Of a stretch of 64,000 nt of DNA, positions 1 to 64,000 are shown one piece after another. The notes below the pieces were generated by a model. That model did not search any database. It saw nothing but the letters and a program-made list of their open reading frames with translations, and had not been told where the DNA came from. The translations under genes and the position numbers were made by a program. Positions within the stretch are counted from its first letter, which is position 1. Each line of letters begins with the position of its first letter. Source of the DNA: a bacterium (lineage in GTDB: Bacteria; RBG-13-61-14; DATKZS01); the NCBI GenBank assembly GCA_963674965.2, contig CAXXFL010000001.1:1408001-1472000 (forward strand). Reading direction: 5' to 3'.

Positions 1-199
1 ACAAGACGGAAGGCGGCGATGAAATCATGATACCCGTCGACGTGAAGGAAGAAAGAGACGAATAATATCGACCTTTCTAACTTTAGCCTTTTCGAGACCC
101 AAATACTTTCCATCCTCCCAGTAAGATACTTCAGGCCGTTTTCCTTACTACAATCTCATCAGCTATAATGTAGGCGCGTTGCCTCTGGCGGGATAAAAT

Positions 200-931
200 A
201 TGGACTATGATAAAAATACTCTTACCGCGCTTGTCTTCGGGGCCACGGGTTTCACCGGCCGGGAAGTGGCTCGAATAGCGGCGGAGAATGGACTTCGGAC
301 GGTTGCTCACGTTCGTCCCGACTCTCCCTCCCTCGAGTCCTGGAGGGCGCGGCTCGAGGCCTCGGGTTGCGAGGTGGACGCCACCCCATGGGAGACGGAC
401 GCCCTGGCCGAGACCATGTCGCGGCTTAGGCCGTCCATTGTCTTTTCCCTGCTGGGTACCACCAGGGCCCGGGCAAAGTCAGCCGCCAGGGCCGGAAAAG
501 ACCCGAAGGCCGAAAGCTACGAAGCCGTGGACTTTGGACTTCCGGCCATGCTGCTCGAGGCGGCGAAAAAAGCCGGGACCAGTCCGCGCTTCGTTTTCCT
601 TTCCGCCGCCGGCGCCGGAGGGGAAGGCTTATCTCCTTATTGTAAATGGAAACATAAGGCGGAGATGGCACATATCTCGAGCGGACTTCCCTATACCATC
701 GCCAGGCCGTCATTCATAGCCGGGCCCGGCCGCGACGATAAAAGGCCCGCCGAGTTGATAGGAGCCAAAATCATCGACGCAGCCCTTTCCCTGGCCGGGG
801 CCGCGGGCTTTAAAAAGCTAAACGCTCGATACCGCTCGAACACCAACGTTATTCTCGCCGAGGCGCTGGTCAGATTGGCCCTTTCAAAAGAGGCTGAGAA
901 TAAAATCTTCGAGTCGGAAGATTTAAGATAG
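200..931 (+). CDS. NAD(P)-binding atypical SDR / NAD-dependent epimerase family protein
   Basis: N-terminal Rossmann GATGFTG; YxxxK (YCKWK); ARPS motif. Confidence 0.85.
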   Translation: MDYDKNTLTALVFGATGFTGREVARIAAENGLRTVAHVRPDSPSLESWRARLEASGCEVDATPWETDALAETMSRLRPSIVFSLLGTTRARAKSAARAGKDPKAESYEAVDFGLPAMLLEAAKKAGTSPRFVFLSAAGAGGEGLSPYCKWKHKAEMAHISSGLPYTIARPSFIAGPGRDDKRPAELIGAKIIDAALSLAGAAGFKKLNARYRSNTNVILAEALVRLALSKEAENKIFESEDLR

Positions 932-940
932 GAGGATGAA

Positions 941-2890
941 ATGAAGTCGGGAAAGACCATCAAATCGATGAAGCTTATGGCGGCCCTTTTTCTGGTCAGT
1001 TTCTCCGCTCAGGCCAAGCCGGTAATATTCCAGGAACCACTCAGCCCGCGTATCGCCAATTACGATATCGAGGTCAAGCTCGATCCGGCCGAGCGTCTTA
1101 TACGGGGAAGAGAGGTCCTGACCTGGCACAACAAGACCGATCAGGCGACGGACGAGATGTATTTTCATCTTTACCTTAACGCTTTCCGGAACGACCAGTC
1201 CACCTTTATGAAAGAATCCAATCGATCGGGCTCGAAAAAACTCGATAAAAAGGACGGGTGGGGATACATCGAGCTGGAAAGGGTATCCATCCAGGGCGGC
1301 CCGGACCTGACGGATGAAGTACGTTTCGCCTGGCCTGACGACGGCAACACGGCCGACAAGACCGTGGCCATGATCTCGCTTCCCCAAGCGGTCGAGCCGG
1401 GAGGGTCGGTTATTGTCGAGATCGACTTCGCTTCTCGTCTTCCCTCACCACCCATCGCCAGGAACGGCAGCAAGAAGGAATATCATTTCGCTTCTCAGTG
1501 GTTTCCCAAGGTGGGCGTGTTCGAGGATGGCAAGTGGAATTGTCATCAGTACCACGCCCATTCCGAGTTTTACGCCGACTTCGGAGTATACGACGTTTTC
1601 ATCACCGTGCCCGAGGAGAATATAGTCGGGGCCACCGGTATCGAGGTGGAGGTTTCAAACAACGGCGACGGCACGGCCACCCATTACTATCACGCGGAGG
1701 ACGTACATGATTTTACCTGGACTACCTCGCCCAACTTCGTGGTTTTCATGGAAAGGGTCCAGGACGTTGACGTTCGTCTCCTCATGCAGAAGAACCATAA
1801 GGGCCAGGCAAAGCGGCATCTGGAAGCGGCGCGGATCGGTATCGGGCGTTTCCAGGAATGGTTCGGCAATTATCCATATCCTAACCTTACCATAGTGGAC
1901 CCTCGCGACGGGGCCTTTGCCACGGGCGGCATGGAGTATCCTACTTTAATCACGGCGGGGACCTTTCCCGGACTTCCCGGCGGGGTACGCATCGTCGAGA
2001 TGGTGGTGATTCACGAATTTGGCCATAATTTCTGGTATGGCATGGTTGCCAGTAACGAGTTCGAGGAAGCCTGGCTTGACGAGGGCATCAACACCTACTC
2101 GGAGATTCAAATAATGCACGACGCTTATCCGTCTCAAAGCAGCATTGTCGACTTTTTGGGATTCAAGTTTGACGACCTGCAGATGAGGCGATATTCCTAC
2201 GTCCGCTCTCCGGATTACGATCCGGTTGTGAGAAAGTCGTGGGAGTACTTTTCAGGCGGCAGTTACTCGGCCATGGCCTATTCCAAGCCGGCGCTTGCCC
2301 TGGTTACGCTCGAGAATTATCTGGGCCGGGAAACCATGCGCGAGATTATGCGGGCCTATTTCGAGAGGTATAAATTCAAACATCCAAAAACTCAGGATTT
2401 TATTGACGTGGCCAATGAGGTATCCGGCCAGGACCTTTCCTGGTTTTTCGATCAGATGCTCTACACTAACGCGGTCCTTGATTACGCCGTATGGTCGGTA
2501 AAGAGCGAGAAGGTGAAGCCGGGGATTGGTATAGACTATACCGACTCCATTGGCGGCGATAAAATATCATTCTCTGGAGAGACCGAGACGATGTTCGAGA
2601 CGGTTGTTAAGGTAAGGCGCCTTGGAGACTTTAAGTTCCCAGTCGAAATCGAGCTTGTCTTTCAAAACGGGGAGACGAATCATGAAACCTGGGATGGGAA
2701 AGATTTATGGAAAGAATATAGATATTTAAAACCAACTCGACTCGCGAGCGCCGCGGTTGACCCAGAAAAGAAAGTAGTCTTGGATATTGACTGGAAAAAC
2801 AATCTTATGAAAGCGGGAAGAAAAGCAAAATCCAGGAGCGCCGGACATGGATACCTGGACATGATGAAATTTATGATGAATCCTGACTAA
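941..2890 (+). CDS. Secreted M1 family zinc aminopeptidase
   Basis: Signal peptide (SAQA); GGMEYP exopeptidase motif; HEFGH...WLDEG zinc motif; AGGAGG RBS. Confidence 0.92.
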   Translation: MKSGKTIKSMKLMAALFLVSFSAQAKPVIFQEPLSPRIANYDIEVKLDPAERLIRGREVLTWHNKTDQATDEMYFHLYLNAFRNDQSTFMKESNRSGSKKLDKKDGWGYIELERVSIQGGPDLTDEVRFAWPDDGNTADKTVAMISLPQAVEPGGSVIVEIDFASRLPSPPIARNGSKKEYHFASQWFPKVGVFEDGKWNCHQYHAHSEFYADFGVYDVFITVPEENIVGATGIEVEVSNNGDGTATHYYHAEDVHDFTWTTSPNFVVFMERVQDVDVRLLMQKNHKGQAKRHLEAARIGIGRFQEWFGNYPYPNLTIVDPRDGAFATGGMEYPTLITAGTFPGLPGGVRIVEMVVIHEFGHNFWYGMVASNEFEEAWLDEGINTYSEIQIMHDAYPSQSSIVDFLGFKFDDLQMRRYSYVRSPDYDPVVRKSWEYFSGGSYSAMAYSKPALALVTLENYLGRETMREIMRAYFERYKFKHPKTQDFIDVANEVSGQDLSWFFDQMLYTNAVLDYAVWSVKSEKVKPGIGIDYTDSIGGDKISFSGETETMFETVVKVRRLGDFKFPVEIELVFQNGETNHETWDGKDLWKEYRYLKPTRLASAAVDPEKKVVLDIDWKNNLMKAGRKAKSRSAGHGYLDMMKFMMNPD

Positions 2891-2934
2891 CTAATTACAG
2901 ATTGCCTTGTCTTATTCCAAGATAAACGGGAGAT

Positions 2935-3804
2935 ATGTTCATGAAAAAGATTTCGGCTATTGTTGTATTTTTACTAACAATCAGTATTATTTCGATATTG
3001 TCCAACGAGACGTGGGCTGATGGAGACGCTTTAACACCGTCCCAGGCGGGGAGTTTCAGCTTTCTTACCTATAACGTCGCCGGACTTCCCGATATTATTT
3101 CGGGGTCTCACCCCGCCAGGTTTAATAAGCTTATCAGTCCTCTTCTTAACGACTTCGACATTGTTGTGGTACAGGAGGACTTCTATTACCATGACGATCT
3201 GAAAAGTCTGGCCAATCATCCCTATATCGGCGCGCCCGACAAGGACGGAACTCTTGGCGACGGACTGGGCCGTTTCTCAAACTACCCCTTTAGCGACCCT
3301 ATTCATATAAACTGGAGTAAATGTTACGGAACGCTTGGTTACGCAAATGATTGTTTGACAAAAAAAGGCTACAGCCACGCCGTTCATACAATTGCTTCCG
3401 GCGTCATTATTGACGTGTATAACCTTCATTTCGACGCGGGAATCTCTAAAGGAGACCGGGACGCGCGGGAGGCGGGCATGACCCAGTTGATTCGGACCAT
3501 TGCCGAGGAATCCAAAGGAAAAGCGGTTATTGTGGCGGGCGATTTTAACATGGGAGATAAATCCGATAGGGACCTGGAAAATTATCAGCGTCTGCTCGAT
3601 GAAGAGGGTTTTTTCGATTCCTGCCGCGTTCTCGATTGCGGGGAGGAGAGGATCGATAAAATCGTTTACCGGGGTAGCGAAAAGATAGAATTAAAGGCGG
3701 TCGATTATAAAGTCGAGCGGGAAAAATTCAGATACAGGGACGGGATACAATTGTCCGATCACAAGGCGGTCTCGGCGGTTTTCGAGTGGAAAACCATAGA
3801 TTAA
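2935..3804 (+). CDS. Secreted endonuclease/exonuclease/phosphatase family protein
   Basis: TYNV, VQE, GDFN, RIDK and C-terminal SDH motifs; N-terminal signal. Confidence 0.88.
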   Translation: MFMKKISAIVVFLLTISIISILSNETWADGDALTPSQAGSFSFLTYNVAGLPDIISGSHPARFNKLISPLLNDFDIVVVQEDFYYHDDLKSLANHPYIGAPDKDGTLGDGLGRFSNYPFSDPIHINWSKCYGTLGYANDCLTKKGYSHAVHTIASGVIIDVYNLHFDAGISKGDRDAREAGMTQLIRTIAEESKGKAVIVAGDFNMGDKSDRDLENYQRLLDEEGFFDSCRVLDCGEERIDKIVYRGSEKIELKAVDYKVEREKFRYRDGIQLSDHKAVSAVFEWKTID

Positions 3805-3840
3805 TATTAATCTCCGTCTCCTATTCAAATATGGCCATTC

Positions 3841-6117
3841 ATGATTAAAGAAAAAAAGAAAAAACTCGGATCCGGAAAAAAATCCGGATTTGCCTTACTA
3901 TTCATAGTCATAGCTTTTCTTCTTTCTGAATTGATTCTGCGTCTTAGCGGCCTTTTTCCCCCCCTTGGACCATTCACTGAATTCGAAGGACCGTACGGCC
4001 AGAAGATGGTTCGCTTCAATTTAAACCACCTCAAGCCGGAGTTTACCGCTGATAAACCTCCCGGCGCTTATCGCATAATGATTGCGGGTGGTTCCTCCGC
4101 GGTCGGTTTTCCCTATCATCCGCGCTCCACGTTCGGGCTTAGGCTCGAGTCCATCCTTGAGGCTGAAATTCCCGGTCTTGACGTCGAGGTCATACATATC
4201 GGTAAAATGAGCATGTACTCGACCGAAGTGCGGGAGGTTGTCGATGAAGCCGTCAATTATTCTCCCGATCTGATGATAATTTATTCCGGGCATAATGAAT
4301 TTATCGCGTTAAACCGCAAACTTTCGCCCGGATCCAGGGCGGCCCTGAAAGTTGCCATGAAAAGCAAGGTTGTTCTTGCAACTGGAGCGCTTCTTCACGC
4401 CGCCCTTGGCGCCGGCAAGACTACCTTCATGCAGGCCTGGGAGGAAAACGAAGAGGGCGGACTTGCCCTTCCACGCCCTCCTCTCATCAGCCAGGACCAG
4501 TATGATGAAGTTGTGACGGAGTACGAAGACAATCTTCGAGCCATGGCCGACGCCTGCAATAATCGGAAAGTAAAACTTGTTTTATGCGCGCCGGCTTCCA
4601 ATCTTAACGGATGGCCTCCGGAGTATGTCTTTCCCGCCTCGTTTGGAGAAAAATCTCGGCTAGAGGCCGGCTTAGCTTATGATCGCGCCGAGAAATTTTA
4701 TAAAAGCGGCGCATTTTTTAAGGCATACTCGGGTCTGGAAGAGTGGATGTCATCACCGGTGGGTTACGCCCCTTTGGCCTTTATCTCCGGCCGTTCCAAG
4801 TCCGCCGATCTAAAAAGCCTCGACCCTTCATCCGATAAATTTAAGTCTCTGAAAATTAGCGCAATAAAAGACCTTGAGACGGCCGTTTCCTGGGAGTCTA
4901 AATGCGTCTATTCCCATCGCGCGCCGCCTGAATTCCGCGACATTGTAAAAAAGGTGGCCTCGGAAAAATCGGTAGTATTCCTGGACGCACAGGCCGCGAT
5001 CAATGAAGCGGCCGATTTTACGCCCGGCTTCGATTTATTCGAGGACCATTGTCATCCGAATCTAAAGGCGCAGCAGGTTCTGGCCGAAGCTCTGCGTAAT
5101 ACTATGAAAGAAAATGATATTCCCGTCGAGTCCTCGCAATATGGCCCCACCTTCAAGTGGAATGAAAATGCCTTTCGAGATAAGAATGAAATTGACGACC
5201 AATTTCTGAAACATGTTTATCAGACTATGGCCATCTGGACGGGTCTTAAAAAACATTTGCCCGACAATTCGGCTTTTATCAGTGAGCGTCTTCGTCAATG
5301 TTCGGTATTTTCTACCATTGACCCCTTGCCCTTGATTCTTGAAAGCGTTTACGCCATGACCTATGGCGACTCGACCGGGCCGCTTAAAAGGCTTTCACAA
5401 TTTTATTATGAACAACCCGACTTGATCCATAAATCCCTCGAGCGCTATTTTACATCCAGGGTGGATATTCGTCAGGACGTATTCATGGCCAGGCTCAACT
5501 TTGATCGAGACACGCCGCCGCTTATAAACATAATGAAGAGCGGCCTGTTCAAAGAAGAGGAAGGAGGGGCCCATGTTTACCAGAACGGTAATCCTCTCGA
5601 TTATTTCGATGCCTTTATTGATCTGGCCGACCAGGGACGGAGCTTAACAAAAGAAATCGAAAAAGGACTGGAAAAACATAAAGCCCACGCCAAATCAGAG
5701 GATCCAATCATCCTGGCCGATCCGGCCAAGGCCATCGTCATGCCGGAAGGACTCGAATCGAAACTTATTAAAGTATCGGACGTCATCGAGTATGAAATGA
5801 AAACTTCCTTCTCGTATATAACCAGTGGACCCGTCAATATCGATCCGACTTCATTCTCCGCGCTCGAATTTCGCGCTCGGACAAAAAATGAAAATCATCT
5901 TGTCACGCTTTACTGGCTTGGCGCCGATTCATCCGGCCAAGCCGTAAACGGATTTATGGATTTGGATGTGTCGGGACCGGACGGACAAACAATAAACCTG
6001 GACGCGCAACCCCGATGGGTCCTCGCCTCGAGCCTTCAGGAGATACGGGTTTACCCTCGAATGGCCGGTGATTTTATTCTCGAATATCTGGCCATTTTGC
6101 CCGAGATGAATAATTGA
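3841..6117 (+). CDS. Membrane-anchored SGNH/GDSL hydrolase-like protein with helical insert and C-terminal domain
   Basis: N-terminal TM; GGSS (block I), YSGHNE (block III), DHCHP (block V). Confidence 0.7.
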   Translation: MIKEKKKKLGSGKKSGFALLFIVIAFLLSELILRLSGLFPPLGPFTEFEGPYGQKMVRFNLNHLKPEFTADKPPGAYRIMIAGGSSAVGFPYHPRSTFGLRLESILEAEIPGLDVEVIHIGKMSMYSTEVREVVDEAVNYSPDLMIIYSGHNEFIALNRKLSPGSRAALKVAMKSKVVLATGALLHAALGAGKTTFMQAWEENEEGGLALPRPPLISQDQYDEVVTEYEDNLRAMADACNNRKVKLVLCAPASNLNGWPPEYVFPASFGEKSRLEAGLAYDRAEKFYKSGAFFKAYSGLEEWMSSPVGYAPLAFISGRSKSADLKSLDPSSDKFKSLKISAIKDLETAVSWESKCVYSHRAPPEFRDIVKKVASEKSVVFLDAQAAINEAADFTPGFDLFEDHCHPNLKAQQVLAEALRNTMKENDIPVESSQYGPTFKWNENAFRDKNEIDDQFLKHVYQTMAIWTGLKKHLPDNSAFISERLRQCSVFSTIDPLPLILESVYAMTYGDSTGPLKRLSQFYYEQPDLIHKSLERYFTSRVDIRQDVFMARLNFDRDTPPLINIMKSGLFKEEEGGAHVYQNGNPLDYFDAFIDLADQGRSLTKEIEKGLEKHKAHAKSEDPIILADPAKAIVMPEGLESKLIKVSDVIEYEMKTSFSYITSGPVNIDPTSFSALEFRARTKNENHLVTLYWLGADSSGQAVNGFMDLDVSGPDGQTINLDAQPRWVLASSLQEIRVYPRMAGDFILEYLAILPEMNN

Positions 6118-6173
6118 CGGATGCGGGTAAAAGCCGTCTCGGCCAATGTTGTCATCAAGCCGGCTTCAAATTT

Positions 6174-7238
6174 CTATAACAGGTCCGCCCGGATTTGGCG
6201 GGTGACGGCTATTCGTTGCTTTTTGGCCTCGAGGTGAAATAAAAACCATTTCAGATCGCCCTTGGCCTTGTAGCTCAGGGTCTCGAAATCCTCGGCCGAC
6301 TGGAAATGATCCCAGTCATAGCGGTCGCCGTCAAGGGCATCCATTCTCCAAGCGCGAGGGCTGTAATAAAAGGAAACATCGGGGAAGGCGTTTGCCCACC
6401 TTTTGAATTTCTCTTTCACCGAGTCGGTGGGAAGGCAAAGGCAATCCTTCACGTCATTCACGTAGGTCTTCCAGCAAGGCTGGGTATCGCTCGCGAGACA
6501 AAGAACGTTGTAAATAGTACCGGCGGCTTCCAAAAATTTTTCGGAGTTTTCACTGGTAACGTTTATTCCGCTGGCGTCGTGCTCGTAGCGCCAGGCGAGG
6601 TGGGATTGGTCGGGCATGTTCATGGCTTCGGCGTGTCCGATACTGGGGCTTAAGTCGTAGAGTATCCTCTCTATCAATCCGAGTTCCTTCCACTGGCCGC
6701 CGTCCAATATCCGCAAGCGCTCGATATCGTTATCAGCCGCGCTCCATCGGCCCGAGAAGCGGTCATGGCTCCAGGAATCCGCGTAGGAGTGAAGGGCAAT
6801 GCCCAGCTTGATCAGGGCCCCGAGCCTAGCGTCATCTCCCTCACTCCGTGCATTTTTATAACCCAGGACGGCTTCGGACATGATCGATTTAACGAGGGGC
6901 GAGTCGGCCTTGACCCGGTAATCGTAAAGCCCCGCGCCCGCGGCGTCATAAGGTTCCCGGGGAATAAAGTGGAAGGGGACATATACCTTAAGCTGCACGT
7001 CCTTTTTGAGCCCGCTTATATACTGGATGCCGCTATGCGCCGTACAGACCGGCTCGAACCTGCCTTTCATTACAAGGTCCTTGGCCGCGTCGGGGACGCC
7101 CTCTATCTGGATGCCCTTGTGCTCGGTGGCGTCGTCAACGTATTGCGAGGCGTAAGCTATCACCTGCGCCTCGTCCTCGGGAAAGCCCGCGACCCTCGAA
7201 AGGCATTTGATACAACAGTAATGAAAATCCTTCTGCAT
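6174..7238 (-). CDS. DUF6765-like protein (HxxxD metal-binding motifs)
   Basis: MQKDFHY...AGF...IAYASQYVDDA, PFHF, LHSYADSWSH and IGHAEA pattern typical of this family. Confidence 0.65.
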   Translation of the reverse strand: MQKDFHYCCIKCLSRVAGFPEDEAQVIAYASQYVDDATEHKGIQIEGVPDAAKDLVMKGRFEPVCTAHSGIQYISGLKKDVQLKVYVPFHFIPREPYDAAGAGLYDYRVKADSPLVKSIMSEAVLGYKNARSEGDDARLGALIKLGIALHSYADSWSHDRFSGRWSAADNDIERLRILDGGQWKELGLIERILYDLSPSIGHAEAMNMPDQSHLAWRYEHDASGINVTSENSEKFLEAAGTIYNVLCLASDTQPCWKTYVNDVKDCLCLPTDSVKEKFKRWANAFPDVSFYYSPRAWRMDALDGDRYDWDHFQSAEDFETLSYKAKGDLKWFLFHLEAKKQRIAVTRQIRADLL

Positions 7239-7408
7239 GGTATTGGTCCTCCTAAGATGAGCGTTTGGTTTACTGTATAATATACAAATTATGAATTCAA
7301 TAGTATGAGCCGGAGGCGCAAAACGGATGGTCGGTCAGTCAAATCCTTGCGGTTTGGAACTGGCGGATATTAGGAAAAGAGAATTTATGGGTATTTCAAT
7401 CCAATAGA

Positions 7409-7485
7409 TGGTGCCCTCGACAGGACTCGAACCTGTGGCCTACGGATTAGGAATCCGTCGCTCTATCCAACTGAGCTACGAGGGC
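7409..7485 (-). tRNA. tRNA-Arg (anticodon CCT)
   Basis: Reverse complement GCCCTCGTAGCTCAGTTGGATAGAGCGACGGATTCCTAATCCGTAGGCCACAGGTTCGAGTCCTGTCGAGGGCACCA folds as a cloverleaf with TTCGA T-loop and encoded CCA. Confidence 0.97.
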
Positions 7486-7584
7486 CAAATGAACTCAACC
7501 GCGTCCGGTTAAAGGCGCGGCTGAGTAATGATGTTAACATATCCGGCCGGTTTTCGCAAAAGCCGGCCGGGGCGGACGGCCCGG

Positions 7585-9384
7585 TTATTTATCGCTTTCT
7601 TCTTCACTATCCTCGGCTTTGGCGATGATTTCATTGAAACTCTGATGGGGGTAGGGAACGAAGAAATACGTTCCCCCACCTTCCTCGCCGCCGCCGCCCT
7701 CGAGGCCTCCTCGTCCCCTGACCTGGGCCATGGTGATCTCTCGGGTGTCGTAGTTCCTCCAGGCGTAGCAAAGCAGGTCCACTTCCTCTTTACTCATGTC
7801 GGTCTCGACGAACTCGAGGCCCTGCTTGACGGCCATGCTAAGAAGACCCTTTTTGGCCGCCGCCGTGGTCCCTTCCGCGTCGCGGTACTCGTTGAAAAGC
7901 CGAAGATACTCGCCGGCCGCGTAGCGAAGGAACATCTGCTGCCGCTCGATGCGCCTGAAGTCGCCGCGATTAAAGGAACGCTTTCTAAGGTGCCAGAACA
8001 TCTCCGCTTCCGAGAACCCGTTGTAATCGAGCCCGAGGTTTTTAAACAAGGAGATGCATTTTTTGGCGCTGTACCAGTCGGCGACCACGGTGCGGTGTAT
8101 CTCGATATCGAGGAACTCCTCGACCATCTTCTTGGCAAGATTCTCCCGGCCGTAGGCGTAGGCGGAGTTGGCTTTGCCGCGCCTACGCCGGCCCGGGATG
8201 TTGACCTTGGTATCGCGGGGAATCGAGACCATCCGTACCTGGCGGTCGATAAAGTCGAGCTGTACCACCATGATCACGTCCGAGTTGGCCGGCTTTTTTC
8301 TGAGCTTGTCCAGGGGAATCTCCGCCCCCGTGGCAAGAATACCCCTGCGGTCTCGACGGTCCAATCCCAAAAGAAGGATATTGAATCGAGACGGAAACTT
8401 GGGAAGATTGGACGCGGCCTTTTCCATCAGGTCCTCGGCCGACTCGGGCCATTCAACCTTGGGCTCGGGAAGGCATCCAGCCAGGCTGGCCACTTCTTCC
8501 GCCCCAAGGGAATCGCCGACTTCACATCCCGCGAGGAATTCATTGACTTCCAGATCGTCCACTTCATCCTTTGCGACCGATTTGTCTGGGACCTCGGAAA
8601 TGGGGACCAAGTTATCGGGGAGTAAATCTTCAGGCGACTGGTTATTTTTTGTCTCCGAGCTTAGATCGACCAGGGCGAAAACCTCGTCCGGATCGAAGTC
8701 GTCCTTTTCTTTCTCGGCGGGCGCCGGCTCGTTTTTCGCGGGCTCGGAGTCTTCCCTGTTTTTCTTCAGCCAGTCTGAAAAGGGATTATTATCCGGAAGG
8801 AGGTTCAGGTTGTGATTGGCCGGAGCGCTGGGGCTGAGTTCATCTTTTCCCCGGTAGGCTACCTTAATGTCGCCCGAAAGCCTGAACTCGGGGTCGGATG
8901 AATCCGTATCCTCACTCGATCCCCCGGAGGTTTCGATTTTTATCGGGGCCTCGGGTTCGGGCGCGGCGTCCCGTTTGGGCGGGTCTTTTTTCTCCGGAGC
9001 GGGGGCCTTGGATTCTTCCGCTTGCTCCGGTACGGGCGCGGGCGCCTTTTTTTCGATGACGGGCGCGGGTTTTGGAGGGGACCCCCCAAAAGGCTGCAAG
9101 GAAACGTTGGCAAAGGCGGAGCCGGAGTAGACCTCGACCCTCCTTGTCACTTCCTTGTATCCAGACAGGCTAAGCTTTAGTTCGTGGACCCCTGGATTCA
9201 CGGTGAGCCTTACGGGCGTCTTGACGTCGATTTGTTTTCCGTCAAGAAACACGGCGGCCCCGGAGGGAGTACTTTGAACGGTCAGCTTCGCTAGGTCGTC
9301 ACTTTTTGCCCTTGCCGGCGTGAGCATAGAGAGCGTGAGTAGTGCAAGGACACCCCATTCCAACAGGCGGCGGAACATCTTCAT
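7585..9384 (-). CDS. PEGA domain + LytR-CpsA-Psr (LCP) family protein
   Basis: Signal peptide; PEGA (VQSTPSGAAVFLDG...TP); Pro/acidic linker; LCP motifs NILLLGLD, SDVIM, SIPRDT, KANSAY, GDFRRIERQQ. Confidence 0.85.
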   Translation of the reverse strand: MKMFRRLLEWGVLALLTLSMLTPARAKSDDLAKLTVQSTPSGAAVFLDGKQIDVKTPVRLTVNPGVHELKLSLSGYKEVTRRVEVYSGSAFANVSLQPFGGSPPKPAPVIEKKAPAPVPEQAEESKAPAPEKKDPPKRDAAPEPEAPIKIETSGGSSEDTDSSDPEFRLSGDIKVAYRGKDELSPSAPANHNLNLLPDNNPFSDWLKKNREDSEPAKNEPAPAEKEKDDFDPDEVFALVDLSSETKNNQSPEDLLPDNLVPISEVPDKSVAKDEVDDLEVNEFLAGCEVGDSLGAEEVASLAGCLPEPKVEWPESAEDLMEKAASNLPKFPSRFNILLLGLDRRDRRGILATGAEIPLDKLRKKPANSDVIMVVQLDFIDRQVRMVSIPRDTKVNIPGRRRRGKANSAYAYGRENLAKKMVEEFLDIEIHRTVVADWYSAKKCISLFKNLGLDYNGFSEAEMFWHLRKRSFNRGDFRRIERQQMFLRYAAGEYLRLFNEYRDAEGTTAAAKKGLLSMAVKQGLEFVETDMSKEEVDLLCYAWRNYDTREITMAQVRGRGGLEGGGGEEGGGTYFFVPYPHQSFNEIIAKAEDSEEESDK

Positions 9385-9492
9385 GAGGTCTCCCTAGGAA
9401 AAAATTTTCAGACCGGAATAGCATACTCAATTTCCGTTTAATTGTCAAGCAATTGAAGATGTTTTCCACAGGCGGCCCCGGAATATGGTTTT

Positions 9493-10983
9493 TCAGGGAG
9501 AGCAGGCCTCCGGCCCTTTTTTTCTGTCGGGCGACTCTTTTTTGACTTTTTGCTTTTCTTTGGAAAGTTCCTTTTTATTGGCCTCATAGGCGACTTGAAG
9601 ACTGGTCATGAATTCCTTGGCCCATATCCTGGCCGTGTTGCCCTGGATGAACTGCATCATGGAATCGTATCTTTCCTTCCTTTCCGCCAGGGACATGGTA
9701 AGGGCCCTCTCCAGGCCCACGGCCACGCTGTCCAAAAGATAGGGATTGACCAGCACGGCCTCATGCAGATATTCGGCCACGCCCGTAAATTTGGACAGGA
9801 CCAGAACGCCGGGAATCTCGGGTCTTTGGGCGGCCACGTATTCCATGGCCACCAGGTTCATGCCGTCTCGCCGGGGCGTGACCAGACAGATATCCGCGTC
9901 TCTATAGAACCTTGCCAGGTCCTTTTGTCCGTAAGTGCGGAAAAGGTAGCGGATGGGCGTCCAGTCGTGGTCGCCGTATTCCCCGTTGATCCGGCCCACC
10001 AGCGAATCGACGCTCTCTTTTTGTCTTTTATAGTCGCCCACTCTCGTGCGGGATGGAGAACAGACCTGTATATAGGATACCTTTTTTTGCCAGTCCGGCG
10101 ACTTCTTCAGGAAATACTCGAAGGACTCGACGCGCTCGGGAATGCTCTTGGTGTAGTCGAGCCTGTCCACGCCCAGGACTATCTTGGCCCCGGAGATCAG
10201 AGTGCGAAGGCCCTTCCTGCGAGTTCCCCTGCCGCCGGACTCGAGGGACGGGTCGTATATCTCCGGCTCGATGCCAATGGGGCAGGTGACGATCCTCTGT
10301 CTACGGTTTCCAGCGAAGACCTTATAGCCTTCCCGCACGCCCAGCATGAGGCGCTCGATGGCGTCGAAGTAGTTTTCCACGTACCTTTCCGTGTGAAAGC
10401 CCACCAGGTCGTAATGGAGCCAGGCGTCCATGAAGCCCATGGGATCGCTCATAAGCTCGATCATCTCGAGGGGAGGGAAAGGGATATGGAGGAAAAAGCC
10501 GAGAGGACCTTTAAACCCGGCCCTTCTAAGGTATCCGCCAAGGGGCGCCATGTGGTAGTCGTGGACCCACACCGTGTCCTCGGGATCGAGGAAATCCATC
10601 AGCACGCGGGAAAACTTCTCGTTCACCTTGAAATAAGCGTTCTGCTCCTCGTCGCTGACCCGGACGCGGCTTTGAAAGCAATGGAACATGGGCCACAGGG
10701 TGGAGTTGCAAAAGCCGTTGTAATAGGCGTTTACCTCGCGGTCCGTCAGGTCCATCGACACCAGGCTGACGACCTCGAGGTCCGTTTTCTTGACCTCCGG
10801 TTTCCTCGAGCCCTTTACTCCCTTGCCGCTCCAGCCCAGCCATATGCCCCGACGCGTGGATTCCATCACCGGAAGAAGAGCGCTTACCAGCCCGCCGGCC
10901 GAGGGCTTTTTGCCTTTCTTCCAGTCTTCCTCCGTCTTAAGAGAAGGAAGACGATTGGACACCACAACCAGTTTGCCTTTCAT
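9493..10983 (-). CDS. otsA: Trehalose-6-phosphate synthase (GT20)
   Basis: VVSNRLP, GGLVSAL, YYNGFCN..LWP.FH, WVHDYH, FFLHIPFP, GVDRLDYTK, DGMNLVA. Confidence 0.95.
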   Translation of the reverse strand: MKGKLVVVSNRLPSLKTEEDWKKGKKPSAGGLVSALLPVMESTRRGIWLGWSGKGVKGSRKPEVKKTDLEVVSLVSMDLTDREVNAYYNGFCNSTLWPMFHCFQSRVRVSDEEQNAYFKVNEKFSRVLMDFLDPEDTVWVHDYHMAPLGGYLRRAGFKGPLGFFLHIPFPPLEMIELMSDPMGFMDAWLHYDLVGFHTERYVENYFDAIERLMLGVREGYKVFAGNRRQRIVTCPIGIEPEIYDPSLESGGRGTRRKGLRTLISGAKIVLGVDRLDYTKSIPERVESFEYFLKKSPDWQKKVSYIQVCSPSRTRVGDYKRQKESVDSLVGRINGEYGDHDWTPIRYLFRTYGQKDLARFYRDADICLVTPRRDGMNLVAMEYVAAQRPEIPGVLVLSKFTGVAEYLHEAVLVNPYLLDSVAVGLERALTMSLAERKERYDSMMQFIQGNTARIWAKEFMTSLQVAYEANKKELSKEKQKVKKESPDRKKGPEACSP

Positions 10984-10998
10984 TAGAATTTCCTCCTC

Positions 10999-11802
10999 TT
11001 ATTCAGAGCCGGCGCGGACATGTTTGTTCCACTCCTTGAGCAGCTCCTGGACCGCGCCGCAGTCCCTTACGCCATACTCGGCGGCCGCGCGCGGGTCCTC
11101 ACCGACCTTTATCCCGATCCCCTTAACTGGAAGCGCCAAAAAGGCGTCTTCATCCGTTTGGTCGTCGCCAACGTAAACCATAACGCCCGCCTCCGGCCAC
11201 AGGCCCAATAACTCGGCTATAGCCGTGCCCTTGTGTTTTCCAAGGGCACGAAGCTCGAGCCCGCCGTCGAACCTTTGCGCCTCGAGGCCGTCGGCGACCA
11301 GCCCCTGCCAGATGTTTTCCACCGAGTCGATCCAATTATCACCGGCCTCTTTCTCCAGTCCCCTTTCGTGGACCGCCACGCTGGCCGACTTGCGCTCGAT
11401 CCTCTTCTCCGATTCTTCCGGCCCGAGCAGACCAGCGCCGATTCTTTTCGCCTCGGCGGCGGCCTGGTCCAGGACTTCCTCGATCCTGCCGCCGGGTCCT
11501 CCTCTTCTCGTCTCCAGGCCAGGACCTTTTATCTCCCACCCGTGAGACCCGATCATGACCACGCGCTTGGAAAAGCCTCCCAAAAGATAGTACAGCTCAT
11601 TGATCGGCCTGCCCGAGACTATGGCCACGCGGGTCGATCCCTCGGCCATGATGGACAGAATAATCTCCCTGGTCCCGGGCAGGGGCCGGGCCGCCATCCG
11701 GTCGGCCTGGAAGGGCGCCAGGGTCCCGTCGTAATCCAGGGCCAGCACGCGGAGGGGGGCCTCCTCGATCCTTTTCCAGAAATTGCGGTCAATTTTCTTC
11801 AT
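10999..11802 (-). CDS. otsB: Trehalose-6-phosphate phosphatase (HAD)
   Basis: LDYDGTL, SGR, GSHG, KG, YVGDDQTDEDAF; start placed at MKKIDR because the longer ORF overlaps treT. Confidence 0.9.
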   Translation of the reverse strand: MKKIDRNFWKRIEEAPLRVLALDYDGTLAPFQADRMAARPLPGTREIILSIMAEGSTRVAIVSGRPINELYYLLGGFSKRVVMIGSHGWEIKGPGLETRRGGPGGRIEEVLDQAAAEAKRIGAGLLGPEESEKRIERKSASVAVHERGLEKEAGDNWIDSVENIWQGLVADGLEAQRFDGGLELRALGKHKGTAIAELLGLWPEAGVMVYVGDDQTDEDAFLALPVKGIGIKVGEDPRAAAEYGVRDCGAVQELLKEWNKHVRAGSE

Positions 11803-11828
11803 GAGCGTGGACCCGGCCTCCGGCCCGG

Positions 11829-13070
11829 TCAGCCAAGGTATATCCTCTCGCCGTCGCCATGTATCAAGGAAACCATTAAAGTCAGGTACTCGCGCAGATG
11901 CCGAGTCAAAAGAAAGTTCTCCAGCACGAACCGCCTGGCCTTGACTCCCATCCTCACCATCTGGTCGGGATGGTTGAGAAGATACCTTATTCGAAGGGCC
12001 GCGCCCTCGACGGAATGCACCAGGAACCCCGTGTGATAGTTGGCCACCTGAAGCGTGATGCCTCCCGCGTGCCCGCCTATTACGGGCTTGCCCTTCCACA
12101 TGGCCTCGGTAACGGTCAGGCCGAAGCCCTCCTTGGTGGACTTCTGAAGAACAACGGTGGCAGCCCTTTGCAGGGCGTTGATGGCCCGGTTGGCGTCGGG
12201 CGGAAGAAGAAGAACGTGCACGTCACGGTCGCCCTTGGCCGCGTCCTCCACCTCAGCCAGCACCTCGGCCCCCTCCGGGTCGTCCGTGGCCGTGCCACCG
12301 GCCAGGACCAGTTGCACCGGAACGTGATGGGACACCAGCTTGTAGGCCTCGATCACTCCAACCGGGTCCTTGAAGCGGTCGAAGCGGGAAACCTGGACCA
12401 GAAGCGGGCGGTCCGGATCGACGTCGAACTCGTCGAAGATCATGTTGATCTCCTCGGAGGGAAGATCGATGTTCTTGTCCGTCAGCGGGTCGATGCTGGG
12501 CGGAATCAAGTACTGGGGGTGGGGAAGCTGCTGGGCGAAGGCCGCCAGGCTGAAGATGCTGGCGTCGTACTTCTTAACCACGTCCCTTAAGTATTTCCAT
12601 ACGGGCCGGTAGGGCTTGCTGGCGTCGATATGGCAACGCCATACCCACTTGCCCTTTCGGTCGGCGACCTCGTTGATCAGCCACGCCGGCTGCGGGTCAT
12701 GGATGATGACCACGTCGGCGTCGGCCAAAGAGTCACCTAAGTTCCGGGCGTTCCTGTGGTTGGTGTCTTCATAGGAATCGAGCATTCGCCTCGAGAGGTT
12801 GACCTTGAATCCCTGAAGGGCGTTGTGAAAGGACTTGGTGACCTGATAGAAGTCCTGGGCGCCCTCGATCACCTCCCAGCTCGTCTCGATGCCAAGCTCG
12901 TTCATGAGGGGGACCAGCCGGTCCAATATCTCGGCCACGCCGCCGCCCACCCGGGTCGAGTTGACGTGGACAACCCGCTTGCCCTCGAGCCGGGCCGCCA
13001 GCTGGCGCAGATGCTCGATAACGTCGGCGCCTACTATTTCCGCGTATTCCTCCAGTTTGGGAGCGCCCAT
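11829..13070 (-). CDS. treT: Trehalose glycosyltransferring synthase (GT4)
   Basis: HVNST..GGGVAEIL, IHDPQP, WRCHID, QVSRFDRFKDP, EGFGLTVTEAMWK; start at MGAPKL, coupled to upstream stop. Confidence 0.9.
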   Translation of the reverse strand: MGAPKLEEYAEIVGADVIEHLRQLAARLEGKRVVHVNSTRVGGGVAEILDRLVPLMNELGIETSWEVIEGAQDFYQVTKSFHNALQGFKVNLSRRMLDSYEDTNHRNARNLGDSLADADVVIIHDPQPAWLINEVADRKGKWVWRCHIDASKPYRPVWKYLRDVVKKYDASIFSLAAFAQQLPHPQYLIPPSIDPLTDKNIDLPSEEINMIFDEFDVDPDRPLLVQVSRFDRFKDPVGVIEAYKLVSHHVPVQLVLAGGTATDDPEGAEVLAEVEDAAKGDRDVHVLLLPPDANRAINALQRAATVVLQKSTKEGFGLTVTEAMWKGKPVIGGHAGGITLQVANYHTGFLVHSVEGAALRIRYLLNHPDQMVRMGVKARRFVLENFLLTRHLREYLTLMVSLIHGDGERIYLG

Positions 13071-13744
13071 TATGCCTCTCCTCCATTCACGTGCTCGCCG
13101 AAAATCCTGGATAAATGGTCCCGAAGCTCGTACAAGGTCCACACGTAATAGTCCACCTCGCTCAGGCGGTCCCGCAGGAATTTCGTCTTTCCTCCCCACT
13201 GCGAAAGCCAGGAGCTGAAGTCGTCCTCCCCCACCGGGTCTCGGCGGCGGGCGTCAATAAAATGGTAATAGATCGAGCCCGTGCTCAGGTCGTTTATCGA
13301 GCCCAACAGGCTCGCCGGGTCCTCGAAGCGGCGGCCGGTGTCGAAGACGACAACGTTCGAGCGCAGGAAATGGAACTCCCGGTCGGGCTTGGCCCAGGGC
13401 ACGTAGTCGCGCTCGTAAAGGTGGTCCTCGATGACGTCCAGCAGACGCTGGCGCAGGTCGTCCAGGTCGCAGCACATGAGCGGATCGATCATGCCCAGCT
13501 TCTCGGCCAGCTTGGTGTCGTGAAGGCCGCGCTTGGACCAGAGGGCGAAGTCGTTTCGAAACTCGGGGTCGTCGAAGCTCGGCCGCATGATGTTCTCGAA
13601 GAAGTGGTAGTAAAGGCTCGACTCCTCGATCTCGGCCACCCTGTCGCGAAGCTCGCGAAGGTTCATGGCCCGCTTCCCCGTGGCCAGCGTAATAAGGGCG
13701 CAGTCCATCAGCTTGAAGGGTATTACGCTTATTTCGTTTTCCAA
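13070..13744 (-). CDS. DUF5752 family protein (usual TreT partner)
   Basis: Two repeats of S(L/I)YYHF...(N/D)DF..W; probable TTG start after AGGAG. Confidence 0.8.
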   Translation of the reverse strand: MENEISVIPFKLMDCALITLATGKRAMNLRELRDRVAEIEESSLYYHFFENIMRPSFDDPEFRNDFALWSKRGLHDTKLAEKLGMIDPLMCCDLDDLRQRLLDVIEDHLYERDYVPWAKPDREFHFLRSNVVVFDTGRRFEDPASLLGSINDLSTGSIYYHFIDARRRDPVGEDDFSSWLSQWGGKTKFLRDRLSEVDYYVWTLYELRDHLSRIFGEHVNGGEA

Positions 13745-14097
13745 TGTTCTCTCCTTGGCTGAGGGTTGAAACGGAAGCTCTAAAGTACAAGATAACAAGC
13801 GAGAATGGTTCAGTCAAAGGGATGGAGGAGGATGGAGGAGGAGGAGCCGCCGCAGTTCCTTCCTTGACCGGCCCAGTCAACCTGGGCTAAAACCTTGAAA
13901 AGGACCGGGACCGGCGCGGAAGGGCCATGCAAGTATAATTGGAACGTCCCCTAGAGGACGGAAATAAAATCCCGATAAAGATTGGCTATAACTCAAAACT
14001 CAAAAATCCATCATTCAACAAGACGAGTTGAACGATGCCGACTTCGTAAGACGTTCGGCAAACCCAGGGCTTCCAGCCGGCGCCGATGGGCCCGCGT

Positions 14098-15522
14098 CTA
14101 ATCCCCGCTTTCAATGGCCTCTATTGTAACGTTCCCACCGCTTGCGTCCGGCTGGACCGCCATGACCCTGGACCCCTCGTTATAGGACCAGGCGGCTCCG
14201 GTTACCGTAACCTCACCTTTGCCCAGGTCAGGGGGAAGATAGATCAAGGTGGGACTTTGAATGGCATGATCCGGCTCGTAGCTGTAAGAAAAGGAACCCT
14301 CTTCCCTCGAGTATTTGAGTTGGAGTGGGATACCGGCGGTCCGTCTCGGGTAGGGCCGGCAAAGGGGCATGGCGTTTTTCCTCACTTCTCCGGAGGGTGT
14401 GAATATGGAGGTATCTTCATGGTTCCACGTCTCCCCGGAGATGGACGCCTCCCAGAATGTTCCCGAGATGAACTCGTCGTCGAAGATCGAGTATAGCTCG
14501 TCAATGTAAATGGGGGCCTCCATAAAGCCGGGCGAGACGCCGTACTCGGTGAAAATAACGGGAACGTTCCAGTGGCGGGCCAGCTTGAGATGACGTCCGA
14601 TCCCGGCCCTCATGACGGGCATGTCCCCTCCTTTCGAGAGGGACCGGCCGAAAGTGCCCAGATCATAATAATGAGGAGCCAGGACCAGGTTGTTTATTTT
14701 CGGTCTCGGCCTTCCCGCGTTTATCGTGCCCGTGTTCTCGATGGCGCAGATATCGGCGAAAACGAGATATCCCGCGTCAACGCCCTGGACGGCGGCGGCC
14801 ACCCGCTCGTAGTACTCGTAAAGGTCGCGGTGGAAACCTCGATAATCGAGGTATCCTTTCCAGCCGGGCATGGGCTCGTTGAAAGGCTCGAACCCGATGA
14901 CGGCGGGCTCGTCGCGATACCGTTCGGCCAGGTATCTATAGAACTCGACGTGGCCGTCCCGGATGTTATCCTTATTCGACCAGAAGCGCTGCAGGGAAAC
15001 GAGCACGGGCCGGGTGAAATAGCCCACGTTCCAGACCTTGCGGTCGTGGGTTTGCTCGCGGCCCCGATACTTCTCGGGCAAGGTCCAGTCCGGGAAACCG
15101 TCGCCGTGAAAGCGGCGACTGTAAAGGTCCTGGTGGCCGTCGATCACCACGAGGATTCCCCGCCCGGCGAAAGCCCGGACCATGAGGTCGTACCTGTCCA
15201 GGTAGGCCTGGTCGTACTCGCCGCGAACGGGCTCGGCCGCCTCGTAAATGATCAGGAGGCGGACAACGTTAAAGCCCATGTCCGCTACGGCGTCGGCGTA
15301 AACCTCGAGGGCGGCCTCGAAGTCGTCGCCCGGGTCGAAGGGGAAAAAAGGCGGGAATTTGCTCCGCCCTCCCGCGTTCACGCCGCGAAGCATCACGACC
15401 CTTCCCGCTTCATCGACCATAATATCGGACTTAACTTTAATCGTCCTCGCCTTTCCTCCAGTCGGCGCGAGCGCGGCAAGAAGGAAAATCGAGGCGAGAT
15501 ATAATACCAGTTTGGTTTTCAT
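14098..15522 (-). CDS. Secreted GH5 glycoside hydrolase, endoglycoceramidase-like
   Basis: Signal peptide; LRGVN, GFNVVRL, DGHQDL, FNEP acid/base, APHYY, FTEYG nucleophile, RPYPRRTAG C-terminal domain. Confidence 0.88.
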   Translation of the reverse strand: MKTKLVLYLASIFLLAALAPTGGKARTIKVKSDIMVDEAGRVVMLRGVNAGGRSKFPPFFPFDPGDDFEAALEVYADAVADMGFNVVRLLIIYEAAEPVRGEYDQAYLDRYDLMVRAFAGRGILVVIDGHQDLYSRRFHGDGFPDWTLPEKYRGREQTHDRKVWNVGYFTRPVLVSLQRFWSNKDNIRDGHVEFYRYLAERYRDEPAVIGFEPFNEPMPGWKGYLDYRGFHRDLYEYYERVAAAVQGVDAGYLVFADICAIENTGTINAGRPRPKINNLVLAPHYYDLGTFGRSLSKGGDMPVMRAGIGRHLKLARHWNVPVIFTEYGVSPGFMEAPIYIDELYSIFDDEFISGTFWEASISGETWNHEDTSIFTPSGEVRKNAMPLCRPYPRRTAGIPLQLKYSREEGSFSYSYEPDHAIQSPTLIYLPPDLGKGEVTVTGAAWSYNEGSRVMAVQPDASGGNVTIEAIESGD

Positions 15523-15606
15523 CGTCTTTATCCCTTGTTCGATCCTTAATTTCGCGAGCGTGAATAATCTCTAAAAGATTGCCGGTCCCCGGCCGACGAT
15601 GATATC

Positions 15607-16803
15607 ATGATCGGCGAGAAAGGAGGAAACAAAACGCGTCGTCGGGAATTTATAGCAAGCATGGCGGCGGCCGGCATAGCCGCCGTCCCGGCGCCGTCGC
15701 CCGCGGGAAGATATCGGATAGCAGACCCGGGACCGGACGTATCCTTTCAAGTCGAGCGCCTCCTTGACGCCCCGATTATTCAGCCGGGCATGGACGCGCG
15801 CCTGGAGGAGGAAGAGCGAGAGCACGGCTACGCCAACGTCAACGGTCCTTCCCTGATAGCGGCGCCTCCCTGGATCGAGAAGCCCCTTGGCAAGTATTAC
15901 CTTTACTTCGCTCATCACAAGGGCGAGTACATCCGCCTGGCTTACTCGGACGACTTGAGGGGCCCGTGGAAGACTTACGTTCCGGGCGCCCTTGATTTGC
16001 GGGATTCTCATTTCGCCACCCGGGCGTCCCCCGCCTCGGGCGTTTTATCCGCCCTTGGAAGCACGTGGCGGAATTATCCTCCCTCCGCGGCCTGGGCCAT
16101 GACTCGAGTGGGGATCGCGGCCCTGACGGCCGTCTCGAAACGCGGCCGGGAAGGGAGCAAGGGGGCCTCCGAGAACAAGCCTCACATCGCCAGCCCCGAC
16201 GTCATAGTTGACCATGGCCGGCGCGAGGTTCGCATGTATTACCACGGCATGATGGAGGACGGCAACCAGATGACCCGCGTGGCCCTCTCGAGCGAAGGCT
16301 TGTCCTTCGAGGCGCGGCCCGAGCTTCTTACCAGTCCCTATTTGAGAGTGTTTCCCTACCGTGGCATATATTACGGGATGTCCATGCCCGGACTCCTGGT
16401 CCGGTCGAGAGACGGGCTGAAGGATTTCGAGACCAGGCCCGGCTTGACCTTCGGGGTTAACATGAGGCACTGCGCCTTGCTTCGCCGCGGCGAGAGGCTG
16501 CTCGTGTTCTTCTCCCGGGTTGGAGACGCGCCCGAGCGCGTTCTGTGCTCGGTAATGGACATAAGCCACGAGGACTGGCGGCGCTGGAAGCCTTCCGCTC
16601 CCGTTGAGGTCTTGCGCGCCGAGCGCCCGTGGGAGGGCGCCTCGCTTCCCGTTTCTCCTTCCATAAGGGGTGAGGTCACGCGGCCGGAAAACCAGCTTCG
16701 GGACCCGGCCGTGTTCGAGGAGGACGGCAAGCCGTATCTTTTATATTCCGTCGCCGGGGAAAGCGGCATTGGGATAGCGAGCCTGACCATAAAGGGAATT
16801 TGA
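15607..16803 (+). CDS. Tat-exported beta-propeller glycosidase-like protein
   Basis: Twin-arginine TRRREFI; NGPSLI, YYLYFAHH, HIASPDV, LRDPAVF propeller-blade motifs. Confidence 0.7.
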   Translation: MIGEKGGNKTRRREFIASMAAAGIAAVPAPSPAGRYRIADPGPDVSFQVERLLDAPIIQPGMDARLEEEEREHGYANVNGPSLIAAPPWIEKPLGKYYLYFAHHKGEYIRLAYSDDLRGPWKTYVPGALDLRDSHFATRASPASGVLSALGSTWRNYPPSAAWAMTRVGIAALTAVSKRGREGSKGASENKPHIASPDVIVDHGRREVRMYYHGMMEDGNQMTRVALSSEGLSFEARPELLTSPYLRVFPYRGIYYGMSMPGLLVRSRDGLKDFETRPGLTFGVNMRHCALLRRGERLLVFFSRVGDAPERVLCSVMDISHEDWRRWKPSAPVEVLRAERPWEGASLPVSPSIRGEVTRPENQLRDPAVFEEDGKPYLLYSVAGESGIGIASLTIKGI

Positions 16804-16833
16804 TCTTGCCCGGCCTCGAGAAGTATTCGAGGC

Positions 16834-19653
16834 TTAGTTTTTACCCTTCGTCTTCCCGTTTATATCTATAGGCTTGACCAGGTTTTTCCAGAACTTCTTT
16901 CTTTTATCTTTTTTGGATTCCTCGGTTTTGGCCGGCTTCGGTTCCGGGGCGGCCGGTGGTTCCTTGGCTTTGGGCGGGGCCGAGTCCGTTTTACTGGCCG
17001 GCTCGGTCTCCGTTTTATTGGCGGCTTCTTTGGCGCCGCGTTTTTTCCTCGAGGTCTTCTTGGGCTTATTCTTTTCCTTCGGATCGGCCGTCAGCCACGG
17101 GTCGACAATCTCGACGTACTCGACGATGATTTCGTCGTCTCCGGCCTGGGCCGGTTCTTGATCGTTGTCGCTTTCGTCTCCATCGCCGGCCTTGGCCACG
17201 GCCTCGAGCACGGCCTTGTCCTCATCGTCGGTCTGGTCTTCGCCGTCTTTGTCCTTTTCCTCGTCGGCCTTGTCTTTATCCTCGTCCTTGACGTCTTCTT
17301 CCTCGGGCTTGGCGAAACCCCTGTATCGATAAGGCCGAGTGCCCTTGAGGAAACATTCCGTCACGCGGTATTGCACGACCGTCTCGCTGACTTTTTCCTT
17401 GCCGTCGTCTCCCTCGCTGGTAACCGTCCTCGAGGCCGCGCCCACCACCACGTTGGCCATATAAACGTCGTCGGGGGCCTCGAACCAGGTCTCGGGCTTG
17501 TCCTTTAAAGCCTCCTCCATGAAGTCAACCCAGATGGGAAGGGCCGCCCGGCCGCCGGTGGCCCCGCCCGAGATGGGCGAGAAGTCGTCCCTCCCGACCC
17601 AGACTCCCGTGACCAGCTCGGGAGTATAGCCTACGTACCAGGCGTCGCGGTAATCGCTGGTGGTGCCGGTCTTGCCCGCGCTTTTTCGCCCGATGCCTTG
17701 GGCGCGCCTGCCCGTCCCGTCGGACACGACGTAGGAAAGGGCGTGCGTCATCTGAAAGGCCTCGCCGGTGGAGATAACCCGCCGGGCCATGCCGCCGGGC
17801 CTTCCGTACACGACTTTTCCGTTTCGGTCCACGATGTGGGTTATTAAGAGGGGTTCCTGATAAATCCCGCCGGAGGCGAAGACCGAATAGGCGTTGGTCA
17901 GCTCGAGGAGGCTGACGCCGTAGCATCCCAGCGAGATGGACAGGACCTCGGGGAAATCCTCGTTCAGCCCGAACAGATGGGCCCGGTCGATAACTCTCTC
18001 GATGCCTATCTTGTAGGCCAGCCGGGCGGTGACCACGTTCCTCGAGTGCGTCAGGGCGTCGTGCAGGCTGGTGGCCCCGTAATGCCTCCTCGAATAGTTC
18101 TTGGGCCGCCAGTTGATCCCGTCCTTTTTGGCGAAGGCCGCGCCCGTGTCGAAGATGACGCTGGTGGGGTTCCATTTTCTCGTCGAGTAGGCGGCCGAGT
18201 AGACGAGGGGCTTCATGGCCGAGCCGGGCGGCCGCCTGCTTTGCGTGGCCCGGTTGAACTGGCTGCGGAAAAAGTCGTGGCCCCCAACCAGCGCCTTTAC
18301 CTGCCTGGTGGTGGGATCGACGCAGACGAGGGCGCCCTCCAGCTCGGGCGAGTGAACGGGCTCGAGCTCGAGGTAGTCGCCATTGGATATGACCCTGGCC
18401 TTAACCGCGGAGCCGATCGGTATTTCGCTCGACGACCTCCTCCTTCTAGACTTGCGCCAGGGCGTGTTCCTGACCTTCATTATGGCGTCACGCTCTCCGA
18501 CCTTCAGAAGAATTTTTCGTCTCGAGTAATCCGTTACAAGCGCGGTCACCTCGTCACCGGGCTCGAGGACTTTCTCGCCTATTTCGGATTCCATCCTGGC
18601 CAGGAAGACTTCCCGCTGGTCCTCGCCGATCTCCTCGAGGGCAACCTTCCAGCCCTGAAGGCCCCGGTCGTATCTCTCGATCCCTCTTTTCACGGAAAGC
18701 TCGGCCATCCTCTGGAGGTCCCGGTCGAGGCTGGTGTAAACGGTATAGCCGCCGCGCTTCATTTCATCCTCGCCGAGTATGTCGATCAGCCGCCGACGCA
18801 CCTCCTCGACGTAGTAAGGAGCGACGATCTCATTGCCAAAGGAAGAATGATTTATTACGATCTTTTCCTTCAGCGCCTCCTTGGCCTCGTCGGTGGTGAC
18901 GAAGCCGTGCTCCATCATCTGGCCCAAGACCCAACGCTGGCGGCTCTTGGCCCCCTCGAGGTTGTGGCGCGGAGAGAGACGAGAGGGACCCTGCACCAGG
19001 CCCGCCAGCATGGCCCCTTGCGCGAGAGATAAATCGCGAGCGGGTACGCCAAAGTAGGTATGGGCCGCCTCCTCGACGCCGTAGGCGCCCGAGCCAAGAT
19101 AGATGACGTTAAGATACTTGCATAGCACGGCGTCCTTGCTCATCTTGGACTCGAGATCGAGGGCGAGAAGGGCCTCGCGAATCTTGCGCTCGAAAGTCCG
19201 GTCCTGGCTGAGCATGACGTAGCGGACAAGCTGCTGGGTGATGGTCGAGCCGCCCTGCCTGATGCGGCCCTCCATGGCGTTGGCGTAGGCCGCGCGGGCG
19301 ATCCCCGGGAAGTCCAGACCCCCGTGTTTATAATACTCGGCGTCCTCCGCGGCGAGAAAGGCGTCAATCACGTGTTGGGGGATATCCTTCAAGTTGACGA
19401 TGCGGCGTCTTTCAGCGTAATACTCCGCTACAACTTCTCCATCCGCGTCGAGAATCTTCGTGGCGATGGCGGGATCGTATTTCTGAACCGCCGAAACGTC
19501 GGGCAGCTCGTCCATGATTTTCAACAGGGAGTTGCCGCCGGCCTCGACGGCCAGAATGGAAAGAAGCGCCGTAATGGAGAAAAATTGCCAGATTCTGGCC
19601 CTGCGTTTTCCCGTTTTCCGGGTGGGGCCATCGTTTACAACGACCGTCGTCAT
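16834..19653 (-). CDS. Class A penicillin-binding protein (PBP1A family)
   Basis: Transglycosylase AAEDAEYYKHGG, QGGSTITQQL, RKIRE; transpeptidase SAMK, SRN, KTGT; long charged C-terminal tail. Confidence 0.93.
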   Translation of the reverse strand: MTTVVVNDGPTRKTGKRRARIWQFFSITALLSILAVEAGGNSLLKIMDELPDVSAVQKYDPAIATKILDADGEVVAEYYAERRRIVNLKDIPQHVIDAFLAAEDAEYYKHGGLDFPGIARAAYANAMEGRIRQGGSTITQQLVRYVMLSQDRTFERKIREALLALDLESKMSKDAVLCKYLNVIYLGSGAYGVEEAAHTYFGVPARDLSLAQGAMLAGLVQGPSRLSPRHNLEGAKSRQRWVLGQMMEHGFVTTDEAKEALKEKIVINHSSFGNEIVAPYYVEEVRRRLIDILGEDEMKRGGYTVYTSLDRDLQRMAELSVKRGIERYDRGLQGWKVALEEIGEDQREVFLARMESEIGEKVLEPGDEVTALVTDYSRRKILLKVGERDAIMKVRNTPWRKSRRRRSSSEIPIGSAVKARVISNGDYLELEPVHSPELEGALVCVDPTTRQVKALVGGHDFFRSQFNRATQSRRPPGSAMKPLVYSAAYSTRKWNPTSVIFDTGAAFAKKDGINWRPKNYSRRHYGATSLHDALTHSRNVVTARLAYKIGIERVIDRAHLFGLNEDFPEVLSISLGCYGVSLLELTNAYSVFASGGIYQEPLLITHIVDRNGKVVYGRPGGMARRVISTGEAFQMTHALSYVVSDGTGRRAQGIGRKSAGKTGTTSDYRDAWYVGYTPELVTGVWVGRDDFSPISGGATGGRAALPIWVDFMEEALKDKPETWFEAPDDVYMANVVVGAASRTVTSEGDDGKEKVSETVVQYRVTECFLKGTRPYRYRGFAKPEEEDVKDEDKDKADEEKDKDGEDQTDDEDKAVLEAVAKAGDGDESDNDQEPAQAGDDEIIVEYVEIVDPWLTADPKEKNKPKKTSRKKRGAKEAANKTETEPASKTDSAPPKAKEPPAAPEPKPAKTEESKKDKRKKFWKNLVKPIDINGKTKGKN

Positions 19654-20233
19654 TTCATTTCCCTTGCCAAAAGTACCGTAAGTACTTAATAATAAACGCT
19701 CTCGCCTTATCGCGCGGGCGCTAGCCTTGCAAGATTCATCCGGAACTCGACGCGACCAACGAAGTATTCCGGACTATCGCGCCGATCGGCGAAAATATAG
19801 CCGCTCGGCGCCACCCTGTCAAGAAGCCAAATATTACACGTTTGAATACGGAGCGTTAGGAGTATTCTCCCGAGCGCCGCTCAACGTGTCCCTTTTTGCC
19901 GCCATGGCGGACCAAAAGGATTAAACCATTACTCTGAGTATTTTAGGAATGTGATAACGATCAAGAGCCGGCCGCGTGGGCAAATATGAGAGCCAGGAGC
20001 AAGCTGATAAGGGCAATGAGATTCGGCTTAATACTCAGTTACCCGTAATTTAATAAATTTTTTTCGGATTATCAAGAGCGAATCGTAAAATTAACTTCTT
20101 TTTGAAATTTTATTGGATTATCTTTACCAACTGCTTTACAATAGATGGAGCGGATTATTCAACTTTGCACATATCCGTATAATTCGCTCCGCTGGAAGCA
20201 GTACATCCAATTTAGCCAAGGAGTTTCAGGGCA

Positions 20234-21889
20234 ATGACCGATGGTAAGTATCCGGACTTTTTCGACGGTTGCGTGCGCTCCCATGAGGACGCGTTAAAAT
20301 TAATCGTAAAGAGTCACTCGAGCGTGGCCTCGGGCTTCGCTACCTCCGAGCCTCATTCATTTTACCACGCCCTCTGGGACCACATCGTAAAAGAAGACGT
20401 CGTAGATTTTTCCGTTGCCCAGGGGCTTTACATGGGTCCTCATAAAGTCTGCGTGGGAGACGCCCTCGCCGCCAGGGGAAAACTCAAAGGCTGGGACAAG
20501 AAGCTGTCCTTTTTTCCTCCCCTCGCGTCCGTTGCCAAGTCCATAAATCAGACCACCCAAAAGCTCGACGGGCTGGCTCGGCTCATCGGCCATTACGAGG
20601 AGATGAAGAAAAGAAGGATCAGGATGGTGAGCGGCTTTATGGGAGCGGCCACCAACATGGTAATCCCCGACAATCTCATCACGCGATTCAAGTATCCGGA
20701 CTACGCGGGCAGGAACACCTCGAGGTCCGGAATAACTGACATGCACTCGGTGCATTTTCCCGACGCGGTCTACTCTCTTGGTTTCGACGTTGACAAGGGG
20801 GCCAAAGTTGACGCCTTCGTGACGGTCATGACCCCTCCCGACGAAAAGGGCGACATGAGCCTGGGTCCGGCCAACGGGGCCAACTCGGACTTGATGGACC
20901 GACTTTTAAAGGACGACCGGATGAAGCTCCTGCTTTATCTCAATCCGAAGTATCCCTTTACGCGGGGACACCGGACCGCTCGGAACACCTTTAACGTTAA
21001 AGACTTCAAGGGCCTGGCCGATAGCGGCCGGCTGGTGGTGGTCGAGGACGAGGGCAAGGTCCCATCTTTGCCGGCGGGAAACTTCGACAATCCCAAACCC
21101 TCGGAACTGGCCATCGCCGAAAATCTCGTCAACCACATCGAGATGAACCTGGAGGTAATGAAGGGCCGGGCCATCCAGGTGGGCTTCGGTCAGACGGGAG
21201 TATTGGCCATCAGGAGGCTCAAGGACTCGAGTTGGACGGGTCGGGAATACTCGGAGATGCTCGAGCCTTTCACCTACGCTCTTTTCGAGGCGGGCAAGAT
21301 AGAGGGATCTCATTTTATTGAGGACGACGGAACGCGCACCCGGCTTGACGGAAAACTGGTGGGCACCTTCACTATCTGCGAGGAGGGCAGCGACTTTTAT
21401 AAAAAGATCGACCAAAACGACGACATCATCGTCGCGCCGTCCTCCCGCGTGGTAATCCCCGAGGGCTTCTACGGCGGCCTGGGAATCAACAACATCCTGG
21501 GTATCGACTTCCAGGGCCACGTCAACTCGGGAGGCCGTTATCAGAACCACCACTCGGGCATGGGCGGCGCGGCCATGATCAACCGGGGCCTGGCCAAGGG
21601 AGGCGTGGCTTACCTTTGCCTCAAGTCCACTCACGCCACGGTGGAAGGAAAGCGCCGGTCCTCGATCTTTCCCTTCATGCCCCTGGGGACCCCCGTTTCC
21701 CTGGTGGGTCCGGACGTGTGGGGCGGACGCGACGCCTCCCGCATGTACCTGGTCACGGAGCATGGCGTGGCGCGACTATCCGGCAAGTCCCAGTCCGATT
21801 ACATCAAGTCCATCATCTCGGTGGCCCATCCCGATTTCAGGGACTTTCTCAAAAAGAAGGCCTACAAGCTGTTCCGGGCCGCGATATGA
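20234..21889 (+). CDS. Acetyl-CoA hydrolase / CoA-transferase family protein
   Basis: IQVGFG, YSEM (catalytic Glu region), SGMGG, LVTEHGVA.L.GKS, IAHPDFR-like C-terminus. Confidence 0.82.
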   Translation: MTDGKYPDFFDGCVRSHEDALKLIVKSHSSVASGFATSEPHSFYHALWDHIVKEDVVDFSVAQGLYMGPHKVCVGDALAARGKLKGWDKKLSFFPPLASVAKSINQTTQKLDGLARLIGHYEEMKKRRIRMVSGFMGAATNMVIPDNLITRFKYPDYAGRNTSRSGITDMHSVHFPDAVYSLGFDVDKGAKVDAFVTVMTPPDEKGDMSLGPANGANSDLMDRLLKDDRMKLLLYLNPKYPFTRGHRTARNTFNVKDFKGLADSGRLVVVEDEGKVPSLPAGNFDNPKPSELAIAENLVNHIEMNLEVMKGRAIQVGFGQTGVLAIRRLKDSSWTGREYSEMLEPFTYALFEAGKIEGSHFIEDDGTRTRLDGKLVGTFTICEEGSDFYKKIDQNDDIIVAPSSRVVIPEGFYGGLGINNILGIDFQGHVNSGGRYQNHHSGMGGAAMINRGLAKGGVAYLCLKSTHATVEGKRRSSIFPFMPLGTPVSLVGPDVWGGRDASRMYLVTEHGVARLSGKSQSDYIKSIISVAHPDFRDFLKKKAYKLFRAAI

Positions 21890-21916
21890 TACTCCCCGCC
21901 CCCGGACGGCCCGCTT

Positions 21917-22981
21917 TTATTCCGTCTCTCCAAAGGGCTCGACAAGGACCTTGATCGAGTTGCCGGCGCCGGCCACCAGCATGAACCCTTTGCCCGCCTC
22001 CTCCAGGGGAAGGCAGTGGGTGATCATGTCCGCGACGGGCAAGCGCTTATACTGGATCAGCTCGATGGCCCGTTCAATATCGGTGGGAGCGCAGGCGTAA
22101 GAAGGCATAAGGGTGATGCCGTTACGCCAGAATTCCTGCACCGGAACGGGCAGGTGTACTCCCGGATCGGTGGGCGCGAAGAACATTACCGTTCCTCCCC
22201 GGTCGACCGACTTCAGGGCCTGCTCGAAGGCCGGGTAGGCGCCGGTGCAGATAATTACCAGGTCGGCCGGGCGGCCGCATATCTCGACCAGCCTGGCGGG
22301 CACGTCCTCATCCGCCTTGATCGTGGCCTCGGCCCCGAAACGCCTGGCCGCCTCGAGACGGTAGTCGTTCATGTCGGTGGCGACGATCATGCCCGCGCCC
22401 AACGCCTTGGCCAGGGCCACGTGAAGAAGACCCGACAGGCCGGCGCCCAAGACGAGAACGCTTATGCCGGGCCGAGTCTTCGCCAGCCTCTGGCCCCGAT
22501 ACACGCAGGCCAAGGGCTCGATGAACACGCCTTCCCGGTAGGTCATCGAGTCGGGAATCACGAACGTGCCCCGGTCAACGTTGATCTCGGGCACGCGAAG
22601 ATACTCGGCGAAGCCCCCCGGAAAAAAGTTGGTGGTATGAAGGGTCTCGCAAACCGTGTGGTGGCCGTTGACGCAGTAGTGGCAGGAGTTGCAGGGAACG
22701 TGATGGGACACGAACACGCGCTGGCCCACTTGATACTTATCCACCTTCGCGCCCGCGGCGACTATCTCCCCGGCGATCTCGTGGCCCAGCACCAGGGGAG
22801 CGCGTTTTATCCTGTACCATTCCATCACGTCGGAGCCGCAGATGCCGCTGGCCATGACCTTGACCAGCATCTCGTGCGGTCCGATCTCCGGCACGGGCAT
22901 GGTCTCGGTCCGCACGTCGGCGTTCCTGTAGTACATGGCCACTCGCATGTCCGATCCTGGCGCGGGAGCGGGACTGGTCAT
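21917..22981 (-). CDS. Zinc-dependent (polyol/sorbitol-type) dehydrogenase
   Basis: GICGSD, GHE, structural Zn CNSCHYC...C, GAGLSG. Confidence 0.9.
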   Translation of the reverse strand: MTSPAPAPGSDMRVAMYYRNADVRTETMPVPEIGPHEMLVKVMASGICGSDVMEWYRIKRAPLVLGHEIAGEIVAAGAKVDKYQVGQRVFVSHHVPCNSCHYCVNGHHTVCETLHTTNFFPGGFAEYLRVPEINVDRGTFVIPDSMTYREGVFIEPLACVYRGQRLAKTRPGISVLVLGAGLSGLLHVALAKALGAGMIVATDMNDYRLEAARRFGAEATIKADEDVPARLVEICGRPADLVIICTGAYPAFEQALKSVDRGGTVMFFAPTDPGVHLPVPVQEFWRNGITLMPSYACAPTDIERAIELIQYKRLPVADMITHCLPLEEAGKGFMLVAGAGNSIKVLVEPFGETE

Positions 22982-23044
22982 AATAGTCTCTCCTATGATG
23001 GTTGTCTACCCAACCTTTTAAATTAGCTGAATTATTTTACAAAC

Positions 23045-24061
23045 TCAGCCTTTCGCTATTACTCCGTTCGGGAAGTCCTCCCAAATCAAGTTTTCCTGTA
23101 AAGTGATGTAAATGATCTTCAAAAATTTGCGAGCCAGCGCGATGATGGCCTTGCCCGCGCCGCGCCTGGCCTTGATACGCTCGTAGAAGCTCGACAAATA
23201 AGGGCTGTAACGCTTGGCGATGAGGGCGCATTGGACCAGGGTAGTGCGGCCGAGTTTGTTGCCCCGCTTCGTGATCCGGCCCGAGCGGCTGGTCTCGTTC
23301 GAGTTGCTAACCCGGGGGACGATGCCGAAGTAGGAGGCCAGCTTGCCCTCGTCGGGGAAGTCCTTGACGTCAACGATCACCGACAAAAGTATGGCCGAGC
23401 CAAGGTCCCCGATACCCTTTATGCTCTTCAAATTCTTGTGACCGGGAAGCTGATTGCCCGAGTCCTTGATGGCGGCCTCAAGCTCCTTGACCCCGGCGTT
23501 CAAGCCCCGAATCTGCTCCACCAGGACGCGGACCTCGGTCTTGACCATGGGGTCGAAAGGTATCTCCTGCACCGTCTCAAGGCCCTTCTCGCTGGAAAGA
23601 TATTCCTTCTTCAGGTTGATGCCGTGGGCCGAGCAGATGTTGTTGATCTTGTTCTTCAAGGCCGTGCGAAGCTTCACCAGCTTGTCCCGGCTTTGAGTGA
23701 GGCTTTTAACCTGAGCGTGTTCCTTGTTCGGCATCCTCACCTCCGGCAAAAGGCCCTTGGACAAAAACAGGGCAAGGCGTCTGGCGTCGTTGCCGTCCGT
23801 TTTGTTGACCGACTCGCTGATGACCTTGAACTGGCGAGGGTTGACAACCACGACGCGGGAAACGAGGCCGCGAACGGCGTCGTAAAAAAGGCGGACGTTG
23901 CCCGTGACCTCAACCGCGATCTCGTCGGACTCGCGAAGCGTCGAGCAAAACTTCTCCAAATCCTCGAGACGCCAGTCCTTGAGATAGTTCCGTCCGTTCT
24001 CGGCCAGGACGCAAGAGGTGAAACAATTCCTGTGCAGATCGATTCCAATGTACCTTCCCAT
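23045..24061 (-). CDS. IS110 family DEDD transposase/recombinase
   Basis: YIGIDLH, AVEVTG, KTDGND (DEDD); SIKGIG; LASYFGIVP..SNS catalytic-Ser region; ITKRGN..LGR; AIIALARK. Confidence 0.95.
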   Translation of the reverse strand: MGRYIGIDLHRNCFTSCVLAENGRNYLKDWRLEDLEKFCSTLRESDEIAVEVTGNVRLFYDAVRGLVSRVVVVNPRQFKVISESVNKTDGNDARRLALFLSKGLLPEVRMPNKEHAQVKSLTQSRDKLVKLRTALKNKINNICSAHGINLKKEYLSSEKGLETVQEIPFDPMVKTEVRVLVEQIRGLNAGVKELEAAIKDSGNQLPGHKNLKSIKGIGDLGSAILLSVIVDVKDFPDEGKLASYFGIVPRVSNSNETSRSGRITKRGNKLGRTTLVQCALIAKRYSPYLSSFYERIKARRGAGKAIIALARKFLKIIYITLQENLIWEDFPNGVIAKG

Positions 24062-24089
24062 TTCCTTACTCCTCCCTAGAAATAAATTT

Positions 24090-24250
24090 GATCTAAGGTC
24101 GGAGTAGACACGCTTTGAGGGGCCGCCAAACTCCTATACAAGGTCTAGCCTTACGGTGGCGCTCCAGTCGCGGGGCTGACTAATCTCCTTTACGAGGTCA
24201 TAAGCCTCACGAAAACGATCCAGCCCACGACCCGCCTACTCCAATAGATC
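24090..24250 (-). ncRNA. Putative IS110 bridge RNA
   Basis: Outer stem GATCTA/TAGATC and GGAGTAG/CTACTCC enclosing two stem-internal-loop-hairpin modules whose loops match the element's target and donor junctions. Confidence 0.65.
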
Positions 24251-24321
24251 ATTCCTAACCTAGTTGAAGTATTTACCACCTCAAAACTCTTCATTCATAC
24301 CATCTCCTTTTTATGCATAAT

Positions 24322-24345
24322 AAGGGGCGCCATCCCGCGCCCCTT
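24322..24345. other. Perfect 9-bp hairpin after lsrF
   Basis: AAGGGGCGC-CATCCC-GCGCCCCTT; no clear U-tract, so terminator function is uncertain. Confidence 0.5.
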
Positions 24346-24355
24346 GTCCGGTAGG

Positions 24356-25174
24356 TTATTTCGCCTTCTTTTCCTTCTTTTTATCGTTCTTGGCTTTAAG
24401 GTCCTTGAACATCTCGAGGGCCTCCTTTGGCGGCGTGTTCTTGTGCACCACCGAGCGGACGGCCTGGATCATGGCCACCGGGTCGGTCGATTGGAAAATG
24501 TTGCGTCCCATGTCGACTCCCACCGCGCCCTGCTGCACCGCGCTGTAGGCCATCTCGAGGGCTTCCTTTTCAGGTATCTTTTTGCCGCCCGCGATCACGA
24601 TGGGCACGGGGCAGGTATTGACCACCTTCTCGAACTCCTCGCAGTGATAGGTCTTGACGATGTGCGCGCCCAGCTCGGCCGCGATGCGGGAGGCCAGGGC
24701 AAGGTAGCGGGCGTCGCGGCCCATCTGTTTTCCCACCGCGGTCACGGCCACCACGGGTATGCCGTTTTCCTCGGCCTCGTTGATCAGGTTGGAAAGGCCA
24801 AGGAGGGTCTGCTTCTCGTTCTCAGCGCCCACGAAGATGCTAAGCGCCACGCCCGAGACGTTAAGCCGGATGGCCTCGCGCATGCTGGTGGTGATGCCCT
24901 CGTCGCTAAGCTCGCCCAGGACGCTCGAGCCCCCCGAGACCCTGAGCACGATGGGTATGTTGGTCTTGGCGTCCACCGAGGTTCGCAGCATGCCCCGGTT
25001 GAGCATGAGAGTGTCGGCGTAGGGCAAAAGCGGCTTGATGTTCTCTCCCAGCTTTTCGAGCCCGGTCGTCGGGCCAAGGAAGTAGCCGTGGTCGACGGCC
25101 AGCATTACGGTACGGTTAGTCTTCGGATTAATAATACTGTACAGACGGTTTTCCAGTCCCCAATCCATCTCCAC
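24356..25174 (-). CDS. lsrF: LsrF-like class I aldolase/thiolase
   Basis: [39 protein letters not shown] Schiff-base Lys, [16 protein letters not shown]. Confidence 0.88.
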
Positions 25175-25195
25175 TCCTCCTGTTTTTTCCCCGGA

Positions 25196-25423
25196 TTAAT
25201 CTTTGGGTCGGACGATAAGATAGCCTTTTTCGATCAGCCAGTAATGAAAATCGTGAGTCGTGAAACGACAGTCGTCCTTGCAGATTTTGCGGACGTCTTC
25301 GTAGGAGTCCGAGCCGGGCTCCTCTTTATCCAGGTCCAACTGGACCGGGCATTTAACGTCCTTGCAAAACTCGCGGCGCTGATAGTCGACGTAACCGCTG
25401 ATCGACCCAGGTTTCTGTGTCAT
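25196..25423 (-). CDS. Small Cys-containing hypothetical protein
   Basis: 75 aa, CxxxxC...CxxxC...H; co-oriented with lsrF, purine-rich RBS. Confidence 0.65.
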   Translation of the reverse strand: MTQKPGSISGYVDYQRREFCKDVKCPVQLDLDKEEPGSDSYEDVRKICKDDCRFTTHDFHYWLIEKGYLIVRPKD

Positions 25424-25710
25424 ACCCCTTTTCCCCCAATGAAAGTCGAGTTCAGCCTATGTTATTCGCCGCCGTTTGTCAAGCGTTAAACGCGCGGCGG
25501 AAAATTCGAGAAAGACGGCGAAATCGCCGTTTGAACGGCCGTTACAATTTCCGCCCCTAACCCTCGAAAACTTACCGGCTTTTTCCAAAATAACCAACCT
25601 TTCATTTTCCGCTGGCCAAGAAAAACATATTTGATATACTTACGCTATCGCGGTCTTTGAATTGTCCTTTACTACCAGGCCGCGAAAATCCAAGCCAGAG
25701 GAGGCGATAA

Positions 25711-26844
25711 ATGAAGATCGTAGAAATCGAGGCGTGGCTTTGCCATCATCCGTTGCCGGCCACATTCAATCCCACCTGGATACCCGGTTACCCCCAGACC
25801 CGCAATTCCTGCCTGATCCTGATTTTCAAAACCGACGAGGGCATCGAGGGATACAGCGCCGGCGTGGGCTTTCTGGATGAGGCCAAAGGCCTTGCGTCCC
25901 TGATCCGTCCCTTTATGATGAACCGCGACCCCTTTCAGGTGGAGGACTTCATCCGCGTTTTAAGGAGCGCGTCCTCGATCGGCTACCGGGGCTTCTTCGC
26001 GGAGATAGCCCTGTGGGACATAATCGGCAAGGCGGCCGGCCTGCCCATTTACAAGATGTGGGGCGGCGTTCGCGACCGCATCCCCGCCTACTGCAGCACG
26101 GGCGAGCTTCACGACCCGGAGAGGCGAGTCGAGGAAGTACTGAAGATCAAGGAGATGGGCTTCAAGGCGGTCAAGCTTCGGGTCAAGTCGGACAATATCA
26201 ACGACGACGTCGAGATAGTCGAGGCGGTCAGAGACGCGGTGGGCGACGAGATGGACATAATGGTAGACGCCAACCAGGGATGGCCCATACACGGTTTCGG
26301 GTCTTACCCGGTCTGGACGGTGAAGCGAGCGATCGACACGGCCCACGCCTACGAGGGCCTTCTCGTGCGCTGGCTCGAGGAGCCCCTTTACCGTTTTGAT
26401 TACGAGGGCTACTCGAGGCTTAGGGAGGCCACCACCGTGCCCATCGCGGGCGGGGAGTTCAACGTTGACCTGCACGAGTTCCGCGACATTATCGACCGGG
26501 GATGCCTGGACATCCTGCAGCCGGACGCGACCATATCCACCGGTCTTTGGAACTGCCGCAAGGTGGCGGCCATGGCCGAGGCCAACAACCTCGAGTTCTC
26601 GCCCCATACCTGGACCAACGGCCTGGGCTTCGCGGCCAACCTCCAGGTCATGGCCTCGGTGAGCAATTGCCCCTATTGCGAGTTCCCCTACGAGCCGCCG
26701 GGATGGGTCCCCTCGGCCAGGGACTTCATGCTCACCGAAACCATAGATATTGACGAGGAAGGCTTCATCAAAGTGCCGGACAAGCCCGGACTGGGAGTCG
26801 AGCTGGACATGGAAAAAATCAAGGCCTGCGGAGAGTTGGTTTAA
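25711..26844 (+). CDS. Mandelate racemase/muconate lactonizing enzyme (enolase superfamily)
   Basis: ALWDIIGK, KAVKLR, MVDANQG, WLEEP, AGGE, QPD, SPH, PGLG. Confidence 0.92.
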   Translation: MKIVEIEAWLCHHPLPATFNPTWIPGYPQTRNSCLILIFKTDEGIEGYSAGVGFLDEAKGLASLIRPFMMNRDPFQVEDFIRVLRSASSIGYRGFFAEIALWDIIGKAAGLPIYKMWGGVRDRIPAYCSTGELHDPERRVEEVLKIKEMGFKAVKLRVKSDNINDDVEIVEAVRDAVGDEMDIMVDANQGWPIHGFGSYPVWTVKRAIDTAHAYEGLLVRWLEEPLYRFDYEGYSRLREATTVPIAGGEFNVDLHEFRDIIDRGCLDILQPDATISTGLWNCRKVAAMAEANNLEFSPHTWTNGLGFAANLQVMASVSNCPYCEFPYEPPGWVPSARDFMLTETIDIDEEGFIKVPDKPGLGVELDMEKIKACGELV

Positions 26845-26930
26845 GATAATAACCAATATGGGCAGCGGGAGCGGGAGACTCATCGGAAGTTCCTCGCTCC
26901 CTCGCTTTAAGATAAGGAATCGAAGGACCG

Positions 26931-27794
26931 GTGTCTGACAGGACTCGTAAAATCATCGTCTTCTTTTTGTTTGGAGCGGGGTTATTTCCGCTTGTACTCA
27001 ATCTTCTCGGCTTGTTTATCCCACCCCGTTCCGAAGATTTGTACCATGAGAAGACAAACCTGTTTAAAAATGACCTTACCCTGCGAGCCGATGATTTTTT
27101 TTCCGGGATGGAACGCCGCGCGGGCGAGAGCGAAAAGGATTACGCGAGGCGAATGACGCTTCTGGTCAATCAAGGCATTGCCCATCAGTGGGAGAAATCC
27201 AACGCTTTCAAATACAGGATGACGGTCCCGCCATGGGAGAACTATTTCCTCTTTGCCAAAAGTATCATCAGTCCTAAAAGATACAAGCGTTACGAGTACG
27301 CGGATTATAAAAAGGCGGCCGAGCGAGGCGTGGGGCTTTGTTCCCAGCACGTGGTCGTGCTCGAGTCGGTCCTCGCTCGGGAAGGCATGGAGGCCAACGT
27401 GGTGGTGCTGGGAGGTCACGTGGTGGCCAGGGTGGAAGCCGACGGGGCCTGGATTATGGCCGACCCGGATTACGGCGTGATCGTGCCCGAAGATATTACC
27501 GAGATCGAGAAGGACCCCAAGCTTGTCCTCCCATATTATCGGGGGATCGAAAAACAATACGCCGACCCTTCCCGCAAGGGCGCCTTGACCGCCGAAGACA
27601 TGGTCCGTATCTATGGCCACGAGGGTAATTTCGTGCTGCGCGGCGCCGAGGATTACCTCGGTACCGAGGCCGTTTACTTCGAGCGCTATTCCTATATCGC
27701 CAAGTGGGCGCTTCCCGTTCTTCTCGTCCTGCCTTTCATCTCCTGGCTTTGGAAGCGAGCTTGCACAAGGGAGGACATGCCCGGCGGGGAATAG
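26931..27794 (+). CDS. Membrane protein with transglutaminase-like Cys-His-Asp domain
   Basis: N- and C-terminal TMs; GLCSQ, GHVVA, WIMADPDYG. Confidence 0.6.
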   Translation: MSDRTRKIIVFFLFGAGLFPLVLNLLGLFIPPRSEDLYHEKTNLFKNDLTLRADDFFSGMERRAGESEKDYARRMTLLVNQGIAHQWEKSNAFKYRMTVPPWENYFLFAKSIISPKRYKRYEYADYKKAAERGVGLCSQHVVVLESVLAREGMEANVVVLGGHVVARVEADGAWIMADPDYGVIVPEDITEIEKDPKLVLPYYRGIEKQYADPSRKGALTAEDMVRIYGHEGNFVLRGAEDYLGTEAVYFERYSYIAKWALPVLLVLPFISWLWKRACTREDMPGGE

Positions 27795-28002
27795 ACTCCG
27801 GGGTAATCCGCAATGGAAACGCTTTCGGCCTCTGGGTCAGTACCGCGAACCCATAAGCCACGCGGCGTTAGCCGTTGGATTGAAAATGTGCAAGCGGGGA
27901 AGTCTTTTATCTTCTGTCCCGCGCCTTTCGTTGGATAACTATTGCATTTGACTCAAGGAGACTCTATTCTTTTCGTGGATTTTTAACCATGGAGGTAAGG
28001 TC

Positions 28003-28470
28003 ATGGATGTTCGGATCGTCGAGGTACCGACTCTAAAAGTGCTTGGCGCGGCGGGGAGGGGCAAGTACCAGATCATCCCCGAGCTTTTGGGGCGGGTTTT
28101 CCACTACGCCATGTCAAGGGGCGTCCAGTTTGGCGGACCGCCGCTTTTCGTCTGCCACGAAAAGTCGGTCGAGGAAGTGATGAAGGCCAACGAGGAGGGT
28201 ACGGCCGAGGTGGAAGTCGCCATACCGGTGGTGGGGGACGTGGAGGGAAGCGCCGACGTCAAGGCCTACGAGCTGCCCGGAGGCAAGATGGCCAGAATCG
28301 TCCATAAAGGCCCCTACGATAAGATCGAGCCCACCTATAACGAGCTTTGGGACTGGCTTGGCAAGAACGGCAAGAAGCTTAACGGCAACGTACGGGAAGT
28401 CTATCTTAACGACCCGAACACGACCCCGCCCGAGGAGCTTCTGACCGAGATATACGCGCCCATCGAGTGA
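28003..28470 (+). CDS. GyrI-like small-molecule binding protein
   Basis: HKGPYD.I...Y..L..W, REVYLNDP....PEELLTEIY.P; GGAGG RBS. Confidence 0.88.
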   Translation: MDVRIVEVPTLKVLGAAGRGKYQIIPELLGRVFHYAMSRGVQFGGPPLFVCHEKSVEEVMKANEEGTAEVEVAIPVVGDVEGSADVKAYELPGGKMARIVHKGPYDKIEPTYNELWDWLGKNGKKLNGNVREVYLNDPNTTPPEELLTEIYAPIE

Positions 28471-28644
28471 AGGTGAATCCGTCCAGCGATTGATTATTGG
28501 TGGTCCGGATAGCCTGCCCTCTGGACGCCGCCGAGCGACGGGAGGGCGTTTTGCCGTAAAATTTCGGTTCGGCGGCATTATTCCAAGACAACATCGTTAT
28601 CCAGGGCTATTTAGTAAAAGGCCCTTGACATTGGGGAGAGCGGT

Positions 28645-29511
28645 ATGGATCAAAACTCGATGAAAATGACCCCGAGCGAAATGGCGGCGGAGGCGGACAA
28701 TTATATCCTGGGCCAGACCGCTGACAAGTTGGCGGTGGGCGTCTTCGCCTGCGCCGTTTTCATCGTTTCGGTGACGCTTTCGGCCATGGAGGCGCGCGGT
28801 CCCGGCGCGGTCATCGGCCCGGCCCTCTGGAGCGCGGCGTATCTGATCATAGCCGCGCGAGTGGCGTTGCGCCCGCGCAAGGAATTGCTCGATTACGTCT
28901 TTATCTTGGTTTGCGTCTCCTCGCTCCCGATCTATTACGTCCGCGCCATCGTGATCTGGTACGCGCCTCACGAGTGGTCTATCATTGGCTTCATCGTCGG
29001 CGAGACCGTAGCCGCGGCTTTTGCCATCGCCTATTTCGCCTGGAGCTTCCGCCTGTCCTATCCCCCGGCGACTAAAACCGACGACGGAATTCTGATCCTC
29101 ATCGTTATCCTGATGAGCGCCGTGCTGGGCCTGGTTTTCTTTTGCCAACTGGCTGCGGCTTTGGCCAATAATCTCGACCTTATCAAAAACCTGCCGCCGA
29201 GACTGGTTTACACCCCATACGGCGCCATGTTTTATCTTAACTCTCTCATCATTATCTCGGGAGCGATAATGAAAACCATTAAAACCCAGCGCCTGGAGGA
29301 CGCGGCCCAAATTCTAACCCAGTTCCTTTCGATCGTCTCCATTCTCCTTTACAAAATCCCCACCTTCTGGTTTGGCCCTCTGATTCATGGACAATGGGGT
29401 TACGTGGCGCTCCACGCGCTCCCGAAAGAAATTTTGCCGCTGGCTTTCGCGGTGGCCTTTTTCGCCGCGCCAATTCCATCCGCTCCTGAAGGAAACCGGG
29501 GCCTGGGGTAA
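28645..29511 (+). CDS. Hypothetical polytopic membrane protein
   Basis: About 8 hydrophobic segments; GGAG RBS. Confidence 0.6.
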   Translation: MDQNSMKMTPSEMAAEADNYILGQTADKLAVGVFACAVFIVSVTLSAMEARGPGAVIGPALWSAAYLIIAARVALRPRKELLDYVFILVCVSSLPIYYVRAIVIWYAPHEWSIIGFIVGETVAAAFAIAYFAWSFRLSYPPATKTDDGILILIVILMSAVLGLVFFCQLAAALANNLDLIKNLPPRLVYTPYGAMFYLNSLIIISGAIMKTIKTQRLEDAAQILTQFLSIVSILLYKIPTFWFGPLIHGQWGYVALHALPKEILPLAFAVAFFAAPIPSAPEGNRGLG

Positions 29512-29640
29512 CCATGACGGCCTATCAGGGCGCCGACCGGCTCTGGTAGTTAAGGCGGGAGGCTTACAAACGCGTACGTTTTCAATCACGCGGCTCACGC
29601 CGCGCCGAACATCGTCTATCGCCGTCACTCACGGCGAGAT

Positions 29641-29666
29641 AAAAGAAGGCCCTCGGGGAGGGCCTT
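29641..29666 (-). terminator. Intrinsic terminator after ferredoxin
   Basis: AAGGCCCTC-GGG-GAGGGCCTT hairpin followed by a T-run on the minus strand. Confidence 0.65.
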
Positions 29667-29690
29667 GAAAGGGATGTAGATTTATTTTCA

Positions 29691-29864
29691 CTAGGCCGGG
29701 GCTATGCACTCCTGTGGGCATATCTCGGCGCAGGACCCGCAATCCGAGCAAAGGTCCGGGTCGATAACGTAGCAGTCCTTTCCTTCCTGTATGGCTTCCT
29801 CCGGGCACTCGGTGGCGCAGGCGCCGCAAAGGATACACTCGTCGCAGTTTATCTTGTGAGCCAT
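29691..29864 (-). CDS. 2x[4Fe-4S] ferredoxin (57 aa, absent from ORF track)
   Basis: Translated by hand: MAHKINCDECILCGACATECPEEAIQEGKDCYVIDPDLCSDCGSCAEICPQECIAPA; GGAGG RBS. Confidence 0.93.
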   Translation of the reverse strand: MAHKINCDECILCGACATECPEEAIQEGKDCYVIDPDLCSDCGSCAEICPQECIAPA

Positions 29865-29898
29865 AAATACCTCCAGCTCGAGTAAACCGCTCGCCGAG

Positions 29899-30144
29899 TC
29901 AGGTGGCGCAGGAACCGCCGGTCGGAAGGGCCACCACCTCGGTCACCTGGGGAAGCTTTTCCTTGAGCACCCGCTCGACGCCCAGCTTGAGGGTCATTTG
30001 AGCGCCCGGGCAGCCGGCGCAGGCGCCCTGCAGTCTTACCAGCACCTGTCCGTTTTCCTTTACGTCCACCAGTTCTATATCCCCTCCGTCCCTTTGGAGC
30101 ATGGGCCGGATTTCATTTATTACTTCCTGTACCTGTTCTTTCAT
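29899..30144 (-). CDS. NifU C-terminal (Nfu-type) Fe-S carrier
   Basis: [31 protein letters not shown]. Confidence 0.92.
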
Positions 30145-30277
30145 TTCATTCTCCTTTCAAAACGAGTCGGCCTTTCCGCTCGGGCCGCGCTATTATTTAC
30201 TACTATTATGATCGCCTGACTCGGTTTAGGTTACAACCAAACCCCAAGAAAAAGCAAACCGCCAAAATGCAAAAGCG

Positions 30278-30646
30278 CTAAATGTTGTGCTTGTTCGCCT
30301 CGTACCACTTGTTCCATTCCTCGACGGTTTTAAACTTCTGGCCCGTGATCTTCTGCATGCAGGAAATGGAAAGCTCCTCCGTTTCTCCTCCCTCCCTCAT
30401 GGCCTTCATCAGTTGAGGGGCCGCGAAGTCGCCGTACTCGAGGATGGAGTTGATCGCCTTTTGCTTTGCCTCGGCGTCCGGACTGGAAAACTCATCGATG
30501 GATTTGGCTATCATCTTCTCGAGCTTGGTGGGAAACATTCCGAGTTTGAAAATGTCGTCGGCCGCCGCCACGCCCAGTATAAGCGTGTATATGAGCAACA
30601 CGGCCAACGCGATGTTCGCCTTGTTTTTTTCCCAGAACTCTTTCAA
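30278..30646 (-). CDS. Membrane-anchored small helical (HEAT-like) protein
   Basis: Single TM then helical repeats ending ITGQKF....W.KW. Confidence 0.6.
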   Translation of the reverse strand: MKEFWEKNKANIALAVLLIYTLILGVAAADDIFKLGMFPTKLEKMIAKSIDEFSSPDAEAKQKAINSILEYGDFAAPQLMKAMREGGETEELSISCMQKITGQKFKTVEEWNKWYEANKHNI

Positions 30647-30742
30647 GGATTTCCTCCCGTACTTGGGTTTTATTTTATCCGGATTCCGAAATTATGACAA
30701 GATAAGATTATACCGGTTCCCGCCGCCGAGTAAAACCCGGCT

Positions 30743-31159
30743 TCATGGAACGGCGCTCTCCGGCGACTCGCTGGCGATGATGAGCTTTTTCGCCCCCGCC
30801 TTCTTGCACCTCTCCATGGCCGAGATCGCGCCCTGCAGCGCCACCTTGCGGTCGGCCTTGACCACCACCGCCCGGTCGGGAGACGCGGCCAGGGCCATGC
30901 CCACCTGACGCTCGAGTTCGTCCAGACCGACGGGAACGCCGGCCAGGGTCACCGCCCCCGCGGCGTCGATCACAACCACTATCTCGTCGCTCTCCTGCAG
31001 GGTACCCGACTCGGCCTCGGGAAGGTTTACGTCCACGCCCTCGGGCTGAACGAAAAAAGCCGTAAGTAAAAAGAAAATCAAAAGCTGGAACACGATGTCA
31101 ACGAGAGGAGTTATATTGACCGAGACCTCCCCCCCGCGGGAGCGCTGAATGTCGATCAT
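30743..31159 (-). CDS. exbD: Biopolymer transporter ExbD/TolR
   Basis: NITPLVDIVFQLLIFF, VNLPEA, VKAD. Confidence 0.9.
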   Translation of the reverse strand: MIDIQRSRGGEVSVNITPLVDIVFQLLIFFLLTAFFVQPEGVDVNLPEAESGTLQESDEIVVVIDAAGAVTLAGVPVGLDELERQVGMALAASPDRAVVVKADRKVALQGAISAMERCKKAGAKKLIIASESPESAVP

Positions 31160-31161
31160 GG

Positions 31162-31854
31162 TCAGTCCTCCCCCTGGCCGCCCCGGTCATCGGAGCAAAC
31201 CCCGCCCGTTATCGCCTCCTCCGCCGCGTCGATGAAACTCACCGCCTGAGCCTGGATGTCGGCCGCCAGGCGGTTGACGCGACTCGAGAGATAATTATGG
31301 GCCACCACCACCGGGATGGCCACGGCCAGTCCCAGAAGCGTGGTAAGAAGGGCCTCCCAGATGCCCCCCGCCAGCACCGAGGCGTTGACCTTGCCCTGTA
31401 AGGCCTCGATCTTCATGAAGGCCCGGATCATGCCCAGCACCGTGCCGGCCAGACCCAAAAGAGGCGAGATATTGCCGATGGTGGCCAGGGTGGACAGGTA
31501 CCTCTCGAGGCCCCGTACCTCGAGGGTGCCGTAATGCCCGGCCAGCTTCTCCAAGGTGCGCCGTCTAAACGGTCCGTTCGGGTCCACCTTTTCCAGAAGC
31601 GGCAACAGAACGCGCGAGGAAGGATGGGCCACCTTGGCCAATGAGGCCTCGGCCGCCTCGAAGTTACCCTCCGCGACCAGGGTAAGGAAACGGTCGAACC
31701 AGTCGCCGCTGCCACCCACCCTCCAGTAGGTCCAGACCCGCTCGATGATGATGGTCAGGGCGATAAGGGAGCAAAGAAGTATCGGGTACCCGATCTCGCC
31801 GGACTTCTCGAAGAACTTCCACGCGGCAATGGCCGTTTGTCTGGCGGTTTCCAT
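31162..31854 (-). CDS. exbB: MotA/TolQ/ExbB proton channel
   Basis: LATIGNISPLLGLAGTVLGMI, LAGGIWEALLTT..GL.VAIP. Confidence 0.9.
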   Translation of the reverse strand: METARQTAIAAWKFFEKSGEIGYPILLCSLIALTIIIERVWTYWRVGGSGDWFDRFLTLVAEGNFEAAEASLAKVAHPSSRVLLPLLEKVDPNGPFRRRTLEKLAGHYGTLEVRGLERYLSTLATIGNISPLLGLAGTVLGMIRAFMKIEALQGKVNASVLAGGIWEALLTTLLGLAVAIPVVVAHNYLSSRVNRLAADIQAQAVSFIDAAEEAITGGVCSDDRGGQGED

Positions 31855-32020
31855 TATCCTGGCCGCCCGGTTAATACGAAATAGCGGATCATGTCACAAG
31901 ATTCTAATACCAATCGCCCCGCTTCTCAAGAATCAAGAAAAAGCAGGGGCGAAAAAATGGACGTGTCCGATCGAAAATGCCTCATTAATATGCCGATTCC
32001 CGTTAACGGCGGAAAGCCCG

Positions 32021-33196
32021 TCACAGTCCCAGGTCCGACTTGGCGCGCAGGAAGTCCATTACCGCCTCCCTCGTGACCATGCCCACGAAGACGCCGTCCT
32101 TTACCACCGGGACCTGGTTGTAGCCGTCGGCCGCCATCATCTGCATAAGGTCGGTCAGGGGCGCGTCGGGGGGGACCGACTTAAGGACCGAGGCCGGGAT
32201 CATGACGTTCCTGACCTCCGTTTGCGGCCACAGTTCGCGCGCCACTCCCTGCAGGTTGTGCAGAGTCACGATACCCGAGACCCTGCCGTCCTCGAGGATG
32301 GGAAAACACCTGCGGCCGGTGTGAAGTATCTGTCCGTATACCAGGTCCGAGATAAGGGTCCTGGGATCGATAAAGGGGCAGTCCGTCATCATAACGTCGC
32401 CGGCCTTGTGCCCGGCCAGCATGTCCTGGAGGCGCTGGCGCTTGCCCGTCTGGGTCGCCGCGTTCAAGAGGAACCAGCCGATGAAGGCTATCCAGATGCC
32501 GTTGAACATGAGACCGCGAAATATCATGTATACTCCGCCGAAGATGAACAGGAAGGCGATGCCCCTGCCCACCGCGGCCGCGATCAGGGTGGACTTGGCC
32601 GAGTCGCTCGTGACTCCCCACAAGATCGAGCGGAAAACCCGGCCGCCGTCGAGGGGGAAGCCGGGTATGAGGTTGAAGACGGCCAGCATCATGTTGACCA
32701 TGGAAAGCCAGCCGAAAAGAACCACCAGCGGATGCAGTCCCCATTCGTTCATGGGCGCCGAAAAGCTGATCTCGCCCTGGCCAAAGGACATGTACGCGAA
32801 TATCGCCGCCACGCCGGCCAGTACGGATATGACGACGCTCACCGCCGGGCCGGCCAGGGCCATGAAAAACTCGTCTCCCGCGCTCTTGGGCTCCTCCGCT
32901 ATCTGCGCCGCGCCTCCAAAAATAAACAAGGTAATGCGGGGAACGGGTATGCCTTTGGCCAAGGCCACGAAGCTGTGCCCCAGTTCATGAAGAAGCACGG
33001 ATAAAAAGAAAAGGAAGCTGCCCACTATCCCCAGGCCCCAGGCCACGTATATCGGTCGGGCCACGCCCCCGAACTGGAACCTGGCCAGCGACCACGTTAC
33101 CAGCACGAAAATAATGAACCACGAGTAATCGAGGCGGACCTCGATACCCCTGACGGTGAAAATTTTGAATCCGTTTCCCAGCATATATTTACTCAA
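32021..33196 (-). CDS. Site-2 protease (M50) with CBS domains
   Basis: HELGH, AGP, FNLIPGFPLDGGR; C-terminal CBS pair. Confidence 0.93.
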   Translation of the reverse strand: MSKYMLGNGFKIFTVRGIEVRLDYSWFIIFVLVTWSLARFQFGGVARPIYVAWGLGIVGSFLFFLSVLLHELGHSFVALAKGIPVPRITLFIFGGAAQIAEEPKSAGDEFFMALAGPAVSVVISVLAGVAAIFAYMSFGQGEISFSAPMNEWGLHPLVVLFGWLSMVNMMLAVFNLIPGFPLDGGRVFRSILWGVTSDSAKSTLIAAAVGRGIAFLFIFGGVYMIFRGLMFNGIWIAFIGWFLLNAATQTGKRQRLQDMLAGHKAGDVMMTDCPFIDPRTLISDLVYGQILHTGRRCFPILEDGRVSGIVTLHNLQGVARELWPQTEVRNVMIPASVLKSVPPDAPLTDLMQMMAADGYNQVPVVKDGVFVGMVTREAVMDFLRAKSDLGL

Positions 33197-33205
33197 CTCC
33201 TTAGA

Positions 33206-33985
33206 CTAAAGCCGAAGCCCGCCGGGGACGGGCTCGCCCTTGTAAAACATTTCGCCGCCGTCCCCCCTCGCGAACCATCCCCGGGCAATGGCCTCGATGG
33301 CGAGCGGAAAGACGACCCAGTCGCCTTCCTCTTTGAGCCTCTCCTGGTTCTCGTCGGCCACTCTTTGCAGCTCGGCCCGGTCGGAGGGGTCGAAGCCCTC
33401 CGGCGTCTTTACCTCGACGGGGGCCGAGACAATCAGCAGCGGCCCCATGTCCACCTCGTGTATCACCAAATGCGTGCTCGACCTGATGGTCTTCTCGCCC
33501 GCCTCGATGGCGTCCCTTACCGCGTGGGCCCCGGTCCAGCGGCGCTTGCCGTCCTCCCGCTTCACCGACAGGTCCGCCGGATGCACGTTGACTCCGAGGA
33601 AAGCGTCAATAAACCGAGGCGACACGATCGACATATAGCCGCCGTAAATGGCCACCTTGGCCCCGAAGGGCTCGAGCATCTCGATCGTCCGGTCGTCGAA
33701 CCTCTCCCTGGCCGACAGGTCTTGTCGGTCCACGCCGTTCCTCTTGAGCCATCCGACCAGGTCGTGAGTGACCACGGGTATATCGTATTCTCTCCCGATC
33801 TGGTTGGCGTTCGAGTCGTAACGGTCGGAAAAGATCACGGCCACCTCGAAGGGCGAGTGTCCCTCCTCCCTTTTCAGGCGCTCGCCCAGCTCGAGCACGC
33901 GGCGGACGTTGGTCCCGCTTCCGCTCATGAGGGCGAGGGTCTTAAGAGGACCTTCCCCAGGATCGTGGATCGGCTTCGGTTTCAT
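33206..33985 (-). CDS. PurN-like formyltransferase
   Basis: MSGSGTN, GGYM, NVHPAD, VDMGP. Confidence 0.75.
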   Translation of the reverse strand: MKPKPIHDPGEGPLKTLALMSGSGTNVRRVLELGERLKREEGHSPFEVAVIFSDRYDSNANQIGREYDIPVVTHDLVGWLKRNGVDRQDLSARERFDDRTIEMLEPFGAKVAIYGGYMSIVSPRFIDAFLGVNVHPADLSVKREDGKRRWTGAHAVRDAIEAGEKTIRSSTHLVIHEVDMGPLLIVSAPVEVKTPEGFDPSDRAELQRVADENQERLKEEGDWVVFPLAIEAIARGWFARGDGGEMFYKGEPVPGGLRL

Positions 33986-34183
33986 GCGTTTCCCTCCCCC
34001 CGCTTCATCGGGTATCCGCCAATATAGCAGAGGCCCCGAGGCGCTTCAACGGACGACGCGCCGTCGCCTACATCTTTTCGGACGCCCCCATTTCCGGAAT
34101 TGTTCCGCCGGCCTTGCTGGACGCGCCTTGTATTTGCCATGCCGATTATCTATGCTCGAACCATTGGAACCGGGAACGCGAGC

Positions 34184-34888
34184 ATGAACGATTGGAACAA
34201 ATACCTGGGCAGGGTTGACTCCTTTTGCAGTCTCGCGGAAAAGGAGAGGGAGACCCTTCTCCTGGCCGCCCGGGAGAAGCGGCTCGAGAAGGGCCGGTCC
34301 CTCTTTTCCTCGCCCGAGAGCGAGGAGGTAATAATTATCCTGGATGGAGCGGCGAAAAGCTTTTACGCGGGGGGCCTGGAAAAGAAGCCGCTTTTGGACT
34401 TCCACAAGTCCGGCGAGGTCCTGGGCGAGGAGTCGGCCCTCCTATCCGGCCCGAGGGACGTCGAGGCCCTGGCCATGGGGAAGGCGCGAGCGCTGTGTTT
34501 TCCAGCCGACGAGGTCAGGGCCATGATGGACGCCCAGCCCAGGTTCGGGAGGACCATGTCCGCCCTATGCGTCTCCCGCGCCCGAGCGTGCCGCGCTCGA
34601 CTTTACTCGATGACCGCCGATCCCGTTCCCGTCCGCGTGGCCGGCGCCCTTTACGCCCTGGCCAGGAAGTTCGGCGAGCGAGGCAAAACGGGGACCATGA
34701 TCGCCCTCGCCGTCACGCACCGGGACGTGGCCGACTACGTTGGCGCCTCCCGCGAGGCCACCTCCTCCGTCATCTCGATCTTTCGAAAAAACGGACTAAT
34801 CACCGGCGGGGCAAGGCGGATAATTATCCCCGATATGAACGCCCTGAAACGGGCCTCGGAGAGAAACGCGGCGGACGACCGAGGATGA
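34184..34888 (+). CDS. Crp/Fnr family transcriptional regulator
   Basis: cNMP-binding GEVLGE...PR; HTH THRDVADYVGASREATS; start placed at ATG 34184. Confidence 0.88.
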   Translation: MNDWNKYLGRVDSFCSLAEKERETLLLAAREKRLEKGRSLFSSPESEEVIIILDGAAKSFYAGGLEKKPLLDFHKSGEVLGEESALLSGPRDVEALAMGKARALCFPADEVRAMMDAQPRFGRTMSALCVSRARACRARLYSMTADPVPVRVAGALYALARKFGERGKTGTMIALAVTHRDVADYVGASREATSSVISIFRKNGLITGGARRIIIPDMNALKRASERNAADDRG

Positions 34889-34927
34889 TTTTTCCGGTTT
34901 GGAAGAAACCGGCCGAGCCAGCCCCAA

Positions 34928-34963
34928 AAAAAAGCGGGGCCGGATAAGTAGCCCCGCTTTTTT
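34928..34963. terminator. Bidirectional intrinsic terminator
   Basis: AAAAAAGCGGGGC-N10-GCCCCGCTTTTTT between convergent genes. Confidence 0.8.
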
Positions 34964-34975
34964 AGCTTTTTATCG

Positions 34976-37450
34976 TTACTTGGTAATAACCAGGTCGCCT
35001 CCCGCCGGTGAGGTCGAGCTGGAGATCACCTGCACGGAGGATGAACTGTTCGAGATGGCGGTGATTTTTCCCTCGCCTATCTTTTGGGTGTCCGCTCCCA
35101 GGCTGTTTCCGGCCTGGTCGGTCTGGGCCACGACCTTGAAGAGGACGACCTTCATTCCCGGCAGTATTCGGTTGTTCCTGCCCAGGGTCACCTGCATGTT
35201 GTTGCCGCTGGCCTGGGCTATGTTGCCCTGGACGATGGGGAATGAATTTTGGAGCTTGACCGCCAGTCCCTGCGTGATGAACTGGAGGTTGGACAGGGAC
35301 TTGTCCTGATGGAAGGCGTCCCTGGTAACCATGACCCGCGACGAGTCCACGTCCACCACCTGGGCCTTGAGCTCGATGCTGGTGTCGGTCTCCCGCACCA
35401 CTCCCATGATGATGGCCTCGGCCGAGCTCCTCTTGCCGGCCCGCACCGCGCTGGTGGGATCGGTCAGGCCCGTGCCCGACAGTCGAAGCTCGCGAACCAC
35501 CGAGTCGACCTGGGACCGGTCGATGTACTTGAAGCGCCGCTGGCGGATGAGGGCGGTTGAGAGGTTGTCGTAGGCCACGTCGCCGATGTCCTTGAAGTTC
35601 GGGTCCTGGAAGAAGGGAAGCATGGAAACGGAAAGCCGCTCGGCCACGCTCCTGACCCTGGGCACGACCCTGGTGACCTTGAGCGTGACCACTTCCTCCT
35701 GGCCCTTCTCGTCGATGGCCCGGATATGGATGATGTTCTGGCCCGTCCTTAAATAAACCAGCTCGTTGAAAAAGGCGTTGGTCTTGGGAGCGCGCATCAC
35801 CTGCTTCTTGCCCACGAAAACCTGCTTGACCATCGAGCCCTGGCCGACCACGCTTCCCTCGATGTAAAGCTGGTTGCTGAACACGGTCTGGGGCTTGGTC
35901 TTGAGGAAAATTTGCGGCGGCTTGTCCTCGATGCCCATGGTCTCCTGGAGGGCGTTCCAGTAAAGCTCCGTTTCCACCGCCACCTTGACCGGCTCGCTAT
36001 AATCGGGCACGGCCCTTTCCCAGACCTGCTTGTTACGGTTCCAGGGCTCGACGACCATGCCCTTCGGGGGCAGCATGATCGGACGGGCGTCGGACGTCCC
36101 GGCCGAGGCCAGGCTGTAAAAGCGGTCGATCATCCTGGTCCAGCGGATGGGGGAGGGCGCCCTTGTGCCCTTGGTCTTGGGACCGAGCACGAGCACGCCG
36201 CTGGTCTCGTTGCCGGCGCTATCCACGGCGATGAACTTGACCCGGTCGGCCTGAAGGGGAGCGGTGACCTCGAACTTTCCACCGCCCAGGTTCTTGGGGG
36301 TCACGCCGCCGAACTCGAAGGACTTCATGCCCGAGGCCTCGTCGATGGTCCCCTTGATCTGGGCCTTGCCGCCCGGCGCCTCCTGAACGTCATCGATGTA
36401 AACGCGGGGGCCCTCGCGGTCGATGGTGAACTGAACGTTCTCCCGCGACTTCTTGCCCAAGAGGTCGGTAACGGCCACGCTGAGGGTGACCTGGCCGTCG
36501 GACTTCTGGAGGGGCACGGTAAAGAGGTCCATTGGCGTTTGTTCCTCCTCGCTCATTCCCTCTTGAGTGTCCTCGGCCGCGGCCTGGATCATGACCGGGA
36601 ACACGTCGGCCCTGGTCTTCTGGGAGAAGGTATAAGGACTCTGAGTGCCGTTGGCCTCGACGATCTGTACGCCCTGGTCGTCGCTGGACTCGATGACCAG
36701 ATAGAGCGTGCCCTCCTTGACCGGCGCGCCCGTCACGTCGTCGTCGCTTTTCCACCTGATGACCTTGCTGCCCCAGCCGACTTTGAGGCTCTTCTCGAGC
36801 TGCTTCCTGTCCTTGCCGCTTACCGCCTCGAGCAGCTCGGCTATCTCGTCCTCGGTAAAGTAGTAGGGCGACGCGACCTGCTCGTATCCGGCGGGAGCGG
36901 ACGGGCTGGATTCCATGACGAAGTCCACCGACGGCTCGGATGAGATCACTTTGATGGAGGAAACCTCGGGGTCCTCCGAGTCGCCGCCCGAGGTTTTAAG
37001 CTTCCCGGCCCGGGCCTTGTCCAGGTAGTACTGGGCCTGGCTGGACTCGGTGCATTGGAGAGATAATTCGAGTTCCTCGATGGCCCCGTCCATGTCCCCG
37101 AGATTGAACAAGGCCACGCCCCGGCCGCGATGGCCGAACCACTCGACGAAGTGCATGCCGTAGCTTCTGGCCCTTCTCGTGTCGCAGCCCGGGACCTTGG
37201 CCGCCCGGTCCACGCCCTCCCGTAGCTCGATGGCCCGCTCGTAGTCGTCCTTGGCGGCGTCCCAGCACTCGCCCGCGGCGTAGGAGTCGGCACGCTCCTG
37301 GTAACTGTACCATTCCTCGCGGAAGTTGCCCTCCACCTCCCCGTAGGTCTTCCCGTCCTTTTCGCAGGGCGGTCCCTTTTTGGCCGCGGCGCTTACCGCC
37401 AAGCCAAGGGCCGAGATGAGAACTAAAAAGACCGTAGCCAACCTTTTCAT
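34976..37450 (-). CDS. Secreted TPR + Ig-like + CsgG/HfaB-like + FlgT-C-like protein
   Basis: Signal peptide; TPR (HRGRGVALFNLGDMDGAIEELELSL); CsgG-like IDRSQVDSVVRELRLSGTGL.D...AVRAGK; C-terminal VTLG...PGMK; GGAGG RBS before ATG 37450. Confidence 0.75.
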   Translation of the reverse strand: MKRLATVFLVLISALGLAVSAAAKKGPPCEKDGKTYGEVEGNFREEWYSYQERADSYAAGECWDAAKDDYERAIELREGVDRAAKVPGCDTRRARSYGMHFVEWFGHRGRGVALFNLGDMDGAIEELELSLQCTESSQAQYYLDKARAGKLKTSGGDSEDPEVSSIKVISSEPSVDFVMESSPSAPAGYEQVASPYYFTEDEIAELLEAVSGKDRKQLEKSLKVGWGSKVIRWKSDDDVTGAPVKEGTLYLVIESSDDQGVQIVEANGTQSPYTFSQKTRADVFPVMIQAAAEDTQEGMSEEEQTPMDLFTVPLQKSDGQVTLSVAVTDLLGKKSRENVQFTIDREGPRVYIDDVQEAPGGKAQIKGTIDEASGMKSFEFGGVTPKNLGGGKFEVTAPLQADRVKFIAVDSAGNETSGVLVLGPKTKGTRAPSPIRWTRMIDRFYSLASAGTSDARPIMLPPKGMVVEPWNRNKQVWERAVPDYSEPVKVAVETELYWNALQETMGIEDKPPQIFLKTKPQTVFSNQLYIEGSVVGQGSMVKQVFVGKKQVMRAPKTNAFFNELVYLRTGQNIIHIRAIDEKGQEEVVTLKVTRVVPRVRSVAERLSVSMLPFFQDPNFKDIGDVAYDNLSTALIRQRRFKYIDRSQVDSVVRELRLSGTGLTDPTSAVRAGKRSSAEAIIMGVVRETDTSIELKAQVVDVDSSRVMVTRDAFHQDKSLSNLQFITQGLAVKLQNSFPIVQGNIAQASGNNMQVTLGRNNRILPGMKVVLFKVVAQTDQAGNSLGADTQKIGEGKITAISNSSSSVQVISSSTSPAGGDLVITK

Positions 37451-37701
37451 GTGGCCTCCTTTCAAAAGGCGTGAAAGTCAGGCGTTCCTTTCAACCGGGA
37501 AAGGACGCGTCTTATAGAATAATGGTTCACGGGCGGATCAAATGCAAGTATATTTCGCCCCTACACTTATTAATTGACGGGTTAACGGGCGGCGCCTTTC
37601 TTCAGCCCTCGGAAAAAATCGGCCGCCCTTGTCCTTCCTTGGCAAGGGCGGCCGCTCCAGCCTCCCGATATGAGATATTCCGCTTGCGGCGGTATTAGCG
37701 T

Positions 37702-40700
37702 TTATTCAGCGGCTTCCTTAACTTTCATGCCCGCGGCCATTTTCTCGGGCGCCTGAAGGACGGTCGCCTTCGAGACGTCGGGTCCCGCGCCGGTGATCTC
37801 GATCTTTCCGATCTCGATCTCGTCCGCGTCGAGAATATCGAGTTTCATGCCCTTGGCCGCGCCGGCCTTTTTACCGACGTTAATCTTAATTTCCGTTTTA
37901 TCCTTCGAGACCTCGGTGATCTTGCCCTGCACCGGGTACTCGCTCTCGATCTGGGTAATGAGACTGGACGCTATGGCCTTGGCCAGGTCGCCGGGGCTTT
38001 GCTTGCCCTGGATGACCTCGCTTATGGCGACCTTGGCGATGGTGGTCTCGGTCTCGATCAGGCGGAGGTTGACCTGGGTTTCCTCGCCGCTCCTTATATA
38101 GGAGCCAGTGGCGATCAGCCTGGCCCCGAAGAGTTTTCCCAGCCTGAGCCTGGTATCGTCGTTGGCCAGCTCGGTGGAGGAAAGGTTGAGCTCGCGAAGG
38201 ATCAGGTCGATCTTTTCGCGCTCGACCACCTCGACCCTGCCGGAGTCGCGAAGGGCCTGGGTAAGGGCTATCTTGAGGAATTCCTCCTCTCCTTCCATGA
38301 GCATGCTCTTGCCCTTGCGGTCGAAGTCGAGGAAAGTCATGGTCATGGCGCGGGAGGTCCATTCATCGTCCGCGTTCTTGGGAGGAGGCACGTTGCCCGT
38401 GCGGAAACGCTCGGCCAGGTCCTTGGTCAGGCTCTGAAGCTCGGCCTGCTTTTCCGAGTCGGCCTGCATGGCCATGGTGTTGTTTATCTGGGCCAGCATG
38501 GCCAGGGCCACGGTGCTTTCGGGGTCGGACTTGAGCGCCTTCTCGAAGACCTCCTGGGCCTGGGCCACGTTGCCCATGGCCAGGAAGCTTTGACCGGCGT
38601 TGATGGCCAACTCGGAGTTGTTGGGATCGGCCTTGAGCCCGGCCTCATAGGCCTTCATGGCCGCGTCCTTGTCCCCCCGCTGGCTGGCGTCGAGACCCAT
38701 GCGGTTATAGGTCAAAGCCAGGCCCTGCATGCCCTGCATCCTGGTCTCGGGTATCTCCGAGAGTTTTCCGTAATCGGCCAGGGCGCCCGGGTAATCTCCC
38801 TGCTGGAGCTTCATGCCCGCGGAGGCCAGAAGCTTCGAGTGGTCCTTGCCCCCGCCGAACAGCACGTAGCCGCCGATGGCCAGGAGCACGGCCAGTATGG
38901 CCACGGCTACTCCCAGGGTGGCCTTGCTGAGTCCCTGGTCCTGAGCCGGGGCCGCCATAGTCGAGGCGCCCCGGGTGACGACCGGCTGGCCGGGCTGAGT
39001 AAGAGGGGCCGCGTCGGCCTTGGGCGGGGCCGGGGCCTCCATGTCCTGAGTCGTCTCGTCGGCGGCGGCCACGTCCTCCAGGTAAGAGAAGGTCGGGTCG
39101 CCGTAGACCATATAGGAGGCCCAGACAATGGTGTCCTCCCCGTACTTGTCGATAAGAGCCAGCCTGGCCCGGCGGGCCGATTCGCCCACGGAGGCGCCCT
39201 TGATGACTTCCTTGTAGAAGGCTATGGCGAAGTCGTGACCCGGGTCGTCCAGAATGTCCCAGAAGGTGCCGATGTAGTGCTGCACTCCCGAGACCAGGAA
39301 GGCGTTGGCCACGCCGAAGATGTCCTTTTCATATCCGGCCTCGAGTTTCCACTCGTCCGTCTGGCCCGACTGGCAGGCGTTGGCGAAAACCAGACTGGGC
39401 ATGGGCTTCTTGCCGGTCATGTTCTTGACGTCGGCGGCCGAGAGCTTGCCGTCGGCGAGCAGCCAACCCGAGTTCTCGGGATTGTCCGAGTCGTAGTCGG
39501 CGTGCCCGGCGTAGTGGATGAGGTCGTAGTCCCGAATCTTGGCCTTGAGGAAATTGGTCGGGACCTCGCTCGACTTGAGGTTGACGTTGATGAACTCGTG
39601 CTCGCCGTCAAGCTCGTTCCTGATGTTCGAGCCCTCGTCCCGGCTGGCGGGAAGGTCCGAGCGCGGATCGGCCACGACCAGCATGCGAAGAGGCTTGGCG
39701 ATCTCGCGGTCGGGCACGTCGGCGATCCTCTGCCGGGTCGCGACTATCCGGCCCATGCCGAAGCGCTGGCAGAAGAACTGCTTGCCGTCGAATAAAAGCT
39801 CCCACGGCACGTGGACCAGGCGGTCGTCCATTTTGATGACCAGGTGCTCGGCCTGGGAATTGGCGATTTTCTCCTTGGCCTCCTGGGACAGGAGGTGGTC
39901 GAAGAGTATCTGGCCCACGCCCTGCATCTGCTTCAAGATTTCCTTGGTCACCTTGCCCCGCGTGTTGGCGCGATTCAACAGGTTGACCACCTCGTCGCAC
40001 TGCTCGCGCACCAGCTTCTCGTCGAGCTTGACCACGTCGTACTGGCTGACGGTCCGCTCCTCTCCCCGCTGGCGCTCGAACACGCTGATCTTGAGCTTGT
40101 TGCCGTCGCGGGAGGCGTCGAGCTCGATCACCCTGCCCCTGACGACCTTGCCCCTTTTATCGACGGTGCGGCGGGTGGCGGCCTTCTTGAACTCGCCCTC
40201 CGCCACCATCTGGGTATCGCTCCATACGACGCGGTAAATCTTGACCGGCTCGGCCTTGCCCTTGCACTCGACGTCGCCGAAGAAGCGCACCAGTATCTCG
40301 TCGTCTCCCCTTACCTCTTTATAGAGGCTGTCGGAGATGAGTATCTGCTCCGCGTCGCATTTGGACTCGACCCGGGCGGCAACGTTGACCGCGTCGCCGA
40401 ACACGTCCTTTTCCTCGACAACGGCCGGGCCGTGGTTAAGGCCGATGCGAACGAGGATACGCCGGTGCTTCTGGTCCTGGGCCTTGTTGTATTCCTCCAG
40501 GACCTTCTGCATGGCGATGGCGGCCTTGACGCCCTGGGCCGGGTCGTCGAACACGGCCATGATGGCGTCGCCGATGGTTTTGATCACCCTGCCGCCGAAC
40601 TGCTTGACCTTGGGAAAGAGCATGGCGTTATGGCGCTCGACCATGGCCCGTCCCTCGACGTCTCCATAGGTCTCGAAATATGAGGTCGACCCTTTGATGT

Positions 40701-40881
40701 CGGTGAACATGACGGTGATGTTCTTCTGGAACTTCTCCTTGAGCATCTGGTCGAGCGCGGCCTGTTCCTGCTCGAGCCGGAGGCGCTCCTGGAGGATGGA
40801 ATCGACCGAGGCGGGCATTTTATCGTCCTTCTTTGGGGCCTCGCCCTGATTTTTCTCTTTATCGTGCTCATTGTCCGCCAT
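37702..40881 (-). CDS. Class III adenylate cyclase - CHAT protease - TM - TPR - CsgG-like fusion
   Basis: Cyclase MFTDIKGST, KTIGDAIMA, DVFGDAVNVAAR; CHAT LIHYAGH, FANACQS, WASYMVYGDP; one TM; TPRs; VVEREKIDLILRELNLS...GKLFGA. Confidence 0.88.
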   Translation of the reverse strand: MADNEHDKEKNQGEAPKKDDKMPASVDSILQERLRLEQEQAALDQMLKEKFQKNITVMFTDIKGSTSYFETYGDVEGRAMVERHNAMLFPKVKQFGGRVIKTIGDAIMAVFDDPAQGVKAAIAMQKVLEEYNKAQDQKHRRILVRIGLNHGPAVVEEKDVFGDAVNVAARVESKCDAEQILISDSLYKEVRGDDEILVRFFGDVECKGKAEPVKIYRVVWSDTQMVAEGEFKKAATRRTVDKRGKVVRGRVIELDASRDGNKLKISVFERQRGEERTVSQYDVVKLDEKLVREQCDEVVNLLNRANTRGKVTKEILKQMQGVGQILFDHLLSQEAKEKIANSQAEHLVIKMDDRLVHVPWELLFDGKQFFCQRFGMGRIVATRQRIADVPDREIAKPLRMLVVADPRSDLPASRDEGSNIRNELDGEHEFINVNLKSSEVPTNFLKAKIRDYDLIHYAGHADYDSDNPENSGWLLADGKLSAADVKNMTGKKPMPSLVFANACQSGQTDEWKLEAGYEKDIFGVANAFLVSGVQHYIGTFWDILDDPGHDFAIAFYKEVIKGASVGESARRARLALIDKYGEDTIVWASYMVYGDPTFSYLEDVAAADETTQDMEAPAPPKADAAPLTQPGQPVVTRGASTMAAPAQDQGLSKATLGVAVAILAVLLAIGGYVLFGGGKDHSKLLASAGMKLQQGDYPGALADYGKLSEIPETRMQGMQGLALTYNRMGLDASQRGDKDAAMKAYEAGLKADPNNSELAINAGQSFLAMGNVAQAQEVFEKALKSDPESTVALAMLAQINNTMAMQADSEKQAELQSLTKDLAERFRTGNVPPPKNADDEWTSRAMTMTFLDFDRKGKSMLMEGEEEFLKIALTQALRDSGRVEVVEREKIDLILRELNLSSTELANDDTRLRLGKLFGARLIATGSYIRSGEETQVNLRLIETETTIAKVAISEVIQGKQSPGDLAKAIASSLITQIESEYPVQGKITEVSKDKTEIKINVGKKAGAAKGMKLDILDADEIEIGKIEITGAGPDVSKATVLQAPEKMAAGMKVKEAAE

Positions 40882-40882
40882 T

Positions 40883-41584
40883 TTACTCTCCTTTCATCTC
40901 CAGGGTGATTTTACCAAGCGGCTCTCCCACTCGAGTAATTTCAACCCGGTATTGTCCAAACTTAAGGTTCTCGAAAACGGCGGTCCCGCCGTCGAGCATC
41001 GAGCTTTCCAGCTCGAGGTCATCGTCGAAAAGACTGACCCTGACGCCCCTGGCGGGAAGGCCCGACTCGGCGTCCGTCATTTTTACCGTGATTTCCCCTC
41101 GGTCCGGCTTGGTTTTTTCCACGTCCACGTCGGTCCTGAACGGGGGCATCAGCTTGGAAAAGGTAACCAGGGTCTCGCTCACCACGTGGCCTTCTCCCCG
41201 CGTGGCGTCGGTGGCGGCAACGGCCTGGCCGCGGACGTCGTCGCTCATTTTAAGGACCTTGGCTACTCCTTTGGCGAATTGAATGACCAATTCCATGGTT
41301 TGGTTCCTCGAGGGGTCAAGGGCCTTGGCCCTGGCAAGTGCTCTTTGCGGTATAATTATCCGATCTTCCTTGTCTTTTTCCGAAAGGACCGTCTTGATTA
41401 CCCGCAAGGTGAAAAGACACTCAGGGCATCTGGCGGCGTGCATAAGAAGCTCGTCGGCGAGAGATTCCTCGAGTTTTCCCTCAGCCAGGGCGGCCAGGGT
41501 TTCATCGTCCGGACATTTTCCCCTGGGCCGGCTGGTGATGGACCTTTTGGCCAATCTCTTTAATATGTTGTCTTTTAGCTTCAT
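40883..41584 (-). CDS. Soluble zinc-finger (zf-HC2) anti-sigma factor with C-terminal beta-sandwich domain
   Basis: CPDDETLAAL..G.L......HAARCPEC; no TM; C-terminal GVRVSL...GTAVFENL..GQYRVEI; start could be as far up as 41632. Confidence 0.78.
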   Translation of the reverse strand: MKLKDNILKRLAKRSITSRPRGKCPDDETLAALAEGKLEESLADELLMHAARCPECLFTLRVIKTVLSEKDKEDRIIIPQRALARAKALDPSRNQTMELVIQFAKGVAKVLKMSDDVRGQAVAATDATRGEGHVVSETLVTFSKLMPPFRTDVDVEKTKPDRGEITVKMTDAESGLPARGVRVSLFDDDLELESSMLDGGTAVFENLKFGQYRVEITRVGEPLGKITLEMKGE

Positions 41585-41653
41585 CTCAAAAAAATCCGTC
41601 GTTGAAAGGACCCTGCGCACCTTCAATCTCAAAGGAAATAGACGGGCGAGAAA

Positions 41654-42319
41654 TTATTTTCTTCCCCGCTTCTTTACCGATTCTTTCAGTTTATTTTTAA
41701 TCCTATTTACGCGGCTATAAACGGTTTTCACCGAAATGCCAAGTATTTGAGAGACTTCCTCGGGACCAAGTTCCCGTCCGTAATATAACTCCATGAAATA
41801 TCTGTCGTTTTCGCATAATTCCTCAATGGCTTCCGCCATGGCCGCGTTTTTTTCGTTTTCCTCAAAATCTTCGTCCGGCATGGTCACGGGGTTCCTATGG
41901 GATACCTCGAGCGCCATTTCCTCGCTGGTAATGTCCACAAGTTTTATTCTTCGGGCCTTTTGCCTCAAATAATCGATAATGAACCTTACCGTAATGGTCC
42001 GAATCCAGGTCGCGGCGGTCGCGCCCTCGTACCCCCTGTAAAGTCTAAGCTTTTTACAGTCGTCCTTGATAAAGTGGATGATGACGTCGTTAAACAGGTC
42101 TTCAAGTTCTTCAGGGGCGGGCTTGTAATTCTTAAGGGAACAGGTGCGGTGGATGGAATAATAGATAAGCTTGCCGTATTGGTCCAGGAACCTGTCCCAT
42201 GCCCCGGGCTCCGCGGCACAGCAGGCCCGGAGCAACTCCTTGCCGGAATCGAGATCGTCGAAACTATTATCGCCGTTAATTTCGGACAAAATTATATCCG
42301 CGCGTGGCCGTCTCCGCAT
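41654..42319 (-). CDS. ECF sigma-70 factor
   Basis: AWDRFLDQY, EDLFNDV, ATWIRTIT.RFIIDYLR (region 2); EEVSQILGISVKTVYSRVNR (region 4); start uncertain. Confidence 0.88.
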   Translation of the reverse strand: MRRRPRADIILSEINGDNSFDDLDSGKELLRACCAAEPGAWDRFLDQYGKLIYYSIHRTCSLKNYKPAPEELEDLFNDVIIHFIKDDCKKLRLYRGYEGATAATWIRTITVRFIIDYLRQKARRIKLVDITSEEMALEVSHRNPVTMPDEDFEENEKNAAMAEAIEELCENDRYFMELYYGRELGPEEVSQILGISVKTVYSRVNRIKNKLKESVKKRGRK

Positions 42320-42446
42320 TCCAGTCGGAAAAACGACGCGCCGGGCGCCCTCCTTACATTGGCCAACCGCTTATGAAATTACCAGATGCGGATAATAAGG
42401 TCAAGGTATGGGCGGCGCTCCAGCGGGGGAGCGCCCGGGCGGCCGC

Positions 42447-44012
42447 TTATAATTTATCGTACCTGAAGAAAAGCCTCTTGATGGGAGCCAGTATCCATCT
42501 GAAAACGATTATAGGTATGCCGGTTTTCTTGAACCTGAAATAGGCGTCCATGGCCGAAAGGCCCGAGAACATCCAGTCCGAGAAGCGGTAGGCCTCCTCG
42601 ATGAGGTCCAGGCTAACGGGCAAAAGGTCGATAACGTTCTGCCAGGGATCGTATATGGACTTGTCGCCCTCCCAGATCACCTCGGGCTTGCCAAAGGCCT
42701 CCCAGGCCAGGCCCAGGAAACGGCCCACCCGCGGGTCGTCCGCGTCAAGCCCCATCTTCTTGGCCCCCACCCAGTCCACGGCCATGAGGTTCTCGCCCGC
42801 GATAATCGTCTTGGTATGGTTCGGATGGGTGTCCGTTATAACGCCGAGCTGGCCGTCAGCGCTCCAGAAGGCGTCGATAATCCCGAAGTGGACCTTGAAG
42901 TGCTTCATGCTCTCGATGGTGGGCCAGTCGTATTCGCGCTTGGTATGGTACTCGAGGAGCTTGTTCTGACAGGGCAGTGTCCCGTAAATGTTTTTAAGGG
43001 TCAGGGTGTACTGACAGAAGACGTGGGTCTTGTTCTTGGCGAAGGACACCCGGAAGTCGGCGTCGCGCCAGGTTGGCCCCACCCAGTGCATGCCCAGCCT
43101 TCCTCCGTAATCGTAGGGGACCATCTCCTCGGTAAGGTCCACTATCCGGTAGTTCTCGCCGGTGTATCCGATATATTCGGCGACTTTTTTAACCTCGCGG
43201 TTCTCATAATAGTTGCCATAGGTGCTCTGGGCCTCGACCAGGGCAATATTGGTGAATCCCTCATCATAAATAATTTTAATGAGCTTCTCGACCAACTGGG
43301 GGTCCGTAAAGGAGCTGTGGTCCTTTTTGCTGTGCATGAACATGAAGTTGGGCTTGACCGCCACCAAAAAGTCCTCTTTACTTTTTCCAGAGTCCTTATG
43401 GCATTTTTTAAGGACTTCCATGAATTTCGCGTCCTCGAGGGTCTTTTCAAGGAGCGCGATCTTTTCCTCGCCCTTGTTCACCACCACCCGGGTGGGACCG
43501 GTATGCTCGGTAATGTCCAGGTGGTCGCGACAGTAGACCGTCTGCCTTTTGAACCAGGCCCGGATGGACCGAAGATACAGGATAAGGGTGATCCAGAAAA
43601 TGGTGCCGTCCACCAGAAAGATGGCAAGATAGGCGAAATGCCGGGCGGAGAAAAGAAACAGGCCCATGCCCGAGACGGCGCTCGCCGCCTTGGCCACCAG
43701 AACGTAAACGGTAAGGGGCTTGTACTTGACCACGTTGTAATAGACCATGCAACTGAGGGCGGAGATGGTGGTCATCATCGAGAAAGTGAGGGAAAGCCAG
43801 AACCTCTCGCTTGACATATCGACGGGCGGCAGCTTGAGATGCAGCCCTTCCGAGATATCGTTCATCAGGGTCAGCGTGAAGTCGGGCGCGAAAAGGAAGA
43901 CGAAACCGACGAACAGGTAGGTCAGTCCCGCCACTCCCATGAAGTATCTTAGCTGCGTCTCCTGGCGATGGGGCGCCCTCTCGTCCTCGCCGCATCCTTT
44001 GTGCTCGTTCAT
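42447..44012 (-). CDS. Membrane-anchored DUF362 domain protein
   Basis: Four N-terminal TMs; VKPNF, TDP, KNKTH, TLTLKN.YG, AVD motifs; ATG overlaps upstream stop. Confidence 0.75.
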   Translation of the reverse strand: MNEHKGCGEDERAPHRQETQLRYFMGVAGLTYLFVGFVFLFAPDFTLTLMNDISEGLHLKLPPVDMSSERFWLSLTFSMMTTISALSCMVYYNVVKYKPLTVYVLVAKAASAVSGMGLFLFSARHFAYLAIFLVDGTIFWITLILYLRSIRAWFKRQTVYCRDHLDITEHTGPTRVVVNKGEEKIALLEKTLEDAKFMEVLKKCHKDSGKSKEDFLVAVKPNFMFMHSKKDHSSFTDPQLVEKLIKIIYDEGFTNIALVEAQSTYGNYYENREVKKVAEYIGYTGENYRIVDLTEEMVPYDYGGRLGMHWVGPTWRDADFRVSFAKNKTHVFCQYTLTLKNIYGTLPCQNKLLEYHTKREYDWPTIESMKHFKVHFGIIDAFWSADGQLGVITDTHPNHTKTIIAGENLMAVDWVGAKKMGLDADDPRVGRFLGLAWEAFGKPEVIWEGDKSIYDPWQNVIDLLPVSLDLIEEAYRFSDWMFSGLSAMDAYFRFKKTGIPIIVFRWILAPIKRLFFRYDKL

Positions 44013-44800
44013 GATTCCTCCTTTTCCTTGGGCGCGTCCTGGCCGAGGGACTCGGCCGCGAGGAAGGCGGCCAGCGCGAATTGGGTCAGTATCTCGAGGG
44101 GCCAGCATCCGATAACCAGAAACAGGGGCGGATAGCTTGGGCTATGGCTGAACGTCCATATCCCGGCGGCGATTGCCCCCAGGTACTCGCAAAGGTTGGC
44201 GGCGATAAGCGTCGCCATGACGGTCCCGGCGAAGACGGCGAAATTCATCCGGATGGAAGTATAGGCGGCGACGGCGAAGAGGATGACGTAAAAGGCCACG
44301 AAGTAATAGCCCACGCCGTCCCAGTACTCGCCGAGGGACAGCCAGATGAACCAGAAGAAGAAGGCCACGCAAAGCGGGTTGATCCATCTCGGCGCGGGCC
44401 TCAGCCATTGGGGGAAAGAGGGCTCGAGCAGGCTGACGGTCTTGATCAAGACCCGGGACGAGACAACGTAGACCGTGACCGCCGCCGCCACCCAGGCCAA
44501 TATGCCGAAAGTGTAGAAATGGCCGGGCCCGTTGTAGGTCCAGCATTTCGAGGCCACGCCTATGGACTCCTTCACGTACTCGATCAGGAAGACGCCAAGC
44601 AAAAGGGCCAGCATCCTTTTGGTGGACGAGAAAAGGGCCATCCAGACCACGCAGGCGAAGCCGAAAAGGAGCAGGACCAGGAAAGGCCCTCTCAGCATGG
44701 GCGCGTAGCCTTCATGGACGGCCGCGAAAAGGGTGACGGCTATGAAAAGCCCGGCTAGAAAAAGGTTCTTGGGCCTGTCGTTGACGATATCCGACTTCAT
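44009..44800 (-). CDS. Hypothetical polytopic membrane protein
   Basis: Multiple TMs; internal duplication E...G......WT(Y/F). Confidence 0.7.
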   Translation of the reverse strand: MKSDIVNDRPKNLFLAGLFIAVTLFAAVHEGYAPMLRGPFLVLLLFGFACVVWMALFSSTKRMLALLLGVFLIEYVKESIGVASKCWTYNGPGHFYTFGILAWVAAAVTVYVVSSRVLIKTVSLLEPSFPQWLRPAPRWINPLCVAFFFWFIWLSLGEYWDGVGYYFVAFYVILFAVAAYTSIRMNFAVFAGTVMATLIAANLCEYLGAIAAGIWTFSHSPSYPPLFLVIGCWPLEILTQFALAAFLAAESLGQDAPKEKEES

Positions 44801-45249
44801 CCGGCTCCTCCCGCTTGAGTTGTAGTGCCGCCGCTATTAATACGATTATTAGCGGTCATATATTCCTATCACAAACGCCCTCGACCGGCAAGAGATATTT
44901 TTAAAAGCATGGGGAAGCCACACGGATAATCTTTTCTCGAGGCTTTAATCTCTTTCATTTGTCTGGAAGGAATTTGTTGAAGGCCATAGTACAGAGATTT
45001 GAAAGAAAAACGGCCATGAATATATAAGAATGCTACTCCCGACCGGTTATAGAAACTCGTTTCGCGGTGTATTTGACGATATCTATAATACTCGTATATG
45101 ATGAGCCGAAAATTACAATTGGTGGATTCATCACGGCCGGCTGGAAGCGGGAATTTTCAAGCTGCAATAAGATACGTATAGACGACGGAACGTTGAAATC
45201 AAGATTTCAAACTTAAGTCAAAACGGGAAAGAAAGGAGAAGTCAAAATA

Positions 45250-48200
45250 ATGGATTTTATAAAAAAGAACCGTTCAAAAATGGCCGTCCCTTTAGGGACT
45301 TCGTTACTTATTTGCTTAACGGTTGTCACCTGTGCGCTTCCACAAGGGGCCGATATTAAGTGGACCCACCCTCCGTTTCTTAATTTCGGTTACGGCATAA
45401 AGATTCATGACGTCGTAGACCCAAACATGAACGATAAGAATGAACGGATAGTTTTCTATTTTGGAGAGGGCCAGGACACTTCATCTTTTTATCCTGGCGA
45501 CGATTTGGCAATTGAAAAATGCCTTGCCCATGAAATAAACGGGGTTTGGCAGTGCGACGGACAGTCCGAAAGTCTTGACCTCAACGAGTATCTCCCGACC
45601 GATTTCTGCCAGTTCGGTCCCGGCCAGCCGGGGGCTGAACTTTGCTTCATTTGCAATGATTATTCCACTCCATGCTCTTCCAGTGACAATAACTGCTGCC
45701 AGTTTATAGGCTTTCAATATGACACGGAGGAGTACATTCTATCCGAGTCGTCGAGAGTAACCGGATCGTTTACATACGCATATGCGTGGGACTGGACGGA
45801 AAAAGACGGACTGGATGATAAGATATACGACCGGCTGACGATATGGGTGGACAACCTGGAGGGAGACGCCTCAAGCAACTACCTGTATTTCGTAACCATA
45901 AACGGTCAATATACGCTTGAGTTCGTATCTCACGCGCATGACGACTCCTGGGATGAGATACCATATTTGAAGTCCCGCCGCCCGGCCTTTAACTCCGGTC
46001 TCGGGATCGGCGAACCTTTTCCACCACATGGTGAGTTGAAAATGGAGTTCAGCGAGCCGATGAGGATAGTTGCCCCTCATGCCTGGTATGATCCCGCTCC
46101 TCCACCCAGCGAAGATTCCTTCATCGGCCTGGACGAGTACGGCCAGGAAATCAGCGACTTCACCAACTCCACCGTTTTCAGGGGCTGGATGGACGCGGGG
46201 CTTCCTCCTAACACGGACGTCAATATTATCCTGTTCGGCGAGGGAAATGAATGGTGGAGCATGCTCAATTACCATCCAGACGACCTCATCGGCCAAAGCG
46301 TCCGTCCGTCCGAGATTGGACATGATCAATACTTGGTCTGGCCGCCCCTCCAGGACGCCGATGGAACGCGAATGGCCATGGGGGACTATATCGAAGCCGT
46401 CGAAAACCCCGCCGGGTCCGGAGTGCTGGAGGAATCATACACGATGGACGAGTTTTCCTCCCATGACCCGTACGACGTGGTGGAACTGCTCTTTAAAACG
46501 TCTCCCGTCCGGGCCGACGTCCGTTACGACAAAGACAATATCGACAATGAATTGCTGGCGCCCTACATGCCTTTGTCCGGATGCGTCGAAATGTCAGCCC
46601 AGGTTGACGAGGCCGAGGTGGACGGACTTGATCTTGAGGTCCTCGACCCGTCCGCTGATTACGCTGACTCCGGACTGGGCCTGGGCTCGTGCGGACCCAT
46701 TTCGTCCGGACAGGCCGCGTGCGCCTTCGATTTTTCCGGCGTGCCCGTATCCGGGAAAACCTACTCCATAAGGTTCAATTCCTACTACGGCGCGGCGCTT
46801 AAAGGTCTCGATCAGATCAACGCTCAATTCGATCTAACCGGTGACCATGACGCCGACGGCCTTTCCGACGCCCAGGAGATTCAAAACCACTCCACCGACC
46901 CTTGTATAGCCGACACGGACGGCGACGGCTTGTTCGACGGAGACGAGGTTTACACCTATATGACTGACCCGACGGACCCGGACACCGATGGAGACGGCAT
47001 GCCCGACGGTTGGGAGCACGTCAACGGTCTTGACCCGCTCGACGACGGCGATTGGGACGACGATCAGGATTCCGACGGCCTGACCAACCTTAATGAGTTT
47101 AATAACGGGACGGACCCATCGAATCAGGACACGGACGGCGACGGCCTATTCGACGACATGGAGATTTTCTACGGATATCCGTATGATCCTTTGGAACCCC
47201 AAGAAAATTCAAATATTATCGTTGACGCGCGGTCCAGCGTGTTCGGTTCTTTTGACGACCCATACAATCACAGGACCATTCCAAACATGGACACGGGACT
47301 TTACGAATTGTTCCTGCTGAATCAGGCCAAGGACACTTTCGACTACGTGGGAAATGGAATGCTGCTATTCGAGATTGACGCGAATGGCTCATTGACACTG
47401 GTAAGACATTTAAATTCCGACGTCTCCAGCGGAGATTGGGACGGCGTTGATACCGAGGACCAGTGGTTCGAGGACACGATAACTTCATTCGCCCTTAACG
47501 GAGACGAGCTTGTCATTGGATCGTTCAGAGGCGGCCTGTATTATTACGACCTTGTCAACGAAAAGATAAACAAACATTTTACGATGGCCAATACCAACGT
47601 TGCGGCCACGATTACCCAAATCGCCGGGAACGACATATATCTTGTTCCAGACGACTGCGATATAGTAAATCCGCTTTGTCCATCACCTTCGACAACCCCA
47701 TGCTTGTCAAGTGATTTGACGAGTGGCTGGGATTGGCAAAACGCAATAAACCGGCAGATTATGATAAACGGATACAGTTTTATAGTGACTTCTATAAGCG
47801 TCGCCGGCTCCGAAATTGTAGTTCAGTTACTTCAGCCCATGGAATACTTCGCGCGACCAGACCCGATTCAAGGGGTGGGGCCATCCTACAATAAAGCCGT
47901 TTTCCAAACGGGGCTTATCGAGAATAACGTTTTTCAAATCCAAGCTGACTCGGATGATATATGGATCAATTCGGGCAGGAGTCAAATGAAAAGCCCGTTT
48001 CTAGGAGCGGACGAAACTGGGGGTATGAGTAAAATCAAAAAATCCGGTATCCAGGATGGAAATTCCTCGATAAGGCCTCAAGCTTCCGAGGCTGGATATA
48101 ACATGTACCCGGCGGCCTCATTTCATATTGACTCGAACGAAACGAAATGGATCGTGTGGGACAATTCCGACTCCGCTACCGAGACCGCCATTGGAAAGCT

Positions 48201-51200
48201 TACACTAATCGGAGATTACAATGAAAAAACCTATACTTACGCCGATCCTTCCACAATCTATGGCGCGGAACCTATAAGCGTCATTGAAGACGCGCAATTA
48301 GGAGAGAAAAAATATTTGTTATTCGGTACAAAATATAATGCGGGGAGTATTGAGAAAGGAGTCTTTGTTTATGATATCGACTCGGATATCTTCATCGCTA
48401 AATTAAGACATAACTTGGACGACTACTATCATGTTATCGATGGAGATCAAAGCGGCGATCCAAACAGCATCTTGGGCAATAATGTATTCGCGATAAAGGC
48501 TCAAGTAGTTAAGGTAGGGCCCTCTAATAATGAGAAAGACCACGTTTTCGCCTGGATTGCTACGGACCATGGAGTAAGCCTGGTCGATCTGCCGCAGACC
48601 TCTACTGATGAGCTAGAAAATTGCGGTACCAACTGCGCCTTTGAACATTTTGACGCGTCTAGCAAGGTTACCAACGGATGGGACTATTCTGGATACCCAA
48701 TGATGCACGACGACGTTTTACAATATTCTTGCCTGCCGGATAACATTGTATATGACGTTCACGTTGAAAGCGCAATTCCTGCGAATGATATAAAGGACGT
48801 GACGTGGACCGTATGGTTTGCAACCGCAAGCGGACTTGCACGGTTCAAAGGCACAAGCGAGGAGTTTCAATATGTCGATAGCCAGTGCGAGCAATTACAT
48901 TGGGATTATTACAATAATAGTACGGATTCATTATTATTCCCCGACCAAAAAAATGATAAAGTTAGCTCCATGCTATTTTTCAATCATGGTGACAAGGATT
49001 ATCTTGCCGTAGGGTCGGGGGATCCTTTTTATCATAATACCGGAAATACTTCTAAAGAGATAGAATTACTTAATGAAGCTAATAAAACCAGCCCAAACAA
49101 GCCCTTCAGAAAAGTAAGAGCAAATATCTTTATCAATGAGGATTGGACACAAAACGTTTGGGAAAGAGGATACAATTCGATATATAACTTTTATACGAAA
49201 GATTTTCATGACGCCACAAGCGTTACTGGAGATGAATGCGGAATAGAAGAACCGCAATGCATAGAAGACGAGATTCACAGGTTGAAATTTGGCAATCTCG
49301 ACTTGATCATGGACAAGTTGGTACAGGAAAGAGACGTGATACCCATTATAGGTTTCCATAGTTTTCCGATGATTATTTGGAATGAAATGGGAAAAGATTG
49401 CGGCCACTTTTTTGCTAGTGACCCTGAACATTCCATGGGTTGCTGGGGAAGCGTAGATTGGAGAGTCTATCAGAACCTCGTTTACGCTCTACTTTATCAC
49501 TACCGGGAAAGATATGGGTCCGATAAAGTTAATAGTTGGTACCTCGAGATTTATAACGAAAACGGCCCATTTGATCTTAATGACGATTACTATCAGGCCA
49601 CTCTTGAGGCCATTGAGGCTTTTGAGGCCAAATACGGAAAGACCATCAATTTTGGAGTTAATAAAAGCGGATTTGTAGACGATTTTTCATTCTCGGAAGG
49701 AGATGATGGTTGGATGTCTCGTTTGGATATTATTACGTGCCATCCATACGACCACGCCTCTCTATATAAAGCCAGCCCAATCCATTTGCAGACTCATTTA
49801 GATGGCGTAAGAGCATCAAGACTCTGGATTCATAAATTATTTCCACATGCCACATGGGCATATACTGAGGACGGCCCGTGGTTCTCAACGGACTCCCGGG
49901 CTAATTACGATATATTTCTTCGCACGTATAACAATCATCGATTCGGAATCTACAACTGGGACGGCGTAAGAGATATCCATGATAGCTCCATGCTTGATAT
50001 ACTGAGGCCTCCGGACTTCTCGAATCATGAAAACTTCAATTTCAGTAAAGCGGGTTCTTTTGTAAATCTATGGAATTATACAAATTATATTGAAGATAAA
50101 GCCGTCGTGAGAAACGTTAATTTCACGGCCCAGGAAGCTTTGTCCCATTTGGGAGACCTGAGAATCTTCGCTTCGAAATACGGAAACGGGTCAGAAATGG
50201 CGCCATTCGCCACTCTCGATTCCCATAACATGGGCAGCATTGCCGTTGCCGCGCAAGATTACTCTTTCTGGGGATTATATCCTGATGATTTACTAGACCA
50301 AGCGCTGGTAAACCGAAGCGTAAGAACACATAATATAACCATCAATGGATTGGACCCCAACGCCGAATACAACGTCCTCGAGTACAAACTCGACGAAGAG
50401 CATGGAAGCGAAAGCGACGATGATTACTATCTTGGCGCTTATTATCAATATATGGAACAAGGCTGCGCCATCAAGCCACAGAACTGCACGGGACCGGTCC
50501 TGGAAAAAATAATCGAAGACTCCAAATTGAAAAGATTGAAGGGCGCCAGTGAAAGAGCGTTTTCAGAGATGGTGTCGGGGTCCTCGCATATCGATGGCTC
50601 TATCGATCTGGTCGAGGGCGGAGCCTACGTAGTAGAGTTACAGGCCGCGCCGGTCCTTCATCACGATCCAGCCCAGATTCCGGCGGAACATTCCATGATA
50701 TCCGACCCGGCGGGAAACATCTTCGTGACTTACAAGGCGGGGGACAGCCTGTTCCTCAAGTCGTGGGACGTTAACACTAATAAATGGTCCGTCGAGGGCG
50801 TTTTGGACTTTGACGACTCAAGGTCCGTGTCTGACGTGCAATACGTCGTGGACGCTCAATCATATCTCGCCTCCTTCCAGGACGGCGCGCCCGGAGGGCC
50901 ATACGAGGGAAAGAAAATAATCCATCTCGCCGATCATTACATCCACCCGGAGTCGATCGTCCTTACCCAGACTGGGATTGATTATACCCCTCGAAACGCC
51001 TGTTATCAGGGAATGTACAACCTCAAGTACAATTACCATGACAAGACCCTCGAGCTTTGTCCAGGGTCCGAGATGAGCGACGGGCAGGTAACGGTTAATT
51101 ACGACCGCTCGGTAGTCCTGCTGGGAGCCGAGAGTTCGGCCAATCAACCGGGATTATACGCGCATGACGGCGTCAGCCTTTTTGGCCACGTGGTGGAACA

Positions 51201-52050
51201 AAACGGGCTGGTTGGAGGCCAGATATCCCTCTCCACCGCCCCGGATTCCGCCAACAACCCTGGAGCCGTTCACTACGCGTATATCAATGATGATACGGCC
51301 GATACCGTCAGATACTCCCAATGCGTTTTCTCCTCCAGTTCCCCATATATATCCTGCCTTGACGCCATCGAGATCGCGGAAATAGACATTGGCAACGGAG
51401 CGATCGACATGACCTCGAAGGAGATATACAACGCCTTTTATGGCCAAACGAGAAACACCGCTTTTATAAGCAAATTGGACGTGAGCGGCACGGGGCAGAT
51501 AAGTGCCTATGCCGCTCACCTTAACCAGGCTCAGACCGGACTGGCCAGCGCCTTATTGCGCGTTGAATACATCCCTGTCTCCGGCAGGTTGAATTTCGAT
51601 ACTTCCTGTAGCCTATTTAACAACAATTTCATCGCCCATCTCGCGTATGGCGCTAACGAATACGGCACGGGCAAGATTTACTACTCTTTTATTTCCGGGG
51701 GACAGTACTTGACCATATTGGTTTCCGACGGGAGCGCGGACGCCACTGACCCGTCGATTACCATCGATCCGGCCGGAGACGTGAACGTCGTTTACATGCA
51801 AGTCGTGGATGGCTCGATTCAAATCCACCATCGTAAGGTGATGATCAAGTACGACTCCGACGCCTCGGGTTACGATCTGCATCTTGGAGACGTAAGAAAC
51901 GTGACGGACTATGATCTCTCCGAAGACGCTTCCGCGCCGGTGGTGGACGTGGACCGGAATCTTCATATGAGTTTCTTATGGCTGGATAAATATTCTTTCA
52001 AAGAAGATAGCGAGAACGATAAATTGATGTATCGATACGTCAGGCAATAG
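45250..52050 (+). CDS. Giant secreted/surface protein with Ca-binding DxDxDG repeats, propeller segments and a GH39-like domain
   Basis: Signal peptide with Cys; DTDGDG repeats (~46840-47200); WIATDHGVS/WFATASGLA propeller motifs; RYG...V.SWYLEIYNE and AYTE; AAGGAG RBS. Confidence 0.75.
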   Translation: MDFIKKNRSKMAVPLGTSLLICLTVVTCALPQGADIKWTHPPFLNFGYGIKIHDVVDPNMNDKNERIVFYFGEGQDTSSFYPGDDLAIEKCLAHEINGVWQCDGQSESLDLNEYLPTDFCQFGPGQPGAELCFICNDYSTPCSSSDNNCCQFIGFQYDTEEYILSESSRVTGSFTYAYAWDWTEKDGLDDKIYDRLTIWVDNLEGDASSNYLYFVTINGQYTLEFVSHAHDDSWDEIPYLKSRRPAFNSGLGIGEPFPPHGELKMEFSEPMRIVAPHAWYDPAPPPSEDSFIGLDEYGQEISDFTNSTVFRGWMDAGLPPNTDVNIILFGEGNEWWSMLNYHPDDLIGQSVRPSEIGHDQYLVWPPLQDADGTRMAMGDYIEAVENPAGSGVLEESYTMDEFSSHDPYDVVELLFKTSPVRADVRYDKDNIDNELLAPYMPLSGCVEMSAQVDEAEVDGLDLEVLDPSADYADSGLGLGSCGPISSGQAACAFDFSGVPVSGKTYSIRFNSYYGAALKGLDQINAQFDLTGDHDADGLSDAQEIQNHSTDPCIADTDGDGLFDGDEVYTYMTDPTDPDTDGDGMPDGWEHVNGLDPLDDGDWDDDQDSDGLTNLNEFNNGTDPSNQDTDGDGLFDDMEIFYGYPYDPLEPQENSNIIVDARSSVFGSFDDPYNHRTIPNMDTGLYELFLLNQAKDTFDYVGNGMLLFEIDANGSLTLVRHLNSDVSSGDWDGVDTEDQWFEDTITSFALNGDELVIGSFRGGLYYYDLVNEKINKHFTMANTNVAATITQIAGNDIYLVPDDCDIVNPLCPSPSTTPCLSSDLTSGWDWQNAINRQIMINGYSFIVTSISVAGSEIVVQLLQPMEYFARPDPIQGVGPSYNKAVFQTGLIENNVFQIQADSDDIWINSGRSQMKSPFLGADETGGMSKIKKSGIQDGNSSIRPQASEAGYNMYPAASFHIDSNETKWIVWDNSDSATETAIGKLTLIGDYNEKTYTYADPSTIYGAEPISVIEDAQLGEKKYLLFGTKYNAGSIEKGVFVYDIDSDIFIAKLRHNLDDYYHVIDGDQSGDPNSILGNNVFAIKAQVVKVGPSNNEKDHVFAWIATDHGVSLVDLPQTSTDELENCGTNCAFEHFDASSKVTNGWDYSGYPMMHDDVLQYSCLPDNIVYDVHVESAIPANDIKDVTWTVWFATASGLARFKGTSEEFQYVDSQCEQLHWDYYNNSTDSLLFPDQKNDKVSSMLFFNHGDKDYLAVGSGDPFYHNTGNTSKEIELLNEANKTSPNKPFRKVRANIFINEDWTQNVWERGYNSIYNFYTKDFHDATSVTGDECGIEEPQCIEDEIHRLKFGNLDLIMDKLVQERDVIPIIGFHSFPMIIWNEMGKDCGHFFASDPEHSMGCWGSVDWRVYQNLVYALLYHYRERYGSDKVNSWYLEIYNENGPFDLNDDYYQATLEAIEAFEAKYGKTINFGVNKSGFVDDFSFSEGDDGWMSRLDIITCHPYDHASLYKASPIHLQTHLDGVRASRLWIHKLFPHATWAYTEDGPWFSTDSRANYDIFLRTYNNHRFGIYNWDGVRDIHDSSMLDILRPPDFSNHENFNFSKAGSFVNLWNYTNYIEDKAVVRNVNFTAQEALSHLGDLRIFASKYGNGSEMAPFATLDSHNMGSIAVAAQDYSFWGLYPDDLLDQALVNRSVRTHNITINGLDPNAEYNVLEYKLDEEHGSESDDDYYLGAYYQYMEQGCAIKPQNCTGPVLEKIIEDSKLKRLKGASERAFSEMVSGSSHIDGSIDLVEGGAYVVELQAAPVLHHDPAQIPAEHSMISDPAGNIFVTYKAGDSLFLKSWDVNTNKWSVEGVLDFDDSRSVSDVQYVVDAQSYLASFQDGAPGGPYEGKKIIHLADHYIHPESIVLTQTGIDYTPRNACYQGMYNLKYNYHDKTLELCPGSEMSDGQVTVNYDRSVVLLGAESSANQPGLYAHDGVSLFGHVVEQNGLVGGQISLSTAPDSANNPGAVHYAYINDDTADTVRYSQCVFSSSSPYISCLDAIEIAEIDIGNGAIDMTSKEIYNAFYGQTRNTAFISKLDVSGTGQISAYAAHLNQAQTGLASALLRVEYIPVSGRLNFDTSCSLFNNNFIAHLAYGANEYGTGKIYYSFISGGQYLTILVSDGSADATDPSITIDPAGDVNVVYMQVVDGSIQIHHRKVMIKYDSDASGYDLHLGDVRNVTDYDLSEDASAPVVDVDRNLHMSFLWLDKYSFKEDSENDKLMYRYVRQ

Positions 52051-52060
52051 GCGCCTGGGC

Positions 52061-52270
52061 GGGTGGGCCACGCGGTTTTGCAAAAAATCGCGTGGCTCGC
52101 GCGAAACGAGACGGGTATGCCGTTAAAAGCTTCTCACGGTTCTTGGAAATTCAATTTGAGCTTTTAACTTCCTTAACGCGCGCATACGGTGAAGCCGCAA
52201 GCTTCTACTTGCCTCGTGGCGCAAGGCCCGTTCGTTTGGCCCACCCCCTCATTCGCGCCGGATGAGGGGG
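52061..52270 (+). repeat. ~200-bp structured repeat, copy 1
   Basis: Aligns with 56517-56716 (CGCGTGGCTC, CGAGACGGGTATGCCG, AGCTTCTCACGGTTCTT, TCAATTTGAGCTTTT, GCCCGTTCG, CTCATTCG..CCG.ATGAG). Confidence 0.8.
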
Positions 52271-52307
52271 ACAACCCCGGAAAAGAGCTCGAGGAGGGCG
52301 GCGCCAT

Positions 52308-53000
52308 TCAGACTTCAGGATATCTTCCGCAGCCGATGCCCTCGCCCAGTTTGCACCAGGTGCATTGGCCCGGCGTCTGATCGGCCAAAAACAGTTGGGA
52401 CTCGCATTTTCCGCAAAGGTATTCCTCGCCCTTTTTCATGGGCCCGTCGCAGGGAGTAATGGTCATGGGGCACAGCTCGACGCAGTAGCCGCATTTTTTG
52501 CAGTAATCGGGCCGGACGCCAAAGGGAAAATCAACTCGGCGGTCCTTGCCCCGGCCCACGAAGCCGATGGCGCGCGCTCCCCAAAGCTCGGTACAAGCCC
52601 TTACGCAGCGCCCGCACAACACGCAGTCATGGTTGCGGAAAGGATACCTGACCTCCTTGACCCCGCACCGCGCGGCTATGTCCTGGATGGCCCTCGAGTT
52701 GGGGGCCTGGGCCACGAGCAGCTCGGCGATATTTTTGCGAAGTTTTCTTATCTTATCGGTATTGGTTTTTATGACCATTCCCTCCTGGACCTTGAGGGTG
52801 CAGGAGGTCGTGATTTTGGATTTTCCGTTAACCACGTGCTCGACGATGCAAAGCCTGCAGGCGCCTATATCCGAGAGGGTCTCGACGTGGCAAAGGTGAG
52901 GGATGCAAATCCCGTACTCCAGGGCCACGTCCAGGACGCTGGTTCCCTTTGCCGCCTTGACGTTTCCGCCGTCTATAATTACGTTCACGTAATGGATCAT
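52308..53000 (-). CDS. Fe-S subunit (NuoG/HydA N-terminal, HoxU-like), no catalytic domain
   Basis: [2Fe-2S] IPHLCH...GACRLC...SC; CVLCGRCVRAC and CKKCGYCVELCP; extra Cys-rich tail. Confidence 0.82.
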   Translation of the reverse strand: MIHYVNVIIDGGNVKAAKGTSVLDVALEYGICIPHLCHVETLSDIGACRLCIVEHVVNGKSKITTSCTLKVQEGMVIKTNTDKIRKLRKNIAELLVAQAPNSRAIQDIAARCGVKEVRYPFRNHDCVLCGRCVRACTELWGARAIGFVGRGKDRRVDFPFGVRPDYCKKCGYCVELCPMTITPCDGPMKKGEEYLCGKCESQLFLADQTPGQCTWCKLGEGIGCGRYPEV

Positions 53001-53011
53001 GTTTCACCTCG

Positions 53012-54865
53012 TCAGTTGATTTGTATGGCCTCGAACTTGCACTCGCTCCGGCATATGCCGCACTTCTGACATAGTTTCAGGTCGATCGAGTGGGCCATCT
53101 TTTTGCTTCCGCTGATGGCGTCATGGGGACAGTTACGTTTACAAACTCCGCAGCCCGTGCACTTTTCGGGATCGATGGAGTAGCTGATAAGGGCCTTGCA
53201 AACGCCCGCGGGGCATTTCTTGTCGTTAATATGCGCCTCGTACTCCTCGCGGAAATAGCGCAGCGTCGAGAGCACCGGGTTGGGCGCGGTTTTTCCGAGT
53301 CCGCAAAGGGCGGTCTGGCTGACGGTGTCGGCCAGCTCTTCAAGCAGCTCGAGTTTTTGCGGCGTGCCTTTTCCCTCGGTGATATCCGTGACGATCTCGA
53401 GCATGCGGTCGATGCCCAGGCGGCAGGGCACGCACTTGCCGCAGGATTCATCCTGCAGGAACTCGAGGAAATACTTGGCCACGTCCACCATGCACGACTC
53501 CTCGTCCATGACCACCATGCCGCCGGAGCCGACCATGGAGCCCGCCTCATAAAAGAGATCGAAGTCAACGGGCAGATCGAATTTCGAAACCGGGAGGCAA
53601 CCGCCGGAGGGACCACCCGTTTGCACGGCCTTGACGGCCTTTCCGTTCAAGGCCCCGCCCCCCACGTCGAAAACAACCGTCTTGAGGGGCGTGCCCATGG
53701 CGACCTCAACGAGGCCCGTGTTCTTGACGCGTCCAGTCAAGGCGAGGATTTTAGTTCCCTTGCTTCCGCTTGTCCCCTTGGAGGCGAACCATTTGGCCCC
53801 GTTCGATATTATGGAGGGGACGTTGGCCCACGTTTCCACGTTGTTCAAAGTGGTCGGCTTGTGCCATACCCCATCGATGACGGTATGAATGTCCTTTGGC
53901 CTTGGCTCTCCCACTTTTCCCTCGAGCGAGGCCATAAGGGCCGTCGATTCTCCGCAGACGAAAGCTCCGCCTCCACGTGCTATCTCGACGTCGAAGGAAA
54001 AGGAAGACCCCAAAAGGTCCTCCCCCAACAGGCCCATTTCTCTTGCCTGTTCCACCGCTATGCGCGAATGTTCCACCGCCAGAGGATACTCGTTGCGGAC
54101 GTAAACGTATCCCTTTTGGGCGCCCACGGCCAGGGCCCCGATCATCATGCCCTCGAGCACGAGATGGGGATTGCCCTCGAGGAGGCACCTGTCCATATAA
54201 GCGCCGGGGTCACCCTCGTCGGCGTTGCAGATAACGTACTTCTCGTCGCCCGGCGCCTCATGGCATTCGGTCCATTTTTTGCCGGTGGGAAATCCGCCTC
54301 CTCCTCGGCCCCGCAGGCCGGAGACCTTGATCTCACGGATTATCTCCTCCGGAGCCATGCCCTCGAGGGCCTTGACAAAGGCCGAGTAGCCTCCAATCGC
54401 CACGTAGTCCTCGATCGAGCAAGGATCAACCTCGCGGTTAAGGGAGAGCAACCGACGCTCCTGGGCCGCGTAAAAAGGTATATCGGACTGGGTTTTAGCC
54501 CTCTTCCCGGTCACGGGATCCGTGTAAAGAAGGCGCTCGACGATCTTGCCTTTGTGGAGGGTCTTGAACACCACCTCCTGGGCGTCCTCCGGGGTCAGTT
54601 GGCAATAGAAAAAATTGCCCGGCTCGATCACGGCTATGGGACCCTGCTCGCAAAACCCGTGGCATCCCGTCACCCGGACGTGGACCATCTCGTCCATGCT
54701 CTGCGCCGTCAGTTCCTTTTTTATGGCCTCGATAACGCGCTGGGACTCCGAGGCCCGGCAGCCGGTTCCGCCGCATATGGTGATGGTTTTTTTGGCTTTT
54801 CCCCGTGAGCGGCTGATCTTTTTGGCCAGAGCTTCAAGGTCGCCGGATTTTTGCAACTTAGGCAT
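53012..54865 (-). CDS. NuoF/HydB-like FMN/NADH-binding subunit
   Basis: N-terminal 2Fe-2S (CGGTGC, GCHGFCEQGP), GLRGRGGGGFP, NADEGDPG, GGPSGG, ESCGKCVPCR, C-terminal 2x[4Fe-4S]. Confidence 0.92.
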   Translation of the reverse strand: MPKLQKSGDLEALAKKISRSRGKAKKTITICGGTGCRASESQRVIEAIKKELTAQSMDEMVHVRVTGCHGFCEQGPIAVIEPGNFFYCQLTPEDAQEVVFKTLHKGKIVERLLYTDPVTGKRAKTQSDIPFYAAQERRLLSLNREVDPCSIEDYVAIGGYSAFVKALEGMAPEEIIREIKVSGLRGRGGGGFPTGKKWTECHEAPGDEKYVICNADEGDPGAYMDRCLLEGNPHLVLEGMMIGALAVGAQKGYVYVRNEYPLAVEHSRIAVEQAREMGLLGEDLLGSSFSFDVEIARGGGAFVCGESTALMASLEGKVGEPRPKDIHTVIDGVWHKPTTLNNVETWANVPSIISNGAKWFASKGTSGSKGTKILALTGRVKNTGLVEVAMGTPLKTVVFDVGGGALNGKAVKAVQTGGPSGGCLPVSKFDLPVDFDLFYEAGSMVGSGGMVVMDEESCMVDVAKYFLEFLQDESCGKCVPCRLGIDRMLEIVTDITEGKGTPQKLELLEELADTVSQTALCGLGKTAPNPVLSTLRYFREEYEAHINDKKCPAGVCKALISYSIDPEKCTGCGVCKRNCPHDAISGSKKMAHSIDLKLCQKCGICRSECKFEAIQIN

Positions 54866-55340
54866 CTTTGGACTCCTTTTTCTCCTTGAGAGAAAGCTCA
54901 TTGATAAGTTTCCGAAGTTTGCCGGGAGTCATGTGGTGATGGTAGACGCCGTTTACGGAAACGATGGGACCCAGGGCGCAGGCCCCCAGGCAATTGACGT
55001 GCTCGACGGTAAAGAGGCCATCGTCGGTCATCTGGCCGGGCTTGACGCCAAGCTGAGCTGTAGCCTGGTCCAGAAGCAGCTTTCCGCCGCGCACGTGACA
55101 GGCGGTGCCCATGCACATGGTGATCACGTTTTTTCCGCGGGGGAACAGCTTGAAAGCCTTGTAAAAGGAGGCCACGCGGTATACCTCGATTTGCGGCACT
55201 CCCAGTTCCCTGGAGATTTCCTTCATGGCTTCCTCGGGTATGTATCCGACGCTTTCCTGCAGGTCCTGCAGTACTTCGATAAGCTGGCTGGGACTGCTGC
55301 GTCGTCCTTTTAAAATGGAGTCGAGTTTAAAGGTCTGCAT
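54858..55340 (-). CDS. NuoE/HydC-like [2Fe-2S] subunit
   Basis: VASFY, CMGTACHVRG, NCLGACALGP. Confidence 0.92.
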   Translation of the reverse strand: MQTFKLDSILKGRRSSPSQLIEVLQDLQESVGYIPEEAMKEISRELGVPQIEVYRVASFYKAFKLFPRGKNVITMCMGTACHVRGGKLLLDQATAQLGVKPGQMTDDGLFTVEHVNCLGACALGPIVSVNGVYHHHMTPGKLRKLINELSLKEKKESKDA

Positions 55341-55440
55341 ATAAACCTCCAGGTTCGATTGAAATAGTGAATTTGTTATTGACCTTACCGATTCTAGAGT
55401 GTAAGATTAAGCGTGTAAATACGGATTAATTACAATATAA

Positions 55441-55461
55441 TTGCCTATTTATTATAGGCAA
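55441..55461. promoter_or_regulatory. Palindromic operator candidate
   Basis: TTGCCTAT-N5-ATAGGCAA in the divergent promoter; extra half-site at 55489-55496. Confidence 0.55.
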
Positions 55462-55515
55462 ATATAACTATTATTCATACAGTATGTTTTGCCTATATAA
55501 AATGTGTAAAAAGGG

Positions 55516-56499
55516 ATGGATATGAGTAAGGACGAGTTTGGACCAGTCGGGCCGGAAGGCAATCATCATTATCCCGATCAAGAGCTGGCAAAGTTGTGGA
55601 GAATTCCCTTCAGCGACGAGTCGGAGTTCGCGAAAATCGAGCAGGCCCTGCGCGAGCGTATAAAGGAGCTAAACTGCCTTTACGGAGTCTCCCAGTTGGC
55701 GGAGCGTCATTTCAATTCCCTTGACGACCTTCTTGGCAGTCTGGTGAATTTTCTTCCCCACTCTTGGCAATACCCGAGGATAACCAGGGCCAGGATTACC
55801 TTCAAGGAAAAAACCTTTAAAAGCGATGGTTTCAAGATCACCAAATGGCGCCAATACTCGAGGATTTTCATTTATGGCGAGGCGGTGGGCGAGGTTTCCA
55901 TGTTTTACATGGATGAGCGCCCGCCCGCGGACGAAGGCCCTTTTTTAAAAGAGGAGAGAGCGCTTCTGGACGCGTTGGCCGAGCAGATCGGCGCCATCGC
56001 GGCCAGGATTTCCGCCGAGCTCGAGATTCAGGAAATAAATAAGCAACTCACCCTGGAGCGCAGGGCACTGCAGGAATCCAACGTCGCCATGCGCTCGGTC
56101 CTTTCCCGGATCGAGGAGGAAAAGCAGGATATCTACCGGAACATAAAGGCCAACGTGGACAAAATTCTCATGCCCATTCTACACGCCCTGGCCCTGGAGC
56201 TTCCCGCGAACCAGAAAAAGTACGTGGAAATGCTGAGCGCCAACCTCGAGCAGATAACTTCCCCCTTTATCAGCCATTTGTCGCGTTCCTACCACGCCCT
56301 CACCCCCACGGAGATATCCATCTGCAACATGATACGAAACGGCCTTCGCACCAAGGAGATAGCGCGGGTCAGAGGCGTTTCCGACTCCACCGTGAATCGA
56401 CACCGCGAAAACATCAGAAGGAAGCTTAATATAACCAACAGCGACGTCAACCTCGTGACCTACCTTCAATCCAGCATGTGGGAGGATGAAAGACGCTGA
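55516..56499 (+). CDS. LuxR-family HTH transcriptional regulator
   Basis: N-terminal LRERIKELNCLY...EGPFLKEER domain; C-terminal LTPTEISIC..IRNGL.TKEIA....VS..TV..HRENIRRKL. Confidence 0.88.
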   Translation: MDMSKDEFGPVGPEGNHHYPDQELAKLWRIPFSDESEFAKIEQALRERIKELNCLYGVSQLAERHFNSLDDLLGSLVNFLPHSWQYPRITRARITFKEKTFKSDGFKITKWRQYSRIFIYGEAVGEVSMFYMDERPPADEGPFLKEERALLDALAEQIGAIAARISAELEIQEINKQLTLERRALQESNVAMRSVLSRIEEEKQDIYRNIKANVDKILMPILHALALELPANQKKYVEMLSANLEQITSPFISHLSRSYHALTPTEISICNMIRNGLRTKEIARVRGVSDSTVNRHRENIRRKLNITNSDVNLVTYLQSSMWEDERR

Positions 56500-56516
56500 T
56501 TTTTTTTTTTAGGATC

Positions 56517-56716
56517 GGGCGCGCCATAAAACGGCTTTGCCAAAACCGCGTGGCTCTCGCGGAGCGAGACGGGTATGCCGGTATCAGCTTCTCACGGTTC
56601 TTTGAAAAATCAATTTGAGCTTTTCGCATGCAAGTGGAGCCGAAAGCTTCGACATGACTTGAGGCGCTAAGCCCGTTCGCTCCGCTCACCCACTCATTCG
56701 TGCCGAATGAGGTGGG
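56517..56716 (+). repeat. ~200-bp structured repeat, copy 2
   Basis: Diverged direct-orientation copy of 52061-52270. Confidence 0.8.
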
Positions 56717-57085
56717 CCACCCAAGATGACGAGATCGAGGAGGGCGACACCCTCAAGCTGTCCGTGGCGGGCGCGCTGGACGCGGGGACGTACACGGTTC
56801 GGTTCGATAATGGGTCGGGCGCGGTTTTCACCATCGAGGCGTACGTTTCCGAGGGCGCGACTTATATCCTGGTGGACACGGGAGACCCCGGGGACGACGC
56901 CGGCTCCGGCTCATACGATATTGGAATGATATGGGGATATCATACTTATTTATTGACGTTTCCGATATCTCATGTCAATATCGGCAATGATAGTTATAGA
57001 GGGTGGATATTGAATAGCTTAATACAAACAGGAAACGAAATATTATCTCGGCACTCGGAGGAGATACTTGGGCATACAGCGAATT

Positions 57086-57162
57086 AAGTATGCTGTCCCC
57101 AGAACTTCCCAAGTATGCTGTCCCCAGAACTTCCCCTGTCCCCAGAACTTCCCCAGAACTTC
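57086..57162 (+). repeat. Short tandem repeat with progressively truncated units
   Basis: AAGTATGCTGTCCCCAGAACTTCCC x2, then CTGTCCCCAGAACTTCCC, then CAGAACTTC. Confidence 0.85.
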
Positions 57163-57240
57163 ACGCAAAATTTAAGACAATATCGCGGGCCATCCCACGC
57201 CACCCTGGGAATGAGTTCACCATTTAAAATTTGGCAACAA

Positions 57241-58539
57241 TCACTGGTCCTCGAACAACGTCCCGGCCTGCCAGTTGTAGTATCCGGTTATGGTATGGCC
57301 GTTTCCTCCGCTTACGGACGAGTAATTTCCATTGGCGTGGTTCTGGTATCCGCCGCTGACGGTGGATTCATTTCCGTCCGCCCCGTTGCCTCTTCCTCCC
57401 AGGACGGCCGAGTCGTCTCCGCTGGCGACGTTATTGTATCCTCCGCTCACGACCGCGAAGTCTCCACTTGCAAGGTTGTGATAGCCGCCGCTCACGCCGG
57501 TGGCGTAGCCGGCGGACCTGTTGTCAAAGCCTCCACTGACGGTGGATGCCATGCCGTAGGCCAGGTTGCTGTCTCCTCCGACCAGGGTCGAGTTTTCGCC
57601 TACCGAGTGGTCCGTCACCAGGGAATCGCCGGCCAGGTTTCCGTAACCGCCGATAATGGCGGAATAATTGGCAAAGGCATGATTGGTGACGTAGCCTCCT
57701 CCTCCCGCCACGGTCGAGCAAGACCCGCTCGCGACGTTAAGGCTTCCGCCGCTGACGCTCGCGTAGACGCCAAGTATACGGTTGCCCTGGCCGGCGACCA
57801 GTCCGCCGTAAGAGCTGTAACCGTGATCTTTGCCGACGATAATGTTATGCGAGCCGCTCCTGTCATATAAGCTGGAGTTTTCGTTATACCCGACGATCAG
57901 GTTGCCGTATCCGGTGGTGTCGCCGTCGGTCGCACCCGTGCCGCTTCTTACGTGGACGTTAACGCCCGTAAAGATAAGGTCGGATACGGTATCACCCTTT
58001 TTTGTCACTGAAACGGGCTCAAGCTTTTCCTCCACGACGCCAAGCGTGGCGCTATTGGTCGCGATATTTACGGAGTTGCCGTCGATTTGCGCTTGAAGCG
58101 CGGCGATCATCGCGTCGACTTCCGCCTTGCTATAATAGTCCCCGCCCCCGCAGTCTCCCGCGACCATGGCGAAGGGGACCGAGGCTATCCTTTGGCGGGG
58201 CGTGAATACTTCTCCTCTTACGGTGACCTCGAGATATACGGTCGAGCCGGAAAATACGGATGGAGTGATCGGGTTGACGCTTCCCAAAAGGACCGAGTAG
58301 ATGCCTTTACTGACGCTAACCGCCGCCTGGGTCTCGCCCCATAATAGGCTCGAGCCGGGAGTATCTCCGTCAACCAATTCGAAACGGACCTCTAACGTGG
58401 ACCCGTCAACGGGCGCCCCGCTATGATCGATGAGCCTGCCTTGGTAGTTAATTAGTTGAGGAACGTCTTGAGCGTTCGCCAAACCGCACGACGCCAATAT
58501 GACCCCAAAAAGGAGCCAGGCCATGGTCTTCGACTTCAT
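57241..58539 (-). CDS. Secreted protein with coiled coil and Gly-rich SGG..N.A.G repeats (adhesin/fibre-like)
   Basis: Signal peptide; VPQLINYQGRL N-domain ending PRQRIASVPFA; coiled coil; ~14-aa repeats VSGGYxNxASGxxS. Confidence 0.75.
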   Translation of the reverse strand: MKSKTMAWLLFGVILASCGLANAQDVPQLINYQGRLIDHSGAPVDGSTLEVRFELVDGDTPGSSLLWGETQAAVSVSKGIYSVLLGSVNPITPSVFSGSTVYLEVTVRGEVFTPRQRIASVPFAMVAGDCGGGDYYSKAEVDAMIAALQAQIDGNSVNIATNSATLGVVEEKLEPVSVTKKGDTVSDLIFTGVNVHVRSGTGATDGDTTGYGNLIVGYNENSSLYDRSGSHNIIVGKDHGYSSYGGLVAGQGNRILGVYASVSGGSLNVASGSCSTVAGGGGYVTNHAFANYSAIIGGYGNLAGDSLVTDHSVGENSTLVGGDSNLAYGMASTVSGGFDNRSAGYATGVSGGYHNLASGDFAVVSGGYNNVASGDDSAVLGGRGNGADGNESTVSGGYQNHANGNYSSVSGGNGHTITGYYNWQAGTLFEDQ

Positions 58540-58629
58540 TTTTTCCCTCCCTGTATAGTTGCCGTTTAACTCCGGCCCCACCCCGGAAAGGCAAAGGAAA
58601 ATAATGCTCCTTTTTGTATTAGGAGGTTA

Positions 58630-59226
58630 TTAACCTTTCCTTGGCGCGGCTCGACAAAGAATAAACCAGTTGGGCATGGGGTCCTCGCCCATCTTGAAGG
58701 CTCGGCCTATGACCACGTCGTCCGATACCCAGCGCAGGTTGTCCTTGGTTCCACCGTAAACGAACATGCTGGGAAAGGCGTCGTTGGATTTGATTTCCGG
58801 CCACCCGGCGGGCCGCTCGGAGGGTATGCGCGTATAGTTGACCTGGATTTCGTATTCCTCGTTCTTGGGGTTCCTGTTGACCATGTAATAGCCGGGTCCC
58901 ACCAGCCAGCCGATCCAGGCGTTGTTGTAGCCGCACAGGTTGCCTTCATTGTCCAGGTAAAAGACCTTCTGGAAGAGGGTGAAGGCGGGCAGGGAGTTCC
59001 TGCCGTCAAAGGGGAAAGCCTCGAGGGGCTTGGCGTCGCGGGGAACGAAATAATCGAAGTCGAGGGGTTTCGAGTTCTCGGAGATTTCCCATAATTTCAC
59101 CTGCTCCTTTTTACCCAGCTCGCGGGACTGGATCACCCGCTCGGGATGAGCGAGCGAGTCGAGATGCTCCGTGACCTCGGCGAGAGTCACGCCGGCGCGA
59201 TTTAAAAGTTCCTTTAACCTGGACAT
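58630..59226 (-). CDS. Hypothetical protein
   Basis: 198-aa ORF with AGGAGG RBS and native codon usage. Confidence 0.7.
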   Translation of the reverse strand: MSRLKELLNRAGVTLAEVTEHLDSLAHPERVIQSRELGKKEQVKLWEISENSKPLDFDYFVPRDAKPLEAFPFDGRNSLPAFTLFQKVFYLDNEGNLCGYNNAWIGWLVGPGYYMVNRNPKNEEYEIQVNYTRIPSERPAGWPEIKSNDAFPSMFVYGGTKDNLRWVSDDVVIGRAFKMGEDPMPNWFILCRAAPRKG

Positions 59227-59401
59227 GGTCCACCTCCTATGATCTTCGCGGGGCTTGCCGCGCTTTCATTTTAGCATTATTGGCCGGGTATCCAAGCCCA
59301 AAATTTATCCGGAAACATGCCGGCCCGGTTTCCGGTTCGGGGGAAGTTAAAAACCAGGTGAAGAAATTTCCCGTAAGCGTTATAATACGTAGCGGAAACG
59401 G

Positions 59402-60838
59402 ATGAAACGCCTTTTGATAGCCACCACCGATGAAGGGGCGGTCTCCTCGATCCGGGAATGCCTGGGAAACGAGTATGAGGTCGAGACGACCCTCGACCGG
59501 GCGTCGTGCCTGGCCAGGTTCATGGAAAGGCGCCACGAGTTCGCCTTCATCGATCTTTCATTCCTGCTCGACGGCGAGACCCGGGAAAAGGAAGACTACG
59601 GAGAGGCGCTGGCGCCGTACTGGAACGCCTTTCCCACCGCCCATATAATCGTCATGGCCTCCCAGCCCGAGATCAGGAGGGCCGTCAACCTGGTCAAGGC
59701 CGGGGCCACCGATTACCTGACCTATCCCATCAGCCCGGCCGAGGTATCTCTCGTGACCGAGACCACGGCCGAGTCCATCCGCGCCCAGTCCGAGCTCGAG
59801 TACTTGAGGGACCGCTTCTGGAAAAGCGAGTCGGAAAAGGTGGTACACACGCTAAACCCCGTGATGAAAAAGGTCTTCGACAAGATCAAGTCCGTGGCCC
59901 CCACCAGGTCCACGGTCCTTCTCACCGGCGAGACCGGCACCGGAAAAAGCGTGCTGGCCAAGATCATCCACCTCCACAGCAACCGCTCCAACGACCAGTT
60001 CATCAGCGTCCACTGCGGGGCCATACCCGAGACCCTGGTCGAGAGCGAGCTTTTCGGGCACGAGAAGGGGGCCTTTACCGGGGCCATTAAAAGGAAGCTG
60101 GGAAAGTTCGAGATAGCCCAGGGAGGGACCATCTTCCTCGATGAGGTCAGCACCGTCACCAAGCCGGTCCAGATAAGACTCCTCCAGGTGCTCCAGGAAA
60201 AGACCTTTGCCCGGGTGGGCGGCGAGGTGGAAATCAAGGCCGACGTCAGGGTCATAGCCGCGTCCAACGAGGACCTCGAGACCCTGATCGAGGACGGCGG
60301 CTTCAGAAAGGACCTTTACTATAGGCTCAACGTTTTCCCCATCGCCATCCCTCCACTGCGGGAAAGGATCGAGGATTTGCCCTTTTTGGTCCAGAGCATT
60401 CTACACGAGCTGGATAAATACAACACGAAAAATATCAACGCCGTTCATCCACAGGTAATGGAGGCCTTCAGAAACTACGATTGGCCGGGGAATATAAGGG
60501 AACTTGAGAACCTGATCGAGCGGGCTTATATAATCGAGCGCTCGAATATTCTTTCGCCCGAGAGTTTTCCCTCCGAGCTTTTCGGATCCATGAAGCCGGG
60601 TACCCGTATCAGCCCCGACCTCTCCGGCACCCTGGCCCAGGCCAGGGCCGAGGCGGTTCAACTAGTTGAAATACAATATCTTAAGGAGCTGTTGGCCGTT
60701 AACAACGGGCGCATGGACCAGACGGCCAAATCGGCTGGAATAGGCACGCGTCAACTGCATAAGCTGATGACCAAATACGAAATCAAAAAAGAAGATTACA
60801 AAACGCGTAAAGGAGACACGAACAAACCGGAACCGTAA
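59402..60838 (+). CDS. Sigma-54-dependent response regulator (NtrC/AtoC-like)
   Basis: Receiver-like N-terminus; GETGTGKS, ESELFGHEKGAFTGA, FLDE, FRKDLYYRL, WPGNIREL; Fis-type HTH. Confidence 0.93.
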   Translation: MKRLLIATTDEGAVSSIRECLGNEYEVETTLDRASCLARFMERRHEFAFIDLSFLLDGETREKEDYGEALAPYWNAFPTAHIIVMASQPEIRRAVNLVKAGATDYLTYPISPAEVSLVTETTAESIRAQSELEYLRDRFWKSESEKVVHTLNPVMKKVFDKIKSVAPTRSTVLLTGETGTGKSVLAKIIHLHSNRSNDQFISVHCGAIPETLVESELFGHEKGAFTGAIKRKLGKFEIAQGGTIFLDEVSTVTKPVQIRLLQVLQEKTFARVGGEVEIKADVRVIAASNEDLETLIEDGGFRKDLYYRLNVFPIAIPPLRERIEDLPFLVQSILHELDKYNTKNINAVHPQVMEAFRNYDWPGNIRELENLIERAYIIERSNILSPESFPSELFGSMKPGTRISPDLSGTLAQARAEAVQLVEIQYLKELLAVNNGRMDQTAKSAGIGTRQLHKLMTKYEIKKEDYKTRKGDTNKPEP

Positions 60839-60916
60839 CTTCACATCGCCATTATAGGAACCTGGAGTTCTTGTTTTAAGCATTCAATTCGTTTTTTACC
60901 TAAAGCCTTTTTAAAT

Positions 60917-61102
60917 GAGCTTCTTGCAAAAGTCCCTTTCTTGGCGGCATAGCCGCTTTGGATTGTGGTCTCTTGAGAGCGCTTTCGATGGCCTTGGCTT
61001 GAAAAAGCCTAAGAATACAACGGTTAGCCTCGCGTCAAGCCGCTCGGAAGAAAAGCGGCGTCGAGCCGCCGCACTCCAAAGCGGGACTTTTGCAAGAGGC
61101 TT
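60917..61102. mobile_element. MITE (non-autonomous element)
   Basis: TIRs AGCTTCTTGCAAAAGTCCC / GGGACTTTTGCAAGAGGCT (18/19 match); flanking AAAT duplication (60913-60916, 61103-61106). Confidence 0.72.
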
Positions 61103-61270
61103 AAATAAAAGAGTTGCCGCTAAAGGGAAAAAAGGGACCCCCCCAAAATCCTTTTTGGAAGAATTTTCCCGTTTCGATATCTTTTCAGTCACTTGTCAAA
61201 CAGGAACTTAAAGTTCCTATAATTTGCCATTCTAAAATGAAACATTAATATAAACGGCGACTTAAATTTT

Positions 61271-61286
61271 TGGCACGATCTTTGGT
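61271..61286 (+). promoter_or_regulatory. Putative sigma-54 (-24/-12) promoter
   Basis: TGGCACGATCTTTGGT: consensus -24, GG rather than GC at -12; next to a sigma-54 activator gene. Confidence 0.55.
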
Positions 61287-61298
61287 ATATAGCTGGCC

Positions 61299-61607
61299 AT
61301 GACGACCGACGAAAAACAGCAAAACGGCATTTCCAATCATTTGGGCGATAAGTCGGCGTCAGTGAGAGGGTCGGGAATTTCGGTAAAAGGAATAATACTT
61401 CCCGCGGAATTGGACTGGAATTTCAACACCACCAGCATCATGGTGTCCACGGACCAGGAGGAAGAATATCTTCTTGCGCGTGGGGCCAAGGAGAGGGAAC
61501 TATTCGACCATATAAGGGAATCGGTAAGGGTTACCGGTACCGTTATGGATAAAGGGGAAGGCCAAAAGATAATCGACGTTACCGATTACGAAGTTATTGA
61601 TTACTAG
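61299..61607 (+). CDS. Small hypothetical protein (beta-rich)
   Basis: 102-aa ORF directly after the putative sigma-54 promoter. Confidence 0.6.
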   Translation: MTTDEKQQNGISNHLGDKSASVRGSGISVKGIILPAELDWNFNTTSIMVSTDQEEEYLLARGAKERELFDHIRESVRVTGTVMDKGEGQKIIDVTDYEVIDY

Positions 61608-61660
61608 AGGTCTTGGTATCAAATCGTTTCGCGATACGAAAAAATGGAGGATTTGTAGAA

Positions 61661-62443
61661 ATGGAATTCAAAAAGGCAATGGTTCTTACGGCTATGCTTT
61701 TCGCGGTATTGGCGGTGGTTTTCGGACCGTCCGTCAAGGCTTCCGCGGAGGAGGGCACGGTCGCCCGTGTACAGATGGCTTTCGATATTATATCGGTTTC
61801 CGACGATGACGTAACCGACGGCGCGACCACTGACGACGGTGACACCGCCGAGGTAGAGGAACTCATTTCGATTTACGCGGCCAATGAGGACGACGTCGAG
61901 GACGGGACCACGGCAGAGGACGGCGACACCGCCGAGGAGTTGAGCTCGATTTACGCCGCCAATGAGGACGACGTCGAGGACGGGACCACCATCGAGGACG
62001 GCGACACCGCCGAGGAGCTGAGCTCGATTTACGCGGCCAACGAGGACGACGTCGAGGACGGGTCCACCATCGAGGACGGCGACACCGCCGAGGAGTTGAG
62101 CTCGATTTACGCCGCCAATGAGGACGACGTCGAGGACGGGTCCACCATCGAGGACGGCGACACCGCCGAGGAGCTGAGCTCGATTTACGCCGCCAACGAG
62201 GACGACGTCGACGATGGCTCCACCATCGAGGACGGCGACACCGCTGAGGAGCTGAGTTCGATTTACGCCGCCAATGAGGACGACGTCGAGGACGGGTCCA
62301 CCATCGAGGACGGCGGTACCGCCGAGGAGTTGAGCTCGATTTACGCGGCCAACGAGGACGAGCCGGACGACGGATCGACCGTTGGCGACGGCGACACCAC
62401 CGGTGACGACGCGGGCGACGAAGCGCCTGGCGACGACGAATAG
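61661..62443 (+). CDS. Secreted highly acidic tandem-repeat protein
   Basis: GGAGG RBS; signal peptide (VKASA); 7 copies of a 26-aa unit TAEELSSIYAANEDDVEDGSTIEDGD (78-bp period). Confidence 0.85.
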   Translation: MEFKKAMVLTAMLFAVLAVVFGPSVKASAEEGTVARVQMAFDIISVSDDDVTDGATTDDGDTAEVEELISIYAANEDDVEDGTTAEDGDTAEELSSIYAANEDDVEDGTTIEDGDTAEELSSIYAANEDDVEDGSTIEDGDTAEELSSIYAANEDDVEDGSTIEDGDTAEELSSIYAANEDDVDDGSTIEDGDTAEELSSIYAANEDDVEDGSTIEDGGTAEELSSIYAANEDEPDDGSTVGDGDTTGDDAGDEAPGDDE

Positions 62444-62603
62444 CAAGATTAGTATCAAGGAGAATCCCGGTACTTCAGCCAATAACCGAATCGCGCGGGG
62501 GTAGGCCGTGAAAGGCCGCCGGGGATGGGGGATGGGTTAACGCTCATCCCCCTCTGTTTTGGGGCAGGCAATAACCTAATTAATTCAGGAGGATTTCTAT
62601 CTT

Positions 62604-64000
62604 ATGAACGAAAAGACCGACGGCGGCCCTCCCAAGGGTGGTCAAAAAGCAAAGCATGAACTCAGCGGCATCCGTACGCTGGGACCCGTTCCGGACCTGG
62701 AACGCCATTTGCCCTCCGACTGGTGGAGGACGCTCTTCAACTCGGTCTATTTGAAAACGGATGGAGACGTAGTCGAGAATCTCGATGGCACCAAGGCCGA
62801 AATAGACCTGGTCACGAGCATAGGCGGCCTCGAGAAGAACGACTCGATCCTGGACCTTTGCTGCGGCCAGGGCCGGCACTCGCTCGAGCTGGCTCGCCGG
62901 GGCTTCAAGAACGTAACGGGCCTCGACCGGTCGCGCTACCTTATTCGGCTGGCCAGGAAAAGGGCCCGCGACGAGGGCCTTTCCGTCGAGTTCCGGGAGG
63001 GAGACGCCAGGAAGTTCCGCCTCAAGGACAGGGCCTTCCATTGCGTGACCATCATGGGAAATTCCTTCGGATACTTCGACCAGAAGTCGGACGACCTGGC
63101 CGTGCTTAACAACGTGGCCCGGGTCCTGGCCCCCAACGGCGTGCTGATCATGGACATTGTGGACGGCGCCTGGATGCGCGAGCACTATGAGCCGAGGTCT
63201 TGGGAGTGGATCGACCAGAACCAGTTCGTGTGCCGGGAAAGGTCACTCTCCAAGGACCGGGAGCGGATAGTGGCGCGCGAGGTCATCGTTCACGCGGAAA
63301 AGGGCGTCATCGTGGACCAGTTCTACGCCGAGCGCCTTTACGACCGCGACCAGATAGCGGACCTGCTTGACAAGGCCGGCTATCGCATGGTCAGGTTCCA
63401 TTGCGGGTTCGAGTCCTGCTCGACCCGGAACCAGGACATGGGCATGATGGCCCACAGAATAATCCTGACTTCCCTGGCGCCGGAGAAGCCCCGCCTCAAG
63501 GCGGCCGGCAAGGCCAAGGCCCTTTATCCTAACGTCACGGTCATGCTCGGCGACCCCACTTTGCCCGACTCGGTCAAGGTGAACGGAAAGTTCAACGACC
63601 TGGACCTTGACACGGTAAGCAGGATGAAGGAAACCCTGGCCCAGCTCCCGGAGTACAAGTTCACCTATTTCGACAACCACCAGACCATGCTCCGGTCGCT
63701 TGTGGCCAATCCCCCTGAGTTCGTGCTTAACCTTTGCGACGAGGGGTACATGAACGATCCCTTCAAGGAGCTTCACGTTCCCGCCATGCTCGAGATGCTC
63801 GATATCCCCTATACGGGGGCCGGACCCGCCTGCCTCGGCCTCTGCTATAACAAGGGACTTATCCGGTCCATCGCCGAGTCCCTCGAGATACCGACCCCCA
63901 TGGAGTCCTACCTTGGTCCCGACGACGTGGTGGCCACCATCCCCGCCACTCTGCCGGCCCTGGTCAAGCCCAACTTCGGCGACTCGAGCGTGGGCATAAC
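62604..64000 (+). CDS. Class I SAM methyltransferase fused to D-Ala-D-Ala ligase-like ATP-grasp domain (runs off the window; absent from ORF track)
   Basis: Translated by hand from ATG 62604 (AGGAGG RBS): ILDLCCGQGRH, GLDRS, GDAR, GNSFGYF, then VLNLCDEG, LEMLDIPYTGAG...CYNK, LVKPNFGDSSVGI. Confidence 0.88.
   Translation, partial: MNEKTDGGPPKGGQKAKHELSGIRTLGPVPDLERHLPSDWWRTLFNSVYLKTDGDVVENLDGTKAEIDLVTSIGGLEKNDSILDLCCGQGRHSLELARRGFKNVTGLDRSRYLIRLARKRARDEGLSVEFREGDARKFRLKDRAFHCVTIMGNSFGYFDQKSDDLAVLNNVARVLAPNGVLIMDIVDGAWMREHYEPRSWEWIDQNQFVCRERSLSKDRERIVAREVIVHAEKGVIVDQFYAERLYDRDQIADLLDKAGYRMVRFHCGFESCSTRNQDMGMMAHRIILTSLAPEKPRLKAAGKAKALYPNVTVMLGDPTLPDSVKVNGKFNDLDLDTVSRMKETLAQLPEYKFTYFDNHQTMLRSLVANPPEFVLNLCDEGYMNDPFKELHVPAMLEMLDIPYTGAGPACLGLCYNKGLIRSIAESLEIPTPMESYLGPDDVVATIPATLPALVKPNFGDSSVGI

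Follow-up and report, generated by a model that had tools for sequence, protein, structure and literature searches.

Does the non-coding DNA upstream of an IS110-family recombinase gene encode an RNA that tells the element where to insert, and what would such an RNA read? The locus lies in a bacterial stretch of 64,000 nucleotides (the window), and an earlier account made from the letters alone (the sequence-only reading) had proposed that positions 24,090 to 24,250 hold a minus-strand bridge RNA with loops that match both target and donor. We conclude that the region very probably encodes the bridge RNA of an IS110-family insertion sequence that looks active. As such it appears genuine and well supported, and it is ordinary in kind, an instance of a type of system that dates from 2024 in the literature; what is notable is its ribosome-binding-site target, its short covarying guide and its inverted polarity. 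The strings on which the proposal rested are all present: the TCTCCT repeats at 22989-22994 and 24303-24308, AAAGGAGA (minus strand, 24184-24191), GAUCGUUUU (24212-24220), AUAGGAG and ACCGU (both in Table 1), and the stems GUCGUGGGCUG/CAGCCCCGCGAC, GAGG/CCUC and AAGG/CCUU.

Table 1. Positions in the window of the element, its gene and the parts of its predicted RNA, from low to high coordinate
Feature	Positions	Strand	Remarks
Host gene downstream, zinc-dependent dehydrogenase	21917..22981	-	ATG 8 nt past AGGAG
Whole IS110-family element	22990..24303	-	1,314 bp, counting one AGGAG core repeat; 10 copies
Right end	22990..23044	-	55 nt, with ...GGGTAGACAACCATCAT-AGGAG at its end
TAGACA, candidate -35-like hexamer in right end	23003..23008	-	By eye; TTGACA in many relatives
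Recombinase gene	23045..24061	-	338 aa; DEDD RuvC-like and Tnp domains (Pfam)
Left end, with predicted bridge RNA	24062..24303	-	242 nt, non-coding, upstream of recombinase gene
Closing helix, 3' strand GUCUACUCC	24101..24109	-	Consensus
Module 2 outer stem, 3' strand UGGCG	24124..24128	-	Partner 24157-24161; helix 6: 99.7% of cells paired, changes all one-sided
Donor guide AUAGGAG, loop 2 3' side	24131..24137	-	Equals last 7 nt of right end plus core
Module 2 inner hairpin	24139..24153	-	Helix 7: 8 pairs, 6 changed on both sides
ACCGU, loop 2 5' side	24153..24157	-	Complementary to left-end start ATGGT, one G-T wobble
Module 1 outer stem, 3' strand	24167..24178	-	Consensus
AU right after target guide	24183..24184	-	Equals first two bases of left end (AT); putative handshake position by analogy with IS621 positions 81-82
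Target guide AAAGGAG, loop 1 3' side	24185..24191	-	Identical to left flank at 103/124 sites
Module 1 inner hairpin	24193..24209	-	Helix 5; pair 146-162 is AU in 85 and GC in 33 sequences
Loop 1 5' side GAUCGUUUUCG	24210..24220	-	Candidate guide for sense strand of core and right flank
Module 1 (target-binding loop) outer stem, 5' strand	24221..24231	-	Pairs with 24167-24178; helix 4: 10 pairs, 4 changed on both sides
Closing helix, 5' strand GGAGUAGGC	24234..24242	-	Partner 24101-24109; helix 3: 8 pairs, 99.2% of cells paired
5' stem-loop, approximate limits	24243..24271	-	MFE; consensus helix 1: 4/5 pairs changed on both sides
TATGAA, candidate -10-like hexamer	24294..24299	-	After TG; by eye
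Left target plus core after insertion, AAAGGAG (Shine-Dalgarno hit)	24304..24310	-	10 left junctions

The recombinase and the copies of its element

The product of the recombinase gene matches the Pfam domains PF01548 (2.5e-15) and PF02371 (1.6e-21), both above the cut-offs. Its similarity to the recombinase of IS621, a system proven at the bench, is low (E 6.6e-13 against IS621 chain 8wt6_A, mainly in the Tnp domain). The window protein nevertheless shares with IS621 the combination of DEDD and Tnp domains and the same five catalytic residues (PMC11208160, PMC11208158): D8, E51, D89, D92 and S213 align with D11, E60, D102, D105 and S241 of IS621. A homologue search returned 4,456 proteins at E <= 1e-30 among 8,000 candidates scored, and the best 120 homologues listed are 67-100% identical to the window's recombinase. 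Plasmid annotations gave no name for the element, their best match (49.8% identity) being called ‘IS110 family transposase’. These elements make up a large, so far unnamed family of the IS110 group. The element was not found in the four same-family genomes searched, and two of 60 other genomes searched gave a match at E <= 1e-40.

The host genome (6.5 Mb in 7 contigs) holds ten copies of the element at nine sites, 99.7-100% identical over ~1.32 kb and with intact reading frames in all ten, as well as an additional 48-bp fragment of the left end. Read in transposase orientation, with slashes at the junctions, the copies are laid out as flank-AAAGGAG / ATGGTATGAAT ... CAACCATCAT / AGGAG-flank; the ends are the same and the flanks differ from copy to copy, which bears out the ends that had been predicted from the single insertion. 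The left junction is AAAGGAG / ATGGTATGAAT in every case, or ATAGGAG inside a tandem dimer. The element is without terminal inverted repeats and has a short shared core on both sides in place of a long target duplication, since all ten copies read AAAGGAG / ATGG...CATCAT / AGGAG-flank and share AGGAG(A) alone; its boundaries are ambiguous inside this repeat (22989-22994 and 24303-24308). A sub-terminal inverted repeat is present, ACCAT/ATGGT (5 bp) here and CAT/ATG (3 bp) in most relatives.

The circle junction that had been predicted for the element occurs literally in two places. One is the internal junction of a head-to-tail dimer of two copies on contig C7. The other is a contig from sequencing run X3 that carries the same right-end/left-end junction with a period of 1,314 bp; because the tandem dimer exists on C7, a circular intermediate, which would contain this junction, is indistinguishable from a tandem in that contig. 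Contig depth is ~178 over the element and 18-26 over its flanks, in agreement with its copy number, and the sequencing runs show loose ends with many different flanks. Two other low-support joints (with sides of 21-23 letters) were left out as probable repeats or sequence of other organisms. These data bear on the idea that the bridge RNA is real and the element is by now immobile in this genome, its copies being old. The search for copies and empty sites that the sequence-only reading had proposed did turn up the ten copies with the same ends, and it turned up neither an empty site nor an unambiguous circle, as an immobile element would lead one to expect. Against this, the copies are nearly identical with all frames intact, and the near-identity together with the many loose-end flanks argues for recent spread; we consider immobility improbable.

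A two-module RNA conserved among related elements

The RNA read in the sense of the transposase has a minimum free energy (MFE) of -92.9 kcal/mol (z -4.03, with 1 of 200 shuffles as good), compared with -59.3 kcal/mol (z -1.93) for the opposite strand. For comparison, we took 160 related loci, found in public genomes and metagenomes and with recombinases that are 61-85% identical, and reduced them to an alignment of 122 distinct left ends (the window and 121 loci); loci with an unrecognisable left-end start, truncated flanks or identical upstream sequence were dropped from it. L165 (23 nt) was dropped from the counts, and L195, L121, L133 and L136 were excluded because a regular expression mis-parsed their loop 1.

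The consensus structure consists of a 5' stem-loop followed by a closing helix (GGAGUAGAC with GUCUACUCC) that encloses two modules; in each, an outer stem leads through an internal loop to an inner hairpin. Across its 43 pairs, 97.4% of cells are paired, compared with 91.5% in shuffles (0/500 as high), and 17 pairs have changed on both sides in a compensatory manner where shuffles gave 11.3. As a control, sliding the partners by 1-3 columns left only 32-47% of cells paired. The fold that had been drawn from one sequence, two modules on the minus strand, is thus kept with compensatory changes throughout the 122 sequences. The RNA strand is fixed by U-G pairs that are invariant or common and by the energy gap between the strands. 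The closing helix is missing from the single-sequence MFE structure of the window copy, which has alternative pairings instead. Rfam 15 gave no family match over positions 22800-24500 on both strands at E up to 10, apart from a lone chance match (14.5 bits) to an lncRNA model.

The 3' side of loop 1 changes in step with the target

The target guide AAAGGAG is identical to the transposase-sense strand of the left target plus core. To compare guides with targets across the family, we took the 7 nt that follow the first U on the 3' side of loop 1 and set them against the 7 nt immediately left of the element. At 124 sites, the guide matched its own left flank at all seven positions in 103 cases; 18 had a single mismatch and 3 had two. 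Many of these sites belong to related elements and so are not independent, and they include 11 distinct guide 7-mers. Sites with an AAAGGAG guide lie at AAAGGAG in 78 of 88 cases. Those with another guide (UAAGGAG, GAAGGAG, CAAGGAG, AGAGGAG, GUAGGAG, UGAGGAG and CACAGAG among them, at matching flanks) match their own flank perfectly in 25 of 36 cases, and only 4 of the 36 lie at AAAGGAG. The mean guide-flank mismatch was 0.194, compared with 0.634 when guides were permuted; the lowest of 2000 permutations gave 0.524 (0/2000 as low). The loops therefore covary with their targets through the 3'-side guide, the behaviour whose absence the sequence-only reading had named as telling against a bridge RNA. 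The base preceding the 7-mer showed no relation to the flank among the family sites. The two bases that follow it are AT in 122/124 guides and 122/124 left ends, near-invariant in both and hence without covariation; by analogy with IS621, their position and sense agree with those of a putative handshake guide.

This covariation weighs against reading the structured 5' region as a mere cis-regulatory leader of the transposase mRNA that governs its translation or stability, with ribosome-binding sites recognised by the protein on its own and the AGGAG segments present in the loops by coincidence. Such leaders have a precedent, in that the leader of ISPpu9, another IS110-family element, regulates transposase expression according to the part of that study drawn on here (PMC8450116), and AGGAG motifs are common, AAAGGAG occurring 2,049 times in this genome. 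A leader would, however, leave no reason for guides to change in step with the flank, as the 25 perfect matches among the 36 non-AAAGGAG guides and the permutations show them to do, or for the donor variant ATGGGAG to be altered in guide and right end alike (see below). The guides moreover lie 120-180 nt from the element's ends and ~130 nt or more upstream of a start codon that has its own GGGAGGAG. We regard a leader without guide function as unlikely.

The 5' side of loop 1

In IS621 the 5' side of the target loop carries a guide as well, and the sequence-only reading had matched GAUCGUUUU, on the 5' side of loop 1, to the target AATAGTCTC at 8 of 9 positions with wobble. The match holds for this copy; over the nine sites of the element the scores are 8, 5, 6, 7, 7, 4, 6, 4 and 5 (mean 5.78), compared with a mean of 4.93 at 110 sites of other elements, 2 of which reach 8. 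When the whole 5' side was considered, the element's own nine sites fitted no better than the sites of others (z -0.3 Watson-Crick, +0.7 with wobble), so for this element a guide on this side does not rise above chance level, and half of the expected target recognition is here no more than putative.

Across the family the 5' side is 9-13 nt long, U/G-rich and highly variable (74 distinct versions). No fixed-register covariation with either flank was found family-wide: 8-mer scans against the right flank gave z <= 3.3 with 0.355 of positions paired, and a position-by-position matrix against it had no diagonal. In a longest-run test the right flank gave a weak signal on its sense strand (z 1.9 with Watson-Crick pairs, 2.9 once wobble was allowed) and nothing on its other strand; the upstream flank gave nothing either. 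Among the ten elements with at least three sites, the 5' side fits its own sites much better than the sites of others in three. For the relative with UGCAUGUUUC(U), four sites of the form G-spacer-ATG give 8.25/11 Watson-Crick pairs (0/1000 null sets as high); the relative with CAUUUGUUU(U) has five sites (0/1000 as high) and that with CAUGUUGUUU(U) three (49/1000 as high). In these three supported relatives the 5'-side guide begins at the core AG on the transposase-sense strand, crosses the spacer and reaches the start codon. AGGAG, common to target and donor, is CTCCT on the other strand, and in the UGCAUGUUUC(U) relative both guides overlap on AG/CT.

Loop 2 matches the joined ends of the element

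The match that had been noticed between AUAGGAG and the donor extends to the family: the 3' side of loop 2 is identical to the right-end junction in 42/44 distinct guide/donor combinations. A covarying variant, ATGGGAG in both guide and right end, accounts for 2 combinations. On the 5' side of the loop, the 44 combinations pair with the left-end start at a mean of 3.7/5 positions by Watson-Crick pairs and 4.3/5 with wobble. Here too the resemblance seen in one copy, ACCGU to the donor, is upheld by variation: ACC[G/A]U goes with ATGGT left ends in 18 combinations and AUC[G/A]U with ATGAG in 11, the loop base being C where the left end has G and U where it has A. The loop 2 handshake position matches the first two bases of the right flank weakly (0.795 compared with 0.700, 41/2000 permutations as high).

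With both loops in view, a further explanation can be weighed, namely that guide and flank are identical by copying (imprecise excision or gene conversion) and that the 7-mers are relics of past junctions. Junction sequences are sometimes duplicated, as seen in the duplicated partial right ends at L103 and L164 and in the tandem dimer. The 7-mers, however, do not adjoin the ends; they sit at conserved loop positions, at fixed distances from conserved hairpins, in 122/122 aligned sequences, and their layout is the one proven by experiment for the IS621 guides. We consider copying very improbable, more so than a leader function or immobility. The Pfam domains, the catalytic residues, the compensatory changes and the covarying 3'-side guides together uphold the proposal of a bridge RNA of the IS110 family with loops for reading target and donor. 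Such an RNA would be bound by the recombinase, and its specificity may be programmable.

A candidate promoter across the junction

By eye, a -35-like TAGACA in the right end and a -10-like TATGAA in the left end, which lacks the usual final T, are separated by 17 nt across the natural tandem right-end/left-end junction. The two hexamers would meet only across such a junction, where they may form a promoter. A consensus scan of the natural junction found 0 sigma-70-type sites. A search for sequencing runs that contain the element turned up no RNA run.

Insertion into ribosome-binding sites

In the window, the element lies between a gene for a DeoC/LacD-family aldolase and the zinc-dependent dehydrogenase gene, both co-directional with the transposase. 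At 7 of the 9 sites in the genome, an open reading frame of at least 93 aa begins 3-8 nt past AGGAG; one of the remaining two has a 9-codon frame only, and the other is without a start codon within 20 nt. The AGGAG of the right end supplies the ribosome-binding site of the downstream gene. The ten copies stand between a ribosome-binding site and a start codon, in some cases within apparent operons.

The same right-end motif, ...GTAGACAAAACATCAT-AGGAG, is found in 140 of the 160 related loci, the other 20 having no recognisable right end and being dropped. The first ATG stands 4-10 nt past AGGAG at 89/122 distinct family sites, with a mode of 6-7 nt, and at 20/122 there is no ATG in the 25 nt examined. 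Judged by these sites, the whole family appears to target Shine-Dalgarno sequences, co-directionally with the downstream gene.

Seven nucleotides alone cannot explain where the copies are, because 2,039 of the AAAGGAG 7-mers in the genome have no element after them. Only 392 of these 2,039 unoccupied 7-mers have an ATG at 4-10 nt spacing, so the occupied sites lean toward genuine ribosome-binding sites. Either a second guide or selection against insertions inside genes could account for this bias.

Comparison with known bridge RNA systems

The element resembles IS621 in many respects. The RNA region occupies the long left end, which precedes the gene, and comprises a 5' stem-loop and then two pseudo-symmetric internal loops, for target and donor. 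One guide is identical to a strand and the other complementary, with a putative overlap at a CT core, and the 3' side runs in the order linker, 7-nt guide, putative 2-nt handshake, 4-nt linker, the 2-nt stretch at the handshake position matching the other DNA. The sub-terminal inverted repeats are short, and candidate -35-like and -10-like motifs lie in the right and the left end, facing each other. Unlike in IS621, both modules sit within a long closing helix, the element targets ribosome-binding sites and not REP elements, and the 5' side of loop 2 stops short of the core.

The main difference is one of polarity. According to the portions of the IS621 papers used here (PMC11208160, PMC11208158), the CT core of IS621 is on the top strand, and the direction from right end to left end is the RNA-sense direction; the CT strand is the RNA strand, with a 9-nt guide on the 5' side and a 4-nt guide on the 3' side. 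In the window element the strand with the putative CT core is antisense to the RNA, and the conserved, covarying 7-nt guides are on the 3' side. In the left half, the RNA-sense strand has the sequence of the family's 3'-side guides; in the right half, it is complementary to the 5' sides. This reverses the IS621 guide order relative to transcription. If the transposase-antisense strand is called ‘top’, the layout becomes IS621-like, with a CT core, a 3' side made of the 7-nt right guide, 2-nt handshake and 4-nt linker, and a 5' side holding the left guide. Since renaming the strand is enough, the geometry of RNA and DNA would be kept, and the transcription unit would leave the junction on the other side and strand. 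The sequence-only reading had implicitly used this antisense-as-top frame.

The guide order can also be set against that of the seekRNAs. In the sections of PMC11187229 drawn on here, the IS1111-type elements ISEc11, ISKpn4 and ISPa11 have the segment complementary to the top strand 5' of the bottom-strand segment, and the order is reversed in the IS110-type ISEc21. Assuming that the top strand is given in transposase orientation in those sections, the window element has the IS1111-type order. It is unlike IS1111 elements in that its RNA region is upstream of the transposase gene, an IS110 trait, its right end is 55 nt and not long, and its sub-terminal repeat is 3-5 bp where theirs is 7-17 bp.

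Insertion at translation signals has been described for IS900 and IS901 of Mycobacterium avium: both reportedly enter upstream of genes, with the Shine-Dalgarno sequence on one side and the start codon on the other (cited passage of Plague 2010, PMC2942039, citing Doran 1997 and Inglis 2003). According to the part of PMC8141618 considered here, IS900 belongs to the IS110 family and carries a frame, hed, on the strand opposite its transposase and without a ribosome-binding site and start codon of its own. Doran 1997, by its title, has IS900 target translation initiation signals to facilitate hed expression. From the hed layout and that title, the IS900 transposase would face away from the host gene, whereas that of the window element runs with it, as far as the two can be compared by description. 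In the literature searched we found no link between IS900 targeting and a bridge RNA, and none that joined ribosome-binding-site targeting to bridge RNAs at all; the IS900 paper PMC4607514 contains nothing on targeting.

Surveys have predicted bridge RNAs in 85.7% of IS110 elements, as given in the portions used here of Durrant 2024 (PMC11208160) and of the Evo-PIN/COMPASS preprint (10.64898/2026.10.21.760802); the latter portion describes 86 covariance models over 32,190 loci, with many structures that deviate from IS621 and yet covary with target and donor. The window family may well be among these models. The survey text used here, figures aside, makes no mention of ribosome-binding-site targeting or of an inverted guide order with an upstream RNA. 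Recent preprints, in the parts considered here, report that a substrate matching by half can be enough for recombination, which bears on how a 7-nt guide could suffice, and that transposition is copy-out.

A possible mechanism

The bridge RNA would be transcribed in the sense of the recombinase gene and would fold, after the 5' stem-loop, into two pseudo-symmetric internal-loop modules held by the closing helix. Module 1 would read the target, its AAAGGAG pairing with the strand opposite the Shine-Dalgarno sequence, CTCCTTT, and the AU after the guide would correspond to the element's first bases, in the place expected for a handshake guide; in some relatives the 5' side of the module may also pair with the sense strand from core to start codon, the spacer included. 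Module 2 would read the joined ends of the element, AUAGGAG corresponding to the right end plus core and ACCGU being complementary to the start of the left end. By analogy with IS621, strands would be exchanged at the CT core (AG on the transposase strand), so that the element would land inside ribosome-binding sites, co-directional with the gene, and the downstream gene would keep an AGGAG.

A wider interpretation is possible, and we offer it tentatively, as one we do not hold to be the likelier outcome: these elements may be a distinct IS110-group lineage with inverted polarity, in which the RNA/recombinase unit leaves the donor junction on the side and strand opposite to those in IS621. The 7-nt Shine-Dalgarno guide would then direct the element to ribosome-binding sites, where host promoters would transcribe RNA and recombinase, the captured site would front a conserved mini-frame of 2-10 codons, and the downstream gene would receive a replacement AGGAG. 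Where specific, the 5' guide would read spacer and start codon; where the element spreads to many genes, it would be relaxed (U/G-rich and wobble-tolerant).

Implications

Bridge recombinases are under development as programmable tools for DNA insertion, and natural orthologues that arrange their guides differently make it possible to tell fixed features of the RNA from free ones. This family offers a natural ‘reprogramming’ series at two guide positions, and it is evidence that the transcription unit may sit on either side of the donor junction. A target specificity of 7-9 nt is poor for an engineering tool. For the host, ten insertions between ribosome-binding sites and start codons are likely to alter the expression of the genes downstream. 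That IS110-family elements land in ribosome-binding sites has been known since the 1990s, and the guide described here gives this a simple explanation at the level of RNA; if the inverted-polarity reading is true, it would provide an RNA-guide explanation for the IS110 elements that target translation-initiation signals.

Tandem copies, solo ends and related genes

On contig C7 of the host genome (G000), two copies of the element lie head to tail and have a single AGGAG(A) in common. A resident copy ends on the right in AUAGGAG, one base away from the target guide, and on the strength of this near match we suggest that the right junction of the first copy may have served as the insertion site of the second.

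Contig C6 carries a solo fragment of the left end, preceded by AAAGGAG. Because the 30 nt upstream of this fragment are very similar to those flanking the tandem copy on C7, the two sites would represent either a repeated host sequence that was hit twice or a duplication that took place after insertion.

Partial and duplicated ends were also seen outside the host genome. In two related loci (L103 and L164) the right flank starts, straight after the right end, with part of another one (ACAAACATCATAGGAG or TAGACAAACATCATAGGAG); these extra ends look like remnants either of a tandem insertion or of an excision that was imprecise. A metagenome relative has a tandem duplication of roughly the first 45 nt of its left end (L133:235-345).

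The host genome itself also contains distant IS110-family transposase genes (loci L022-L027, 25-29% identity), and one such gene occurs four times (C2:7789, C2:619484, C6:741988 and C6:788125).

Positions of features in the window and in the host genome (G000; L008, L009 and L011 are loci in that genome)
Feature	Position	Strand	Remarks
Head-to-tail element pair	G000:C7:6724-9359 (loci L008/L009)		the copies join at L009 about 2810-2830
Solo left-end fragment, 48 bp	G000:C6:1074153-1074200 (locus L011 about 1501-1548)	minus
ATG-initiated mini-frame	window 24278-24295	minus	same place in 120/122 aligned left ends
Right-end hairpin	window 22996-23011		read on L009 2796-2811

Conserved features of the element ends

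The ATG of a mini-frame in the left end lies 5 nt past the captured AGGAG, and the frame runs for 2-10 codons before a stop in 117 of the 120 sequences. Since the letters of this ATG coincide with a -10-like TATGAAT, either the mini-frame or the -10-like sequence may be the cause of its conservation.

At the right end, the hairpin GGTTG-GGTAGA-CAACC is followed by a T-run on the opposite strand and so looks like a terminator for transcription coming into the element from downstream. A motif, G(G)AGTAGAC, is found in the right end (window about 23003-23012) and again as the 5' strand of the RNA's closing helix (24234-24242), and likewise in relatives; with the motif at both places, the right end could pair with GUCUACUCC in a read-through transcript.

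The target guide and 16S rRNA

Opposite the 3' end of the 16S rRNA, the antisense strand in the host genome (G000:C1 near 908699, plus strand) reads AAAGGAG and then GTGATCC. All seven bases of the target guide are consequently matched at the anti-Shine-Dalgarno region, and no element is found there. The target guide is a Shine-Dalgarno mimic in its own right, and as such could pair with 16S rRNA.

Follow-up and report, generated by a model that had tools for sequence, protein, structure and literature searches.

How might a signal in the cell envelope reach an ECF sigma factor that is encoded beside a soluble anti-sigma factor and a membrane receptor with a caspase-fold CHAT domain? The question is raised by a gene cassette in the stretch of bacterial DNA analyzed here (the window, 64,000 nucleotides). 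ECF sigma factors are among the main routes by which bacteria transduce signals and, to our knowledge, they can be activated in only a few ways, namely by regulated intramembrane proteolysis, by partner switching, by conformational change, by phosphorylation or by CRISPR-linked proteases. We favor, at a probability of roughly 55%, the reading that an envelope signal activates the CHAT domain, which would then cleave an anti-sigma docked on it, so that the four genes of the cassette would form a switch from envelope to transcription. Support for this reading, which draws on sequence and structure models, comes from the domains of the proteins, their topology as read from sequence, the catalytic residues, the linkage of the genes and a predicted docking interface.

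Organization of the Cassette

Open reading frames and domain searches place all five genes where the first-pass annotation of this DNA had put them. Four are co-oriented on the minus strand, in the order sigma, anti-sigma, receptor, secreted partner; the fifth, of the Crp/Fnr family, lies opposite on the plus strand.

41654..42319 (-), ECF (group 4) sigma factor gene, 221 aa (TIGR02937, Sigma70_r4_2)
40883..41584 (-), soluble CHCC zinc-finger anti-sigma gene, 233 aa from ATG (profile, conservation, hydropathy)
37702..40881 (-), receptor gene, 1059 aa: cyclase-CHAT, one transmembrane segment, TPR and FlgT-like module (Pfam, hydropathy)
34976..37450 (-), secreted partner gene, 824 aa from ATG (signal segment, TPR, Big_13, FlgT/LpoB-like module)
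34928..34963 (no strand), hairpin between the convergent partner and Crp genes (13-bp stem, A-run and T-run flanks)
34184..34888 (+), Crp/Fnr-family regulator gene (cNMP_binding 6.7e-10, HTH_Crp_2 3.9e-16)

A single base separates the TAA of the anti-sigma gene from the ATG of the receptor gene, the 1-nt gap that the annotation had reported. This stop/start arrangement looks like translational coupling, which would favor our preferred reading. The Crp gene is indeed convergent with the cassette, and the hairpin is common to both ends: it sits in an 87-nt gap whose folding energy as a whole is -31.1 kcal/mol (z -2.47), and it is likely to be a bidirectional terminator. Upstream of 29 sigma genes, a search for pairs of 5-mers and 4-mers spaced 14-19 nt apart returned AT-rich pairs only, in at most 7 regions, and an alignment of six sigma upstream regions contained no conserved block; a common promoter motif of ECF type did not emerge, which counts against the preferred reading.

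Five contigs from one metatranscriptome run (X3), 266-633 nt long and 97-99.6% identical, all fall within the receptor gene. No long piece from this run fell on the genes for sigma, anti-sigma or partner, an absence to which we attach no weight as evidence. As RNA evidence for the receptor gene, the contigs are a weak hint, because assemblies of RNA libraries are no proof of transcription and these may stem from a near relative.

An ECF Sigma Factor and a Soluble Zinc Anti-Sigma

The sigma gene product scores 92.5 bits against the TIGR02937 ECF model (cut-off 42.9) and 30.8 bits against Sigma70_r4_2 (cut-off 25.7), with Sigma70_r2 at 23 bits, slightly under its cut-off of 24. An ECF model above cut-off, with sigma-2 and sigma-4 regions only, places it among the ECF (group 4) sigma-70 factors.

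The reading frame of the anti-sigma runs to a TTG at 41632, and orthologues favor the ATG at 41584. Counted from that ATG, the protein falls into three parts.

41366..41515 (-), anti-sigma domain, residues 24-73, helical, with zinc ligands (AF2 model, RsiW profile alignment)
41183..41224 (-), flexible loop, residues 121-134, with Arg129: candidate cleavage site (AF2 pLDDT)
40886..41170 (-), C-terminal Ig-like beta-sandwich, residues 139-233: predicted CHAT-docking domain (complex model, conservation)

Searches with profile models bore out the ECF sigma, cyclase, CHAT and TPR assignments of the first-pass annotation; its zf-HC2 assignment, judged by Pfam alone, falls under the cut-off (E 0.051, 14.1 bits against 22.2). 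The ligands themselves, C-x24-H-x3-C-x2-C (C24, H49, C53, C56), are invariant in 31/31 relatives of the anti-sigma and are kept in 121-138 of 139 representatives of the wider family. A profile of the anti-sigma family matches, among solved structures, RsiW (7.7e-5), RslA (7.4e-4) and the N-terminus of DdvA (8e-4), as well as ChrR and RsrA. The H-x3-C-x2-C motif, a fourth ligand upstream and a helical N-terminal domain are those of a Class I ZAS domain; in the AF2 model, helices span residues 27-73 with pLDDT above 90.

The annotation's description of this protein as lacking a membrane helix also stands. Its Kyte-Doolittle maximum over a 19-residue window is 0.83; because no 19-residue window reaches 1.6 in any of 31 relatives (0/31), we conclude that the anti-sigma has no transmembrane helix. 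This separates it from the membrane-anchored type represented by RsiW, RseA and DdvA. A gene for an M50+CBS protease at 32021-33196, 2 kb away, was considered as a site-2 protease of the cassette and rejected, because the anti-sigma has no transmembrane helix and the gene is missing from all related loci.

In the AF2 model, pLDDT falls below 50 in residues 121-134 only. Position 129 within this loop is Arg in 112 of the 139 family representatives; 21 have Leu there and 4 have Met. On the preferred reading, the anti-sigma would be cut, probably in this loop and near Arg129; the Arg, kept in most representatives, favors this, and the 25 with Leu or Met count against it. Foldseek with the anti-sigma model returned generic Ig-like folds only.

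A Single-Pass Receptor and Its Secreted Partner

The receptor, whose orthologues occur in 10/12 genomes of the same class, can be divided as follows.

40249..40731 (-), class III nucleotidyl cyclase domain, residues 51-211 (Guanylate_cyc E 4.4e-22)
39097..39918 (-), CHAT caspase-fold domain, residues 322-595 (PF12770 E 2.6e-37)
38845..38937 (-), single transmembrane segment, residues 649-679 (Kyte-Doolittle)
38452..38823 (-), periplasmic TPR repeats, residues 687-810 (several TPR Pfam families, e.g. TPR_2 1.4e-10)
37705..38379 (-), periplasmic FlgT/TolB-N/LpoB-like module and C-terminal beta domain, residues 835-1059 (AF2, Foldseek)

The transmembrane segment, with a 19-residue Kyte-Doolittle maximum of 2.61, is the sole one at or above 1.6; since there is also no N-terminal signal, the cyclase and CHAT domains should be cytoplasmic. 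The CHAT domain scores 129.3 bits against PF12770 (cut-off 24), and its H456, H460 and C503 are invariant in 31/31 receptors linked to the anti-sigma. We presume His460/Cys503 to be the catalytic dyad, an assignment that leans on what we take to be the CHAT motif and, as a second basis, on the caspase-like protein 3bij, to which the domain aligns weakly (E 0.11); a sequence search of solved structures with the CHAT profile returned no close relative. Topology and conservation thus agree with the annotation's picture of a cytoplasmic CHAT domain with a His-Cys pair.

On the periplasmic side, the TPR region is shorter than in orthologues, which have an extra stretch there. The module that follows is modeled with a pLDDT of 83.7, and its best Foldseek matches are to FlgT of the Vibrio flagellar H-ring (8z5n, 6.7e-11; 3w1e, 3e-10), then to TolB (2.5e-6), LpoB (2.4e-5) and CsgG (3.5e-5). 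Identity to FlgT is 10-11%, so that this is a likeness of fold only, and the window ORFs examined hold no flagellar gene context. The first-pass annotation had called both periplasmic parts CsgG-like, which overstates the case. In the receptor, the CsgG/LpoB match is partial (residues 872-929) and covers positions 43-99 of PF03783 (57/210), and the best folds are FlgT and then the TolB N-terminus and LpoB; in the partner, it spans profile positions 33-103 of 210 only. Neither module has the full-length lipoprotein, pore parts included, that defines the CsgG (PF03783) curli channel, and the position of the receptor module after an inner-membrane helix also counts against membership. The partner begins with a hydrophobic signal segment that ends without a Cys, scores slightly under the cut-off for the Ig-like Big_13 (25.6 bits against 27) and carries a module homologous to that of the receptor (E 2.8e-6).

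The Anti-Sigma Tracks the CHAT Domain across Genomes

In 8/8 related loci with upstream DNA, the sigma, anti-sigma and receptor genes are adjacent, with sigma directly upstream of the anti-sigma, and the partner lies downstream of the receptor in 7/8 assessable related loci. In a wider sample, the anti-sigma is directly upstream in 30/44 assessable CHAT loci. The converse search, seeded with the anti-sigma, covered 301 whole genomes and gave 14 assessable loci from 13 of them: a CHAT gene is directly downstream in 11/14 and is not in that place in the other 3/14. Sigma, anti-sigma, CHAT receptor and partner are thus a conserved unit, as the annotation's proposal would have it. These counts include kin and so do not come from independent samples; mapped on a CHAT tree, the presence of the anti-sigma needs about 6 changes, only 3 of them forced by well-supported branches.

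That the cyclase is a core component of this unit, as the annotation had treated it, is not supported: of 18 CHAT receptors without one, 17 have the anti-sigma, and these 17 keep both sigma and anti-sigma. The anti-sigma also accompanies CHAT receptors with other periplasmic parts, DUF4384 or trypsin-like (L046, L048). Two cyclase receptors that have the periplasmic module and partner and lack CHAT (L072, L088) have neither sigma nor anti-sigma (0/2). The presence of the anti-sigma therefore tracks CHAT, not the cyclase or other domains. No anti-sigma lies upstream in 14/44 CHAT loci, and three of those genomes lack any member of the family, from which it follows that CHAT must there play a different role or act on a different substrate. 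A FadL-type outer-membrane barrel accompanies the cassette in many relatives; the flanking genes around it differ in every genome.

Predicted Docking of the Anti-Sigma on CHAT

Complex modeling, which the first-pass annotation had suggested as a check on its proposal that CHAT acts on the anti-sigma, predicts that the two bind. The complex scored 0.77 in each of three runs, and the best of three controls scored 0.02; the 0.77 mark is reached by 58/80 solved complexes and 2/110 mismatched pairs. The runs share at least 90% of contacts, with a pLDDT of 70-72 for the docked partner. In the model, the anti-sigma contributes residues 179-220 of its C-terminal beta-sandwich, and CHAT docks it on residues 408-444, with an edge strand at 432-439. 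Within the C-terminal domain, conservation is highest at four residues, R182, S194, E191 and Y212. The first two (138/139 each) and E191 (129/139) are all at the modeled interface; Y212 (138/139) is not named there. Conservation of the CHAT face in receptors with and without the anti-sigma was also compared, and the difference at R421 (26/30 against 3/14) was given no weight because the groups are confounded by kinship.

In sequence, the edge strand lies well apart from His460/Cys503, and the confident contacts do not include the Arg129 loop. The model therefore supports docking and not the presentation of a substrate. This geometry would also suit an arrangement in which CHAT is a membrane dock and does not cleave the anti-sigma: sigma would be freed when the receptor changes conformation or another protease acts, and the dyad would serve another substrate. 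The existence of cyclase-CHAT receptors without any anti-sigma, which implies at least one other role for CHAT, points the same way. We nevertheless consider such a tether unlikely. The His/Cys pair is invariant in all 31 receptors linked to the anti-sigma, the anti-sigma follows CHAT through swaps of every other domain, and the solved precedent, craspase, combines constitutive docking with subsequent cleavage of a loop (PMC10028731).

A different use of the protease would be against the receptor itself. CHAT is joined to the transmembrane segment by a low-complexity linker, and DdvA of Myxococcus xanthus has been proposed to cleave its own linker in trans (PMC11506125). Here CHAT might cut the linker (600-650) or in the partner pathway, giving a soluble cyclase-CHAT:anti-sigma:sigma particle or altered cyclase activity, with the anti-sigma regulating CHAT and not serving as its substrate. 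We find this quite improbable: the linker is poorly conserved, the models give nothing in its favor, and the strict conservation of the docking residues of the anti-sigma would be left unexplained.

The Cyclase and the Neighboring Crp Gene

The cyclase residues D61, K101, D105, D159, N166 and R170 are invariant in 9/9 orthologues aligned, and D61 and D105 are presumably the two metal-binding aspartates. K101, D159 and R170 align with K101, D157 and R168 of Ma1120, whose residue roles, as given in PMC4215837, underlie our reading of an ATP-type Lys/Asp pair. With this pair and all six class III catalytic residues in place, the sequence is that of a class III cyclase of adenylate type, as the annotation had it, and the domain may make cAMP.

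Could the cAMP be destined for the adjacent Crp, so that one receptor would both free sigma and signal to a dedicated regulator? The first-pass annotation had proposed such a pair of outputs. An apparently intact cyclase, the convergent Crp gene with its common hairpin terminator and a related locus (L040) in which a cNMP-binding protein is encoded directly upstream of a cyclase-CHAT gene that has no sigma and anti-sigma would all fit. Against this, no homologue of the Crp gene was found by tblastn in 11 close loci or by phmmer among the ORFs of loci L014-L099, and the flanks of the cassette change from genome to genome. The genome has 21 cNMP-binding and 8 cyclase-domain matches, and this Crp is 20th of the 21 by score, the second lowest. 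Its score against the CRP equivalog is 27.2 bits (cut-off 266), and linkage to the cassette was absent from every related locus searched. The claim of a dedicated Crp output is thus not supported, the neighboring gene is probably unrelated to the cassette, and a two-output circuit ending in this Crp seems to us a poor prospect.

A Model for Signal Transfer

We return to the preferred reading, cleavage of a docked anti-sigma by an activated CHAT domain. At rest, we infer, the N-terminal zinc-bound domain of the anti-sigma would hold the ECF sigma while its Ig-like beta-sandwich is docked on the CHAT edge strand; receptor and soluble anti-sigma together would then be equivalent to a membrane-anchored anti-sigma. 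The TPR and FlgT/LpoB-like module of the receptor would read an envelope cue with the secreted partner and, in many relatives, a FadL-type barrel. The signal would turn on His460/Cys503, most simply through an altered oligomeric state of the receptor, and CHAT would cut the anti-sigma, probably in the loop at 121-134 near Arg129. General proteases would clear the leftover fragment bound to sigma, leaving sigma free. In this lineage, the fused class III adenylate cyclase could add cAMP as a second, optional output.

Such a scheme resembles craspase, in which, according to PMC10028731, the N-terminal part of Csx30 binds sigma, its C-terminal domain docks constitutively on the CHAT of Csx29, and a cut in a small flexible loop relieves inhibition. 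Both systems pair a cytoplasmic CHAT with a soluble inhibitor of sigma; here, docking and loop are predictions. The analogy is nearer than the annotation had suggested, with a sigma-binding N-terminal part, a CHAT-docking C-terminal domain and a flexible loop on both sides. There are differences as well. No Cas7-11, crRNA or Csx31 was seen with the cassette; its activator would be a single-pass receptor with a periplasmic sensor, to which an adenylate cyclase is fused; and its inhibitor has a classical zinc anti-sigma domain, unlike Csx30. Sequence likeness of the CHAT profile to Csx29 was not detected (E 0.4), and Pfam found no cas-related families among 16 neighboring window ORFs.

The same absence bears on a role in anti-phage defense or abortive infection, in which CHAT would be the death effector and the cyclase would generate a Pycsar-like signal. 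Defense systems are known to include CHAT proteases and ECF sigmas, and PADLOC weakly matched the cyclase to PycC (best E 9.5e-10) and the CHAT region to BovA (5e-7). These matches reflect general domain homology, however, and there were none for sigma, anti-sigma or partner. No cas or other defense genes occur among the 16 ORFs, the chromosomal contexts are ordinary (in L027, next to recJ), and the sensor is on the periplasmic side. We regard a defense function as highly improbable.

In M. xanthus, DdvA/DdvS likewise combines an ECF sigma, a CHCC zinc anti-sigma domain and a CHAT domain, which is proposed to start sigma release (PMC11506125). According to the same source, DdvA is one transmembrane protein with a periplasmic TPR-CHAT whose active site is incomplete, and it undergoes RseP-dependent intramembrane proteolysis. 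In the cassette, CHAT is N-terminal, on the cytoplasmic side of the transmembrane segment of a separate receptor, and the anti-sigma is a polypeptide of its own without a membrane helix; this is not the single-polypeptide DdvA/DdvS type, and its topology needs no site-2 protease step. RseA/DegS/RseP and RsiW share the path from envelope signal through anti-sigma proteolysis to ECF sigma release, and the anti-sigma domain of the cassette is RsiW-like. Those anti-sigmas span the membrane and are first cut in the periplasm, as PMC10028731 and PMC11506125 have it; here, a caspase-fold enzyme would make the first cut, in the cytoplasm. CalpL/CalpT/CalpS of type III CRISPR is also reported to be a three-part switch of signal-activated protease, soluble anti-sigma and ECF-like sigma, and its protease is a cA4-activated SAVED-Lon, where the cassette has a CHAT on a membrane receptor.

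If the preferred reading is true, the cassette adds to the ways of ECF activation a cytoplasmic caspase-like protease that is coupled to a receptor and acts on a docked soluble anti-sigma, and ties the mechanism of craspase to ordinary envelope sensing. Craspase and DdvA would then look like special cases of a wider partnership between CHAT domains and anti-sigmas, and the fused cyclase would be a natural case of a single sensor with proteolytic and second-messenger outputs. More tentatively, at somewhat less than even odds, the cassette may be a bacterial counterpart of proximity-activated caspase signaling, in which a single-pass receptor with FlgT-like sensing of a periplasmic cue switches on its caspase-fold protease, which cuts a pre-docked soluble anti-sigma, and, in some lineages, makes cAMP too; that would be a new route of ECF activation, without site-1/site-2 proteolysis or CRISPR.

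Distribution of the Cassette

We found no description of the cassette in the literature; the supplementary tables of ECF classifications, which lie outside that search, might list such a gene context. Where sources name relatives of the anti-sigma, they call them "hypothetical protein". The anti-sigma family is sizeable, with 399 members at E <=1e-30 in a search of 1.84 billion cluster representatives. The cassette is conserved among bacteria and occurs in several hundred sequence clusters, from Thermodesulfobacteriota, Nitrospirota, Omnitrophota and unclassified lineages.

Architecture and conservation of the cassette

Four co-oriented genes encode an ECF sigma factor, a zinc anti-sigma, a large cyclase-CHAT receptor and a secreted partner, and a Crp-family gene converges on the last of them. 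All five genes claimed in the first-pass annotation were found, and their domains were matched by HMMs.

Genes of the cassette with receptor domains (window positions; domains in residues)
41654-42319, minus: ECF sigma gene, 221 aa; TIGR02937 at 92.5 bits against a cut-off of 42.9
40883-41584, minus: anti-sigma gene, 233 aa; weak Pfam zf-HC2 match, E 0.051
37702-40881, minus: receptor gene, 1059 aa; cyclase, CHAT, one transmembrane (TM) segment, TPR, partial CsgG/LpoB
Receptor residues 51-211: class III cyclase domain, E 4.4e-22
Receptor residues 322-595: CHAT domain, E 2.6e-37
Receptor residues 649-679: hydrophobic segment, the sole TM segment
Receptor residues 687-810: TPRs
Receptor residues 872-929: partial CsgG/LpoB match
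34976-37450, minus: secreted partner gene; signal segment, TPR, Big_13 (25.6 bits, just under the cut-off of 27), CsgG/LpoB-like module as in the receptor
34184-34888, plus: Crp/Fnr-family gene, convergent to the partner gene

As first described, a single base separates the anti-sigma TAA from the receptor ATG; a Shine-Dalgarno-like run lies within the last anti-sigma codons. The 87-bp gap between the Crp and partner genes holds a 13-bp hairpin with A-run and T-run flanks. Because the receptor has one TM segment and no N-terminal signal, its cyclase and CHAT domains are predicted to be cytoplasmic and the remainder periplasmic.

Near-full-length receptor orthologues are present in 10 of 12 same-class genomes, with only partial matches in the genomes G001 and G008, and none was found in the 28 more distant genomes searched. 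Nine loci were cut from the same-class genomes. In all eight that include upstream DNA, the sigma, anti-sigma and receptor genes lie side by side (L022 starts within the receptor gene and was not counted for upstream genes), and the partner lies downstream of the receptor in seven of the eight assessable loci, the exception being L015 (L021 stops at the receptor gene). Genes that flank the cassette in the window (Crp, formyl transferase, M50+CBS, ExbB/ExbD, DUF362 and a 263-aa ORF at 44009-44800) were sought in the same-class related loci, and none was found. Of the proposed neighbourhood, the four-gene arrangement held up and its Crp member, found in none of the related loci searched, did not. 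We conclude that the cassette is real and conserved.

Two of these flanking genes deserve mention. The gene of the DUF362 protein (553 aa; 42447-44108, minus) has the orientation of the sigma gene and immediately precedes it; it was not found beside the cassette in related loci. The M50 protein with two CBS domains (32021-33196, minus), a member of the site-2 protease family encoded 2 kb beyond the cassette, is a tempting partner protease, but this role is unlikely: the anti-sigma lacks a TM helix, and none of the related loci has the gene.

The anti-sigma follows the CHAT domain

Another 77 loci came from a pattern scan based on the receptor alignment and were scored with HMMs; five are the same contigs as same-class loci. 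CHAT is carried by 47, of which 44 could be assessed upstream (L042, L065 and L079, with too little upstream DNA, were left out). The anti-sigma lies directly upstream in 30 of these 44, a count that overstates independence because the loci are kin, and sigma is also present in 28 of the 30, L030 and L061 being cut by contig ends.

Anti-sigma upstream of CHAT receptors (assessable loci, related to one another)
Cyclase-CHAT receptors: anti-sigma directly upstream, 13; no anti-sigma upstream, 13
CHAT receptors without cyclase: anti-sigma directly upstream, 17; no anti-sigma upstream, 1 (L071)

In L046 and L048 the periplasmic part is quite different (DUF4384, trypsin-like), yet sigma and anti-sigma are still present. 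Conversely, the receptors of L072 and L088 lack CHAT while retaining the cyclase and the window receptor's type of periplasmic module; the partner is present there, but neither sigma nor anti-sigma is. Together with the receptors that carry CHAT without cyclase, these patterns imply that the anti-sigma follows CHAT, rather than the cyclase or the sensor.

A reverse search of 301 genomes, a sample from one phylum, recovered the anti-sigma family in 13 of them, at 15 loci. A CHAT gene lies directly downstream in 11 of the 14 assessable loci (seven with cyclase, four without); in the other three the downstream gene encodes a beta-helix protein, an unknown protein or GH10. On a tree of 45 CHAT domains, anti-sigma presence changes about six times (5-7 in bootstraps), compared with 12.1 for shuffled labels, and branches with good support require at least three of the changes. 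A Nitrospirota clade that has no cyclase is the sister group (support 89/80) of the window's cyclase-bearing clade, so that the cyclase was gained or lost within anti-sigma-linked lineages.

Fourteen of the 44 CHAT loci have no anti-sigma upstream. Whole genomes were searched for five of them: the family is absent from three, one has a full copy elsewhere, and L037 retains a remnant. In this relative (L037, about 8750-9000, and L101), the anti-sigma's last ~75 codons, with an internal stop, stand directly before the receptor gene. It has lost sigma and most of the anti-sigma and has a recJ neighbour in common with the intact locus L027; the remnant and the shared recJ point to a recent deletion. 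Its FadL and partner genes are each split into two ORFs, which may reflect decay or long-read indel errors.

Predicted docking of the anti-sigma on CHAT and the proposed mechanism

The anti-sigma belongs to a sizeable family: a search of 1.84 billion cluster representatives gave 18,833 matches at E <=1e-3, 1,893 at <=1e-10 and 399 at <=1e-30. The best 150 matches comprise 139 full-length proteins of 190-283 aa and 11 long repeat proteins that match the beta-sandwich only; source names of the relatives give nothing besides "hypothetical protein". Its relatives give far better evidence for the assignment than the weak zf-HC2 match does: all 31 relatives aligned retain C24, H49, C53 and C56, and these residues are kept in 121, 137, 137 and 138, respectively, of the 139 more distant representatives, 14 of which have His at position 24. 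Against the PDB, the family profile finds the anti-sigma domains of RsiW (7.7e-5), RslA (7.4e-4) and the DdvA N terminus (8e-4). The anti-sigma was originally read as lacking a TM helix, and indeed none of the 31 relatives has a 19-residue window at Kyte-Doolittle >=1.6.

An AlphaFold model (pLDDT 83) has a helical anti-sigma domain (27-73), beta strands, a single disordered loop (121-134) and a beta-sandwich (139-231). We modeled the anti-sigma with the CHAT region (residues 235-620), using paired 31-row alignments. The complex scored 0.77 in each of three runs, against 0.02 for the best of three controls. In the calibration, 58 of the 80 solved complexes but just 2 of the 110 mismatched pairs came up to the mark set by the anti-sigma and CHAT; these figures are rough here because our alignments were self-made. 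The runs agree in >=90% of contacts, with partner pLDDT of 70-72. In the predicted interface, CHAT residues 408-444, with strand 432-439 among them, contact anti-sigma 179-220. R182 and S194 (each 138/139) and E191 (129/139) lie there; with Y212 (138/139), which is not named at the interface, they are the four best-conserved positions in the C-terminal domain. The score is unlikely to echo a solved complex already known to the model, since the CHAT profile did not find Csx29 (E 0.4) and fold matches of the C-terminal domain are all generic Ig-like ones. The complex prediction, a check on the original proposal, supports rather than demonstrates binding of the anti-sigma to CHAT, and comparative and model evidence together make the link between the two well supported.

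The CHAT residues H456, H460 and C503 are invariant in 31 of 31 relatives. In the anti-sigma model, loop 121-134 is a candidate scissile site; it contains Arg129, a position occupied by Arg in 112, Leu in 21 and Met in 4 of the 139 representatives. The complex model places this loop without confidence. We consider proteolytic release of sigma the most likely mechanism, with a probability of about 0.55: an envelope signal would activate CHAT His460/Cys503, which would cut the docked anti-sigma, probably within loop 121-134.

Relation to known systems

In craspase, the N-terminal part of Csx30 binds CASP-sigma, and its C-terminal domain docks on the Csx29 CHAT whether the complex is active or not. 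Cleavage falls within a short flexible loop of Csx30, and the resulting fragments seem to be degraded (PMC10028731). The layout predicted for the cassette is the same: sigma-binding N terminus, CHAT-docking C terminus and flexible loop. The two differ in activator, a membrane receptor here and Cas7-11 in craspase, and in inhibitor, which in the cassette is a classical zinc anti-sigma domain. DdvA is a single protein in which an anti-sigma domain is joined through a TM helix to a TPR-CHAT part in the periplasm, and it is believed to depend on RseP (PMC11506125), whereas the cassette's CHAT would lie across the membrane, in the cytoplasm, and on a separate protein. CalpL/T/S is another protease/anti-sigma/sigma trio, with a Lon protease. 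A full-text literature search on CHAT with ECF or anti-sigma brought up no papers other than those on DdvA, craspase and type III-B, although ECF-classification supplements may list such context. No description of the cassette was found in the literature searched, in agreement with the earlier statement that no characterised system with this architecture was known.

The cyclase as a proposed optional output

The cyclase residues D61, K101, D105, D159, N166 and R170 are invariant in nine of nine orthologues. Two Asp of the domain are presumably metal-binding. The domain aligns with the solved Mycobacterium avium cyclase Ma1120 (E 5.8e-20): receptor K101 and D159 match Ma1120 K101 and D157, the pair described as specifying ATP, and R170 matches R168, the transition-state residue (PMC4215837).

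The adjacent Crp had been proposed as the receiver of cAMP from this cyclase, but neither tblastn in 11 close loci nor phmmer against the L014-L099 ORFs found a homologue. The genome has eight cyclase-domain and 21 cNMP-binding matches, among which the window's Crp ranks 20th by score. Its proximity is probably coincidental. Other cNMP-binding proteins occur in two loci, L052 (4 kb upstream) and L040, where a 238-aa protein (L040:2501-3217) is encoded directly upstream of a cyclase-CHAT receptor without sigma or anti-sigma. L040 hints that some receptor versions signal through cyclic nucleotide alone. We regard the cyclase as an optional module that would give a second output.

The periplasmic module and sensor variation

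The periplasmic parts had been labelled "CsgG-like", a label that was not supported. No more than roughly one quarter of the CsgG profile aligns with the receptor module, and the AlphaFold model of residues 835-1059 (pLDDT 83.7) is nearest to FlgT (8z5n, 6.7e-11; 3w1e, 3e-10), not CsgG, followed by the TolB N-terminal domain, LpoB, CsgG (3.5e-5) and PelC. These matches place the modeled module in the broad periplasmic alpha/beta fold of FlgT, TolB-N, LpoB, CsgG and PelC, with a small added beta domain, rather than as a pore-forming CsgG. The partner module is homologous to it. The window receptor lacks ~70-80 residues of periplasmic TPR region (38452-38823) that are found in the family-level relatives L016-L018, a gap at alignment columns 760-840 of the receptor orthologues.

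CHAT receptors with a DUF4384 extracytoplasmic part are linked to the same anti-sigma family at L048:8995-12045, L046:8983-11094 and L113:1-1464, the L048 receptor having a trypsin-like domain besides, which implies that the sensor part is swappable. In the three loci where the gene between receptor and partner was examined, it encodes a FadL/TodX-type outer-membrane barrel (L025:12242-13900, L027:12350-13711, L033:5418-6800); other loci have a similar gap or a ~450-aa ORF there. This gene is absent from the cassette of the window and its closest relatives, so this genome's cassette does not encode an outer-membrane leg for a "trans-envelope" system.

Other observations

Five contigs of the wastewater metatranscriptome run X3, which match window positions between 37662 and 40726 at 97-99.6% identity, all lie within the receptor gene, a weak hint that a near relative's receptor gene is present in that RNA library. 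Elsewhere in the window, an IS110-family transposase (23045-24061, minus) carries DEDD_Tnp_IS110 and Transposase_20. For a 2266-aa ORF (45250-52050, plus) the sole matches were to the bacterial TSP3 repeat and, weakly and over one stretch, to GH39; it is in part 45-49% GC, compared with ~60% around it.
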